From Octopus sinensis (Eukaryota), in assembly GCF_006345805.1 (NCBI RefSeq), contig NC_043001.1, forward strand, positions 133,362,001-133,426,000: a stretch of DNA of 64,000 nucleotides, in the 5' to 3' direction. The notes beneath the pieces are model-generated. The model saw only the letters and a list, made by a program, of their open reading frames with translations. It was not told where the DNA came from and ran no database searches. Positions 1 through 64,000 of this stretch are shown one piece after another. The first letter of the stretch is position 1. Each line of letters opens with the position of its first letter. The translations under genes and the position numbers were made by a program.

Positions 1-215
1 GCTGCATCACGGATGCAGCACGGATTTTTGTCAGAGAACAGGTCGCGGTCTTATAGCGATGAAAATATTTTCACAAATTAAACTTAAATGTTGAAGTGAA
101 TCGAACGGCTTTTGTGTGTTTCTTAAATGGCTTACAAACACCTTCCTCGCTGCAATTGTTTTCATTTCAGCACACGATCTCAGATCAAATTAATTGCTAT
201 GCGAGTACATCTCCG
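1..215. mobile_element. Tc1/mariner-type MITE, right part (about 67-bp TIR, TA flank)
   Basis: 149-215 is the reverse complement of the terminus at 12395-12462 (CGGAGATGTACTCGCATAGC...). The internal sequence matches 12470-12610. Followed by TA. Confidence 0.75.
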
Positions 216-217
216 TA

Positions 218-1646
218 ACATTTTGAGTCTGTTAAGTGCAATTGTAGATTTTGCTATATCCTTTGAGTTAGCATAACTGGCTTTAGTGTAAATTGACCCA
301 GTGTTTTATATGTGTGGATATGTATTTTCTGAAATATTGTTCTCTATAAGATGTACCCTCTATAAGATGTACCCAGTGTAAGCTATGGACACATAAGAGG
401 TGCAGTAATATCAAAGGAAGGCTAACCGGGAAGATAGTTTCTGTATGTAGCAGATGCTCGGGAGCAATGAACACTGAAAACTTCTGCCACATTCCGGGGA
501 GAAAAACTAGAAGTAGTTGATAGCTTCTGTTACCTAGGTGACCAAGTCAGTAGCGGGGGAGGGTGCGCTGAAAGTGTAGCTGCTAGAATAAGAATAGCCT
601 GGGCAAAGTTCAGAGAGCTCTTACCTCTGCTGGTGACAAAGGGCCTCTCGCTCAGAGTAAAAAGTAGACTGTATGACACGTGTGTACAAACAGCCATGGT
701 ACATGGCAGTGAAACATGGGCTGTGACTACCGAAGACATGCATAAGCTTGCAAGGAATGAAGCCAGTATGATCCAATGGATGTGTAATGTCAGTGTGTAA
801 GTACCTTGAGAGAAAAGTTGGACCTAAGAAGCATAAGATGTGGTGTGCAAGAGAGAAGACTGCGCTGGTATCGTCATGTGGCGAGAATGGATAAGGATAG
901 CTGTGTGAAAAAGTGCTACACCCTAGCAGTTGAGGGAACCTGTGGAAGAAGTAGACCCAGGAAGACCAGGGATGAAGTGGTGAAGTACGACCTTCAAACT
1001 TTAGGCCTCACCAAGGAAATGACTAGTGACCAAGACTTTTGGAAATATGCTGTGCTTGAGAAGACCCGGCAAGCCAAATGAGACCATAACCTTGTGGCCT
1101 ATGCCAGGAGCATAACTAGCTCACTTATACATACCTTTTCTTTCTTTGGTCACTAAACTCTGCTTGCGAAGACCTGTTGAGGCAAGTGAAATCAAAATCA
1201 AATTCATGACTGGCATCCGTGCTAGCGGGGTGCAAAGAGCACCATACGAGTGTGATCATTGATAGAGTAGCTAACCAGCTTCCATGCTAGAAGCACATAA
1301 AAGGCACTAATCGAGTGTGATCGTTACCACCATCGCCTTACTGGCACTTGTGTCCATGCTAGTAGGGTGCCAAGAGCACCATCCGAGCGGGATCGTTGCC
1401 AGAGCTACTAACAGGCTTCCGTGCTGGTGGCACGTAAAAGGCATCTTTCGAGTGTGATCGTTACCAGTGTCTCCTTACTGGCACCTGTGCAGGTGGCATG
1501 TGTAAAAAAGATTCGAGCGAGGTCGTTGCCAGTACCGCCTGACTGGCCTCCATGCCGGTGGCATGTAAAAGGCACCCACTACACTCTCGGAGTGGTTGGC
1601 GTTAGGAAGGGCATCCAGCTGTAGAAACTCTGCCAGATCAAGATTG
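218..1646 (+). mobile_element. RTE-clade LINE 3' fragment (RT C-terminus pseudogene plus tandem-repeat 3' UTR)
   Basis: Translates as LEVVDSFCYLGD..AARIRIAWAKFRELLPLL..GSETWA and RRLRWYRHVARM..RPRKT, ending at a stop at 1081. The 3' UTR has about 60-bp repeats and GGCGTTAGGAAGGGCATCCAGC. Confidence 0.85.
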
Positions 1647-2544
1647 GAGCTTTATCCTTCGACAATGACAAGTCTCTAACTAAATCATTTAACTCTCCTT
1701 GAGAAAATTGCTGTGGTACATCTTCATTTTCAATCGTGAAATCTGCATCCTCTTCGGTGTCTTCCACAGCAGTTGTTTTTTATTCAAGAAATTCATCTTT
1801 GTCAGACATCTGAAGGCCATTTTCTGGTGATATTGGAATAGGATGATCATCGTCGTTGTGTGGTACTGGTCTTCTTGCTGATTCCAAGTTGGGATACACA
1901 ATCTTATGCTTGATCTTTACAGTAAATCCACATACATTAATGTTGCAAAAATAACAGTCCATGAAATGATCCTTTGGCTCTCTCCATATCATAGGTATTG
2001 CAAACGGCATTGCTCTCATCCTCTTATTTAGCCAATCCCTTAGTCCATTTGAATAAGCTGAGCAGATGATGTGTGGGGCCCATCTCTTATCTTGATCCCT
2101 GAGAGAGCAGCCAAAGTATAACTGGTAGATCTTTTTGATTTCACTTGTGATGGCACGTTGCTGAGTTTTGGTGGTAAATGAACCACAGACATGACAAAAT
2201 ACATCAGGACTGTTCTTGCAATGCCTTGACATCCTGAGTAGATGATGATGATGATTTGATACCTTAAACAGGAAGTAAAATTTATGGAAAGAAAAGATTA
2301 TGAAAGCATAAAATTACAAAATGAATACAAATAGTTATAAAACAAAAGTCAGAATTTACCTGTATAAGGTTAGGGTTAGGGTTACGTGTAGCAATACTGC
2401 TGATGGGAGTTATATACCTCTCTTATCTCATCAGAAAAACTGTGCCTGATAGAAGGAAACTGATTACATTTTTGAAATCTGCAGACAAAACTACATATAA
2501 AACACCATATAATATCCCTGATGAAAATTGGCTGTTGACCAGTG
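1647..2544 (-). mobile_element. Chapaev3-like (CMC superfamily) DNA transposon, 5' terminus plus transposase N-terminal pseudogene
   Basis: Minus-strand terminus CACTGGTCAAC at 2544. ORF 1780-2232 has CxNSPDxFCxxCG, DQDKxWAPH, PMIWREPxDH and DCYFC motifs. It continues as FSQGELNDLVRDLSLSKDKA and is truncated at about 1647. The family name is from recall of these motifs. Confidence 0.7.
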
Positions 2545-3750
2545 TTATTGCCAAATTATAAGGTCATTCTTACTCAGTTATACTGAGGTCATGCTCATGT
2601 TAACAATAGAGATGGAAATTTCTGTTCAGTATTTTATTTGTCTGGTTCTAATTGATATATTAATGTGTTTTCATAAAATAAAACTGAATGGTGGAGAAAT
2701 GAATTGAGAATTTTTAAAACTGAAATTTAATTTCAAAATTTAACTCAAATTTCAATGAAAGTCTAAAATTTTAAATTCAATTTTTACATCCTATTTAAGA
2801 TAAAATTTTAATTTCAGAAAATTTACTCTGTATTTTAGATATGAAAGCCTCTCATTCATTTGAAATTTCAAATTAATAAACCTTCACTCTCCACTCCACC
2901 CCAGCAACAACCCACCACCTCAATAATACATGAATATGGGTGAAATAAATCAAAAATGTTCTAGATGAACATTTCCTTATCAGGATTCTGCAAGATATCA
3001 TAAGAGGTTCTGCATGAAACTGAGAAATAGACTAATTATATGAAAATATATTTTTTAATTATTCCGGTATATAATTTTATAAAAATGACCTCTTAAAGGG
3101 GAATTGTCAACAAATGTGGTTTTAAACAAGCTTAAGACAAAATTTCTTAAACTTTGTCTAATGGATTTGCTAAACCTTTCAAAAACATTTATGATTAGTT
3201 CAATCTCTTTTATGTTCTTAGCTACTGAGTGTTAAAAGATTATGTAAGTGGGTCTCTCTGAATCAAAAATTTCTTTTGCTTTCTTTATCAACGAAGCATT
3301 TTTTGTTAAAAATTTTAAAAAAATAATCTACTCTACAAGGTATTTATATTATGCATCAGGAAACTGTTAAAAAGACTAATTGAAATTATAAAAACAGAAA
3401 ATATAAACATGTACAACAATTTTTGCTTAGAATCTCATGTGGATGTGAAGGATAGTTATTTCTTTAAACATGTTTTGTATTTTCAGAAATCATTAAATAC
3501 TTTGGATTCTGCACCATCTGCATTTGTCTAAGATTTAACCATGAATTAAGTATTTGTATACCAAATGACAAGCACAGGTTTCTCATTTAACTTTTCTCTT
3601 TTATTTTTCAGTTGCTTCAGTCGTTACGCTGAAATGCCTTGAAAAGATTTCATTCAAACCAATTTCTTTTGGATTTTTAAAGTAGATTCAGTTCTCTATC
3701 TCGGTTTCTTTTCTATTAATATTGTGTTCAATAACCTAATACTTCATTCT

Positions 3751-3933
3751 GGCGAGCTGGCAGTAATATTAACACACTGTCTTTATGTTCTGAGTTCAAA
3801 TTCCGCTGAGATTGCTTTGCCTTTCATCCTTTCAGGGTTGATAAATTAAGTACCATTTATATATGGGAGTCAATCTAATCAACTGGACCCCTCCTACAAA
3901 ATTTCAGGCCTTGTGCCTAGAGAATAAAAGAAT
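3751..3933 (+). mobile_element. SINE family D, old diverged copy
   Basis: GGCGAGCTGGCAG..GTTCTGAGTTCAAATTCCGC..TTTGCCTTTCATCCTTTC, matching the copy at 44053. Confidence 0.7.
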
Positions 3934-4339
3934 ATCACAAAGCAAAAGAATCAACCTGTAACTCTTTTATTAAGTGCTGAATACAAAATGTATGTTTTTG
4001 ACTAAATAAAAAAAGTAAATCATTTTAATGAGAACTTTGTGCCCGGTGACAATGGTAGATTTTCTTGATTCGAAAAGACAATTTTGTTAGCTTCAGCCAT
4101 GTTTCGTAATTTCAAGTCAGCTTCTCTTAGCTTAAAAGAAATCTTCAGCAGCATGAAACTAATCACATGGCTACTAAGCAATATTATCATCCACACAAAC
4201 ATGTCTGCATCTGTGTAAACTAATAAATATTTCATACAAATTACACATGTATGTTATCATCATTATCATTTAAAGCATCTATCTGTCTATCTGTCTGTCT
4301 ATCCTTCTATCTATCTGTGTGTGTGTGGGTGTTCTGTTT

Positions 4340-4500
4340 TGGCATGGTTTTTATGGACTGAGTGTTGTTTATGTGGCACCAACACTGGTGAGATCAGCTT
4401 TGGCATGGTTTTTACAGCTGGATGTCCTTCCAAACACCAACCACTTTACAGTGTGGACTGGATGCTTTTTAAGTGGCACCAGCACTGGCAGGGTCACCCA
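4340..4500 (-). mobile_element. RTE 3' UTR fragment
   Basis: Reverse complement of the GGAAGGGCATCCAGC..AAAACCATGCC motif seen at about 1600 and 10003. Confidence 0.6.
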
Positions 4501-4967
4501 GTAACTTGCAAAACAAAGATCCTTTGAGAGGGAAGGGGGTGTTGAAGGAGGTGATCTTGTGCCAGGTGATGAGATGTTATAGTGTGACAGAGAGACAGAA
4601 ACAAGTGGATCATCTAATTATCTCTCCTCATGCATTAGGCTTGTGTCTATCTATCTACTTCTACAGCATACCCAAACACATGATCCCTCTTCTCTCATAA
4701 ACTCTTGGAAACACCACCCACCCATCAACTACCACTCCTTTCACCTCATCAGATATCACCAATTCATTCTCACTTTCTTTCTCCTAAATGTAACCAGCCA
4801 TGTAACACTCCTACAAAAAGGACCTGCCCTACCACAACCTCTTCTCTCACACCTGAACTCCCATCTAACATAAGGTTTCAGCACCCCATACTTCCTCAAG
4901 TTTGTAAACTTGCAAACTACAAGGTGACCTCAATAGTGCCCATGAGTTGCAAAAAAGAAACAACCAG

Positions 4968-5143
4968 TTTATGCTGTAAAGTGGATGGTGTTAGAAGGGC
5001 ATCCAGCCATAGCAGACACTGGAGCATGATGCAGTCCTTGAACTCACCAGATACTTGTTAAACCATCCAACACATGCCAACATGGAACATGAATGTTAAA
5101 TGATGAGGATGAAGACGATGAGGATGATGATGATGATGATGAT
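4968..5143 (+). mobile_element. RTE 3' end with (GAT)n tail
   Basis: GTTAGAAGGGCATCCAGCC..CCAACACATGCCAACATGGAA..TTAAA(TGA)n. Confidence 0.7.
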
Positions 5144-5451
5144 ATGTATATGTGTGTGTGTAATCTATATATATAAAATTGAGAATGTTTGTCTGTGTGT
5201 CTGTATGTGCACATCACTAAAACTCAAGAACTACCCAACTGATTTCATTCAAATTTTACACATGCCTTATTTAGGGTCTATGCAGTGTCATGGGCTAAAA
5301 TATTTTCAACTTCTTGCTTAATGTGCGCCTTGAGTAATCTCTGATCTCTTATACTATTTCAGTATTACATGTCAAAAGTGAAACAATAACTTCTCTATTT
5401 ATCAGATTTGTATCAGATTTATTAGTGAAACTATTAATACTTTCATTATGT

Positions 5452-5489
<38 letters not shown>

Positions 5490-5494
<5 letters not shown>

Positions 5495-5700
5495 TAATCC
5501 AAACAAGAAAACACAAAAAGACAACAACGCAAGGATGTGGAACAAATAAAGTATTATTGGATGCTCAGGAAAGAAGGGAAGAAGGAGGGTTTAACGTTTC
5601 GAGCGGAGCTCTTCGTCAGAAACATAGGAGAAGGGAAGACAGAGGGAAAAAAATCGCTGGCGGTACTCACGAGGTCCACTTCTATTACTTTCACTATGAT
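5490..5700 (-). mobile_element. Non-autonomous Penelope-type terminal repeat carrying a minimal HHR
   Basis: Repeated at 6730-6940 and abuts (TA)n. Contains CTGACGA-A-GAGC(TCC)GCTC-GAAACGTT on the minus strand. Confidence 0.6.
5589..5623 (-). ncRNA. Minimal type I hammerhead ribozyme motif (core intact)
   Basis: GTTT-CTGACGA-A-GAGC/GCTC-GAAA-CG-TT-AAAC. Stem I is GTTT/AAAC and stem III is the palindrome ACGT. Confidence 0.6.
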
Positions 5701-6729
5701 ATATTTATGTATGTATATGTATATACCCAAGTACCTCATTTTCATATACCTACTAGCAGAGATACTCAGCATTGCCCAAGTTACATACAATTGAAGAATT
5801 AGACTTTTCTGTTATATTTTTTGTAATGAACTGGAATACCTATGTTTCGAATTTCATCAAAATTGCAGATGAGGGTTATTTCCCTCTTTACACATGTAGT
5901 ATGATTACAAAAAAATTGTAATCATGCTACTTTAATAGTTTCAGTATTAAACTGAAACTATTAAAGTGAAAGCATCTTACATTACAATAGAAAGATATTG
6001 TTTCACTTTTGACACATAATACTGAAATAGTAGAAAAGATATGATATTGCTGTGGGCTCACACTAGACAAAAAGTTAGTTTTTTTTTGCCCATGACACTA
6101 CATGGACCCTAAGTAAGGCATGTGTAAAATTTGAATGAGATTGGTTGTAGTTCTCAAGTTTTAGAGATTCACACAGACAGACAGAGAGACACACACACAC
6201 ATACATTCTCATCTTTATATATATAGATTACTTCACTCCGCTTGAGTAATAAAGGTAGATTGAGGTATTTTTATCTATTGACTGAAACTGCTGTATGTTA
6301 TTTTCCCAATTTATATTCATGTTTGTTATTTTATGATAGTTATTGGTATCCCTATATATTACTATATTTTTTATCTTATATCTTATATGTAAAGCATAAT
6401 ATGTTATATATTTGTATGCTTATTATTGTAATTATCAGTTTAGTAAATAAATAAATAAGATAACATAATAAAAGTTGATGAACAACCTATTAATATTTTC
6501 TCAAGACTTTTCCTTTTAAACTGTTTTAACATTTTTATTATTATTATCAAAGAATGTATATATGTATTGTAATATTTTGTGCCAACCAGTACTTAACACA
6601 ACAAAGTTTTTACAAAGCTTTTACATTTTACTTTTGACAATCTTTTTCTAAAAAAGTGAAACCGGTCAAATGAATAAACACCTTTGAAAATTGCATTTTT
6701 AAACCTTCTTTCATATATATATATATATA

Positions 6730-6940
6730 TAGTTAATCCAAACATGAAAGCACAAAGAGAAAACACAACAATGTGAGGGCGTTGAACAAGTATAGTATTA
6801 TTGGATGCTCAGGAAAGAAGGAGGGTTTAACGTTTCAAGCAGAGCTCTTCGGCAGAAACATAGCAAAAGGAAAGATCCAAAGAAGGGAAGATGGAGGAAA
6901 AAAATTCGCCAACGGTACACACGTGGTCACATTTTGAAAT
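6730..6940 (-). mobile_element. Second copy of the 5490-5700 repeat (HHR core mutated to CTGCCGA at 6825-6859)
   Basis: Direct similarity to 5490-5700. Confidence 0.65.
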
Positions 6941-6949
6941 GTATATATA

Positions 6950-7449
6950 TAATCAAACACAACACACAAAATCCAAAATACGAAAGCAGCTGTTCATGCA
7001 AGGATAAAAATTTGTGCCCGCTAAATGGAGCTTGCATGTCCGAGACCATCACTTACGAAGCCACTGTGGACTCTAAACCCACTAAAGACACGGTTTCGAC
7101 AAAGAAATACGTGGGCCTTACAGAGGGTAATTTCAAGGCTAGGTTCAATAATCACACCTTGAGCTTTAGGCATTGGGATAAAAGGAAAACGACCAAATTA
7201 TCCAGTCATATATGGTCATTAAAAGATAAAGGTGTCAGTTACAACATTCATTGGAAGATCTTAGCCAAGTGTAGGCTTTACACCAACGGCAGTGGAAAGT
7301 GCGGTCTATGTGATATGGAAAGACGGCTCATCTGGAAAAGCAGCTTAGACCCCACAGCATGTCTGAATTCAAGAACTGAACTTTTCGGATCATGCCCATA
7401 TGTGGCCAAATATTTGTTACGTTTTTGGTCCCCCCGAGACTACAGATAG
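6950..7449 (+). pseudogene. Penelope-like GIY-YIG endonuclease domain, 5' truncated
   Basis: CSCxxxxxCPLNGxC..TYEATV..YVGLTEGNFKxRFNNHxxSF..LSSHIWSLK..CGLC..LNSRTEL..C. Confidence 0.85.
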
Positions 7450-8401
7450 AACTTGCTTTCTGTATTGTGTCCACGCACAAGCTTTTTATCTCTTTATACC
7501 TTTTACTTATATTTCTCTTATATATTTTTATTTATATTTTTTATAAAAGGAGTAAATTTTTCAAATATTAATTATAATAAAGGGTAAAAGTCATCAATAA
7601 TTTTAATGAGGGGTCATCATGGAAATAAAAACCTTATAGGTAAATTTCACAAATATTTTAATAATTATATACATAATTATAACAAGGGTTTGGCTATAAG
7701 TCTCTCCACACACTGTTTCTTACTTGTGAATCTAGCAGAAGCTCCTGGGGCCTTCACAAAGTACTGAAATGCTACATGTGCATTGAAGTCAGAGGTTTCT
7801 ACTCTAAAGGAAATTAGAAATTGTATTTCTTTGAAACAAATGAATGTCTCCCATGTAAAAGTGTCAAATCTTCTGAAATGCATCTTGTAATATGTATACC
7901 ATCCAACATAGTGGTTACTGCCAAGAATTGAATCAGCAATGTTGTCAACATACAGAACTGAATACTCCTATCACCGAAAAACAACAAAAATTAAAAGATT
8001 TTGGTGTTGCACTTGTTTGTACAAATGATTTGATCTGGTACTTTGTATTGAAACTAAAACAATTACATTATATGTCATGTTAGCTACTTAAACACACACA
8101 CACACACAAATGTTTAACAACTGTATTTACCTTTGCTTTATTTTGTGATAGAATTATATATTATAAAATGTCAAAAGGGTATCTTTCCAGCCTTATCATT
8201 TAAGGTCTAAGGAGGATAACACTTTTACCTTTTTTTACCATTTACTTTTTATTTGTGACATTTTCGTTTCTATTTTTTGTTTTCTGTTTTTCGTTTTATG
8301 TTGTTTACTGTCTGCATTTTCTATGTGTTGCCTTCTCAGTTTTTTTTTTTTTGCGTTTCCTCTTTTATTCAGTTTATTTAGTTCATTATGATATGTGGTT
8401 T

Positions 8402-8454
8402 GTGCCTGAAGAATATGTTTGAGTTCTCTCAACATATGAAACTATTAGTAATGC
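8402..8454 (+). ncRNA. Hammerhead-like motif at the end of a T-rich Penelope-type 3' region
   Basis: CTGAAGA-ATATGTT(T)GAG(TTCT)CTCAACATAT-GAAA-CTATTAG-TA. Stems II and III pair well; stem I pairs poorly. Confidence 0.5.
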
Positions 8455-8508
8455 TTTAATACATGTATTGTGACCTTTAAATAAATAATATACATATATA
8501 TGTATATG

Positions 8509-8584
<76 letters not shown>

Positions 8585-8587
<3 letters not shown>

Positions 8588-8993
8588 CGCGGGAGTGGCT
8601 GTGTGGTAAGTAGCTTGCTAACCAACCACATGGTTCCGGGTTCAGTCCCACTGCGTGGCATCTTGGGCAAGTGTCTTCTGCTATAGCCTCGGGCCGACCA
8701 ATGCCTTGTGAGTGGATTTGGTAGACGGAAACTGAAAGAAGCCTGTCGTATATATGTGTATATATATATGTGTGTGTGTGTTTGTGTGTCTGTGTTTGTC
8801 CCCCTAGCATTGCTTGACAACCGATGCTGGTGTGTTTCTGTCCCCGTTACTTAGCGGTTCGGCAAAAGAGACCGATATAATAAGTACTGGGCTTACAAAA
8901 GAATAAGTCCCGGGGTCGAGTTGCTCGATTAAAGGCGGTGCTCCAGCATGTCCACAGTCAAATGACTGAAACAAGTAAAAGAGTAAAAGAGTA
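8585..8993 (+). mobile_element. tRNA-derived SINE family A, full length
   Basis: Head AGGCGCGGGAGTGGCTGTGTGGT, B-box-like GGGTTCAGTCCC, internal (TA)(TG) tract and (AGTAAAAG)n tail. At least 13 further copies in the window. Confidence 0.9.
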
Positions 8994-9228
<235 letters not shown>

Positions 9229-10002
9229 TTTTGTTATATATTTAAATAATATAAATATAATAATCTTATGTATTGGCTTAAGTTTTTCATTGTTTGATTT
9301 GCCTAATAGTGGTTTTGTCTCTAATTTAATATAATATAATATTTTACTATAAAATTGGATTCAATCCTAAATCTGATTTTTCCCTGTAAATTTGGATTTA
9401 TTCCCTAATATTTATTATTATATATATATATATGTATACATGTATGCATGTATGTATGTATGTATGTACGTACGTACATATGTATGTATATTATATATGC
9501 ATACAATACCTAATGTGTTTTAAATTTCATCATGAGTCACACTGTAAAATTTAGCATGAAATGAATTAGTGTATGTTTTGGCTTATTAAACACACTCTTT
9601 TCTGGACAAATATGTACCACAAAATCACTCAATATCTGATCACTAAAAGGTAATTTTGTATTGTGGTGTTTGGCAGATGGATTTAGTTTTCATTAGAACC
9701 CCATGCATGTAATATACATCAAAAGTATATCCCAGTACTAAAGTTACGATATTTATTAGTTTTGTAATGCACTGATTAATTACTAAGAAGTTTACAAGGA
9801 TTTATTGACACCAATAAGTGATCAGTCATTCGCTTTGTTTGGTGTATAGTGTATCATCAATGATATAACATCTTAGACACACACTATTTGTGAGCTGGTA
9901 GAAGTACCATCAAAGTAAAAGCCATCCGTTATGTCTATGTTTAGTTATTCAGATGAGAATACCTATTTATGACACTATACACTGGTTACGATTAAAAGAC
10001 AT

Positions 10003-10166
10003 GTTGGCATTAGGAAGGGCATCCAGCTATAGAAACTTTGCCAGATCAGATTGGAGCCTGGTGCAGCCTTCTGGCTTGCCAGCTCTCAGACAAACCGTCC
10101 AACCCATGCCAGCATGGAAAGCAGACGTTAAACGATGATGATGATGATAATGATGATGATGATGAT
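10003..10166 (+). mobile_element. RTE 3' end with (GAT)n tail
   Basis: GGCATTAGGAAGGGCATCCAGC..CCAACCCATGCCAGCATGGAAAGCAGACGTTAAAC(GAT)n. Confidence 0.8.
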
Positions 10167-10224
10167 GGGAAACAGATGATTGTCAGATGGGGCCAAATCA
10201 GGAGAATAGGGAGAATGATTAACT

Positions 10225-10960
10225 AGTTCAAAGCCACAGTCATACATAGCAACCATTGAAACCCAAAACTTACATGCTGGAACTTTCTCCTAGTGAAACA
10301 AGACCCCCTTCTACCAGATTTCCTGGCCGTTCGGTTTTGATAGCCTATAATAACTACTTCAGCAAGTTGGTGTAGCACTCTCCATTGATGTTGTAGTCTT
10401 TATTAGATTATCAATGAACACAATACTTTTTGCATCCCCAAAAACTGAGGCCTACAGATAAAACAATCTTGGCCTTTTTTGAAAAAGGTGAGATGGGGTG
10501 ATTCCATTATATGGATTGCCTCTTTCTCTCTGTTTCAAAGTGATCAACCCAACACTCATCATTGGTTGGGAAATTTTCAAGGAAACCTGTTAGATTTGCC
10601 AGAAACAATGCTAAATTTTCCTCTGGTGCATGTTTGATCAGGTGTCAGAAGATGTGGCACCCACTGAGCAGAACCATTCATCATACCAAGTTCATTGTGC
10701 AGAATATTCTCAACTCCCACATGGGATATACTAATAGCATTGGCTATCTGATTTATAGCCAATCGTCTGTCACCCATCATCATATAGTGAATACAATCAC
10801 TGTTTTCCTCAATGGTGGAAGTTGCAAGATGTCCAGATCTTGAGTCATCTTCATGACTTTCCCTTCCTCTCCTAAATCCAGCTACCTACCTTTGCACTGT
10901 TGACAAACCTGGATGATTATATCGTAGATAACGATAATATATTTTCCAGTTTTACACAAG
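10225..10960 (-). pseudogene. Mariner transposase remnant (N-terminal to central part)
   Basis: DRRLAINQIA..ILHNELGM..AQWVPHLLT, a WVPHEL-type motif. Confidence 0.8.
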
Positions 10961-11329
10961 ATGTGTCTAAGAGAGGTAACTGTGTAGTGCCGATAACGTT
11001 ATTTACTGTCGAAAAGATATAACTAGAAACATAGAACTAAAAGTGTAAGTAGGATTTTTATCCGTCGAAACTTGGTATAATGCTAATATCTGGTCAAAGG
11101 AGGTAACTAAGCAGTGCGGATAGATGTGATCTCTGATGAAGGGAGTTAACAATGTAGTGTAGAGAATGTTAACAGTTGAAGGAATGTAAGGGAGGTAACT
11201 AACGTAGTTTAAGTCGGTGTACGAACAGAGCTTATTTCTGCACACAATATCACTAGATTTGAACCCAATTCTGCATGCTGACAAAAATATGTAAATAGGA
11301 TAACGTTAATGAAATAAAAATATAAACAA

Positions 11330-11727
11330 CTAGCAGTATAGCCCGGCGTTGCTCGGGTTTGTAAAGGAAATAACTATATAAGCATTTTCAGAGAGTTATA
11401 GCCAAAAAATAGCAAAAAAATGCATTAGAAATGGAAAAAAAATGACGGTAAATTTTTTTTTAAATCGTTGACTCATCGTAGACATTTTTAGAGAGTTACT
11501 TCCCTTATATAATAGCGAAAAAATGCATTAAAATGGAAAAAAAATGATGGTAAATTTTTTTTAAATCGTAGACTCATCGTAGACGCGCGCTAATACCCAG
11601 AAGGGCTCGATATGAATCACGACTATAAGATACCCGGTTTTGGTTAAACTGCATCGCAAAATGTGGGAGTAGTTAGGAATCTAAATCGGAGTAGACAGAC
11701 ACACAACCTTTCTTTTATATATAAAGA
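11330..11727 (-). mobile_element. Non-autonomous Helitron family H1
   Basis: Minus strand begins TC(TTTATATA) and ends with hairpin CCCGAGCAACGCCGGG then CTAG. Inserted at A|T. Copies at 28042, 34850 and 55548. Confidence 0.85.
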
Positions 11728-12334
11728 TTTCAACAGCAACTAAAAGCATTCATCAGCGATGCAATGTTTCTTTTTATACAATCACCTAAATATGTTTTAA
11801 CAATAATACACCTTGATGTAGTGGGCAATTCAATACGTAATTTCGTCACAGTTTACAATTTAGGTGTTTTTTTTTTATCCGTCAGTATTATTGGTATTTG
11901 CATATCGATATTTTCGCGGCAGCAGATGTTTTGTTAGTCTCTAACATGCAGCCAAATTACGTACATTTAAAAAAAAAATTTCACTGAACAATGTACTGCG
12001 TTTATGAAGCTATCGGGAGATGATCCTAAACGAATGAGACCAATATTAGTGTTCGTTTGATTAGAAAAAAATGGACCGGGAGAAAGTTCCAGGAGTAATG
12101 GAAACGACAAGCATATTGTTTAGTAAACTACATGTAGCGGGGAAATGATAACCATCTATCTCCTGGCCTTTGAGTACCTTGAACGAAGTTTTTTTTATTT
12201 ATCTGAAGACATGCATATCAAGTCACTGATTCGAGGATAGTATAATTTCCAAGTCGACAAATTATATCATTGTTTTGATGAAAATTGTTCATTGCTTGGC
12301 CCAAGACCTACTGAAGAGCCTTCCACGGGAGCTA

Positions 12335-12384
<50 letters not shown>

Positions 12385-12394
12385 TATATATATA

Positions 12395-12714
<320 letters not shown>

Positions 12715-12720
12715 CATATG

Positions 12721-12756
<36 letters not shown>

Positions 12757-12882
12757 GTGGCCCAGCAACAAAATTTGCTAAGGGGGTGAAAACCCAGGTC
12801 CTAATTTTTTTTACGAAAAATGTGGATTTTTCCAATGTTAACATTAAAACAAATGCAGGTATAATAATAATTTTTATTATTA

Positions 12883-13320
12883 TGAGGGTCGGCTGAAATG
12901 TTCATAATCTGAGCAAGAAGACACTCTCAATGGAATGTGACCAAATGAAATTCATTTTCTAACACAGTTCCTCTTACTGTCCACATACTTCCATTAGTAG
13001 TTGCAGTGCTTGGGTCGCACTGGTGAAGAAGCTTTTCTGTTGATCAAAATGGTCATCAACAACAGATAAGATGTTCTCATCATAGTGATACTGGTGCTCA
13101 TCTGAGTGTTTTTCTATGTTGGGAAACAGATGATAACCAGAAGGAACCAAATCACTAACATAGGGCGGATGATCAACCAGTTGAAAGCCAGTCACATACA
13201 GCAGCCATTGAAACCAAGGACTTGTGTGCTGAAGCATTGTCCTAATGAAACAAGACCCCATTCATCAGGGGTGTTTGGTCTTGATAGCCTTTCATAACTG
13301 CCTTAGGAAGTTGGTATTTA
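12883..13320 (-). pseudogene. Mariner 3' end with TIR and transposase C-terminal remnant
   Basis: DHPPYVSDLVPSGYHLFP (HPPYSPDLAPSD motif). TA-(T)GAGGG terminus at 12881. Confidence 0.8.
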
Positions 13321-13663
13321 AATTTTCCATTGATGGTGTGATCATTTTGAAGATAGCCAATAAACACAATATTTTGTGCATTAATGCGTAGTTTATATAA
13401 TAATGTGAAGTATATTTTGCATATTAAAATGTTTAATTTTGGAAATGTATCAAATTGCAAATATTTCAAAGTGTGGGACACTACATGACAAAAACTAACA
13501 AAAAAGGAAGAAAATAATGATGCTTGTGTTCCAAAGGTACAATGAGAAGGCCCAGGAGAAGGATAGAGAGATGGGGTAGAGGGAAGGAAGATAGAAGGAA
13601 AGAAAAGAATGAAAAGTGAAAAGATAAACTGGGGATCTGAAATGAGTACTAGGCAGGAAATTG

Positions 13664-13850
13664 GCCCCTGTGCCAGTGGAACGTAAAATAGCACCCACTA
13701 CCCTCTCAGAGTGGTTGGCGTTAGGAAGGGCATCCAGCTGTTGAAACACTGCCAGATCAGACTGGAGTCTGGTGGAGCCTACTGGCTTCCCAGGCCCCAG
13801 TCGAACCATTCAATCTATTCCAGCATGGAAAATGGACATTAAACAATGAT
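13664..13850 (+). mobile_element. RTE 3' end
   Basis: Matches 1555-1646 and 10003-10166. Confidence 0.7.
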
Positions 13851-14375
13851 ATCTTACCTATGCACTGGTCAAGTAGAAAAACGATGAATGATAAAAAATT
13901 GGATTGTCTTTTGGTACCAAAAGAGTGAAGAAAGAGAGTAGAGAAGGTTAGGGAAGAGCAAGTAGGAAGAAAGATAGAGTGCAGAGAAATAAGGGAGTAA
14001 AGATAGACAGTAGGTAGTTGACAGAGATGGACAGAAGAAGAAATGGAAAGCAGTAAAGAGAGAAAAGCAGCAGATAGGTAGAGAGGTAGAGAGATGGGAG
14101 AGGAGATGACAGAGAAATAGATAGAAAAGAGAGACAGTCTTGCACCAAATGTTGAACACTGTGTAGGGTACCACTGAGTGGGAACAGAAGTGAGTGTGTG
14201 ACATTACATTGACAAACAGACCTAAAATACTGCACAGAAAGTCAACACACACACATATAAAAGAATGAAGGAAATTGTAGTATACAGTACTCAGGTGCAC
14301 TACAACTAAAAAGAAAAAATGGCGTGTACTGTTGGCGGACTTCAAGACATGAAAATTTTGAAGGATGTAGTGTAG

Positions 14376-15231
14376 CTTTCGACCGACTTTCCAGGAAGTT
14401 AGGAAAATCTCGGAACTTTTCTGAACGATTTTCCAGGAAGTTGGGGAACCCCCGGAACTTTCCATGAAACCTCGGAACTTTCCGAACGGTTTTCCAGGAA
14501 GCTAGGAAGCCCCCCGGAACTTTCCTGGAAGTTTCCGATCAATTTTCCAGACAGTTGGGGAATCCCCCAGAACTTTCCATGAAATCCTCGGAACTTTCCA
14601 CGAAATCCTCGGAACTTTCCATGAAACCATCGGAACTTTCCATGAAGTTTCCGAGTGGTTTTCCAAGAAGTTGGGGACCCCCCAGAACTTTCCATGAAAT
14701 CCTCGGAACTTTCCATGAAATTTCCTACCGACTTTCCAAGAAGTTTGGAATTCCCGGAACTTTCCATGAAATCCTTGGAATTTCCCAGTAAGTTTCCGAC
14801 CAATTTCCCAGGAAGTTGGGAAATCCCTAGAACTTTCCATGAAATCCTCGGGACTTTCTATGAAGTTTCCGACCAATTTTCCAGAAGTTGGGGAATCCCC
14901 GGAAATTTCCACGAAATCTTCGGAACTTTCCAGGCAGTTTCCGGCCTATTTTCCAAATAGTTTGGAAATCCTCGTAACTGTCCACGAAGTTTCCGATCAA
15001 ATTTACTAGAAGATGAGAAATCCCCGGAACTTTCCACGGAGTTTCCAGGAAGTTGTGGGATCACCTGAACTTTTCCCGAAATCCTCGGAACTTTCCAGGA
15101 AGTTTCCGGTCAATTTTCCAGGACTTTGGGGAATTTCCGGAACTTTCCATGAAATCCTTGGGACTTTCCAGGAAGTTTTCGACCAATTTTTCAGGAAGTT
15201 ATAAAAATCCTCGAAACTTTCGAGGAAGTTC
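14376..15231. repeat. Complex GGAACTTTCC/TTCCAGGAAG minisatellite
   Basis: 21-bp GGAACTTTCCATGAAATCCTC subunits are interleaved with TTCCAGGAAGTTGGGGAATCCCC blocks. Confidence 0.9.
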
Positions 15232-15626
15232 CCTTAAGGAAGTAATGATAGTACTGCAGCCATTCTAGTGCACCGTCTTAATATATTTTCAATTAGGTTT
15301 TGTTGTTGCTTCTTGACTGGAAGGTGGTCTATGCAGCTGTTCTCCTCTGAATGTATCATCCTTGAATGGTTGACTTCTAAGGTATCGTTAAGAGTTCATC
15401 TAATGAGTTTTGGGAGGGTTCTTTTAATGTTTCAGTGGAAGTCTCTTTTATATTTCTTTTTATTTAGATAGGTAGTTGAACAGTTGAGGGAACTCTAAAT
15501 GTCAGATTGTTACAATAGAGTATTTTAGCCCATGATTTCGAAGGTAGAATATTTGCAGGCTTAAAGTATATAAATGTTCGTGCATTAAAACTCTCTCCAG
15601 TGCCGAAGTTTAGAACATGTCCCTCC

Positions 15627-15895
15627 ACAGTTCTATATTTTAGAGATGAGGAATCACATTATTTATATTCGATGGATATTTGTCCTCATCTTGTTTGTTG
15701 TTAACACAACGTTTCGGCTGATATACCCTCCAGCCTTCTTCAGGTGACTTGGGGCAATTTCGAACCTGTGTTCTCATTCCTAATGTATTTTTCGATGTTG
15801 TTATTGTTGTTATTGTTAGTGTTCAGGTCATTGCTTGGAATCGAACTTGGAATCTTGGGTGTAGCCCGCGCTCTTAACCACTACGCCATATGTCC
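15627..15895 (-). mobile_element. tRNA-headed, hammerhead-bearing short element (solo copy)
   Basis: A box TGGCGTAGTGG (15888-15878), B box AGTTCGATTCC (15847-15837), HHR at 15746-15705. Homologous to 22955-23225. Confidence 0.7.
15705..15746 (-). ncRNA. Minimal type I hammerhead ribozyme motif (core intact)
   Basis: CAC-CTGAAGA-A-GGCTG(GAGGGTATAT)CAGCC-GAAA-CG-TT-GTG. Confidence 0.7.
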
Positions 15896-15939
15896 CCCAA
15901 CAATTTTCCATATGAATGTGATAGTATATATTTCTCTTG

Positions 15940-17030
15940 GATGTCAAGAGACTCAGCGCTTTCAGACATTCTCGGTAAATAAGACTTTTAACTGAAGGTA
16001 TTTTACCAGTGAACATTCCTTGTAACCCTTCAATCTCTTCCATGAGACCGGATGAGTTAGAAGATTAAAATTGTAAGCAGTAATATAAACTGCTCAGAAC
16101 TAGGGTTTTCCCTAAAAATAAAACTAACTACCGGTTCCCTTGTCATGAATGTTCGTAGGATGCAGCCTATGAGTTTGCTGCATTTAAAGGTTAGTTTGAT
16201 AATATGGCTGATGGAAAATGTATCATTTGACATGATTACACCTAAGTCCTGTATGTCATTAGTGGTCTGAATCATTATGTTACCTTGTGTCAAATATTGC
16301 GATTTGGGTGAATTCGTTTTTAATGAAGAAGCTGAAATTTTGATGTACTAATTTTCGTATTTTTCTGGTTTAGCTCCTAGCCATCGATATTCTTGTGTAA
16401 TTCATTCCCTGATGTATACGACGTATTACAGGTAACTTGGAGAGAAATCCATTTGCAGTAATTGGTTGACTCCTACTGTATAGGGAATTAAAGAACCATT
16501 CTCCGACTTCTCCTGTGATACCAAGATTTTTTAAATTATGACAGATGATTCCATGATCAGTCTTGTCAAACACCTTAACAATATCAAGGTTTTAACAGTC
16601 AATGATCTTTCCCCTTAAGAGATTATTTGAGGTAGTGTTATGATGCTGTAAGAATTGTGACAGGCAACTTCGTTCAGTCCGAAACCTATACCGAGTGTCA
16701 TCTAAGTTGTTTTCCTCCAGGTATGTTATTACTTTTTGTCTTCGGACAAGGCATTGGATAATTTTATACGTGTAAGACGTGAGGGAAACAGGTCTGTAAT
16801 TTTTAGCTTCAGCACTGCTAACACCTTTGTACCTATATAGGTTTTATTGTAGCTTCTTTCAATAGTCTCGGGAATATGGCAGTATCTGGCGAGTTTTGAA
16901 ATAGTACCTTTAATGATTTCATGAGGTGGTTTTTGCACGTTTTTTAGCAATATAACCGGAATACTATTTGGTACAGATGCTGAGTTTGGGTCTAAATCTT
17001 TAATAGCCGCAAGTATATCAATTTCCATGA
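15940..17030 (-). pseudogene. Old CR1/L2-group LINE RT remnant
   Basis: Fragments FDKTDHGII..LGITG..W..R.Q..NG, DLGVIMSND..HI..K..G.ILRTF and L.YRE.LK.L.L in several frames. Confidence 0.75.
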
Positions 17031-17039
17031 TATTAATTT

Positions 17040-18215
17040 TAAGTTGTGTCTCTGCACTTGAGTTGTGGGATCAAAGAATTCGCTTGGATTATGCACGAGG
17101 CTGCGATACGGATTATACATGGGGCTGCGATACGGACAGTGAATGCGGCCTTCCACCTGTTGAAACGAAAGTGTCGGGGATAGAGTTTGCGGCGCAGGGG
17201 TGAAAGTTTCCGCAAATGGTAGGTTTACATGTCCGTTGAAGATGTTGAAAGTCGGATGAGATTTCCCTGCATCCTCCGTCGTTTGAGTGAAAGCAATGCC
17301 AGCCATTGGAGATGTTCCTCTTATGCAAACTTAGACAAGCCCGCCTCCATTTGTGTGGCCAAGTGCTGAACCCGTTCCAGGTGGTGAATGTCTTTCTGGA
17401 TATATGGGTTTGAGGTATGCATGCAATATTCGAGGATGGGTCGAACTAGAGTGATATATACAGGCCGAAAGACGTCCATTGAAGGGTTGGCAAAGGATCG
17501 GTGGATGAGGAAAAGATTCCTTCTGGCTTTGTTCGCCGCCTCGATACCCTGCCGTGGTAATTTGAAAGTAGTATCGATCCTTATGCTGAGATCCTTTTCT
17601 TCAGTAACCATCTTAAGATGTTGATGTTTGTGGCCAATAGTCAAGGGAGAGTTTGGAGGTGAATCTATTGGCAAATGGCTGCATTTTGAGGCGTTCAAGT
17701 TCAGATTCCATTCTTCTGCCCAATTCGAAGCTCGGTTCAGCGACGATTGGAGTATGTCGTATTGATTCCAAGGTGAGACAAGTTTGACGTCGTCTGCAAA
17801 TAGGAGAACTCTTCCATCAAGAAAATCTGGCAGGTTATTGATATAGAGAAGGAAAAGTATTGGCCCAAGCACCGACCCCTGGGGAACGCCGCTGCATGCA
17901 TTCATCTCCGCGGAGAGATCTCCATTTATCTGCACCCAAAATGTTCGATAGCTAAGGAAGGAAGAAATCCACAAAGTCACCAATGGATGAATCTTGAATG
18001 CTCGAAGTTTGCGCAAGAGAAGTCACTGATTAACGAAGTCAAACGCCTTTGCCAAGTCCAAAAATACCACGCCCACCGAGTCTTTTTCATCCATGGTCCT
18101 TGTAATCCATTCTTCAAGAAGGAGAAGATTTGTTAGGCAAGATCTTCAGGGTAGAAATCCATGCTGCGAGTCGGATATTTCTTTGTACCATATACAGATA
18201 ATTGTATAATGCTTT
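17040..18215 (-). pseudogene. Better-preserved CR1-group LINE RT fragment
   Basis: QHGF..GRSCLTNLL..DLAKAFD, SGVPQGSVLGPILFLLYIN, FADDVKL, LVRPILEY and LERVQ. Confidence 0.9.
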
Positions 18216-18229
18216 GGTTGGAAATAGCT

Positions 18230-18480
18230 GTGGGAATGACCTGAACATTGTGAATAAAAACAAAGTCGAGTATGTTATTTTCCCCTAATTGGACGGGTAA
18301 TGATTTGTTGTATGGGAAAGTCTTTTGTTGTATCGAGAAAAGGGTTCATATCCCTTCACTTCAGTTGCTTAATTCCAGGCTGGATATAATCCTCGGACCA
18401 GCAAAGATTAGTAAGATTAAAGACCCCTGTTAAAAGTATATTAGCTTGTGTGCTGGCCTCAGCTAGGATTAGACTTATGA
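18230..18480 (-). pseudogene. APE endonuclease remnant of a LINE
   Basis: NILLTGVFNLTNLCW (GDFN-like motif) and QIITRPIRG. Confidence 0.45.
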
Positions 18481-18643
18481 GCATAAAATAGCACCTTGAT
18501 CATGATTGTTTATAGTGCTGTGAGTCTCTACTGAACGGCTGGCTGTAGCCTTAAAAAGCAAGTAAAAGTCACATTCGATCACAGCACCAATAACAGTTAA
18601 GCTTCGTGCAATGGCCATACTCGATAACGAGGGGGCAGCCATC

Positions 18644-18731
18644 GTATGTATGTATGTATGTATGTATGTATGTATGTATGTATGTATGTATGTATGTATG
18701 TATGTATGTATGTATAGACAGACAGACAGAC

Positions 18732-18803
<72 letters not shown>
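18644..18803. repeat. (ATGT)n-(AGAC)n-(AGAT)n compound microsatellite
   Basis: Visible directly. Confidence 0.95.
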
Positions 18804-18805
<2 letters not shown>

Positions 18806-19146
18806 GTTTCTTTATTGGCCACACAAGGCTGCACACAGATGGGACAAGTTACAAGATAGAGCTTTTCTTTTGGGGGATGAAAAAAAAAGAAACAAAAAAA
18901 GGGGTGGCGTAGGTTTTCGATCAAGAGGGATCGTAAAAGGGAAGAAAAGAACAAAAAAAAATAAATAAAATTTTTAAAAAATTAAAAAAATAAAAAAAGA
19001 AGAAAAGGAAAAGGAACAAAAGAAAATATATATATTGGAAGAAAAAAGCAAAATATGTTGTATAGAAATTTGTTATTCTAAATTCAATTTATTCTTCAAT
19101 CGGGATACAATCTATTCTTTAATTAAGAAATCAATTCCGTAGACAT

Positions 19147-19163
19147 AATATAAAATAATAATG

Positions 19164-19223
<60 letters not shown>
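19147..19223. repeat. (AAT)n microsatellite flanking the R4/Dong remnant
   Basis: Visible directly. Confidence 0.95.
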
Positions 19224-19228
<5 letters not shown>

Positions 19229-19967
19229 CCACCTTAAATTTTTCTGTCATTTCTTTCTCCATCTATTTATCCATTTCCAAAATCCTCAAGTACTTATAGC
19301 CTGTCTCTTCTATCTGCTTCATAACCTCCCTCGACGGTATCGTTAGCCCGTCCATACATTTGATTTTTGCCTCTCTTCAAGACTAACACACCACACTCTC
19401 TCGGTCCGAATTCCATTCTGATAACAGCACTGAAGGTATACACTGTATCAACGAGGGAACTGATTTGGGCTTCATCTTCACCATAAAGTTTGAGGTCATC
19501 CATGAATAACAAATGGCTGACTTTTTGCTGGTGGCTTTTGAATACATACCCAGCTTTTGCTTTCCTCGGAATCAGTGTTAGTAGTATCAAGCACAGTACA
19601 AAGATCAGTGGGGACTGGCAGTCCCCTTGGAAGATGCCCCTCCTAATTTCTACTGTCCCTAAACTTCTTCCGTATGCTATCAGGCCCGTCCTCCAATTCG
19701 CCATACTTTTTCCAAGCAATCGCTCAACATTCAGTGCAATACCAAATAGGTTCATACACTCCATAATCCAAGAATGGGGGATCATATCGTACGCCTTATG
19801 ATAGTCGATCCATGACATGGCTAAGTTACTTTTCCTCCTCTTGCAGTCTCTAAATACTTGCTGCCTTGATCAAATTATTTGTTACTGTGATGTTGTTTGT
19901 TCTGATGTATTTCAGAATTTCATTGATATTTTTCGTTTCTTGGTTCAATTTCCATCGATCAACCTTT
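19224..19967 (-). pseudogene. R4/Dong-clade non-LTR retrotransposon RT core (inverted segment)
   Basis: WIDYxKAYDxxPHSW, IRRGIFQGDxxSPLxF, SHLLFMDDLKLY and MEFG..C; ends ..EKFKVEY. Confidence 0.85.
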
Positions 19968-20250
19968 TGCGCAGACTGAGCCTGATCCTTAAGTCGAAAT
20001 TAAACGGACGGAATAAGATCGAAGCTACCAACACCTGGGCGGTTTCACTCCTTAGATATGGAGCAGGGGTAATCACATGGACAGTAGACGAACTAAAAGG
20101 CTTAGACAGAAAGACAAGGAAGTTGCTAACTAGATATGGGTCACTCCACCCAAAAAGTGACACAGTCAGACTGTATGTACCAAGAAAAAGAGGAGGAAGA
20201 GGACTTATTGGATGCGAACACAGCGTTAGAGCAGAAGGAAACAACATAGC
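19966..20250 (+). pseudogene. R4/Dong RT thumb region (sense segment)
   Basis: LRRLSLILKSKLNGRNKI..NTWAV..LRYGAG..W..EL..LDRKTRKLL..LHPKSD..RLY.PRK.GGRGL. Confidence 0.85.
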
Positions 20251-20866
20251 ACAGCCATTGATGATGGTAGCTTCTGTCACATTAGGTGGTAATGTCTTCA
20301 CAATCAACTTTGTCCCATTGCATAATTTAAGAGGATCTAAATTTCTTAGAAGCATTATTGAGACTCTTACCTTCAGAAAAAAGTTTATATGGAGGAGTTC
20401 CAGGTGGCTCAAGAGAATTAAGGAACTCTGTTGGGTAATGGACAGCTTGATTTTCATCAAGAACTGAATCAACTGATTTGTACTTCTTAATGACTTTTGG
20501 AATCTTATTCATTAATTCATGGTTACTCCTTGCTACTGTCTCGTTTTTTGGAGCAAGAGTTGCCCTTTCACACAACCATTTATGTGAATTATAATTATTA
20601 CTTAAGTGTGGAAATACCGTTCTTCAATTCAGCTGGGGAATTCTCCATGATAGTAATGTGAGCCAAACTGATATCACCATTCCCATCAAATGGTACTTTC
20701 CCATTTCCTAATTGGAGGAGCCAGGCTGAAAACTGTTTTGCACATTGGTCCCCATGTAATAAAGCTCGCACATTAGTATTGAAGGATAATTTCAGTACTT
20801 TATTCCATAGGCGGGAAGACTTAATGCATGCTTTTATTTCATCAGATCTTGTTCGTCTCGGACACA
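20248..20866 (-). pseudogene. Helitron Pif1-like helicase fragment
   Basis: DEIKACIKSS.LW, FSAWLLQLGNG, LAPKNE, YPTEFLNSLEPPG.PP.KL.LKV..IMLLRNL.P..LCNGT.LIV. Confidence 0.9.
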
Positions 20867-21030
20867 TAAATATTCCAAAGTTCTTTTATGAGTTCTTTTT
20901 CCTGGTCTTCAGATAATACTACTTCCGTCCTCTCCTCCTCATTCCAGCTGTCTTGCAATTCCGCCTTTCCCCAATCCTTCAATCTTTTAAGCACATCTTC
21001 AGTCTTCCTTCTGCCTGAACCCTGTTTAAC
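20867..21030 (-). mobile_element. Probable R4/Dong N-terminal fragment ending at TAATAATAA
   Basis: Charged reading frame EERTEVVLSEDQEKELIKEL. Assignment is by context only. Confidence 0.35.
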
Positions 21031-21180
21031 TTAATAATAAGCAAAAGAACTTAAAAAAGCGTGAGAGTTGGGTCTCACAAATGTTTAAATGCAAAAGCCA
21101 AGAACAATAGAAAATGAAATGGCAGTAAAATGTAGATTCGGTTTCGAATCCTGGTTTAGAATCTAGGAAGTTATTTATTA

Positions 21181-21353
21181 CACACACACACACACATACA
21201 CGACGGGTTTCTTTCAGTTTCCGTCTACCAAATCCATTCACAAGGCTTTGGTCGGCCCGAGGCTATAGCTCAAGGTATCACACAGTGGGTCTGAACCAGG
21301 AACCATGTGGTTGCAAAGCAAACTTCTTACCACACAGTCACACGCCGACGCCT
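21181..21353 (-). mobile_element. SINE family A, 5' half
   Basis: Reverse complement of 8585-8760. Confidence 0.8.
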
Positions 21354-22185
21354 ATATTTACTTGCAGTTCTACATTGAAATTTCCAGATATTGAACATAC
21401 CAATAATTCTAAATTTCTTGGAAAACAGCGAAATTTAATAGGAAACTTAATACATTTAGACAAACAGTGACCTTATTTGAGCTGGTTTCTCTATATTTTA
21501 AAAATACGAAATTAGATGACATTTCTAAGTCGGTCGCTTGTCTGGTCGCAGTTATGGTTCAACGAAATTCGGCAACAGGGTTTGAGAAATAATTATTCTA
21601 GTCGTTTCCCAGAAGTTCTCCAAATTTTATTTCACTTTCCTAATACCTTTTCGACAACAGTTGATGGTGTCCTCATTTTCCCCCCAAACACCCACGCCAT
21701 CTTCTCCCTCTCAGTACTTCACTACTTTTTCTCACCCACTTCATTTCCCCCCACCTCCTCATCATCTATGTTATATAATACTTGACATTTTCAAGCAAAC
21801 AATAAGAGAGAGAGAGAGAGAGAGAGAAAAAAAAAGCAAGCAAAATAACGCGCTAACGTTATTTGACGTTATATAAGAGGCAAGCTAATTTACACATAGA
21901 TACGCTACACATATAAGCACATACTTCTACACACTTTTACAATTCTATTATTAGTATCAGTAATTCCACTTTCCTTTTACCATTTATAGCCATTTATGAA
22001 AAAGGTTTTCTTTAACATCATAGTTAATGTATCTTGGGATGGAAGGAATGAGAGTTTACGATGTTCACCCACAAACTTCCTAAGGGCATTAAAGGAGTAA
22101 ATGGGCGCAGGAATGATGATGTAGTTAAGAGGTTGACTTCGAAAATATGTGAGCCAGGGTTCGATTTCACTGCGCCGATAACTTT

Positions 22186-22382
22186 TTCGTTCTTCACTTG
22201 TTTGTTATTGTTCTTTTTTTATGTCCGTTGTTTGGAAATCTTTTGTCTTCAGCGAAATTTTTTGTCTTCAGAGCAGGAGACACGCGGGATGGAAAGTCGC
22301 TGAAGAGGTCACAGGGTGTGTGACGAAGGCTTTCCAGACAATGGACATAAAATAAGAACAATAATAAACAAGTGAGGAACGA
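22186..22382. repeat. Inverted repeat (about 52-bp arms) enclosing a degenerate HHR
   Basis: TCGTTCTTCACTTGTTTG..TGGAAA versus TTTCCAG..CAAGTGAGGAACGA. CTGAAGA-G-GTCAC/GTGAC at 22300-22324. Confidence 0.65.
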
Positions 22383-22511
22383 ATATATAATGCGTGTGTT
22401 TATTTGGCAAGAAAAAAAATTACCATCCCGAAATATAGCAATAACTGCTACAACATAAGATTTCATACACATCAGGAATCTTGCAAAACGAATACATAAA
22501 CGTATATATAT

Positions 22512-22918
22512 AGGCGCAGGAGTGGCTGTGTGGTAAGTAGCTTGCTAACCAACCACATGGTTCCGGGTTCAGTCCCACTGCGTGGCACCTTGGGCAAGTG
22601 TCTTCTGCTATAGCCCCGGGCCGACCAATGCCTTGTGAGTGGATTTGGTAGACGGAAACTGAAAGAAGCCTGTCGTATATATGTATAATATATATATATA
22701 TGTATGCGTGTGTATATGTTTGTGTCTGTGTTTGTCCCCCTAGCATTGCTTGACAACCGATGCTGGTGTGTTTATGTCCCCGTCACTTAGCGGTTCGGCA
22801 AAAAGAGACCGATAGCATAAGTACTGGGCTTACAAAGAATAAGTCCCGGGGTCGATCTGCTCGACTAAAGGCGGTGCTCCAGCATGGCCGCAGTCAAATG
22901 ACTGAAACAAGTAAAAAA
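22512..22918 (+). mobile_element. SINE family A, full length
   Basis: Near-identical to 8585-8993. Confidence 0.9.
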
Positions 22919-23410
22919 AATATATATATGTGTGTGTGTAACAACAGATAGATACACATTATTTACAATGGGCGGATAGGTGTCCTCACATTGTTTGTTG
23001 TTACACAACATTCCGGCTGGTGTACTCTCCAGCCTTCATCAGGTGTTCTGATGGAATTTCGAACCCAGCCCTTTATTTGACTAATGGCGTACTCTGTTCT
23101 CATTCGCAAGGTATTCTTTTTTTGCTGATGTCATTTTTTCCTGTTGATATTATTTCCCAAACTCATATTGAACTCAGAACCAGATGGCTAGTAGCCCACG
23201 CTCTTATCCACCATGCTATATGCCCGTAGGGAAGTATAGAGTGAATTTTGGGGCTTATAAACCTAATATTTTATCTTTTCTTAATACCAGTTCCTATATT
23301 ACATTCCTATCTGCACTTGGTCTGCTTAGGAGGTTGTTGTGTCCCAGCAAATGTGCTGCCTCTTTTAATTTTCGTATTTTCCAGTGGTATTCTCTGTCTA
23401 TTATCTTAGC

Positions 23411-23642
23411 TATTTCTTTACTACCCACAAGGGGCTAAACACAGAGAGGACAAACAAGGACAGACAAAGGGATTAAGTCGATTATATCGACCCCAGTCCG
23501 TAACTGGTACTTAATTTATCGCCCCCTAAGGATGAAAGGCAAAGTCGACCTCGGCGGAATTTGAACTCAGAACGTAGCGGCAGATGAAATACCGCTAGGC
23601 ATTTCATCCGGCGTGCTAACGTTTCTGCCAGTTCGCCGCCTT
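23411..23642 (-). mobile_element. SINE family D with 16-bp target duplication
   Basis: TCTGTCTATTATCTTA at 23393-23408 and 23649-23664. Confidence 0.9.
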
Positions 23643-24114
23643 CTATTATCTGTCTATTATCTTAACTTCATCCCACAGGAGGAGGAGGTCACCATTTTTC
23701 CATACATAATCGGCTTTACTCAATTTTTCAATATCCTCTCGTATCACAGCTTTACGATATTCCGCCACCTTTATTTTAAAGTAAGGAGGCAGCATGTTTC
23801 GCCGTTGTATGACCTACCGCAACTGCATGGACTGCAGTGCACGCAGTTTTTGGTCATATTCTCTTCTATGGGTGGTTTTACTCGGAGGAGATATTTGCGA
23901 ATTGTTGTATTACTTCTGAATACTGTCCTGGTGTCATATGGGCCGCATATCTTTTGTATCTTTTCCGAGAGGCCTTTGACATAGGTTAGACAGCCTCTCT
24001 CCTCTTTCTAATCAGAGTGGATAGTATGTTTTCTGGGTAGTTGTTGCCTAGTAGATTGTTTCTTAGCCTAATCATTTCTTCGTGGTGCGTACCAAGGTCG
24101 CTACTTACAGTCTT

Positions 24115-24416
24115 GTGTTTATTTAGCGAAAACACCTAAAAAGCTCCACGAGGCTCCGGCAGGGGATGGTGGTGATCCCTGCTGTACTCTTTCACCACAA
24201 CTTTCTATCACTCTTACTTCCTGTTTCTGTTGTACCTGTATTTCAAAGGGCCGGCCTTGTCACTCTCTGTGTCACGCTGAATATCCCCGAGAACTACGTT
24301 AAGGGTACACGTGTCTGTGGAGTGCTCAGCCACTTACACGTTAATTTCACGAGCAGGCTGTTCCGTTGATTCGGATCAAGCGGAACCCTCGTCGTCGTAA
24401 CCGACGGAGTGCTTCC
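24115..24416 (+). mobile_element. SINE family B, 5' truncated, 12-bp TSD
   Basis: ACTTACAGTCTT at 24103-24114 and 24417-24428. Body near-identical to 53156-53538. Confidence 0.9.
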
Positions 24417-24777
24417 ACTTACAGTCTTTGCTCGATTTTTAGGTACTGAGCAATCCCTTTCTTTATACAGTATGGACGGTGGGAAATGAAGTCGAGGTAT
24501 TGTCCAGTGAAGGTTGGCTTGCAGTATACGATGTCCTGAACCCATACTCAGTGTGTGTAATTAATACATCCAGGAATGCCAGCTGATTGTCTTTTTCTTT
24601 TTCCATTGCGAACTGTATGGATGGCTTTATTGAGTTCACATGATCTAGCAGTACTTGGACAGCCTCCTGGTAGGTCCAGTATATAAAGGTGTCATCAACA
24701 CATCGAAGCCATAGGGTTGACTTTAGTGATGTTTAGTGAAAAAAAAAAGTTTTCATCAGGTGAATACATGAATCAAA

Positions 24778-25096
24778 TGGCCCGGGCGTTGTGAGTGTTT
24801 ATTGAGCGAAAACACCTAAAAGCTTCACGAGGCTCCTGCAGGGGGTGGTGGTGATCCCTGCTGTACTCTTTCACCACAACTTTCTCTCACTCTTACTTCC
24901 TGTTTCTGTTGTACCTGTATTTCAAAGGGCCGGCCTTGTCACTCTCTGTGTCACGCTGAATATCCCCGAGAACTACGTTAAGGGTACACGTGTCTGTGGA
25001 GTGCTCAGCCACTTACACGTTAATTTCACGAGCAGGCTGTTCTGTTGATTCGGATCAACCGGAACCCTCATCGTCGTAACCGACGGAGTGCTTCCA
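24778..25096 (+). mobile_element. SINE family B, 5' truncated, 12-bp TSD
   Basis: ACATGAATCAAA at 24766-24777 and 25097-25108. Confidence 0.9.
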
Positions 25097-25212
25097 ACAT
25101 GAATCAAAACATTCAAAAGCATTCAAAAGCCAACCGTTTGTACCACTTCATGATCTTATGACCAGTGCCTTACCACTTAAATCCCGATTCACTCGAATCC
25201 TAAATTAGCATA

Positions 25213-25332
<120 letters not shown>

Positions 25333-25441
25333 GTCAGACAGACAGACAGAGAATGGACTTAACAGAACAGGGGGTTGTACGTGGGATGGAAGAGTTGCTA
25401 AAGAGGTTACAGATGTGTGGCGAAAGATTTCCAGGAAATGG

Positions 25442-25490
<49 letters not shown>

Positions 25491-25539
25491 ATAGTTGAAA
25501 TTTACAGAAAAACAAAAGACGTATATATATATATGTATA

Positions 25540-25839
25540 TCACCGTGATCACCGTGACCGACCAGGCTATCAGATGTTGCTACACATCGCTGGTCACAAT
25601 GCGCTTCGCGTTGTTTTAGCCTTCAAATGACGCCACCCCGCTGGCTAAGCGAGCAGGCCAACAGAAGAAAGAGTGAGAGAAAGTTGTGGTGAAAGAGTAC
25701 AGCAGGGATCGCCAGCACCCCCTGCCGGAGCCTTAGGTGTTTTCGCTCAATAAACACTCACAACGCCCGGTCTGGGAATCGAAACCGCGATCCTACGACC
25801 ACGAGTCCGCTGCCATAACCACTGGGCCATTGCGCCTCC
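25540..25839 (-). mobile_element. SINE family C (B head, different tail)
   Basis: tRNA head shared with family B. Tail GGCCTGCTCGCTTAGCCAGCGGGGTGGCG..GGTCACGGTGA. Confidence 0.85.
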
Positions 25840-25848
25840 AATATATGT

Positions 25849-25898
<50 letters not shown>

Positions 25899-26355
25899 TG
25901 TGTGTGTGTGTGTGTGTGTACGTGCATACATGCACATCTATATATGTATATATGTATGTATGTATATATGTATGTATGTATGCATGAGTTTATGACTGTA
26001 TTTGTCCTCCACCATCGCTTGACAACTGGTATTGGTGCGTTTATGCGCCCGTAACTTAGCAGTTCGGCAAAAGGATAACGCTAGAATAACTACTTGGCAT
26101 TAAAAGCAAAATAAGTCTTGGCGTTGATTCGTTCGACTAAAACCCTTAAAAGCGTTGCCCCAGCATGGCCGCAATAAGATGGCTGAAACTGGCAAAAGTT
26201 AAGAGATACAAGCATATAAATGATATTTGCTTTGCTGCTCACAATTTCCAAGTCAGCCACAACACAATGCTGAGTCCAAGATGAATAGAAAAGTCAATAA
26301 CAAAGAATAAAAAAAAATTACAAATAGAAGAAAAACAATTAAAAAAATGTAGGTT

Positions 26356-26458
26356 GCATCTTGGGCAAGTGTCTTCTGCTATAGCCCCGGGCCGACCAAT
26401 GCCTTGTGAGTGGATTTGGTAGACGGAAACTGAAAGAAGCCTGTCGTATATATGTATG

Positions 26459-26489
<31 letters not shown>

Positions 26490-26713
26490 TTGTTTGTGTG
26501 TCTGTGTTTGTCCCCCTAGCGTTGCCTGACAACCGATGCTGGTGTGTTTACGTCCCCGTCACTTAGCGGTTCGGCAAAAGAGACCGATAGAATAAGTACT
26601 GGGCTTATAAAAGAATAAGTCCCGGGGTCGATTTGCTCGACTAAAGGCGGTGCTCCAGCATGGCCGCAGTCAAATGACTGAAACAAGTAAAAGAGTAAAG
26701 AGTAAAGAGTAAA
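26356..26713 (+). mobile_element. SINE family A, 5' truncated
   Basis: Matches family A from GCATCTTGGGCAAG to the tail. Confidence 0.9.
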
Positions 26714-26930
26714 GTAGGATTAGAAGGAACAATGCACCCGACCCTTACCTGACGAATATTAAAGACTTGATTAAAATCTTAAGAGGTACCTCAGAATTCT
26801 TGTCCAAGCGGATAAAACTGGATACCTATATAACAGTATCTATCTCCCCCACCCTGTCTCTCTATCTATCTCTCTTTCTGTGTATACACAGACGCGCGCA
26901 CATACACATACATAGATAGATATATATATA

Positions 26931-27161
26931 TTTCTTTATTGCCCACAAGGGGCTAAACATAGAGGGGACAAGCAAGGACAGACAAAGGGATTAAGTCGTT
27001 TACACCGACCCCAGTGCGTAACTGGTACTTTATTTATCGACCCCGAAAGGATGAAAGGCAAAGTCGGCCTCGGCGGAATTTGAACTCAGAACGTAACGAC
27101 AGACGAAATACGGCTACGCATTTCGCCCGGCGTGCTAACGTTTCTGCCAGCTCGCCGCCTT
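26931..27161 (-). mobile_element. SINE family D
   Basis: Reverse complement of 44053-44286. Confidence 0.9.
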
Positions 27162-27231
27162 ATTTAGATAGATATATCTTATAGATAGATATATACATGC
27201 ATTTATACACACATGCAAACATACGTTGTGC

Positions 27232-27607
27232 CACTCAGTCGGTTACGACGACGAGGGTTCCAGTTGATCCGATCAACGGAACAGCCAGCTCGTGAAATTA
27301 ACGTGTAAGTGGCTGAGTACTTTACAGACACGTGTACTCTAAACGTGGTTCTCGGGGAGATTCAGCGTGACACAATATGTGACAAGGCTGGCCCTTTGAA
27401 ATACAGATACAACAGAAACAGGAAGAAAGAGTGAGAGAAAGTTGTGGTGAAAGAGTACAGCAGGGATCACCACCATCCCCTGCCGTAGCTTCGTGAAGCT
27501 TTAGGTGTTTTCGCTCAGTCAACACTCACAACGCCTGGTCTGGGAATCGAAACCGCGATCCCACGACAGCGGGTCCGCTGCCCTAACCAATGAGCCATTG
27601 CACTTCC
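27232..27607 (-). mobile_element. SINE family B, diverged full length
   Basis: Reverse complement of 53156-53538. Confidence 0.85.
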
Positions 27608-27640
27608 ACAAAGCATACGTAAGTGTATGTATATACATAT

Positions 27641-27854
27641 TTTATCCTTTACTTGTTTCAGTCATTTCACTGCGGCCATGTTGGGGCACCGCCTCGAAGG
27701 GTTTTGTAGTCCAACAAATCGACGCTACGACTTTTTTTTTAGCCTAGTACTTCTTCTATCAGTCTCTTCTGCCGAGCCTCTAAGTTACGGGGACATAAAC
27801 AAATCAACACTGGTTGTGAAGCGAAGATGGGAGATAAACTCAGGCACATATACG

Positions 27855-27895
<41 letters not shown>

Positions 27896-28031
27896 ACGAC
27901 GGGCTTCATTCATTTTCCATCTACCAAATCTATTCACAAGGCTTTGGGCGGCCCGAGGCTATAGCAGAAGGCACTTGACCAAGGTGCCACGCAGTGGGAC
28001 TGAACCCCAAACCATATGGTTGGGAAGCAAA
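27641..28031 (-). mobile_element. SINE family A, diverged, head missing
   Basis: Tail and body similarity to family A. Confidence 0.75.
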
Positions 28032-28041
28032 TATATACATA

Positions 28042-28678
28042 CTAGCAGTATCGCCCGGCGTTGCTCGGGTTTGTAAGGGAAATAACTATATAAGCATTTT
28101 TAGAGAGTTATAGACAAAAAATAGCAAAAAATGCATTAAAAATGGAAAAAATATGATGGTAAATCTTTTTTTAAATCGTTGACTCATCGTAGACATTTTT
28201 AGAGAGTTACTTCCCTTATATAATAGCGAAAAAATGCATTAAAATGGAAAAAAAACGATGGTAAATTTTTTTTTAAATCGTAGACTCATGTAGACGCTTT
28301 CTTAGCCATTTCTGTTTTGGTGTCTTCAAGCCATGAAGTCGTTGTTCTAAAAGAACACTGGTCTCCTTGACAACGCATTACGACGTTGATTTCCTTACAC
28401 TCCCCTCCCCACAGGTGCAGGTGTGAGCGTGGACGCCAACTCCGCCGCCATCGACACACGAAAAATTATGCATTAAAATGGAATAAAAAATTATGTTAAA
28501 TTATTTTTTAAATCGTAGACTCATCGTACACGCGCGCTAATATTCAGACGGGCTCGATATGAATCACGACTATAAGCTACCCGAATTTGGTTAAACTGTA
28601 CCGCAAAATGTGGGAGTAGTTAGGAATCTAAATCGAAGGGGACAGACACTCACACAACTACAGTTTTATATATATAGA
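28042..28678 (-). mobile_element. Non-autonomous Helitron H1, long variant
   Basis: Same termini as 11330-11727 plus about 170 bp of extra internal sequence. Confidence 0.85.
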
Positions 28679-28714
28679 TAATAGCGCAGCAGTAGTGGTG
28701 AGATATGACAGCAA

Positions 28715-29110
28715 AGAAAAGCATACATTCACTCTCTGCATGCAATTAGACTCGGAAGTTCGTGAGGAACCCATTGACCCAATTTGCTGACTTTTCCGAT
28801 AGCACACAGGTGTCAATGAATGGTTGAATGACCAAATCCAAGCTTCTCTGCTAGTTCCTCAACAGTTACGATGATATTTTGTTCCACCAGGGTTTTCAGG
28901 ATGTCCTTGTCGAGTTCTACAGATCTTTCAGGATGAGGCTCGTCTTCTAGGCTGTAGTTTACAGCTCGGGATTTCTGGAACCACCATGACACTGCTTACG
29001 CTTATTGTCCAATCCCCATATACTGCATTAATATTTCTTGTACTTTGCACACATTTATATTCTGTTATTCTTTTATATGTTTCAGCCTTGAGGTTGTGGC
29101 CATGCTGGAT
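28715..29110 (-). pseudogene. Mariner transposase remnant
   Basis: AVYG, VEELAEKLG..STIH.HL..IGKVSKLGQWVPHEL. Confidence 0.85.
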
Positions 29111-29146
<36 letters not shown>

Positions 29147-30235
29147 TATCTGTCTGTCTGTCTGTATGTATATATGTATATGTATGTGTGTGAACAATAA
29201 TATTTTCAACAGATGTGTTGCAAATGTATCTGATTGTTCTCAAGCTTCAATACTGTGTGTGTGTGTATGTGTGTGTGTGTATGTATGTATGTATATGTAT
29301 GTATGTATGTATATGTATGTATGTATGTATGTGTGTATGTATGTAGTGGTGTGTATGTATGTGTGTGTATGGTGTGTGTGTGTGTTGTATGTATGTATGT
29401 ATGTATGTATGTATGTATGAGTGTATGTTTACTTTATTACTAATTACTCTCTTCCAAGAACATTTTCACTCACTCTTAGCTCTTAGCTTCCCATACATTT
29501 TACTCATGTATCTATCAGCGTCATGGACAGAATACTTTCACTTTAGTCTTCCTCAAATCACTCTGTCTCTATTTACTTTCATTTTATTCGTTGCCCATTG
29601 TGTGTGTGGTGTAAACCAGACTAAGAAAAGCATTTGACACACACACCAGAATGTGAGTTTTCTGTAAATTTTGCTTAATTGGAGTTTAAATTTTAAAAAC
29701 TGGACCTGGCATGACGCGATGCGTTGTACTCTTAAAAATGCTAGGTAAATTGTAATTGAAGAAATCCTATATTGTAGATTTGTATAACTCCCAAAGGGAG
29801 GCAGATAAAATCTGCCTTTTATAATAAGAGATATATATACACATATACATATATATATACATATATATATACATATATACATATATGTATGTGTGTGAGT
29901 GTGTGTGTGTGTGGTGTGTGTATGTGTATATATATATATATATTAACAATTGAGGATAAAATCTTTAAAAGAAATTATCAGTAGTCAGCGTGAAAAAACC
30001 TCGTAAGAGAAAAAATTCGTAAATTCTTCCTCTTTGAAAATATTCATTTATATTATATTGAGGGTACTACTATTCGTAGATACCAACACGCTAAGAGGGA
30101 CCAATGCGGTCAAAACTACTAAAAATAAACAAAATTTTAGATATGTAAAGATAAACATTCGTACATGCTACGACGGATTCTACGGTTGGCTATCGAGCTT
30201 GTAATGTTATGTTTTCTCTTATATTTCTTGAGTTT

Positions 30236-30299
30236 GTTGCACTGATGAACATGAAATGCATATTCTGCATTAAAGGCGAAATCACATGTGATATGTAAC
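30236..30299 (+). ncRNA. Type I hammerhead motif, copy 1 (base of stem II imperfect)
   Basis: GTTGCA-CTGATGA-[..ATGCA(TATTC)TGCAT..]-GAAA-TCACATGTGA-TA-TGTAAC. Confidence 0.6.
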
Positions 30300-30731
30300 T
30301 GAATTCTTTTTTAAAATGATGTGTTTTGAAGTTTTGCATTCGGTAAAATTTTGTTTATTTTTAGTAGTTTTGACCGCATTGGTCCCTCTTAGCGTGTGGT
30401 ATCTACGAATAGCAGTACCCTCAATATAATATAAATGAATATTTTCAAGAGGAAGAATTTACGAATTTTTTCTCTTACGAGGTTTTTTCACGCTGACTAC
30501 TGATAATTTCTTTTAAAAGATTTTATCCTCAATTGTTAATTTATATTTTCACCGGAATAGTTCAATACTGAATTTTTATTCCGACTAGACAATTTGTTAC
30601 CGAAATGCATTGCGAATAAGCCCGCCATTTTCATAGATATGTAAAGATAAACATTCGTACATGCTACGACGGATTCTACGGTTGGCTATCGAGCTTGTAA
30701 TGTTATGTTTTCTCTTATATTTCTTGAGTTT

Positions 30732-30795
30732 GTTGCACTGATGAACATGAAATGCATATTCTGCATTAAAGGCGAAATCACATGTGATATGTAAC
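30732..30795 (+). ncRNA. Type I hammerhead motif, copy 2
   Basis: Identical to 30236-30299. Confidence 0.6.
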
Positions 30796-30927
30796 TGAAT
30801 TCTTTTTTAAAATGATGTGTTTTGAAGTTTTGCATTCGGTAAAATTTTGTTTATTTTTAGTAGTTTTGACCGCATTGGTCCCTCTTAGCGTGTTGGTATC
30901 TACGAATAGTAGTACCCTCAGATAATA

Positions 30928-30983
<56 letters not shown>

Positions 30984-31001
30984 TATATATATATAAATGA
31001 A

Positions 31002-31340
31002 GGTATATGGCTCTTGGTTAGAGTGTCGAGCTTACAATCATGAAGTAGTGAGTTTGATTCCCGGACCAGGCTGTGTGTTGTGTTCTTGAGCTTGGCACTT
31101 TATTTCATGTTGCTCCAGTCCATTCAGAAATTAGTTGCGACGTCACTGGTGCCAAGCTGTATCGGCCTTTGCTATTCCCTTGGATAACATCAGTGGCGTG
31201 GAGAGGGAAGGCTGATATGCATGGGCGACTGCTGGTTTTCCATAAGCAACCTTGCCTAGACTTGTGCCTCAGAGGATAACTATCTATGTGCAATCTCATG
31301 GTCATTTATGACCGATGAAAGAGGTGTGGAGTCTTTACCC
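31002..31340 (+). mobile_element. tRNA-derived SINE family E
   Basis: A-box-like TGGCTCTTGG, B-box-like AGTTTGATTCC, then GTGTTCTTGAGC..GCACTTTA body. Confidence 0.65.
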
Positions 31341-31640
31341 TATATGTATATATATAGTGACAGCTGATGAAGGGGATTTTTCCTTGTGTAGCATGTCCTG
31401 TACCTTGTTTTTCTGTTGTAAATATTGTTTTTCCCGTTTTCGTTCTCGTCCTGTTCCACGTCTCTGTCTTTCTGTTGTTACAAAATGGCCTTTCCGTTTT
31501 CGTTTCTGTTGAGTTTTACGTCTTTTTGTGGTGTCCTGTACGTATATATATTTATATATGCATGTATATATACATGTAGATGTCGGTACGTACATATATG
31601 TTTTGTATGTATGCATATATTTCATTTATTACACTATATA

Positions 31641-31701
<61 letters not shown>

Positions 31702-31714
31702 CTGTGTGTGTATT

Positions 31715-31870
31715 ATAAAATTCGTGGGTAAGGCCGGAACAATGCGAAATAAATCCAAGGAATGTCACAAGAAAAACAGGCGTATGAATTAATGGTAACT
31801 TAATGCCTGTTTTTGTGATTTGCTTTGGTTTTTTTAGCATTGTTCCGACTTTACCCACGAATTTTATATA
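31715..31870. repeat. Short foldback/MITE-like inverted repeat (about 65-bp arms)
   Basis: TATAAAATTCGTGGGTAAGGCCGGAACAATGC versus GCATTGTTCCGACTTTACCCACGAATTTTATA. Confidence 0.75.
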
Positions 31871-31905
31871 AAATATTCCACAAAATGCTTTTTACTAACT
31901 ATACC

Positions 31906-31943
<38 letters not shown>

Positions 31944-31950
31944 TATATAT

Positions 31951-32050
31951 NNNNNNNNNNNNNNNNNNNNNNNNNNNNNNNNNNNNNNNNNNNNNNNNNN
32001 NNNNNNNNNNNNNNNNNNNNNNNNNNNNNNNNNNNNNNNNNNNNNNNNNN
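31951..32050. other. Assembly gap (100 N)
   Basis: N run preceded by (TA)n. Confidence 1.
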
Positions 32051-32875
32051 TATTAAATTTAAAGTACAATGGGGAAATTCATCTTCAGTTTCAAAATTAA
32101 TTTTCTATTCTTTTATTTATTTATTACATCCCAAACATCCTGGAAATCGTTTTATGGGAAATACCATAGATTCAGCTTCTTTATAGGAAATTTCAAATTT
32201 AAAATCTAAAATTATAAACTTTTTTAATGTATCTAAATTTCCATCATTGATTGAAACAATCACTTGATATTTGGGTCAGATAAAATGGAAATTCCTCTTC
32301 ATGGAAAACCAGAATATATCTATTTAGACATGAGAAAAAAAATGATGAACAGCTGGGTAAGTTAATTAGAAGCAGCTGTAGTTTTCAGCGACAAATTGCA
32401 CAGAGAATCATATCAGGTCTTGAAGAATGATGGCTAAAAATCGGTCATCACAAACTTGGTGCCTTGATACTGTTTATATCGCTGTTTGATAATATTATTT
32501 CTTGCTTTTTTTTTTATTTTGTTCTATAATGTCAAGACACCATCCAACAGCAGATGTTGGTCTTCAATAACGAACACGACAACCATTACGCCCGCCGCAC
32601 TCGTAATCTGATAGGAACATTTATCACAATCACCATCACCTAAAACACTAGCGCCAAGGCTAACCCCATTGGAACTACAAACAACACAGCCATAAACACA
32701 ACAACCACCACCACCACCACCTTCACCACCACAATCACCATCATCACAACAACCAACACCACTGCCATCCTTATCACTATCTCCGTCGCCATCAGCACCA
32801 CAACCACAACCACCACCGGCACCGGCACAGTCATTATCATCGTCCTTAAACAGTGGTGGCTATTTATTAAATAGA

Positions 32876-33198
32876 CTAGCAGTATCGCCCGGCGTTGCTC
32901 GGGTTTGAAGTGAACATTTTTCTGGTTGAAATACACCGAAAAATGGCGATACAGCAGTCAAAAAATCGTAAAAAATAAGGATTTTCATAGAAAAAAAGCA
33001 CCTTTTTGATGTAAATAATTTTTGGTGTTAACATGGTCCGATTTGGATTTTTTTTTCTACGGAAAGAAGAGCAAGCCTTCTTCTTTCATACTCTCAATTT
33101 TGGTCAACTTGCGCCGCAGGGTCTCGGAGGACATAGTGTTAGTTGAGGGCTACCAAACCTGCCATAAACAGACAACTTCAACTTTATATATATAGAGA
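32876..33198 (-). mobile_element. Non-autonomous Helitron family H2
   Basis: Same CTAG plus hairpin end as H1 but a different interior; TC start. Confidence 0.8.
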
Positions 33199-33984
33199 TT
33201 AGTGTAACAGATTAACTATTGCTCAGAATTGAAATAACTTTTCAGTGTTTTAATAACAATGCGTACCTGTACTTCTATTGTTATTCAAACCTCATTTACC
33301 TTTTTGCATCTTTGATTTTCGAAATATATTCCTTAAACCATTGTAGTTTTTAAAAGCGAATATTTAGAGATGTCACAGCTCCATAACATTTTCAGCTCCC
33401 CCTGCACTGCTGGCATTGTTTTTATTGATTTTCTGCTTGCTTGAAGATATAAAGATAGGAAAAAGAGAATTTAAAAGGTTGCCGTTGAAGGTTCCCAAGG
33501 ATTTTGAAGTGTTAATGAAGCAAGTGAGACACAGCAGAGTGTTGACGAGAATGGATTTTCGAATGATATTGTTTTCAGATTTTGGTACAAGGCCACAAAT
33601 TTCGGAGGAGGGGTAAGTCAATTACATCGACCACCGTGTTCGAACGGTACTTATTTTATCGACCTCGAAAAGATGAAAGGCAAAGTTGACCTCGGCGACG
33701 AAAGTACACAGATAAATTCAAAAATAAACTTTAGAATTTAAATGATATACAGTATAACATTCATAAAGACCTACTGTAAGAGGCTCCAATCGCTGCCTCA
33801 TTCGTCCAAAAGAGGTAATCAACTGAACTGTAAAGTCACAGCCATGCAATTTTAAGAGAAAAATCAAAGCGATGGTATTGCTCGAAACCGCGTTGCAGCC
33901 ATTATTTTAATTTTATCTAGTTTCAGCTCACGAGCTGTGGCCATGCTGGGGCACCAGATATATACGTGTATGTGTGTGTACTTG

Positions 33985-34223
33985 CTTTTATTCTTTTACT
34001 TGTTTCAGTCATTTGACTGCGGCCATGCTGGAGCACTGCCTTATAGAGCTTTTAGTCGAAGAAATAAAGCCCAGGACTTATTCTTAGTAAGCCTAGTATT
34101 TATTCTATCGGTCTACTAAGTTACAGGGAAGTAAACACACCAAAATCGGCTGACAAGTGATGACGGGCGGGAGAGCAAACACAGACACACACGCACATAA
34201 ATGTACACACACCACAACACACA

Positions 34224-34277
<54 letters not shown>

Positions 34278-34440
34278 GACAGGCTGTTTCCAGTTTCCGT
34301 CCACCAAATCCACTCACAAGGCTTTGGTCGGCCCAAGGCTATAGTAAAAGACACTGGCCCAAAGTGCCACGCAGTGGGACTGAACCCGGAACCATTTAGC
34401 TGGGAAGCAAGCTTCTTACCACATAGCCACGTCTGCACCT
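33985..34440 (-). mobile_element. SINE family A, diverged full length
   Basis: Similarity to family A across its length. Confidence 0.8.
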
Positions 34441-34530
34441 ATACATACATACATACATACATACATACATACATACATACATACATACACACACACATAC
34501 ATACATACATGCTTATATAGATATAACAGT

Positions 34531-34819
34531 GAAGATGCGTGGCTTAGTGGTTAGGTTATTCGGCTCAAGATCGTAATGTCGTGAGTTCAATTCCCAACTG
34601 CGTGTTGTGTCCTTGAGCATTACGTCGCACTCAACTAGAAAAAAAGGAGCTGTACCAGTAATTCAAAGGGCCAGCCTCGTCACATTCTGTGTCACGCGGA
34701 ATCTCCGTTAACAGTACGCGTGTCTGCGGAGTACTCAGCCACTAGCACGTTGATTTCACGAGCAAGCTGTTCTCTTGGCTGGATCAATTGAAACACTCGT
34801 CGTCGTATCCGACGGAGTG
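34531..34819 (+). mobile_element. Old SINE with a family-B-type tail
   Basis: tRNA head TGGCTTAGTGG..AGTTCAATTCC; tail TTTCACGAGCAAGCTG..CCGACGGAGTG. Confidence 0.7.
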
Positions 34820-34849
34820 ATAAGCACTTTTTAATAACTTTATATGATA

Positions 34850-35240
34850 CTAGCAGTATCGCCCGGCGTTGCTCGGGTTTGTAAGGGAAATAACTATATA
34901 AGCATTTTTAGAGAGTTATAGCCAAAAAATAGCAAAAAAAGCATTAAAAATGGAAAAAAAATGATGGTAAATTTTTTTAAATCGTTGACTCATCGTAGAC
35001 ATTTCTAGAGAGTTACTCCCTTATATAATAGCGAAAAAATGCATTCAAATGGAAAAAAATGATGGTAATTTTTTTTAAAATCGTAGACTCATCGTAGACG
35101 CGCGCTAATACCAGAAGGGCTCGATAGAATCACGACTATAAGATACCCGGTTTTGGTTAAACTGCACCGCAAAACGTGGGAGTAGTTAGGAATCTAAATC
35201 GTAGGAGACAGACACACAACTTCTCTTTTATATATAAAGA
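34850..35240 (-). mobile_element. Non-autonomous Helitron H1, short variant
   Basis: Near-identical to 11330-11727. Confidence 0.85.
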
Positions 35241-35309
35241 TATATATAACACATGCATATATATGAATACAATATTTATTCAGACACACGCTCGCACAGA
35301 CACATAGAT

Positions 35310-35361
<52 letters not shown>

Positions 35362-35684
35362 TCACACACATATATTGCAGGCATATGTGAGTGCGTGATT
35401 ATGTAATATCATGACAACTATCCGAAAATGAATTTTAAGATAAGATCCAGCGATAATTATTTGCTCTAGTTCAAAACTTTAGGATGGTTTGTTTGTTATC
35501 TCAGTGCTTTTATCTGTGAAGCTGATTCCTAATTCAGTGGTACCTATCCGGTTTAGATGACGTAGTTAAACTGTAATTGTCATAGTCGTCGTCGTTGTTA
35601 TTTAATCGCAGGTCTGCCTGGGGCTTAACAACAATCTATGAGCGAAGACATTCCACTTGTGATCCTTTTAGGGCTGTGTATCTA

Positions 35685-35940
35685 TCTTTTATCTTTTACT
35701 TGTTTCAGTCATTAGACTGCGGCCACGCTGAGTTACCGCCATGAAGAATTTTTAGTCGAATAAATCGACTGCAGTACTTTTTTTTTTTTTTGGTTAAGCC
35801 TGGTACTTATTCTATCGGCTCCTTTTCGCTGAAGTGCTAAGTTATGGGGACGTAGACACACCGACACCGGTTATCAAGCAGTGGTGGTCGACAAACACAT
35901 ACACCACACACTCGTGTATGTGTGTGTGTGTGTGTGTGTG
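35685..35940 (-). mobile_element. SINE family A, 3' half
   Basis: Tail similarity to family A. Confidence 0.7.
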
Positions 35941-36067
35941 TAAGTCGTCTATGAGCCCATATGTTAGGAAAACATGCTCTCGTGTCAATAGAGTGGGTAT
36001 ATTAAGGCAAACACAAACAGGCAAGAGAGAAAGAAATGACAGCAATCTATCATACAATTTTAAGTCA

Positions 36068-36158
36068 CCTACGGACGTACGTTTCGAGATTAAGTTTTAG
36101 GAAAGCATAAGAATTAGATAATTATGTCTTACCCAACTTCTTCTCTCATCAGCGTAGG
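36068..36158 (-). ncRNA. Canonical type I hammerhead ribozyme with GUC cleavage triplet
   Basis: CCTACG-CTGATGA-GAGA..(long stem II)..TCTC-GAAA-C(GTAC)G-TC-CGTAGG. All core nucleotides are present and stem I is a perfect 6 bp. Confidence 0.8.
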
Positions 36159-36344
36159 ACACTACAATTATGAATAATTGTATAGAAAGATCTATTTCTG
36201 TAGTGTCAATATACATAATAACATAATTACATTGAAATGAATCCTGCTTTGCTATAAATATCTCTATTGTTTAGTAAGAAGTTTGCTTTCCAGCCACATG
36301 GTTCCGGGTTTAGTCCCACCGTGTAGTACTTGTGTTTTGTAACC

Positions 36345-36642
36345 CAGTGCTACTCAAAGTGGTGGTCCGCGGACCGGTGCCGGTCCGTGACCCATCAGCT
36401 GCCGGTATGCGGCGTGTTTCCAGAAAAGAAAGATACATAAAATGCTTATAGAATACCTTATGCAGCATTGTATTATTTGATTACAAAATAAATATAAGAT
36501 AAAAAAAAATTGTCAACTTTTATTATATTCATTATATATACTGTTTCCGGTATAAATAAATATTGTTAAGAAATATTACCGGTCCCTGGCACTTTGGAAA
36601 AAAACTGCCGGTACTTCCCGTCATATAGTTTGAGAAGCACTG
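36345..36642. mobile_element. hAT-Charlie-like MITE inserted in a SINE A copy (36270-36720)
   Basis: TIR CAGTGCTACTCAAA / TTTGAGAAGCACTG. 8-bp flanks TTGTAACC and TTCTAGCC (6/8 match). Confidence 0.8.
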
Positions 36643-36860
36643 TTCTAGCCAACTCCAGGCCGAGCAAAAGCCTTGTGAGTGAATTTGGTAAGCGGAAACT
36701 GAAAGAAGCCTGTCGAATGCATACATACATACATATATATATATATATATCTATATATATATATATACATACATATATATATATATAATATATATTATAA
36801 TATATATATTATATATATATATATATTATATAGATATATAATATATATATATATATATAC

Positions 36861-37000
36861 ATACAATATGTTACATTACTCGGTAGTCAAGATAAAACTC
36901 TGAGTTTCAGATGCCGAAGTGAAAATCCACAACACCATCTCTTCGGTTATCTGCTGAACTCAGAGTTTTATCTTGACTCCGAGTAAGTAACATATTGTAT
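36861..37000. repeat. Inverted repeat (about 47-bp arms) with a variant HHR at 36890-36952 (minus strand)
   Basis: ATACAATATGTTAC..CTCTGAGTT versus AACTCAGAG..GTAACATATTGTAT. Confidence 0.75.
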
Positions 37001-37079
37001 AGATAAATTTCCTCTATTTACATAATATTGAGGTCGTCTCTTTCTTTTGTTATCTTACCGTTTTATCAAATTATATTAT

Positions 37080-37115
<36 letters not shown>

Positions 37116-37241
37116 CATATATACAATATATATATATATATATTATATATATATATATATATATTATATTATATACATACATATATATAATATATATATA
37201 TATATCTATATATATATTATATATAGATATATATATATATA

Positions 37242-37446
37242 TAAAAAAAGGAAATGAAGAAAATGCTGACAAATAATTGAAGTAATTAAGTAATTTAATT
37301 AGGTGAAAGTTTTTTACCGGTTGCGCATTTGTTATGCTTATCAAAATTTGATAAGCAACAAATGCGCAACCGGTAAAAAAACTTTCACCTAATTAAATTA
37401 CTTAAATTACTTCAATTATTGTCAGCATTTTTTCATTCCTTTTTAT
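37242..37446. repeat. Near-perfect palindrome (about 100-bp arms, centre at about 37346)
   Basis: ..GCGCATTTGTTATGCTTATCAAA A TTTGATAAGCAACAAATGCGC.. Confidence 0.9.
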
Positions 37447-37496
37447 ATATCACCACTCGTGTTCGACATCTCCTTTTTTTAAATATATATATATAT

Positions 37497-37770
37497 GGAG
37501 GGCCAATGGCCCAGTGGTTAGGGCAGCAGACTCGCGGTTGTAGGATCGCGGTTTCGATTCCCAGACCGGGCGTTGTGTGTTTATTGAGCGAAAACACCTG
37601 AAAGCTCCACGATGCTCCGGCAGGTGATCCCTGCTGTACTCTTTCTCTCACTCTTTCGTCTGTTGGCCTGCTCGCTCATCCAGCGGGGTGGCGTCATTCG
37701 AAGGCTAAAACAATGCGAACGCATTGTGACCAGCGATGTGTAACAACATCTGATGGTCTGGTCGGTCACG
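37497..37770 (+). mobile_element. SINE family C
   Basis: Matches the reverse complement of 25540-25839. Confidence 0.85.
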
Positions 37771-37794
37771 AAAAAAAAAATATATATATATATA

Positions 37795-37827
<33 letters not shown>

Positions 37828-38637
37828 TGTATGTATGTTTTTGTCCGCCACCGTCACCGCTCGACAACCGGTGTTAATTTGTTCACGTTCCCGTAAATTA
37901 ACGGTTCGGTAAAAGAGTCCAATAAATGAAGTGCCAGATTTAAAGATTAAAAAAAAAACAAGTACAAGGGGCGATTTGTTCGACAAACCCTTCAAAGCGA
38001 TGCCCCAGCATGGTTGCAGTTTAATGACTAAACAATTAAAAGATAAAAGATAAAAGATAAAAGATTAATTAAACAAAGAGAAAACATTCTTGTTAATTTC
38101 ATAATCTCTGCCAAGTCTCATAGTTATGAATAATAGGTTCTCTTGTCATTCTTAATTTGTTGTTTGGAGATATTTTCCCAGTTTTGACCCACTTCAAAGA
38201 ATCTCTTGATGCATGACTCATCTACTCCTATTAGATGTCGGTCGAGAAGTGATATAAATAAATTCTATTCTATTTAGTTAATACATTTTACCTTTACGTT
38301 ACACCCACATATGATTGTTATCGCTTATAGTTTGGGCACAATGATTTAGATATACTATTTCCTGTCTCCCTCCCACCCCACTAATTATTCCGCCAACAAC
38401 ACCACCGTCACAATCAATACATACTTCTCTATCTCTCCAACCTCCTTCTCTTCATGTTTCTTCTCTTACTCATTGTGTTCTTCGTCACTATCATCGAATT
38501 ACATTATTGCTTGTTTGGGCTGCAGAACCCACTGTAGCGTGACTGATATCCTTACTGTTTGAGAGACACATTAGGAATAATCTCGTGGTAGTTGACAACC
38601 ATCTTTAGCTTTTTGGCCCTGTTGTGTCCATTGCTCT

Positions 38638-38704
38638 GATTGGTTGGCATTTGGCGCAGTTTGTCTTTCGACTTATTTCGCGCCAGTGTGTAAGCCAACC
38701 AATC
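38638..38704. promoter_or_regulatory. Inverted CCAAT-box pair enclosing two E2F-consensus sites
   Basis: GATTGGTTGGC (38638) / GCCAACCAATC (38694-38704); TTTGGCGC at 38650 and TTTCGCGC at 38676. Confidence 0.35.
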
Positions 38705-39619
38705 ACGGCCTTTGGATAAGGTCTCGTGACACTGTTTTTCTGATGCTTCATTTGAGCCTATTCCAGGTCTTTGGCTCTAGACCTTCTAAGGTCTAGTCAC
38801 TGACCACAGAGATACTCAGCCGTGTCCCAGTTCCAGCGACAGACGACCAGCCAGTCAGCCATGCCGACGCTAATGTACACCAGCAGCATAGAACGTTCTC
38901 CATCTCCGCCACCGTCATCACCATCGTCGCCATAACCACTGTCAACTTCAAATATGTACACAGCACTCGTCCAGGTCTATTCTCCACGCTGTTTGTGAAT
39001 ACTTCACCGAGGGAAAACAGTTACAGTCTACCTGAAAGAACTTTCTGTATCAAGAGACTCGGCACGGCATTGAAACCCCAACCGCGGCATGACATGTGCC
39101 CAACCGGCCTCTCCCTCGTGACCTCCAACATCTTATTATAGAACTTGCTATTGTGCACCTCACTTAAGAACTGGTAAACAAATTCCATCTTAGCTCAATA
39201 TGCTGAGAAACTTCCTGGTTGTTACCGAGTACGTTCTGTAAATTATTGTTTTCTCATTCTTTTTTTGCAAACTTCTCTGGTGGGGGACACACCTTCACTT
39301 CGTTCCCCTCCCTTTTAATCATTTCCTTGAATTTACTTAATTCCTCCAGCCTCACCTCTCGCTTTTTTTCCTTCGTCGCTTCTGCATAATTCTTCGTCTC
39401 CATTACTTCGTCAATTTTCCTCAGACTTCTAACCAACTCTTCCTCAGACGACACAAAGTCTGATGAAGAATAACTCAACTTTTCACAACTCATCACACGA
39501 CGTCCCTCCATTAAACAAGAGGGAAAACGTCGCACCGCTAAGACAACCAGAAATATACGTGTATTACACACAAAGACAGTAGTACGACTAACCAAAACGA
39601 TAAACCGGAAGCAAGCTTC

Positions 39620-40033
39620 TTATTTCTTCATTGCCCACAAGGGGCTAAACATAGAGGGAACAAACAAGGACAGAGAAACGGATTAAGTCGATTACATCAA
39701 CCCCAGTGCGTAACTGGTACTTAATTTATCGACCCCGAAACGATGAAAGGCAAAGTTGATATCGGCGGAATTTGAACTCAGAACGTAACGGCAGACGAAA
39801 TACCTATTTCTTTACTACCCACAAGGAGCTAGACACAGAGAGGACAAACAAGGACAGACAAACGGATTAAGTCGATTACATCAACTCCAGTGCGTAACTG
39901 GTACTTAATTTATCGACCCCGAGAGGATGAAAGGCAAAGTTGACATCGGCGGAATTTGAACTCAGAACGTAACGGCAGACGAAATACGGCTACGCATTTC
40001 GCCCGGTGTGCTAACGTTTCTGCCAGCTTGCCA
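39620..40033 (-). mobile_element. SINE family D with duplicated body (dimer)
   Basis: Two tandem copies of the body follow one head. Confidence 0.85.
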
Positions 40034-40090
40034 CCACACAGCCACTCCTGATTGCCCTACGTAAAGATTCGCGACTGCTTCTGCCTATAC

Positions 40091-40278
40091 CAGTTCTCCG
40101 CAACCGGTATGCCGCGGCACACTGGTGTGCCACGAGACGATGCTAAGTGTACTGCAGTGTAACCTAAATATAATTTCTTTCCCCTATACCTTTAGTTATA
40201 TTTTTAGCTTAGGCGTGACGCCGAATTTTGAAAAGAATATAAGTGAACCGCAAAGGTAAAAAAGGTTGAGGAGCACTA
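40091..40278. mobile_element. hAT-like MITE, degenerate
   Basis: CAGTTCTCCGCAACC / GGTTGAGGAGCACT termini. Confidence 0.55.
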
Positions 40279-40648
40279 ACTTGTACTACAGTTCCCATGT
40301 GATGAAATTGCAGAAGTAACAGTATTTCGTGGTCACAGCTTGATTTGCGCTGAAGTTAAACTTGGATTATAGGAGGGAATAACTAGCCTTACTCTCCATT
40401 TTCTTTATTTTGTTGAGCTTATTTTGTGGAGCCACGAAGGATGAACAGTAACTTCTATTCTGTTGATGCTTGAAGTCGGAACGTAAAGAACAATTAAAAA
40501 TTGCCTGATATTTTCTCTGTCTCTCTACTGTGCCAACCACCACATTGTCTGTCCCATAGCTCTTACAGAAGTATAAATACTAACTTCTACAATTGTTAGA
40601 ACTAGAAGATTCCTTGTTTGTAAGGAAGAAGTTTAGTCTACAGCAGTA

Positions 40649-41660
40649 CGAGGGGCTACTGAAAAGTTCCTGGCTTTAGACAAAAGAAAATACAAGAAGA
40701 TCAGTTAATTATGATTTTATTCAACACTAGCAGCATAGCCCGGCGTTGCCCGGGTATGTAAGAGCCCCTAGTAGGCAACGACTAATCCCAATCTAGTCCT
40801 TTCCCTCTAGGGAACGAAGGCGCATGTGTAGGTTGCAATGTCTTCTCTTCACTCCCAAATAACTATCAAACAGCTATCGATAATTCAACCCAACCAATTC
40901 CTACCAGGAAGAAATTACATTCGAGACTTTACCCCCAACACCGCCACTTCTGCTAATAGCTGCTGCAGCCGCAAGTTATTCGAATACTTTTTTGTTTACA
41001 CTTTCTTTATAACTACCACCCCAAACGTTTTACCTTAAATTTTTGACGTACCCTAAGGGTCCTCGGAAACTTGCAAACTTTGGGTTTATTATAAACCGCT
41101 TTTGTCGTGTGCATCAAAAAACCCTTTCCATTCGTTTGTTCAGTTTGATCATTTTTGACTTTTTCGTTGTTGTCACTCACATTGCTGCCCGCTTTTTTGC
41201 CGTTTTTTGTACATTTTTATACATTTTGGGATACTTACCCCACGTGTTTCGAGAGTTAAAACGGTCGAGTTGCATCCCCTAGACAGTCTGTAGAAAATGT
41301 GTTGCATATAAAAAGCTTAGATTCTCGACCCATGTCGAATTTATTGATTTTTTTTCAGAACTGGGGGAACTTTTCAAAATTTTCGCTGTGTTAGTTTTGA
41401 ATTATGACATTGGGCTATGTGTGTGTCAAGTTTCATCAGAATCGGTTGAAAGCCGTGGTCAGGGTGAGGGTACAACCTGACAGACACACAGACACACAAA
41501 CTGCCGTTTATATATAGAGAGATATTCCCCTCTCAGATTCATACAGTTATTGCAGTGGTCCTTCAGTTTTTCTAAGCCCTGTAAAAGAACTCGGAGGGTG
41601 GGCCTCCAGTCAGGCCTTTCACGACACCCTTAAAGCCAAGAACTTTTCGACACTCCCTCG
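40649..41660. mobile_element. Mariner MITE with TA TSD, split by a Helitron
   Basis: TA-CGAGGGGCTACTGAAAAGTTCCTGGCTTTA ... TAAAGCCAAGAACTTTTCGACACTCCCTCG-TA. Confidence 0.8.
40727..41522 (-). mobile_element. Non-autonomous Helitron family H3
   Basis: CTAG plus CCCGGCGTTGCCCGGG hairpin end. Inserted at A|T (TTCAACA|TATTCCCC) with no TSD. Confidence 0.85.
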
Positions 41661-42175
41661 TATATTACTACTATTTTATTTTACAGACTCCGGAAAGATA
41701 AAACTGTTTAAACAAATCCTAATCGTTCCGGATGGAATTTGAAACCGGAATATAAGGAGTGGAAAATTGATAGCATAAGTGATTTATTGTGATGTTCTAC
41801 TTTTCCTATATATCAAAATACAAATATTGCTAGTTTATGCTAATGTATTCAATTCACATTTATTTCGTCTTTTCTTTTGATAGTAATATCGATTTCGAAT
41901 TTTGGCACAAGGCCAGTAAATTCGGGGACATGGGTTCAACTGGTACTTATTCTATCGACCCCTAAAGGATAGAAAACAAAGTCGGAATTTGAACTGAGGA
42001 CATAAAACCGGAGGAAATGCCGGTAAACATTTTGCCCGGCGTGCTAACGATTCTGCCAGCTTGCCATCCTCTCATTTGAAAGTAATATCGAATGATATAT
42101 TTTTTAATTAATGTTCTGTGCGTGATTGGTTGAGATTGGTTTGGAAGGAACTTATTTATAATGTTACGAATATAG

Positions 42176-42480
42176 GTTGTTGTTTGTTCCTTCTCGAGCC
42201 ACGCCTCGCTCATAGGGCTGGTTTCCCGGTTTCCTTGGCGTATAGGTTCCCCACCTGGACGGGACGCCAGTCCATCGCAGGTGAGCTGCATGATGCAAGA
42301 GGAAAGAGTGAGAGAAAATTGTGGCGAAAGAGTCGGCAGAAGTTCGCCATTACCTTCTGCCGGAGCCGCGTGGAGCTTAGGTGTTTCGCTCATAAACACA
42401 TACATCGCCCGGTCTGAGATTCGAACCCGCGATCCCTCGACTGCAAGTCCGCTTCTCTAACCACTAGGCCACGTGCTTCC
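42176..42480 (-). mobile_element. SINE with B/C head and a V-domain-like tail
   Basis: Shared head, then CCTGCGATGGACTGGCGTCCCGTCCAGG, which resembles the V-SINE domain (from recall). Confidence 0.7.
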
Positions 42481-43174
42481 ACCCGACTATAGGTACAAGG
42501 CCTGAAATTTGAAGGGTAAGAATTAGTCAATACCACTGACTCTAGTACTTGACTTAATTTACTATGGAGGGATGAAAAACAAAGATGACTTCGGTGAAGT
42601 TTGAACTCAGAATGTAAAGTATCGTAACAAATGCCGCAAAGCCTCTTTCCGAAAATTCAACGATTCTGCCAATCTACTGCCCGTTGGGATTTACTAATAT
42701 TGGTTTCAAATTCTGGCACAAGGCCAGCAATTTTTGGAAAGGGTGTAATTTGATTACATCGACCCCAGTGCTCAACTCGTACTTATTTTGACGACCCTCA
42801 AAGTCGACCTCGGCGGAATTTGAACGCTAAGATGGACGAAATGCCGCAAAGCATTTCGCCTGACATGATAATGATTCTTCCAGCTCGTCGCCTTGAGACT
42901 GACTAATATTAATTGATAGTGATGTCGGGAGATAGGGTGATCTCGAGTTACAACTAATGTCCTCGTGATTGTTAGTCTCTTTGTTTAATTGTATGGTCGT
43001 ATATGTTACTATCCGACAGTCTGTCTCTGTATATTTAATCTTTAGTTACGCTGGTGGTCTTCCGGGGAAACACACAACGATGACTAAATACGAGTTCCAG
43101 TTGGTAATGATGAAAAGGAATGTTTTACAGAGTAACCAAACGAATTCGTTTGCAGTAAACTCTATTATTGTATA

Positions 43175-43465
43175 TCACGTGATCACGTGACCGACGTTGT
43201 TACACATCGCTCGTCACAATGCGTTCGCATTGTTTTAGCCTTCGAATGACGCCACCCCGCTGGCTAAGCGAGCAGGCCAACAGAAGAAAGAGTGGGAGAA
43301 AGAGTTGTGAAAGAGTACAGCAGGGATCACCACCCCCTGCCGGAGCCTCGTGGAGCTTTTGGGTGTTTTCGCTCAATAAACACACACAACGCCCGGTCTG
43401 GGAATCGAAACCGCGATCCTGCGACCGCGAGTCCGCTGCCCTAACCACTAGGCCATTGCGCCACC
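43175..43465 (-). mobile_element. SINE family C
   Basis: Matches 25540-25839. Confidence 0.85.
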
Positions 43466-44052
43466 ATTATTGTATATAGTAAGCTCAAATATGTTATTGC
43501 ATTACCCGGGTTCAATTTTAGTCTTTTTATGATTAAAAAGCTGTAATTTTTGATAATCCTATGCCTGCTGTTTCATTAAAAAGTTGACAAAAATGTTAAA
43601 ATATTATCCATATTATCCATATTATCCGCTTATTTTTACACCATTATAAAGTATATTATAATAATTTTTTTTTCACATTCTAATTTGCTTATTTCTCTTT
43701 ATCAAGTTCATAAAATTCCATGACAATGGTATGGTTTTTTTTTTACAAATGACGACATGTTTCTTTCGGTGAATGTTTTATTTTGTCCTTCTCGTGATTC
43801 AAGCTAAGTTTCCTGTTTTATTATTTTTTTTTTAATTCCTTACCAAATCTCCGATTCGCTATATCCCAGCCTATGTCTGTCTCTTGCTTTGAATATTTCT
43901 CCTTCGAAAGTTTGCAGAGATATTTTTCACACGGATATTTGCTAGGATGTCACGAAGTTGATATTAATACAAGTAAAGGGATAATCTAAATGGATGATGG
44001 TTTCAACTTTTGGCACAAGGTCAGCAATTCTAGTGGGAGGTATTACATAGAT

Positions 44053-44286
44053 AAGGCGGCGAGCTGGCAGAAATGTTAGCACGCCGGGCGAAATGCTTAG
44101 CGGTATTTCGTTTGCGTTACGTTATGAGTTCAAATTCCGCCGAGGTCGACTTTGCCTTTCATCCTTTCGGGGTCGATAAATTAAGTACCAGTTACGCACT
44201 GGGGTCGATGTAATCGACTTAATACCTATGTCTGTCCTTGTTTGTCCCCTCTGTGTTTAGCCCCTTGTGGGTAATAAAGAAATAGG
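44053..44286 (+). mobile_element. SINE family D monomer, 12-bp TSD
   Basis: TATTACATAGAT at 44041-44052 and 44287-44298. Confidence 0.9.
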
Positions 44287-44846
44287 TATTACATAGATCC
44301 CAGTGATGAATTGGTACTTTATTTTATCGACCCCCGCAAGGGTGAAAGGCAAAGTTGACCACAGCGTTAATTGAACCCGGAATGTACTGAGCCGGAAGAA
44401 ATACCGCTAAGCGTTTTATCCGACGCGCTAACCATTCTGTCTGTTCACTATCCTAAATTAATCTGATAATGACATCAATTATGCTGTCTAGATTTGTGTC
44501 ATCCAATAATATGAATGAGAAATATCTTATCAAAACTGAAAGGATAGTATTCGGAAGTAATATCTTATATTCAGCGGAAGCATAAAAGGGTGGAGTGAGA
44601 GAGAATAGATTATTTGGCTTAAGATATGTACTTTTATTCTTTTTATCAAGAGGACATTTATGAAAAGACGTCACGCTAGGAAAGATCTTATCCTAGGTTG
44701 ATGGCACGAAGCAATTAAAAGATGTTTCTGTTCTTGCTATTAAATGTGCCATCGACATTACCAATTAACAAGGATATGCTTGTCAATTATATGACAAGGA
44801 TACAGCCGACAGTGGCGATACATCTTCTAAAATAATAAATGCGAAA

Positions 44847-45429
44847 GGCGGCGAGCTGGCAGAAACGTTAGCACGCCGGGCGAAATGTGTAGCCGTATTT
44901 CGCGTGCCGTTATGTTCTGAGTTCTAATTCCGCCGAGGTCGACTTTACCTTTCATCCTTTCGGGGTCGATAAATTAAGTACCAGTTACGCACTGGTGTCG
45001 ATGTAATCGATTTAATCCGTTTGTTTGTTCTTGTTTGTCCCCGCTGTGTTTAGCCCCTTGTGGGTAGTAAAGAAATAGGTATTTCGTCTGCCGTTAAGTT
45101 CTGAGTTCAAATTCTGCCAAGGTCGACTTTGCCTTTCATCCTTTCGGGGTCGATAAATTAAGTACCAGTTACGCACTGGGTCGATGTAATCGATTTAATC
45201 CGTTTGTCTGCCCTTGTTTGTCCCCTCTATGTGTAGCCCCTTATGGGTAGTAAAAGAAATAGGTATTTCATCTGTCTTTACTTTCTTAGTTTAAATTCTG
45301 CCGAGGTCGACTTTACCTTTCATCCCTTCGGAGTCGATAAATAAAGTACCAGTTGCCAGCTGGGGTCGATCTAATCAACTGGCCCCCTCCTCAAAAGTTT
45401 CGGGCCTTTTGCCTAGAGTAGAAAAGAAT
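44847..45429 (+). mobile_element. SINE family D trimer, 15-bp TSD
   Basis: Bodies start at 44895, 45079 and 45263 (184-bp period). ATAATAAATGCGAAA at 44832-44846 and 45430-45444. Confidence 0.9.
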
Positions 45430-45670
45430 ATAATAAATGCGAAAACTAATTTCTGTGTGTCAGTGTGTCAAACTTCGACCCCACTCCGCCTCTCTCACTA
45501 TTTATTGACAATCCTACTATTGCTCATGTTAGCGTGAGAGTAATAGTAGGTATAGAAACGCTGAGGGCGGTGGTGAAGACAGAGAGCGAGAGAAAGAAAG
45601 AACGAAAGAAAGAAAGAAAGAAAGAAAAGAGAGGGAGAGAGAGAGAGAGAGAAAGAAATTTCAGGAGAGT

Positions 45671-46085
45671 TACTCTTACTCTTTACTCTTTTATTTGTTT
45701 CAGTCATCTGACTGCGGCCATGCTGGAGCACCGCCTTTAGTCGAGCAAATCGACCCCGGGACTTATTCTTTGTAAGCCCAGTGCTTATTCTATCGGTCTC
45801 TTTTGCCGAACCGCTAAGTGACGGGGACGTAAACACACCAGCATTGGTTGTCAAGCAATGCTAGGGGGACAAACACACACACACAACACAAACACACACA
45901 CACACATATATATATATATACATATATACGACGGGCTTCTTTCAGTTTCCGTCTACCAAATCCACTCACAAGGCATTGGTCGGCCCGGGACTATAGCAGA
46001 AGACACTTGCCCAAGATGCCACGCAGTGGGACTGAACCCGGAACCATGTGGTTGGTTAGCAAGCTACTTACCACACAGCCACTCT
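45671..46085 (-). mobile_element. SINE family A
   Basis: Reverse complement of family A. Confidence 0.9.
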
Positions 46086-46662
46086 TGATGATTTTTTTAA
46101 TTAAAAGTAGTAGTGTTGATGGTGGCTGTGGAAGTAATAATAAGAGAGAGTGCGAGAGGGGGCTATGTGAGAGAAAGAGGGACTGAACACTGAACTAAGA
46201 TGCTGAATTTACATACTGAACAAACACATACATTTAGCCTTTTTGTGATGGTAATGGGGTGATAATAACAGTATGAGCTGTAGTTGTGATAAAGGCCGAG
46301 GCGGTCAGGGATGAGAGTAAGCGATGTGAAAGACAGTGGTGATGGTGGTGGGGGGGAAGGCGGCGAAGACAAAGGTATTGATGGTGGTGGCGTCAGAGGT
46401 CTAAATGATATGGTGTACGGCAGATGTGGTGGCGATGGTGGTGGTACTGTTGTTTATCATGAAGCTTTGCAATAAGTTCCTAGTCGACAAATTATATTAT
46501 GGTTTTGATGAAAATTGTTCATTGCTTGAAAAATATTGTTCAAGTATAATAAAATTTAAAATGTACTCAATGTATGAAGTGTCACTGTTGGGATCAAGGC
46601 CTTATGAAGAGCCCTCCACAGGACGTAGCTTAAAAGCCGCCCGACAGGGCAGCTTTTAAGCT

Positions 46663-46727
<65 letters not shown>

Positions 46728-46929
46728 CACACACATATACACAACACTGGTAATTCCTCCAGCTGTGATGCATATTGTATACATGGTTTGAGAACTCACT
46801 CAGATAAAGAATACAGGCCAGAAAGAATTGGTCATATCAATGATCTACCAACGAAAACTCATGGACACACGCGACATAATAATCCAACTGCTTGTTCCAA
46901 TCCTATACATCACACTCAATCAAATAAGC

Positions 46930-47831
46930 CTAACAACAGATATAGGAATCTAGATGTTCTCTGGTTCAACCAGATTTTCGGTTTGCATATTTCAACCAAG
47001 ATGGCTAGAACATTTTTTGCTGCTTTGGACAAGTGTTTTCCTAAATCTGATCGGCATTATGCTATTTTTAATCGTCACACCGTGAAGGTATCCTAGCTTA
47101 TGTATCGCATAAACAATAGCAAAATGTGGCAAAGGTTCAATAACCAACATACAAACGTTATAATAGTTTGCATAAAACATTGGTCTTGTAAACCAAAATT
47201 AAATATCTCATTTTTATATCTTTTTAAAGGTTACAAGTGAATCGAACATTTGCATCTAAATACCAAGGAGATGTAAACTGCATTGCTAAACACCAACTAC
47301 GACCAATTTGTAGTAGTAGAAATTATTATGATACAGCTAGCACGGTAACAACGCCGATAAATGCAGTCGGGACTGCCTTATATACAAATAAATACGATAA
47401 ATGCTCATGCAGAGAAAAATTAAAATGTCCTTTGATGAATTTCTGTATGAGTACAAATCTTGTATATAAATGTACCGTGCATACAAGAAGGACCCTATGT
47501 TTACATTGGGCAGACGGCTGATTCATTTAAGAATCGTTATCGTAACCATGTTGCCAGCTTTAAGACAATCAATAAGAGACATTCAATATCTTTGGCATAT
47601 TTAGTATGGCGACTGAAGAAGGATAAAATCAAGTACAGTATTAATTCATTCATAGTAAGGTATGCGAAACCACATAATATAATTTCCAGGAGATGCTGTC
47701 TCTGCTCCGAGGAATCCCTGTCTATTCTGTGGACTAACGAGAAGATAATTAATAGAATTTCTGAACGATTCTCGAGATACCTACAGGCATATAAATGTAC
47801 TTTCGCACAATGCAGTGAGAATGAATTTTGA
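46930..47831 (+). pseudogene. Penelope-like linker plus GIY-YIG endonuclease pseudogene
   Basis: WFN..F....T..A..F...LDK.FPK....Y.IFNRHTVKVS, CSCR.K.KCPL..C..LVYK, YIGQT...FKNRY.NH..SF and CCLC.EE. Confidence 0.85.
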
Positions 47832-48198
47832 ATAACCGTTAACTTAATTTACTTTAAGGTATGAATGACCTAAGTTTACTTTTAACTTCCCCATTCTTAT
47901 AAACACCAAATTGATAACTAACTCGCTTTGTGATCATGTGATCATGAGTACACCAAACCTCACGTGTGCGTATGCTCACATTTTTGCGGATACTTATGAG
48001 CGAGTGTACTCGCGCCATTCAGCTTTCCCGAGGGCGTTTATACATCCATATCTATTAGCGGTTATTTTTAATACTTTTCTCGCTGGATTGCGTGTTCGTT
48101 TCTCTTATTTCCATCTTTGATTTTATTTTTGATCTTCTATATAAATGAAGATATTTCCTCCATCTGGCTGAGAACAGTCCTTTTAACGAGTTGTATTT

Positions 48199-48304
48199 AT
48201 CACTCGACGAGATACATCTGCACCACCGGATGCTCCTAAACCAGTTGTTGAGTGTCCCAGCCAAGAGGAATCGATGCTAGAGGTGTCGAAACAATTGTCG
48301 TGGT
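48199..48304 (+). ncRNA. Degenerate hammerhead with long stem II in a Penelope 3' region
   Basis: ATCAC-TCGACGA-GATAC..GTGTC-GAAAC(AATT)GTC-GTGGT, followed by AATAAA. Confidence 0.45.
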
Positions 48305-48347
48305 TAATAATAAATTCTCGTATATTCCATCTTCAGTCTTTCATCTG

Positions 48348-48384
<37 letters not shown>

Positions 48385-48446
48385 GAGATTCGTTATAGGT
48401 ATAAGAATATACAATAAACAAGTATATATATATGTATATATGCATG

Positions 48447-48483
<37 letters not shown>

Positions 48484-48897
48484 ATGTATGTATGTATGTA
48501 TGTATGTGATATATATATGTGTGTGTGTGTGGATAAAAATATATATATATGTGTGTATATATATATGTATGTATATAGAAATGTATATATATGCGTTTTT
48601 TGTTGTGAATGCGTGCTCCTTTTTTATTTTTTGTGTTTGTATCCATCCCTTACACATGCACCCTTATGTATGTGTGTGTTGGTATGTGCACGTATGTGTC
48701 GTATGTGGTGTATGAGTTCTTTTCCCTCCCCTACCCTTGCCAAATGTTTTGAGTGGAGAAATTATGTTGAACACACCGGCTTACCCTGTCTTTGATCGCC
48801 GTCTCTCTTTGAAAAACAAAATCTTTGGGTTTGTTTTTGTCTCTGCTTTCAATCTCAAACATAATCTTGTTCATCTGCTTTAAGCTTCTGGTAAATA

Positions 48898-48934
<37 letters not shown>

Positions 48935-49442
48935 ATATAATATATATATATACTCGTGTTCCAATTAAATTATTATGTATACGTATAACTCTCTATGGTT
49001 TTCTTATGCTAGTGAAATTGTTACATTGTGCTCTAGTAAACACCCGTGGCCTTATTTACACTGTATTTCGTCTAGAATGTTGTTTATTATTATTATTATT
49101 ATTATTATTATTTTAAACACATCTGTTAGATTCTTATGTTACAGTTTCACTGCACATATACACTTGCATACACATTGATATATTTTCATTTTTATTTTCA
49201 TTTTTATTTTTCGTCTTTCTCACCATTATTATTGTTGATATCATTATTTTTCCCATTCACAACTTGGTTTGTAAATTACCCGAATTCCCTTTATTGCCCC
49301 ATCTGTGTTCTCTTGTTGTATTTTACTTTATTTTTATTTTTTTTATCTCATTTTACTTCATCTTATTAAATTTTTTTGATGCCCTTCAAAAGATTCCTCA
49401 CTGATGAGAATGACAATGCATAAATTGAATTTTAAATTTTAT

Positions 49443-49833
49443 ACTCTTTTACTCTTTTACTTGTTTCAGTCATTTGACTGCGGTCATGCTGGAGCACCGC
49501 CTTTAGTCGAGCAAATCGACCCCGGGACTTATTCTTTGTAAGCCCAGTACTTATTCTATCGGTCTCTATTGCCGAACCGCTAAGTTACGGGGACGTAAAC
49601 ACACCAGCATCGGTTGTCAAGCAATGCTAGGGGGACAAACACACACATACACATATATATACATATATACGACAGGCTTCTTTCAGTTTCCGTCTACCAA
49701 ATCCACTCACAAGGCATTGGTCGGCCCGGGGCTATAGCAGAAGACACTTGCCCAAGGTACCACGCAGTGGGACTGAACCCAGAACCATGTGGTTGGTAAG
49801 CAAGCTACTTACCACACAGCCACTCCTGCGCCT
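49443..49833 (-). mobile_element. SINE family A, full length
   Basis: Reverse complement of family A. Confidence 0.9.
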
Positions 49834-50169
49834 ATTTCTATTTTTTATTTTTATTTTAATTTTTTTATTTTCAATTATAATCACTATGATTTAAATTTTT
49901 CTTACATTTTTGCACTGTTTTTCGAAACGTACATATGCATTGAATCCAGTTTTATAATAAATCTATTTCTGTTCCAACATCTTTTCTCCATTTTTTAATA
50001 CTTTTTATGGTATATTCTTATAATTATAATGAATCTCCTCAAATATTATTTTCATATTCTTATTACCAGTTTTGGCTGTTTTTCATGAATATGATGAATC
50101 CTTATTAGAAATCACATTTTCTCTCTTTTTGGATCCCCTAAAAAGTTTGAATTGCTCTTTTTGAACTTT

Positions 50170-50220
<51 letters not shown>

Positions 50221-50221
<1 letters not shown>

Positions 50222-50482
50222 TCTTTTATTTGTTTCAGTCATTTGACTGCGGCCTTGCTGGAGCACCGCCTTTAGTCGAGCAAATCGACCCCAGAACTTA
50301 TTCTTTGTAAGCCTAGTACTTATTCTATCGGTTTCTTTTGTCGAACTTCTAAGCTACGGGGACGTAAACGCACCAGCATCGGTTGTCAAGCAATGTTGGG
50401 GGACAAACACAGACACACTAACACACACACACACGCACACAGACACACACAGATATACTGAAAGAAGCCCGTCGTATATATA

Positions 50483-50515
<33 letters not shown>

Positions 50516-50704
50516 CGCGACGGGTTTCTTTCAGTTTCCGTCTACCAAATCCACTCACAAGGTTTTGGTCAGCCCGAGTCTATAGTAGAAGACACTTGCC
50601 CAAGGTGCCACGCAGTGGGACTGAACCCGGAACCATTGGTAAGCAAGCTACTTACCACACAGCCACTCCTGCGCCTATACTTACCACACAGTCACTCCTG
50701 CGCC
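50221..50704 (-). mobile_element. SINE family A with tandemly duplicated head
   Basis: CTTACCACACAG(C/T)CACTCCTGCGCCTATA occurs twice. Confidence 0.9.
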
Positions 50705-51662
50705 TATATATTCTGAGTAAACATATTTTGATGACTAAAATTCAGCAACACAACATAGAACTAAATAGAATGGTTGTTTTGCAAGAATCAGTAACTGAGA
50801 AAATTATTCCAGAGAATTCAGCCTCTCAGAACCCACAAAGGTAATTATAGAAACTCATTAGGGAGTTTTACTATCACTTTAGTAACTTTAATTACGTTTG
50901 AGATAAAAGCAAATACTTTGCAATGGGATGGGTCACAAACTTCTTTTGTTTTGATACAAAGACGTCAACTTCTATCCTTTGGCATTCTACATGTTTAGAG
51001 AGTGAGATTCTGCACTGATTGCAAGTATTAGAATTAACAGTAACACTACTTTCACTTTTGATGTCTGTTATACTATCAGATGCAATGACTGATTTATTAC
51101 ATAGTATTGAAGTGGTGGATTTGTCTTGTAAATGATAGTCAGGAATAGGAGAGCAGAATTTGATCAGATGGGTTGAAAAGGATTGTTATATATATGAATC
51201 GTAGAGCTTGATGCGATTGGGAAAGATAAATATACTGGATACCTCAACAGGGTGAATCTCTTTCGATTTGTGGGTAAAAGAATTTGTAGAACTCGGGCTT
51301 CACATTTTATTTCCCATCCCATAAAATAGTGAAGAGGGTGAGGTTATGCTTATGTAAGAAGTCTATTTCTTTTTTACTGCAATTTATTTTCTTTCTTGAC
51401 ATTACATCCTAAAAATAAAGAATCTTCAAAAACAGATGCTTTGATTTATTACATCAAGATTAAGACATTTTGCTGGCAAAATTTCCAAAAGAGTATATAC
51501 GTTTGAAGAAAATTCTTGACGTAACAAATCATAATACCATTTCCGGCAATAAATAACTGAACTAAAGCAGCAACTAGGTGATGGTTTGTAAAACTCTGAA
51601 ATGAAAGAAGAACAGAATTCTTTCGTACCAACATCCCAAGTCAACTCAGTACACAATTGTCA
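50221..51662. repeat. Copy 1 of an inverted segmental duplication (partner at 56765-60466)
   Basis: 50221-50825 matches 59854-60466 inverted; 51354-51662 matches 56765-57086 inverted. Confidence 0.85.
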
Positions 51663-51777
51663 AGGTGCGGAACCATGTGGTTGGTAAGCAAGCTAATTAC
51701 CACACAGCCATATATTAGAGAGAAAAATTATCATTTCTAAATCTCTGAACGAGAAATATTCAGTAACAGTACTTTAG

Positions 51778-52048
51778 AGTAAAGATTATTTGCCAACATA
51801 ATGTGACAGTCCTGATTAGGACGAATTATTTAGCCCCAGGAAACATCATCTGCAGTTGTCTATCGACGCACTATCTGCATCCGAATATTTTCGAACAAGG
51901 GAGCGTAGCGCCCCCACTCCCTTGTTCGAAAACATAAGAACGCAGATAGTGCATTGGTAGTCAGCTGGAGACGATGTTTCCTGAGGCTAAATGACAATAG
52001 CATTCGTCCTAATCAGGACTGCCACGTTATGTTGGCAAATAATCTTTA

Positions 52049-52051
<3 letters not shown>
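51778..52051. mobile_element. MITE with about 125-bp imperfect TIRs
   Basis: AGTAAAGATTATTTGCCAACATAA..GAACAAGGGAG / CTCCCTTGTTC..TTATGTTGGCAAATAATCTTTACT. Confidence 0.8.
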
Positions 52052-52126
<75 letters not shown>

Positions 52127-52173
52127 GTTTGTGCGTGTGTGTTAGAGGAAAAATCAAAAGCAATGCTTCTGCT

Positions 52174-52514
52174 TCAAGTCATTTAAAATAATTTAATTGG
52201 AGTAAGGTGAATTTGAAGTCTCACAGCTGTTTCTGGGATAACTCTAATGGTTGGTTAGCATGTCCGTGCACTGGGTATTCCATAATCAGAGACAAGGTGT
52301 GAATATTTTAGACGGGGAAAATTTACAGTTTATAAACTGTGAAATTTATTCCTTGTAAACTGTAAATTTTCCCCGTCTAAAATATTCACACCTTGTCTCT
52401 GATGACGGAATACCCGGTGCACGGATATGCTAACCAACCACTTGGGTTATCCTAGAAACCGCTGTAAGACTTCAAATTTATTTAACCCTAATTAAACTAT
52501 ACTAAATGACTTGA
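52174..52514. mobile_element. Foldback (about 160-bp arms, 17-bp spacer) of an HHR-bearing Penelope-type repeat
   Basis: Arms at 52174-52335 and 52353-52514; each holds an HHR motif. Confidence 0.8.
52395..52470 (+). ncRNA. Type I hammerhead motif (core intact, GUA triplet)
   Basis: GTCT-CTGATGA-[GGAATACCC..GGGTTATCC]-GAAAC-CGCT-GTA-AGAC. The mirror copy at 52218-52293 has CTGATTA and GTG. Confidence 0.6.
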
Positions 52515-52555
52515 AATACTCGTTCCGCCTTGGTTTTGATTTTTCCTCTAATAGG

Positions 52556-52938
52556 GGAAGCACTCCGTCGGTTACGACGACGAGGGTTCCGGTTGATCCG
52601 ATCAACAGAACAACCTGCTCGTGAAATTAACGTGTAAGTGGCTGAGCACTCCACAGACACGTGTACCCTTAACGTAGTTCTCGGGGATATTCAGCGTGAC
52701 ACAGAGAGTGACAAGGCCGGCCCTTTGAAATACAGGTACAACAGAAACAGGAAGTAAGGGTGAGAGAAAGTTGTGGTGAAAGAGTACAGCAGGGATCACC
52801 ACCACCCCCTGCCGGAGCCTCGTGGAGCTTTTAGGTGTTTTCGCTCAATAAACACTCACAAAGCCCTGGTCTGGGAATCAAAACCGCAATCCTACAACCG
52901 CGAATCCGCTAACCTAACCACTGGGCCATTGCGCCACC
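52556..52938 (-). mobile_element. SINE family B, full length, 12-bp TSD
   Basis: TTTCCTCTAATA at 52542-52553 and 52942-52953. Confidence 0.9.
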
Positions 52939-53155
52939 ACGTTTCCTCTAATATAGATATATACATGCTATAACGGAACCCTAACACGGATCCCTAGATC
53001 CAGCCTTAGCTGTGACCTTGGAACTTAATAGTCGACCAACTATAGCACTTACTTAGCGTACCTATTCGTTTAGATCAAAGAAAAGTAATTAAAGTGATAA
53101 TTAAAATTTCAGATCATTTCGTGACTTTTGGCCCACACTGTATATAACCAGATAG

Positions 53156-53538
53156 GGAGGCACAATGGCCCAGTGGTTAGGGCAGCGGACTCGCGGTCGT
53201 AGGATCGTGGTTTCGATTCCCAGACCGGGCGTTGTGAGTGTTTATTGAGCGAAAACACCTAAAGCTCCACGAGGCTCCGGCAGGGGATGGTGGTGATCCC
53301 TGCTGTACTCTTTCACCACAACTTTCTCTCACTCCTACTTCCTGTTTCTGTTGTACCTGTATTTCAACGGGCCGGCCTTGTCACTCTCTGTGTCACGCTG
53401 AATATCCCCGAGAACTACGTTAATGGTGCACGTGTCTGTGGAGTGCTCAGCCACTTACACGTTAATTTCACGAGCAGGCTGTTCCGTTGATTCGGATCAA
53501 CCGGAACCCTCGTCGTCGTAACCGACGGAGTGCTTCCA
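53156..53538 (+). mobile_element. SINE family B, full length
   Basis: tRNA head TGGCCCAGTGG / GGTTTCGATTCC. Near-identical to the other B copies. Confidence 0.9.
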
Positions 53539-53584
53539 TATAATCAGATACCTTTTAGGAATCATAGTCTCCATAAAACATATA

Positions 53585-53855
53585 TTCTTTTATTCGTTTA
53601 TTTACTCCAGTCATCTGACCGTGGCCAGGCTGGAACACCGCCTTGAAGGGTTTTAGATGAACAACTCGATCTCAGGATTTATTTTTGTTAAAGCCTAGTA
53701 CTTATTATGTTTTTGTCGAACCGCTGTGTTACGGAGACTTAAACACACCAGCATCGGCTGCCAAGCAGTGATGGGGAGACAAACACAGACACACGCACAC
53801 ATACATATATACATGCATATATACATACATATATATAATATATATATATATATAT

Positions 53856-53924
<69 letters not shown>

Positions 53925-54171
53925 GTGAGGGAAGAAATGGAACTGAACGAAGATTTTACAAAATTCCTTTTTATTATTTTCTACATATGTTTCAAAGGCT
54001 TTTCTACATATATTTATAAATATATAAAACTTCAATTATCCGCACTAAGGCACGGTTGCGATACCCCATGGTCGTAACCTCAACCGTGATTTTTCTGTTG
54101 TGATTTTTGCTACCCAGGTATCGGTTATAATTTGAATAATCCGTAACAAGATAATTCATTTATCCATTTCA

Positions 54172-54202
<31 letters not shown>

Positions 54203-54375
54203 CGCACAAACACGCGCGCGATGAGATTCTTTCAATTTCTGTCTGCCAAATCCACTCACGAGGCTTTGGTCGGCCCGTGGCTATAGTAAAAGACACTCGC
54301 CCAAGGTGCCACGCAGTGGGATTGAACCCAATGCCATGTTGTTTGGAAGCAAACTTCTTACCACACAGCCAAGCA
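53585..54375 (-). mobile_element. SINE family A split by (TA)n and an AT-rich insert
   Basis: Tail half at 53585-53800 and head half at 54225-54375. Confidence 0.65.
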
Positions 54376-54629
54376 CACATTATTTATATAACAGTTTTAG
54401 AATTTCTCCTCGTGACATATCCTATCTTTTAGGCCTTCTTAAAGGACCAAAAATAGGCAAATTCAAGCCCTTAAATTCCCACAGAATGTTAGCACACATC
54501 TCATATGTATTAAGGTAAATTAAAATTTTTTTAGTCGGCGTTGTGAAGCTTCGAATAAATGTAGATAATTGCTGTATTGTTAGTATTTCCGTAGATAGAA
54601 AGATTAGCTTGACCTGGTTTCAAATCTTT

Positions 54630-55503
54630 TCCTGGTATTGCAAAACTTCCGGGACAAGCCTAAAATATTACGCCAATACTTCAAAAAATAATGTTTTCTA
54701 TGTATTAGTTATATTCGAGCACCATCCTCTCCGAAATAGTCCCCTTTCGGAAAGTATGCAACGATCCTAACACGTCGTCTTCAAACCTCAAAAGTAACAT
54801 AGAAATCGTCTTTATGTAGGCCATTCAACAACTCCAGTGATTCCATTTAAATTTCATCTACCGTCTCGAATCGGTGACCCTTCAGTTTTTATTGTATTTC
54901 AGACAACTCAAAGAAGTGACGAGGGGATAGATCATGCGAATACAGAGGTATTTTGTGACGATCACAAGAATGCGGTGGTAGTTCAGGTTTCTTGTGAGAA
55001 TCTCCTTGTAAATTCCATAACTGATTCCAGTTACCGAAGAGGGTTTATAGATTGTTTGACAGCGATCCTCATTGATGAGTTAACGATTTTTTTCACTTTT
55101 TTTTTTATCAGTGTTTCGATAGTGACTGGTCACCTTGAATGCCCGTCATCTTAATCCAGCATTCAATCAGTCTTGACACGCATGTTCCACTCAAAAACCT
55201 GTATTTAACCTTACGAATGCTGCTAATACCCGAAAGAATTATTCTAATGGTCTCTGGAGCCAATTTTTCAAGCTTTATGCAAAATTCAATGACGGCACAT
55301 TACTCGAAATTGTTGGTCTTTGTGAAGAGAGCCGAGCTGTGCTAACACGACATTGCAAAACCTCTGTGAATAATTGGACATGTGTAGATAACATGAAACT
55401 TATTTGCTGACTGACACAGAAAGCTATCACAGATCGCACACATTTCAATTAAATAGTTAAATCACAAAATGTGCAGTCTGGAAATATTCTGATAACAACT
55501 CGA
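54630..55503 (-). pseudogene. Internally deleted mariner element
   Basis: Minus-strand fragments IEFC.KLEK, INEDR..GISYG..EIL and DLSP..F..KLKGHRFETV..DRC..GDYF. Confidence 0.7.
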
Positions 55504-55547
55504 AATTTCCCAACGTCGCATCAATACAAGTTTAAAATTATATTATA

Positions 55548-56060
55548 CTAGCAGTATCGCCCGGCGTTGCTCGGGTTTGTAAGGGAAATAACTATATAAG
55601 CATTTTTAGAGAGTTACTTCCCTTATAGATGCCAATTTGGGCTTTCTTAGCCATTTCTGTTTTGGTGTCTTCAAGCCATGAAGTCGTTGTTCTAAAAGAA
55701 CGCTGGTCTCCTTGACAACGCTTTACAACGTTGATTTCCTTACACTCCTTTCCCCACAGCTTCACGAGGGAGGGAAGAAGGGGGAGAAGCAAACAGGTGC
55801 AGGTGTGACCATGGACGCCAACTCCGCCGCCATCGACACACGAAAAATTATGCATTAAAATGGAATAAAAAATTATGTTAAATTATTTTTAAAATCGTAG
55901 ACTCATCGTAGACGCGCGCTAATAGCCAGAAGGGCTCGATATGAATCACGACTATAAGATACCCGAATTTGGTTAAACTGCATCGCAAAATGTGGGAGTA
56001 GTTAGGAATCTAAATCGAAGGAGACAGACACTCACACAACTACAGTTTTATATATATAGA
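55548..56060 (-). mobile_element. Non-autonomous Helitron H1, long variant
   Basis: Same termini as H1; extra segment shared with 28042-28678. Confidence 0.85.
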
Positions 56061-57086
56061 TATAAATGCTTCTTAATGCTGTGATCGCTTCATTAACTAT
56101 CTTTCAATCAAAACTAATAAATTTTGAAATCCCACCAACTTTTTTGTCGAGGTGGGTTTACATTCACTATGAAACGCTTGAATCCCCAAAATCTTCTAAA
56201 TAAACCAGAAAAGGAGGGAAAATGTCAAAGCCATGTATTTCTATGTAATTCTTTTCCAGGTATACGGCTTGAAATTTGAAATTGATTATAGAAATTTTCT
56301 CATAAGAAGAAACTTAGTAAAAGAAAGGTATCTGAAATTAAACTTTGAATTTGAACCAACATTCAATAAAAACTAATTTGCAATCTCTTCCAGCTTAAAA
56401 ATTGGATGGACATTTTTTTTTCTTTCGGTTCGAGTTTTTATTTAAATTGCAGGCGTCGATTTGATTTCCTCCTTGAATTCTGTGAATAAAAACTTCCTAG
56501 TTTTACTGATTTTAAATTTCCTGTGTAAAAAATATTTGGAATAGCAATTTTTTTTTAGATATTTAACTGGAATTCAAAGATTTCAATGAGTTTGTTACTT
56601 TGATATGCAACCGTTCCATTTCATTTAGCTGTAAAGCACATAAATATAGAATAATTAAGTTAAAGGTCGATATACTGAAAATCGTACGCAAATTTTGGAA
56701 ACAGATGAAGGTATCTATTAAGATAAAATCATCTGTGAAATTCTCATCATCGAACGGTTTCCGCTGACAATTGTGTACTGAGTTGACTTGGGATGTTGGC
56801 ATGAAAGAATTCTGTTCTTTCATTTCAGGGTTTAAAACTTACTAAGTTTTACAAACCATCACCTAGTTGCTGCTTTAGTTCAGTTATTTATTGCCGGAAA
56901 TGGCATTATTTGTTACGTCAAGAATTTTCTTCAAACGTATATACTCTTTTGGAAATTTTGCCTGCAAAATGTCTTAATCTTGATATAATAAAATCAAAGC
57001 ATCTGTTTTTGAAGATTCCTTATTTTTAGGATATAATGTCAAAATTCCAAAGACGAAAGAAAATAAATTGCAGTAAAAACTCTTAC

Positions 57087-59633
57087 GGTATTCCTTTTTG
57101 ATCTCTTTCGACACCCTCTTTGATCTCTTTCGGCACTCTCTTTGATCTCTTTCGGCAGTCTCTTTTATCTCTTTCGGGAATCCAATTTGATATCTTTCGG
57201 CACTCTTTGATCTCTATCGGTACTCCTCTTTGATCTCTTTCGGCACTCTCTTTGTTCTCTTTCGGCACCCTCTTTGATCCCTTTCGGCACACTCTTTGAT
57301 CTCTTTCGGCACGTCCTTTGATCTCTTTCGGGACCCCCTTTGATCTCTTTCGGGACACCCTTTGATCTCTTTCGGCACGTCCTTTGATCTCTTTCGGCAC
57401 CCTCTTTGATCTCTTTCGGGACCCCTTTTGATCACTTTCGGCACGTCCTTTGATCTCTTTCGGTACTCCTCTTTGATCTCTTTCGGGACACTCTTTGATC
57501 TATTTCGGCACGTCCTTTGATCTTTTCGGGACCCCCTTTTGATCTCTTTCGGCACGTCCTTTGATCTTTTTCGGTACTCCTCTTTGATCTCTTTCGGCAC
57601 CCTCTTTGATCTCTTTCGGGACCCCTTTTGATCTCTTTCGGCACGTCCTTTGATCTCTTTCGGTACTCCTCTTTGATCTCTTTCGGCACCCTCTTTGATC
57701 TCTTTCGGCACGCCCTTTGATCTATTTCGGCACGTCTTTGATCTCTTTCGGTACTCCTCTTTGATCTCTTTCGGCACCCTCTTTGATCTCTTTCGGCACG
57801 TCCTTTGATCCCTTTCGGTACTCCTCTTTGATCTCTTTCGGCACCCTCTTTGATCTCTTTCGGCACGTCCTTTGATCTCTTTCGGTACTCCTCTTTGATC
57901 TCTTTCGGCACGTCCTTTGATCTCTTTCGGCAAGCCCTTTGATCTCTTTCGGCACGTCCTTTGATCTTTTTCGGTACTCATCTTTGATCTTTTTCGGCAC
58001 CCTCTTTGATCTCTTTCGGCACGTCATTTGATCTCTTTCGGCACCCTCTTTGATCTCTTTCGGCACGTCCTTTGATCTCTTTCGGTACTCCTCTTTGATC
58101 TCTTTCGGCACCCTCTTTGATCTCTTTCGGCACGTCCTTTGATCTCTTTCGGTACTCCTCTTTGATCTCTTTCGGCACCCTCTTTGATCTCTTTCGGCAC
58201 GTCCTTTGATCTCTTTCGGTACTCCTCTTTGATCTCTTTCGGCACCCTCTTTGATCTCTTTCGGCACGTCCTTTGATCTCTTTCAGTACACCTCTTTGAT
58301 CTCTTTCGGCACCCTCTTTGATCTCTTTCGGCACCCCCTTTGATCTCTTTCGGCACGTCCTTTCATCTCTTTCGGTACGTCCTTTGATCTCTTTCGGCAC
58401 CCTCTTTAATCTCTTTCGGCACGCCCTTTGATCTCTTTCCGCACGTCCTTTGATCTCTTTCGGTACTCCTCCTTGATCTCTTTCGGCACCATCCTTGATC
58501 TCTTTCGGCACGCCCTTTGATCTCTTTCGGCACGTCCTTTGATCTCTTTCGGTACTCCTCTTTGATCTCTTTCGGCACCCTCTTTGATCTCTTTCGGCAC
58601 GTCCTTTGATCTCTTTCGGTACTCCTCTTTGATCTCTTTCGGCACCCTCTTTGATCTCTTTCGGCACGTCCTTTGATCTCTTTCGGTACGTCCTTTGATC
58701 TCTTTCGGTACTCCTCTTTGATCTCTTTCGGCACCCTCTTTAATCTCTTTCGGCACGCCCTTTGTTCTCTCTCGGTACTCCTCTTTGATCTCTTTCGGCA
58801 CCCTCTTTGATCTCTTTCGGCACGTCCTTTGATCTCTTTCGGTACTCCTCTTTGATCTCTTTCGGCACCTTCTTTGATCTCTTTCGGGACCCCCTTTGAT
58901 CTCTTTCGGCACGCCCTTTGAACTATTTCGGCACGTCTTTGATCTCTTTCGGTACTCCTCTTTGATCTCTTTCGGCACCCTCTTTGATCTCTCTCGGTAC
59001 TCCTCTTTGATCTCTTTCGGCACCCTCTTTGATCTCTTTCGGCACGTCCTTTGATCTCTTTCGGTACTCCTCTTTGATCTCTTTCGGCACCCTCTTTGAT
59101 CTATTTCGGCACGTCCTTTGATCTCTTTCAGCAAGCCCTTTGATCTCTTTCGGCACGTCATTTGATCTTTTTCGGTACTCCTCTTTGATCTTTTTCGGCA
59201 CCCTCTTTGATCTCTTTCGGCACGTCCTTTGATCTCTTTCGGCACCTCCTTTGATCTCTTTCGGCACGTCCTTTGATCTCTTTCGGGATGCCCTTTGATC
59301 TCTTTCGGCACGTCCTTTGATCTCTTTCGGCACGGCCTTTGATCTCTTTCGGTACTCCTCTTTGATCTCTTTCGGGACCCCCTTTGATCTCTTTCGGCAC
59401 GTTCTTTGATCTCTTTCGGTACTCCTATTTGATCTCTTTCGGCACCCTCTTTGATCTTTTTCGGGACCCCCTTTGATCTCTTTCGGCACGTCCTTTGATC
59501 TCTTTCGGCACGTCCTTTGATCTCTTTCGGGACCCTCTTTAATCTCTTTCAGCACTCTCTTTGATCTCTATCGGGATTCCATTTTGATCTCTTTCGGGAC
59601 TACCTTTTGATCTCTTTCGGCACCCCCCTTTGA
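57087..59633. repeat. Minisatellite: TTTGATCTCTTTCGG plus a 7-8 nt variable spacer (about 22-23 bp unit)
   Basis: Visible directly. Spacers CACGTCC, TACTCCTC, CACCCTC and GACCCCC. Confidence 0.95.
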
Positions 59634-59778
59634 TAGGGTTAGGTGTTAGGGGTTAGGGTTAGGGTTAGGGTTTAGCTTTAGGGTTTAGGGTTAGGTTTAA
59701 AGTTAGGGTTAGGGTTGGGGTTAGGGCTAGGATTAGGGGTTAGGGTTAGTGTTAGGGGTTAGGGGTTAGGGGTTAGGT

Positions 59779-59813
<35 letters not shown>

Positions 59814-59854
59814 GTTTAGGGTTAGAGTGTTAGGGTTAGGGGTAGGGGTAGGGG
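59634..59854 (+). repeat. Interstitial telomeric (TTAGGG)n tract with variant units
   Basis: Visible directly; about 220 bp. Confidence 0.95.
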
Positions 59855-59982
59855 AGGCTGAATTCTCTCGAATAATTTTCTCAGTTACTGATTCTTGCAA
59901 AACAACCATTCTATTTAGTTCTATGTTGTGTTGCTGAATTTTAGTCATCAAAATAAGTTTGCTCAGAATATATAGGTGCAGA

Positions 59983-60166
59983 AGTGACTGTATGGTAAGT
60001 ATAGTCGCCGGAGTGGCTATGTGGTAAGTATCTTGCTTACCAAACACATGGTTCCGGGTTCAGTCCCACTGCGTGGCACCTTAGGCAAGTGTCTTCTACT
60101 ATAGCCTCGGGCCGACCGAAGCCTTGTGAGTGAATTTGGTAGACGAAAACTGAAAGAGGCCTATCG

Positions 60167-60206
<40 letters not shown>

Positions 60207-60466
60207 CTCGTGTGTGTGTGTGTGAGTGAGTGTGTGTGTGTGTGCATGTGTGTGTGTGTCTGTGTTTGTGTGTCTGTGTTTGTCCCCCCAACATCGCTTG
60301 ACAACCGATGCTGGTGTGTTTACGTCCCCGTCACTTAGCGGTTCGGCAAGAGAAACCGATAGTTAAGTACTAGTCTTACAAAGAATAAGTCCTGGGGTCG
60401 ATTTGCTCGACTGAAGGCGGTGCTCCAGCATGACCGCAATCAAATGACTGAAACAAATTAAAAGAA
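59983..60466 (+). mobile_element. SINE family A with duplicated head (duplicate of 50221-50704)
   Basis: Same double head and shared diagnostic variants. Confidence 0.9.
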
Positions 60467-61533
60467 TTGATATATATATTCATATAATATTCATATAATA
60501 CACATATATATATATATGTAAATTATATATACATACATACATACATACATACATACACATATACATACATACATACATACGTTTGGTGTCTATAAGGCAT
60601 ATTAGCAGTTGATATTGTATATATGTGTACACACATATATGTATATATGTGTGTGTGTAGTATGTATGTATATTTATGAAAGTGTTAACCTCTTTAAACC
60701 ACTTTAAACAACAACAACAACAACACTCCTTTAACCCAGACTCGTCCCTAACATAATTTGTACTTCCAGAACTGTGTATCTACTACGTCGTATTTTAGTT
60801 TGTTTCCCATGATACAGTCAACTTCTTGTAAAAAAATACTTTTTACTTATTTTGTCCTTGGGTTGGGGCGTTGATTACGACTCTGTAGTATCGGAATTTG
60901 TATAACCTCTAATCTTTTGGTCCATGAACCAAAAAAAAATTTCCTTTGCGTTCTGTTATGTGGAAATCTTTCTCATTCTCAATTGAAAACCACAATATTC
61001 ACCCATTTCCTTTTTTTTTTTTTCATCCGGAATCTCTTTCCGCCTTACCTCAGTCAGCAATGACCTTCAGAGGTAAGTTGTAGCATCAAGTACATTTTAT
61101 GAATGAAGACATAGACTATACATGCATCAGACCATTATACGGGTCAGTCCAGGTCAGTCCAGTAACTTCAACTTAGTTTAATGGGAAAGAGAGAAAGAGT
61201 TTAGAGAGAGACCGTGAGAGCACTATTGAAACATATCGCTGACTCGCTCTTCTACAGGAAGTTTGATCAACTTTCATATTGGCTGAACACATTGATTTTG
61301 TTTAACCCATTTCGTCCTGGTTGTCAGCAGTATTATTGAATGGACGCCATAGCATTGCATTTGCGAGACATGAGGGAATAATTCCAATCACTTCTTTATA
61401 AACACATATTTTTACATCTCTGTTGTTACAAAGTGGTTGTAATTGTAACTCTCTAATAAATAATTTGTCTATTTGCAAAACTGTAACACGCAATCGGCTT
61501 TCGTCTAGGACATTTTTATTTTTTAATTTACAT

Positions 61534-61940
61534 AGGCGCGGGAGTGGCTGTGTGGTAAGTAGCTTGCTTACCAACCACATGGTTCTGGGTTCAGTCCCAC
61601 TGCGTGGCATCATGGGCAAGTGTCTTCTGCTATAGCCTTGGGCCAACCAAAGCCTTGTGAGTGGATTTGGTAGACGGAAACTGAAAGAAGCCCGTCGTAT
61701 GAATATATATATATATGTGTGTATGTTTGTGTGTCTGTGTTTGTCCCTCTAGCATTGCTTGACAACTGATGCTGGTGTGTTTACGTCCCCGTCACTTAGC
61801 GGTTCGGTAAAAGAGACCTATAGAATAAGTACTGGGCTTACAAAGAATAAGTCCTGGGGCGATTTGCTCGACTAAAGGCGGTGCTCCAGCATGGCCGCAG
61901 TCAAATGACTGAAACAAGTAAAAGAGTAAAAGAGTAAGAG
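61534..61940 (+). mobile_element. SINE family A, full length
   Basis: Near-identical to 8585-8993. Confidence 0.9.
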
Positions 61941-62358
61941 TATATACTCAGCATTTCAATCGGTTCCATCTCCAGGAGTCTCGTATGTTTTATTTATGGA
62001 TATGTGCATATTACTGGACGAATTTTACCTCCTTTTATGTTATGTAGATGCATTTTTCACCTCAGGCAGCCATATTGTTAAATCGCATCTGATCCTTACA
62101 GCAACAGTGCAGTGAGATTATTGATGAAATACCATGGTGACGTTAATTCATTTTTATCCTTATCTTCACTTTCAGAGAAGATACTTAACACAAACAGAAT
62201 TTGTTTCAAAACAAATTAAAAGCTTAGGAAGTGAAATAGAATTAGTGTGCGTGTTTATTATTGGTATAACGACCCTCTCGAGATATAAGAAAATTAAAAA
62301 TATCAACTGTCGAACGTTTCTTAAAATTCTAAATTTAACTTATTTTATAAGTATATAG

Positions 62359-62739
62359 TTATTACTTCCGCCTTAGCGAAGGCGGCGGGTATTGTTTTTA
62401 GTTGTGTTTTTTTGTTTGTCTGCCTGTAGACATGTCTCAAGAACCGCTGAATGGACACGGATGAAACTTTCAGGGATGTTTGGCCTCGTGACTGGCACGA
62501 ACTGATTAGATTTTGGAATCAATCTGCTACCGGACAAGGATTCTGGATTATTTTGCCTGTTTTTTTTTGTTTTTTTTTTTATTTTTGAGAGCCGTCGGGT
62601 TCATTTTTTAGTATTCTCGTTTGTGAGAGCAGTAGAGTTTATTTCAGACATTCTTATTATGAAAATCGTCTCTGGCTCATTGTTGAGAGGACGTTGGTGC
62701 TACTTTGGCGGAGGTTTGCGCTCTCTGAGTGCTCTTGTT
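62359..62739 (+). mobile_element. Helentron-associated (HINE/DINE-1-like) non-autonomous element
   Basis: TTATTACTTCCGCC..GGCGG 5' subTIR/palindrome, (GTTT/GTCT) tract, and 3' TTGGCGGAGGT..GCGCTCTCTGAGTGC-TT. Confidence 0.75.
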
Positions 62740-63133
62740 ATCATGTACTGCTTTTGGGGGGTTTTTTTTTTAGTTTATTAATATTTTTAATTAAATTTTT
62801 TTTTTTTTACATGGTACAAAACGAATACTCTCCGATTGTAAATACCAAGAATCTCATTCAAAAGTAATACTTTACTGTCGGTATGTTCTGTGAAAAACAC
62901 CCCGTCATAGTCTGGAAAAGAAGTGACCAGCCCCCTTAAGTCGCCCATGTGCAGGTTTGCAATTAAATGTTCCACTACTCTCCTACCGCCACAAAATTCT
63001 GTGAGAGACCCATAGTGTGTTTTCCAAGAAGTTCCTATGCGTGAAATTGATTATAGTGAATGAAGCGTACGCGGAACTGCAGTCACCCTCTCTCTTTCTC
63101 TCTCTCTTTCCCTCTCCTTCTCTCTCTCTCACT

Positions 63134-63166
<33 letters not shown>

Positions 63167-63409
63167 AACAGATATTTAAAAAATAAATATCTATCATTTC
63201 AACGGCAATTGAAATCTAAATAAATGTTTAAAATGCAGAAAAAAACATAGCGTTCATTATTACAAGTCGGTGAATACGTGAGGAAAAGTACTGAATACAT
63301 AACGTAGAGTTTAATAGTAATAACTAAAGGGTAATGTTTCTTCTATCATTAGTCTGGGGTGCCGCTATTTTTCGTGAGTGTAGTGGCCTGAAAGCATAAC
63401 GCGGAACTC

Positions 63410-63715
63410 GGAGAAACGACGGCGAAAAATCTCGTTGCCGTAAGCTTGCCGAAGCATGCTCAATGTCTCTGTAGCAGATTTTCCAAGTTTAACGCAAAAA
63501 TTTCACGTTGGCTCTTTGTTCCTGTCCATGACAAAATCGCAGACTACAGCATACACGAGATCACAAATTTCGCAACTTGTGAAGTAAATTCGGCGATGTC
63601 ACTAAGCACACTGCCTCATGAAGGTCACTGCTAGCACTCACCGCGCACGCAACCATGTGCTGCCATCTGTTGACGCGCTACGGAACTAGTTCGGGAACTT
63701 TTACGTACCACCTCG
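63410..63715 (-). pseudogene. Mariner 5' end with TIR and transposase N-terminus
   Basis: [59 protein letters not shown] (frameshifted). Confidence 0.8.
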
Positions 63716-63724
63716 TATATATAT

Positions 63725-63756
<32 letters not shown>

Positions 63757-63799
63757 AACAATTTATAAATAAGGGCAAAAGAAAAAAGTTATTATGCCA

Positions 63800-64000
63800 A
63801 ATATTCCGAGAAATAGATTTTAGATCGTCAATAACCACATATAATTCATCACTAAATTCTTTATTAATTAACTCAGAAATCGGACCGATTTGGTAATAAC
63901 GGAATTTTTTAGAAATTTCTGACAGCTTGCTTCGAAATGCGTGCTTTTAGTGATGAGGATATGTGGTTATTGACGATTTAAAGTCTATTTCTCGGCATAT
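63800..64000. repeat. Inverted repeat (about 56-bp arms) at the window edge
   Basis: CCGAGAAATAGATTTTAGATCGTCAATAACCACATAT..CATCACTAAA versus TTTAGTGATG..ATATGTGGTTATTGACGA..TCTATTTCTCGG. Confidence 0.75.

What the first reader, a model, noticed from the sequence alone, without database searches (positions are those of the whole stretch)
50221..60466. Inverted segmental duplication whose middle is replaced by a satellite-telomere fusion
Seen: 51354-51662 matches 56765-57086 and 50221-50825 matches 59854-60466, both inverted and colinear, including a SINE with the same duplicated head. The 528 bp between the arms in copy 1 (50826-51353) corresponds in copy 2 to 2767 bp made of a 22-bp satellite plus (TTAGGG)n. 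The right junction has short GAGG microhomology. Inference: a subtelomere-plus-telomere block was captured during break repair or healing of a fold-back rearrangement, or a mobile satellite-telomere cassette exists.
Basis: partly seen in the sequence, partly recalled or inferred. Interest (0 to 1): 0.75.

Follow-up and report, generated by a model that had tools for sequence, protein, structure and literature searches.

The report
Satellite-plus-telomere insert in inverted duplicate
A 1.5-kb stretch of octopus DNA sits twice, in opposite directions and 5 kb apart, and in one copy the middle 528 bases are replaced by 2.8 kb of satellite repeat followed by telomere repeat, most likely a scar of DNA break repair with no evident function.

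Summary
Arm A (50208-50825) matches 59854-60479 and arm B (51354-51675) matches 56752-57086. Both pairs are inverted and colinear, and both copies of A hold a SINE with the same 29-bp head duplication. Between the arms, copy 1 has 528 bp found nowhere else in the window. Copy 2 has 2767 bp: a 22-bp satellite with a 67-bp higher-order unit, then 220 bp of degenerate TTAGGG. The G-rich strand runs away from the satellite, as at a chromosome end.

The diverged arms argue against a recent assembly duplication. The inverted homology stops at the outer edges of the arms, so a fold-back with terminal healing is not supported. I found no transposon hallmarks.

My best reading (0.55): a small local inverted duplication in which a ready-made satellite-plus-telomere block replaced the middle during break repair. 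The left junction has an imperfect 7-bp microhomology (CTCTTAC). The right junction shares at most 1-2 bp.

Three things could not be tested: whether the satellite is subtelomeric, whether the arms recur elsewhere in the genome, and which copy is ancestral. No octopus genome could be searched by DNA.

One result is unexplained: the SINE part of the arms is about four times more diverged than the unique parts.

Telomere-repeat insertions with deletions and inverted duplications are already known in vertebrates, so I rate interest as moderate to low.

The parts
50208..50703 (-). SINE a, part of arm A in copy 1. It is full length, with the tail and (TA)n at the left and the head at the right. The 29-bp head duplication lies at 50649-50708.
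50704..50825 (.). Unique part of arm A in copy 1. It differs from its partner at 3 of 121 sites.
50826..51353 (.). M1, the 528-bp middle of copy 1. It is absent from copy 2 and has no other match in the window.
51354..51675 (.). Arm B in copy 1. It has 7 substitutions against 6 indel events relative to its partner. The last 9 nt (GCGGAACC-) already belong to a SINE head fragment.
51668..51710 (-). Head-only SINE fragment that continues beyond the homology boundary, in copy 1 only.
51676..56751 (.). 5.1-kb spacer between the copies. It has no inverted homology of its own apart from SINE and MITE-like repeats.
56752..57086 (.). Arm B' (copy 2, inverted). It includes a 16-bp quasi-palindromic insertion at 56829-56844.
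57087..59634 (+). 22-bp satellite, about 114 units. The core is TTTGATCTCTTTCGGCAC. It has a three-monomer higher-order unit of 67 bp in the centre and degenerate edges. The last unit is cut after TTTGA.
59634..59853 (+). Degenerate (TTAGGG)n tract of 220 bp. The G strand is on the + strand, reading away from the satellite and toward A'.
59854..59974 (.). Unique part of arm A' (copy 2, inverted).
59975..60479 (+). SINE a' with the same head duplication (59971-60031) and a tail microsatellite.

Best explanation
This is a neutral structural scar, not a functional element.

Shown: a unit of about 1.47 kb (SINE, 122 bp unique, 528 bp, 322 bp unique) lies twice in inverted orientation, 5.1 kb apart. 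In one copy a 2767-bp block has replaced the 528-bp middle. The block is a mature higher-order satellite that passes mid-monomer into about 35 degenerate TTAGGG units. Its polarity is that of a chromosome end.

Inferred:
- The block existed already joined somewhere else, either at a chromosome end or at another satellite/ITS locus.
- It was put in during repair of a break or a collapsed fork in or at copy 2.
- The mechanism was either low-processivity repair synthesis that switched templates at short microhomologies (MMBIR/FoSTeS type) or end-joining that captured a free fragment while the 528 bp were lost.
- Duplication and replacement may have been one complex event or two events.
For: - Colinear inverted arms with a paralogous site lacking the block.
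- The arms are diverged: 2.5% in the unique parts, 8-10% in the SINE, plus indels. This is not a near-identical assembly duplicate, and the region lies in one contig of at least 32 kb.
- Block polarity is satellite then G-strand TTAGGG on the same strand, with a single orientation. TTAGGG is the only experimentally determined cephalopod telomere motif (PMC13218726, PMC6160780).
- The satellite is a mature array, with a 67-bp higher-order unit up to 96% self-identical in the centre and degenerate edges. It was not freshly expanded from local sequence.
- Microhomology is seen at three boundaries:
  - B'/satellite: CTCTTAC against CTCTTTC.
  - Inner boundary: GCGGAA(A)CC.
  - Outer boundary: in (TA)n.
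- Arm B is indel-rich and carries a snap-back type 16-bp inverted insertion, as error-prone repair synthesis would leave.
- No TIR, TSD or hairpin at the unit ends or block flanks.
- Vertebrate ITS insertions at breaks show the same accompaniments: deletion, filler sequence and inverted duplication (PMC7215372, PMC2246262).
Against: - The donor was not found. Whether the satellite is subtelomeric could not be tested.
- Polarity (which copy is derived) is not established.
- The right junction shares only 1-2 nt.
- The arms do not have one age. The SINE part is about 4 times more diverged than the unique parts (Fisher p = 2e-6). A single event plus uniform decay does not predict this.
- The copy number of the arms outside this window is unknown. 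The only other octopus DNA examined, 20.7 kb (L001), lacks them.
Confidence: 0.55

Rival explanations
1. Two separate steps. A satellite array first came to lie in copy 2. Later a break at its right edge was repaired with telomerase adding TTAGGG to the exposed 3' end before rejoining to A'. This would be the short-ITS pathway described in mammals.
For: The telomeric tract starts mid-monomer (TTTGA|TAGGGTT), as de novo addition to a broken satellite would give. The tract is short, 220 bp. The pathway is documented, with deletions and rearrangements at the site (PMC7215372, PMC2246262, PMC8537989). The tract has 6% substitutions relative to a perfect repeat. That is not clearly older than the SINE-based divergence of 4-5% per lineage.
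Against: It needs an extra unexplained event to bring a 2.5-kb mature higher-order satellite to exactly the place where M1 is missing. Only 1 nt is in register with the hexamer at the satellite 3' end. The tract is degenerate along its whole length, with 13 substitutions and 13 indel positions.
Confidence: 0.15
2. The arms are the flanks of a dispersed repeat or non-autonomous transposon whose central module varies. One variant would carry tandem repeats plus a microsatellite-like tract, as in mollusc Helentron-derived HINE elements. Under this reading the two copies are separate insertions.
For: Read on the minus strand, the order is simple repeat, then tandem array, then flank, which resembles HINE architecture (PMC7492417). 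Young unique parts (2.5%) lying next to an older SINE (8-10%) with a sharp switch near 50725 would fit a young element beside older DNA.
Against: There is no subTIR, palindrome, TSD or TIR at the ends. Both copies abut the same SINE with the same private 29-bp head duplication and the identical junction. Independent insertions would not reproduce that. There are only two copies, 5 kb apart and inverted, and none in L001. HINE monomers are 100-500 bp and the microsatellites have 3-8-nt motifs unrelated to the telomere (PMC7492417).
Confidence: 0.12
3. RNA-templated insertion. A TERRA-like transcript, with satellite sequence ending in UUAGGG repeats, was reverse-transcribed into the break.
For: The block has the polarity and layout of such a transcript, with subtelomeric sequence 5' and a roughly 200-nt G-strand repeat 3'. 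Active LINE and SINE machinery is evident in the window. Retrotranscribed telomerase RNA is known at ITS sites (PMC8537989).
Against: There is no poly(A) or LINE-type tail and no target-site duplication. There is no evidence that the satellite is transcribed or subtelomeric.
Confidence: 0.05
4. Fold-back (inverted-duplication/deletion) chromosome end healed by telomere capture and later re-fused to A'.
For: Reading rightward from copy 1, the order is unit, 5-kb spacer, short inverted B', satellite, then telomere. This looks like a healed inverted-duplication end.
Against: A' continues the same inverted unit right after the telomeric tract. Inverted homology then stops at 60479, and the flanks on both sides are unrelated. 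The duplication is therefore a small bounded segment, not a chromosome-arm fold-back.
Confidence: 0.04
5. Assembly artefact: a chimeric join through the satellite, or retained haplotype sequence.
For: The assembly is scaffolded, with a 100-N gap at 31951-32050. Satellites and ITS are error-prone to assemble.
Against: The gap is 18 kb away. The arms differ by 2.5-10% plus indels, unlike fold-back read artefacts. A chimeric join would not by chance resume the same inverted unit at the colinear position.
Confidence: 0.05

Closest known systems
Interstitial telomeric sequences inserted at double-strand breaks (primates, rodents, horse; PMC7215372, PMC2246262, PMC8537989)
   Same: A TTAGGG tract at an internal site, with a comparable site lacking it. 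Insertion is accompanied by deletion, extra sequence and, in the horse, inverted duplications of flanking sequence. Junction microhomology is short.
   Different: Here the tract does not abut both flanks. Its 5' side is a 2.5-kb satellite, so telomerase acting on the locus's own broken end is not sufficient. The tract is degenerate. The 'empty site' is a paralogue, not an orthologue.
Subtelomeric and fusion ITS classes (PMC6410037)
   Same: Degenerate TTAGGG-like repeats next to a tandem repeat, as in subtelomeric ITS. It would be a relic of a chromosome end at an internal position.
   Different: There is no head-to-head pair of arrays, so it is not a fusion ITS. Neither the position of this locus on its chromosome nor the location of the satellite is known.
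Replicative template-switch rearrangements (FoSTeS/MMBIR; Hastings et al. 2009, Carvalho et al. 2011; cited from my own knowledge, not read here)
   Same: A nearby inverted duplicated segment, an inserted stretch of foreign sequence, microhomology at breakpoints, and small templated indels in the copied DNA.
   Different: The donor of the insert is not identified. The event is old (2.5-10% divergence), so the mechanism can only be inferred.
Helentron-derived HINE elements carrying satellite-like arrays in oysters (PMC7492417)
   Same: A mollusc, with a tandem array next to a short simple repeat between two conserved flanks.
   Different: No subTIRs or 3' palindrome were found. The monomer is 22 bp rather than 100-500 bp. 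The simple repeat is the telomere motif. The flanks include a whole SINE shared with a non-repeat-bearing copy.

Membership tests
Short ITS inserted at a DSB (telomerase-mediated) | TTAGGG tract at an internal site, absent from a comparable empty site | tested here: met
   The tract lies at 59634-59853. The paralogous copy 1 has no tract.
Short ITS inserted at a DSB (telomerase-mediated) | [quoted passage not shown] | tested here: not met
   The 5' neighbour is a 2.5-kb satellite, not arm B'. Only 1 nt is in register at TTTGA|TAGGG.
Fusion ITS | Head-to-head (TTAGGG)n-(CCCTAA)n arrays | tested here: not met
   All 25 matches in the tract are on the + strand.
Subtelomere-plus-telomere block relocated internally | Degenerate telomeric repeats with the G strand reading away from the adjacent repeat | tested here: met
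Subtelomere-plus-telomere block relocated internally | The adjacent repeat is found next to terminal telomere arrays elsewhere in the genome | not testable with these tools
   No octopus genome could be searched by DNA. The satellite ORF has no protein-database homologue. The JGI metagenome collection lacks even the SINE, so its negative result is uninformative.
Fold-back inverted duplication with terminal healing | Inverted homology continues outward from the fold-back point | tested here: not met
   Homology ends at 50208 / 60479 and at 51675 / 56752.
MMBIR/FoSTeS-type complex rearrangement | Microhomology at breakpoints | tested here: inconclusive
   The microhomologies are CTCTTAC (6 of 7), GCGGAA(A)CC (8-9 nt with one indel), (TA)n, and only 1-2 nt at telomere/A'. 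They are suggestive but short.
MMBIR/FoSTeS-type complex rearrangement | Inserted segment is a copy of an identifiable template elsewhere | not testable with these tools
HINE / Helentron non-autonomous element | 5' subTIR with complementary IR, and 3' subTIR followed by a palindrome | tested here: not met
   No inverted or direct terminal repeats beyond chance (shuffle p 0.8-0.9). No stems of 8 bp or more in A-unique or B.
HINE / Helentron non-autonomous element | Many dispersed copies with the same flank-array association | not testable with these tools
   There are two copies in 64 kb and none in the 20.7 kb of O. vulgaris L001. This sample is far too small.

The most novel reading that the evidence does not exclude
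The satellite-plus-TTAGGG unit is not a one-off capture. It would be a recurrent inserting entity in octopus genomes, either a TERRA-like transcript reverse-transcribed into breaks or a mobile cassette. In that case telomere-end sequence would be repeatedly seeded inside chromosomes.
Probability: 0.1. Interest if true: 0.7.

Novelty: new member of a known kind. Interest (0 to 1): 0.35.

Why it matters
The locus carries its own control. A paralogous copy shows what the site looks like without the block, so both junctions of an internal telomere-repeat insertion can be read to the base.

I found no sequence-level description of an interstitial telomeric site or of this satellite in cephalopods. 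If the satellite proves to be subtelomeric, the locus would document relocation of a chromosome-end block into a chromosome arm in an octopus, and it would give a probe for octopus chromosome ends.

Otherwise it is an ordinary neutral rearrangement in repeat-rich, non-coding DNA.

Tried and rejected
1. Reaching other satellite arrays through the open reading frames of the satellite's minus strand. There were no homologues, and the ORF is not on record.

2. Reaching other copies of arm B through its 76-aa ORF. No candidate was found.

3. Exact-pattern scans of JGI metagenome contigs for the satellite dimer and, as a calibration, for the SINE core. Both gave zero hits, so the collection holds no octopus DNA and the negative result says nothing.

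4. Finding the window's own record and coordinates through 13 window ORFs. None is on record.

5. Sampling octopus DNA through an O. vulgaris reverse-transcriptase paralogue. This yielded one 20.7-kb locus that shares repeat families with the window but holds neither arms nor satellite.

6. In-situ birth of the satellite from M1.
   - M1 shares a 10-mer with the monomer, but on the non-colinear strand; 2% of random slices share one.
   - M1 shares a colinear 9-mer, AAGAGGGTG, near the B boundary.
   - The rest of M1 is absent from copy 2, so in-situ expansion is unlikely. The 9-mer may instead be junction homeology.

7. M1 as a spliced-out intron or a transposon insertion. It has no GT..AG boundaries on the relevant strand and no TSD.

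8. A structured RNA in arm B. Folding z-scores were -0.25 and -1.55. There were no Rfam or tRNA hits.

9. Dating the block as older than the duplication from its degeneracy. I rejected this as not robust, because the arms themselves show two very different divergence levels.
Full report
**What is there**

Self-comparison of the window confirms two inverted, colinear matches.
- Arm A: 50208-50825 against 60479-59854 (87% with gaps over 628 columns).
- Arm B: 51371-51662 against 57079-56765 (87% with gaps, E = 5e-113; ungapped pieces 96-98%).

Global alignment places the start of B at GTAAGA (51354 / 57086). It also shows that, after a 4-nt gap, homology continues for 9 nt (GCGGAA(A)CC) to 51675 / 56752.

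Arm A consists of a complete SINE, in reverse orientation on the + strand, plus 122 bp of sequence that has no other copy in the window. Arm B and the 528-bp middle of copy 1 (M1, 50826-51353) are likewise unique.

The two SINE copies share four things:
- a 29-bp duplication of the head;
- the identical junction to the unique DNA;
- several diagnostic bases not seen in the other roughly 12 SINE copies of the window;
- the head-duplication junction, which occurs only twice in 64 kb.

The SINE therefore belonged to the unit before it was duplicated.

**The block**

Between B' and A' lie 2767 bp (57087-59853).

The satellite (57093-59634):
- It has about 114 units of 22 bp. The 18-bp core TTTGATCTCTTTCGGCAC is found 113 times against 0.02 expected, and nowhere else in the window.
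- The apparently variable 4-5-nt linker is monomer-type specific. The centre of the array is a three-monomer higher-order unit: GGCAC-CCTC, GGCAC-GTCC, GGTAC-TCCTC, together 67 bp.
- Self-identity at lag 67 reaches 96% in the centre. Both edges are degenerate. This is a mature satellite, not a fresh local expansion.

The telomeric tract:
- The last monomer is cut after TTTGA and is followed directly by TAGGGTTAGG.
- The tract (59634-59853) is 88% identical to perfect (TTAGGG)n, with 13 substitutions and 13 indel positions. All units are on the + strand.
- The G strand therefore reads away from the satellite, which is the polarity of a chromosome end.

TTAGGG is the only experimentally determined telomere motif in cephalopods (PMC13218726; PMC6160780).

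On taxon: the window's reverse-transcriptase fragment has its best match (87%) in an Octopus vulgaris protein. The O. vulgaris locus that encodes that protein shares LINE, MITE and SINE families with the window. This supports an octopod origin.

**Junctions**

- Left junction: ...AAAAACTCTTAC|GGTATTCCTTTTTGATCTC. CTCTTAC can be read either as the start of B (copy 1 has CTTCTTAC) or as satellite (CTCTTTCGGTAC TCCTC). This is an imperfect 6-7-nt microhomology.
- Right junction: ...GGGGTAGGGG|AGGCTGAATTC.
- Inner boundary: it lies in GCGGAA(A)CC. In copy 1 this runs on into a head-only SINE fragment (51668-51710). In copy 2 it runs into unrelated DNA.
- Outer boundary: it lies in the (TA)n of the SINE tail.

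**What it is not**

- *Not a fold-back with terminal healing.* The inverted homology is a bounded 1.47-kb unit, and sensitive searches find nothing beyond either end.
- *Not a recognisable transposon.* There are no terminal inverted repeats, no target-site duplications and no hairpins at the unit ends or block flanks.
- *Not a fusion ITS.* The tract has a single orientation.
- *Unlikely to be an assembly artefact.* The only gap (100 N) is at 31951-32050. The arms differ by 2.5-10% plus indels. A chimeric join would not resume the same inverted unit at the colinear point.
- *No sign of function.* There are no Rfam or tRNA hits and no unusual RNA folding in B. The long ORFs on the satellite's minus strand come from a stop-free monomer and have no homologues.

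**Most likely history**

Shown: a local inverted duplication, in one copy of which 528 bp are replaced by a satellite-plus-telomere block.

Inferred: the block pre-existed as a joined unit and entered during repair of a break or collapsed fork. The route was either template switching at microhomologies (MMBIR/FoSTeS type) or capture of a fragment by end-joining with loss of M1'.

Three observations support an error-prone replicative process:
- the microhomologies at the junctions;
- the unusual indel load of B (6 events against 7 substitutions);
- a 16-bp insertion in B' (56829-56844) that is an inverted copy of the adjacent 56846-56858, a snap-back signature.

The closest documented phenomenon is the insertion of telomeric repeats at break sites in mammals. 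In those cases deletion is the commonest accompaniment, and complex cases include inverted duplications of the flanks (PMC7215372; also PMC2246262, PMC8537989).

This locus differs in that the tract's 5' neighbour is a 2.5-kb satellite. Telomerase acting on the locus's own broken end does not suffice, unless the satellite had arrived earlier. That two-step version is the main rival (0.15).

**Unexplained**

The arms do not have one age.
- The SINE part differs at 42 of 394 aligned sites outside its microsatellite. Only 10 of these are CpG transitions.
- A-unique plus B differ at 10 of 407 sites.
- Fisher p = 2e-6, or 9e-5 without the CpG transitions. The switch is sharp, near 50725.
- The two SINE copies are as far from each other as from the unrelated SINE at 49442-49842.

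Two readings are possible. An old duplication (about 9%) could have been followed by later copying from the paralogue of the stretches that flank the block. In that case the 2.5% layer dates the repair event, and the block was already degenerate when it arrived. Alternatively, the SINE is hypermutable or exchanges sequence with other SINEs. Because of this ambiguity I do not use the degeneracy of the telomeric tract to date the block.

**Limits**

No octopus genome could be searched by DNA with the tools available. Every indirect route failed or was uninformative. Four points are therefore untested:
- the chromosomal location of the satellite;
- the genome-wide copy number of the arms;
- the position of this window on its chromosome;
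- the polarity of the change.

**Verdict**

The break-repair capture reading is the best supported (0.55). The fold-back reading is rejected. The mobile-cassette reading is unsupported but not excluded. The locus is a new member of a known kind of event and, as far as I could find, has not been described in cephalopods. Interest is moderate to low.

Noticed in passing
50222-50825 and 51354-51675 against their partners: Divergence between the duplicated arms changes sharply. It is about 9-10% in the SINE part and about 2.5% in the adjacent unique parts (Fisher p = 2e-6). CpG decay does not explain the difference.
   Followed up: partly
56829-56858: A 16-bp insertion in arm B' (56829-56844) is an inverted copy of the neighbouring 56846-56858, which makes a quasi-palindrome absent from copy 1. 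Overall, arm B has 6 indel events against 7 substitutions.
   Followed up: partly
51332-51340 and 57112-57120: The end of M1 carries AAGAGGGTG. This is the reverse complement of the satellite's CACCCTCTT, in colinear orientation close to the B boundary (13 nt away against 25 nt). It may be junction homeology or chance (rough p about 0.003).
   Followed up: partly
31951-32050: A run of 100 N, an assembly gap flanked by (TA)n. The finding lies 18 kb away, in the next contig.
   Followed up: yes
2364-2387: A second, tiny telomere-like stretch (AAGGTTAGGGTTAGGGTTACG, about 2.5 units).
   Followed up: no
52601-52831 / 53261-53491; 52173-52335 / 52353-52515; 51828-51903 / 51917-51992: Three long inverted-repeat pairs (97%, 88% and 83% complementary) lie inside the spacer between the two copies. 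They look like foldback or MITE-type elements. One family is also present in O. vulgaris locus L001.
   Followed up: no
12756-18496; L001 9406-15690: About 6 kb is colinear, at 85-88%, with O. vulgaris OX597821.1 near 91.26 Mb. The stretch includes a LINE reverse-transcriptase fragment (17321-18016, RVT_1 E = 2e-16) and 73/145-bp tandem repeats (14405-15200). It is probably one large repeat family.
   Followed up: partly
47460-47831 and 6805-7449: ORFs with a weak GIY-YIG-like motif (Pfam E = 0.0095, below the cut-off). They may be remnants of Penelope-like or other GIY-YIG-bearing elements.
   Followed up: partly
39621-39987 and 44895-45376: Two arrays of a 184-bp tandem repeat (2.0 and 2.6 copies, 89-92% matches), on opposite strands.
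   Followed up: no
57083-59555, minus strand: The satellite monomer has no stop codon in any frame on the minus strand. This gives overlapping ORFs of up to 301 aa. They have no homologues and are an artefact of the repeat.
   Followed up: yes
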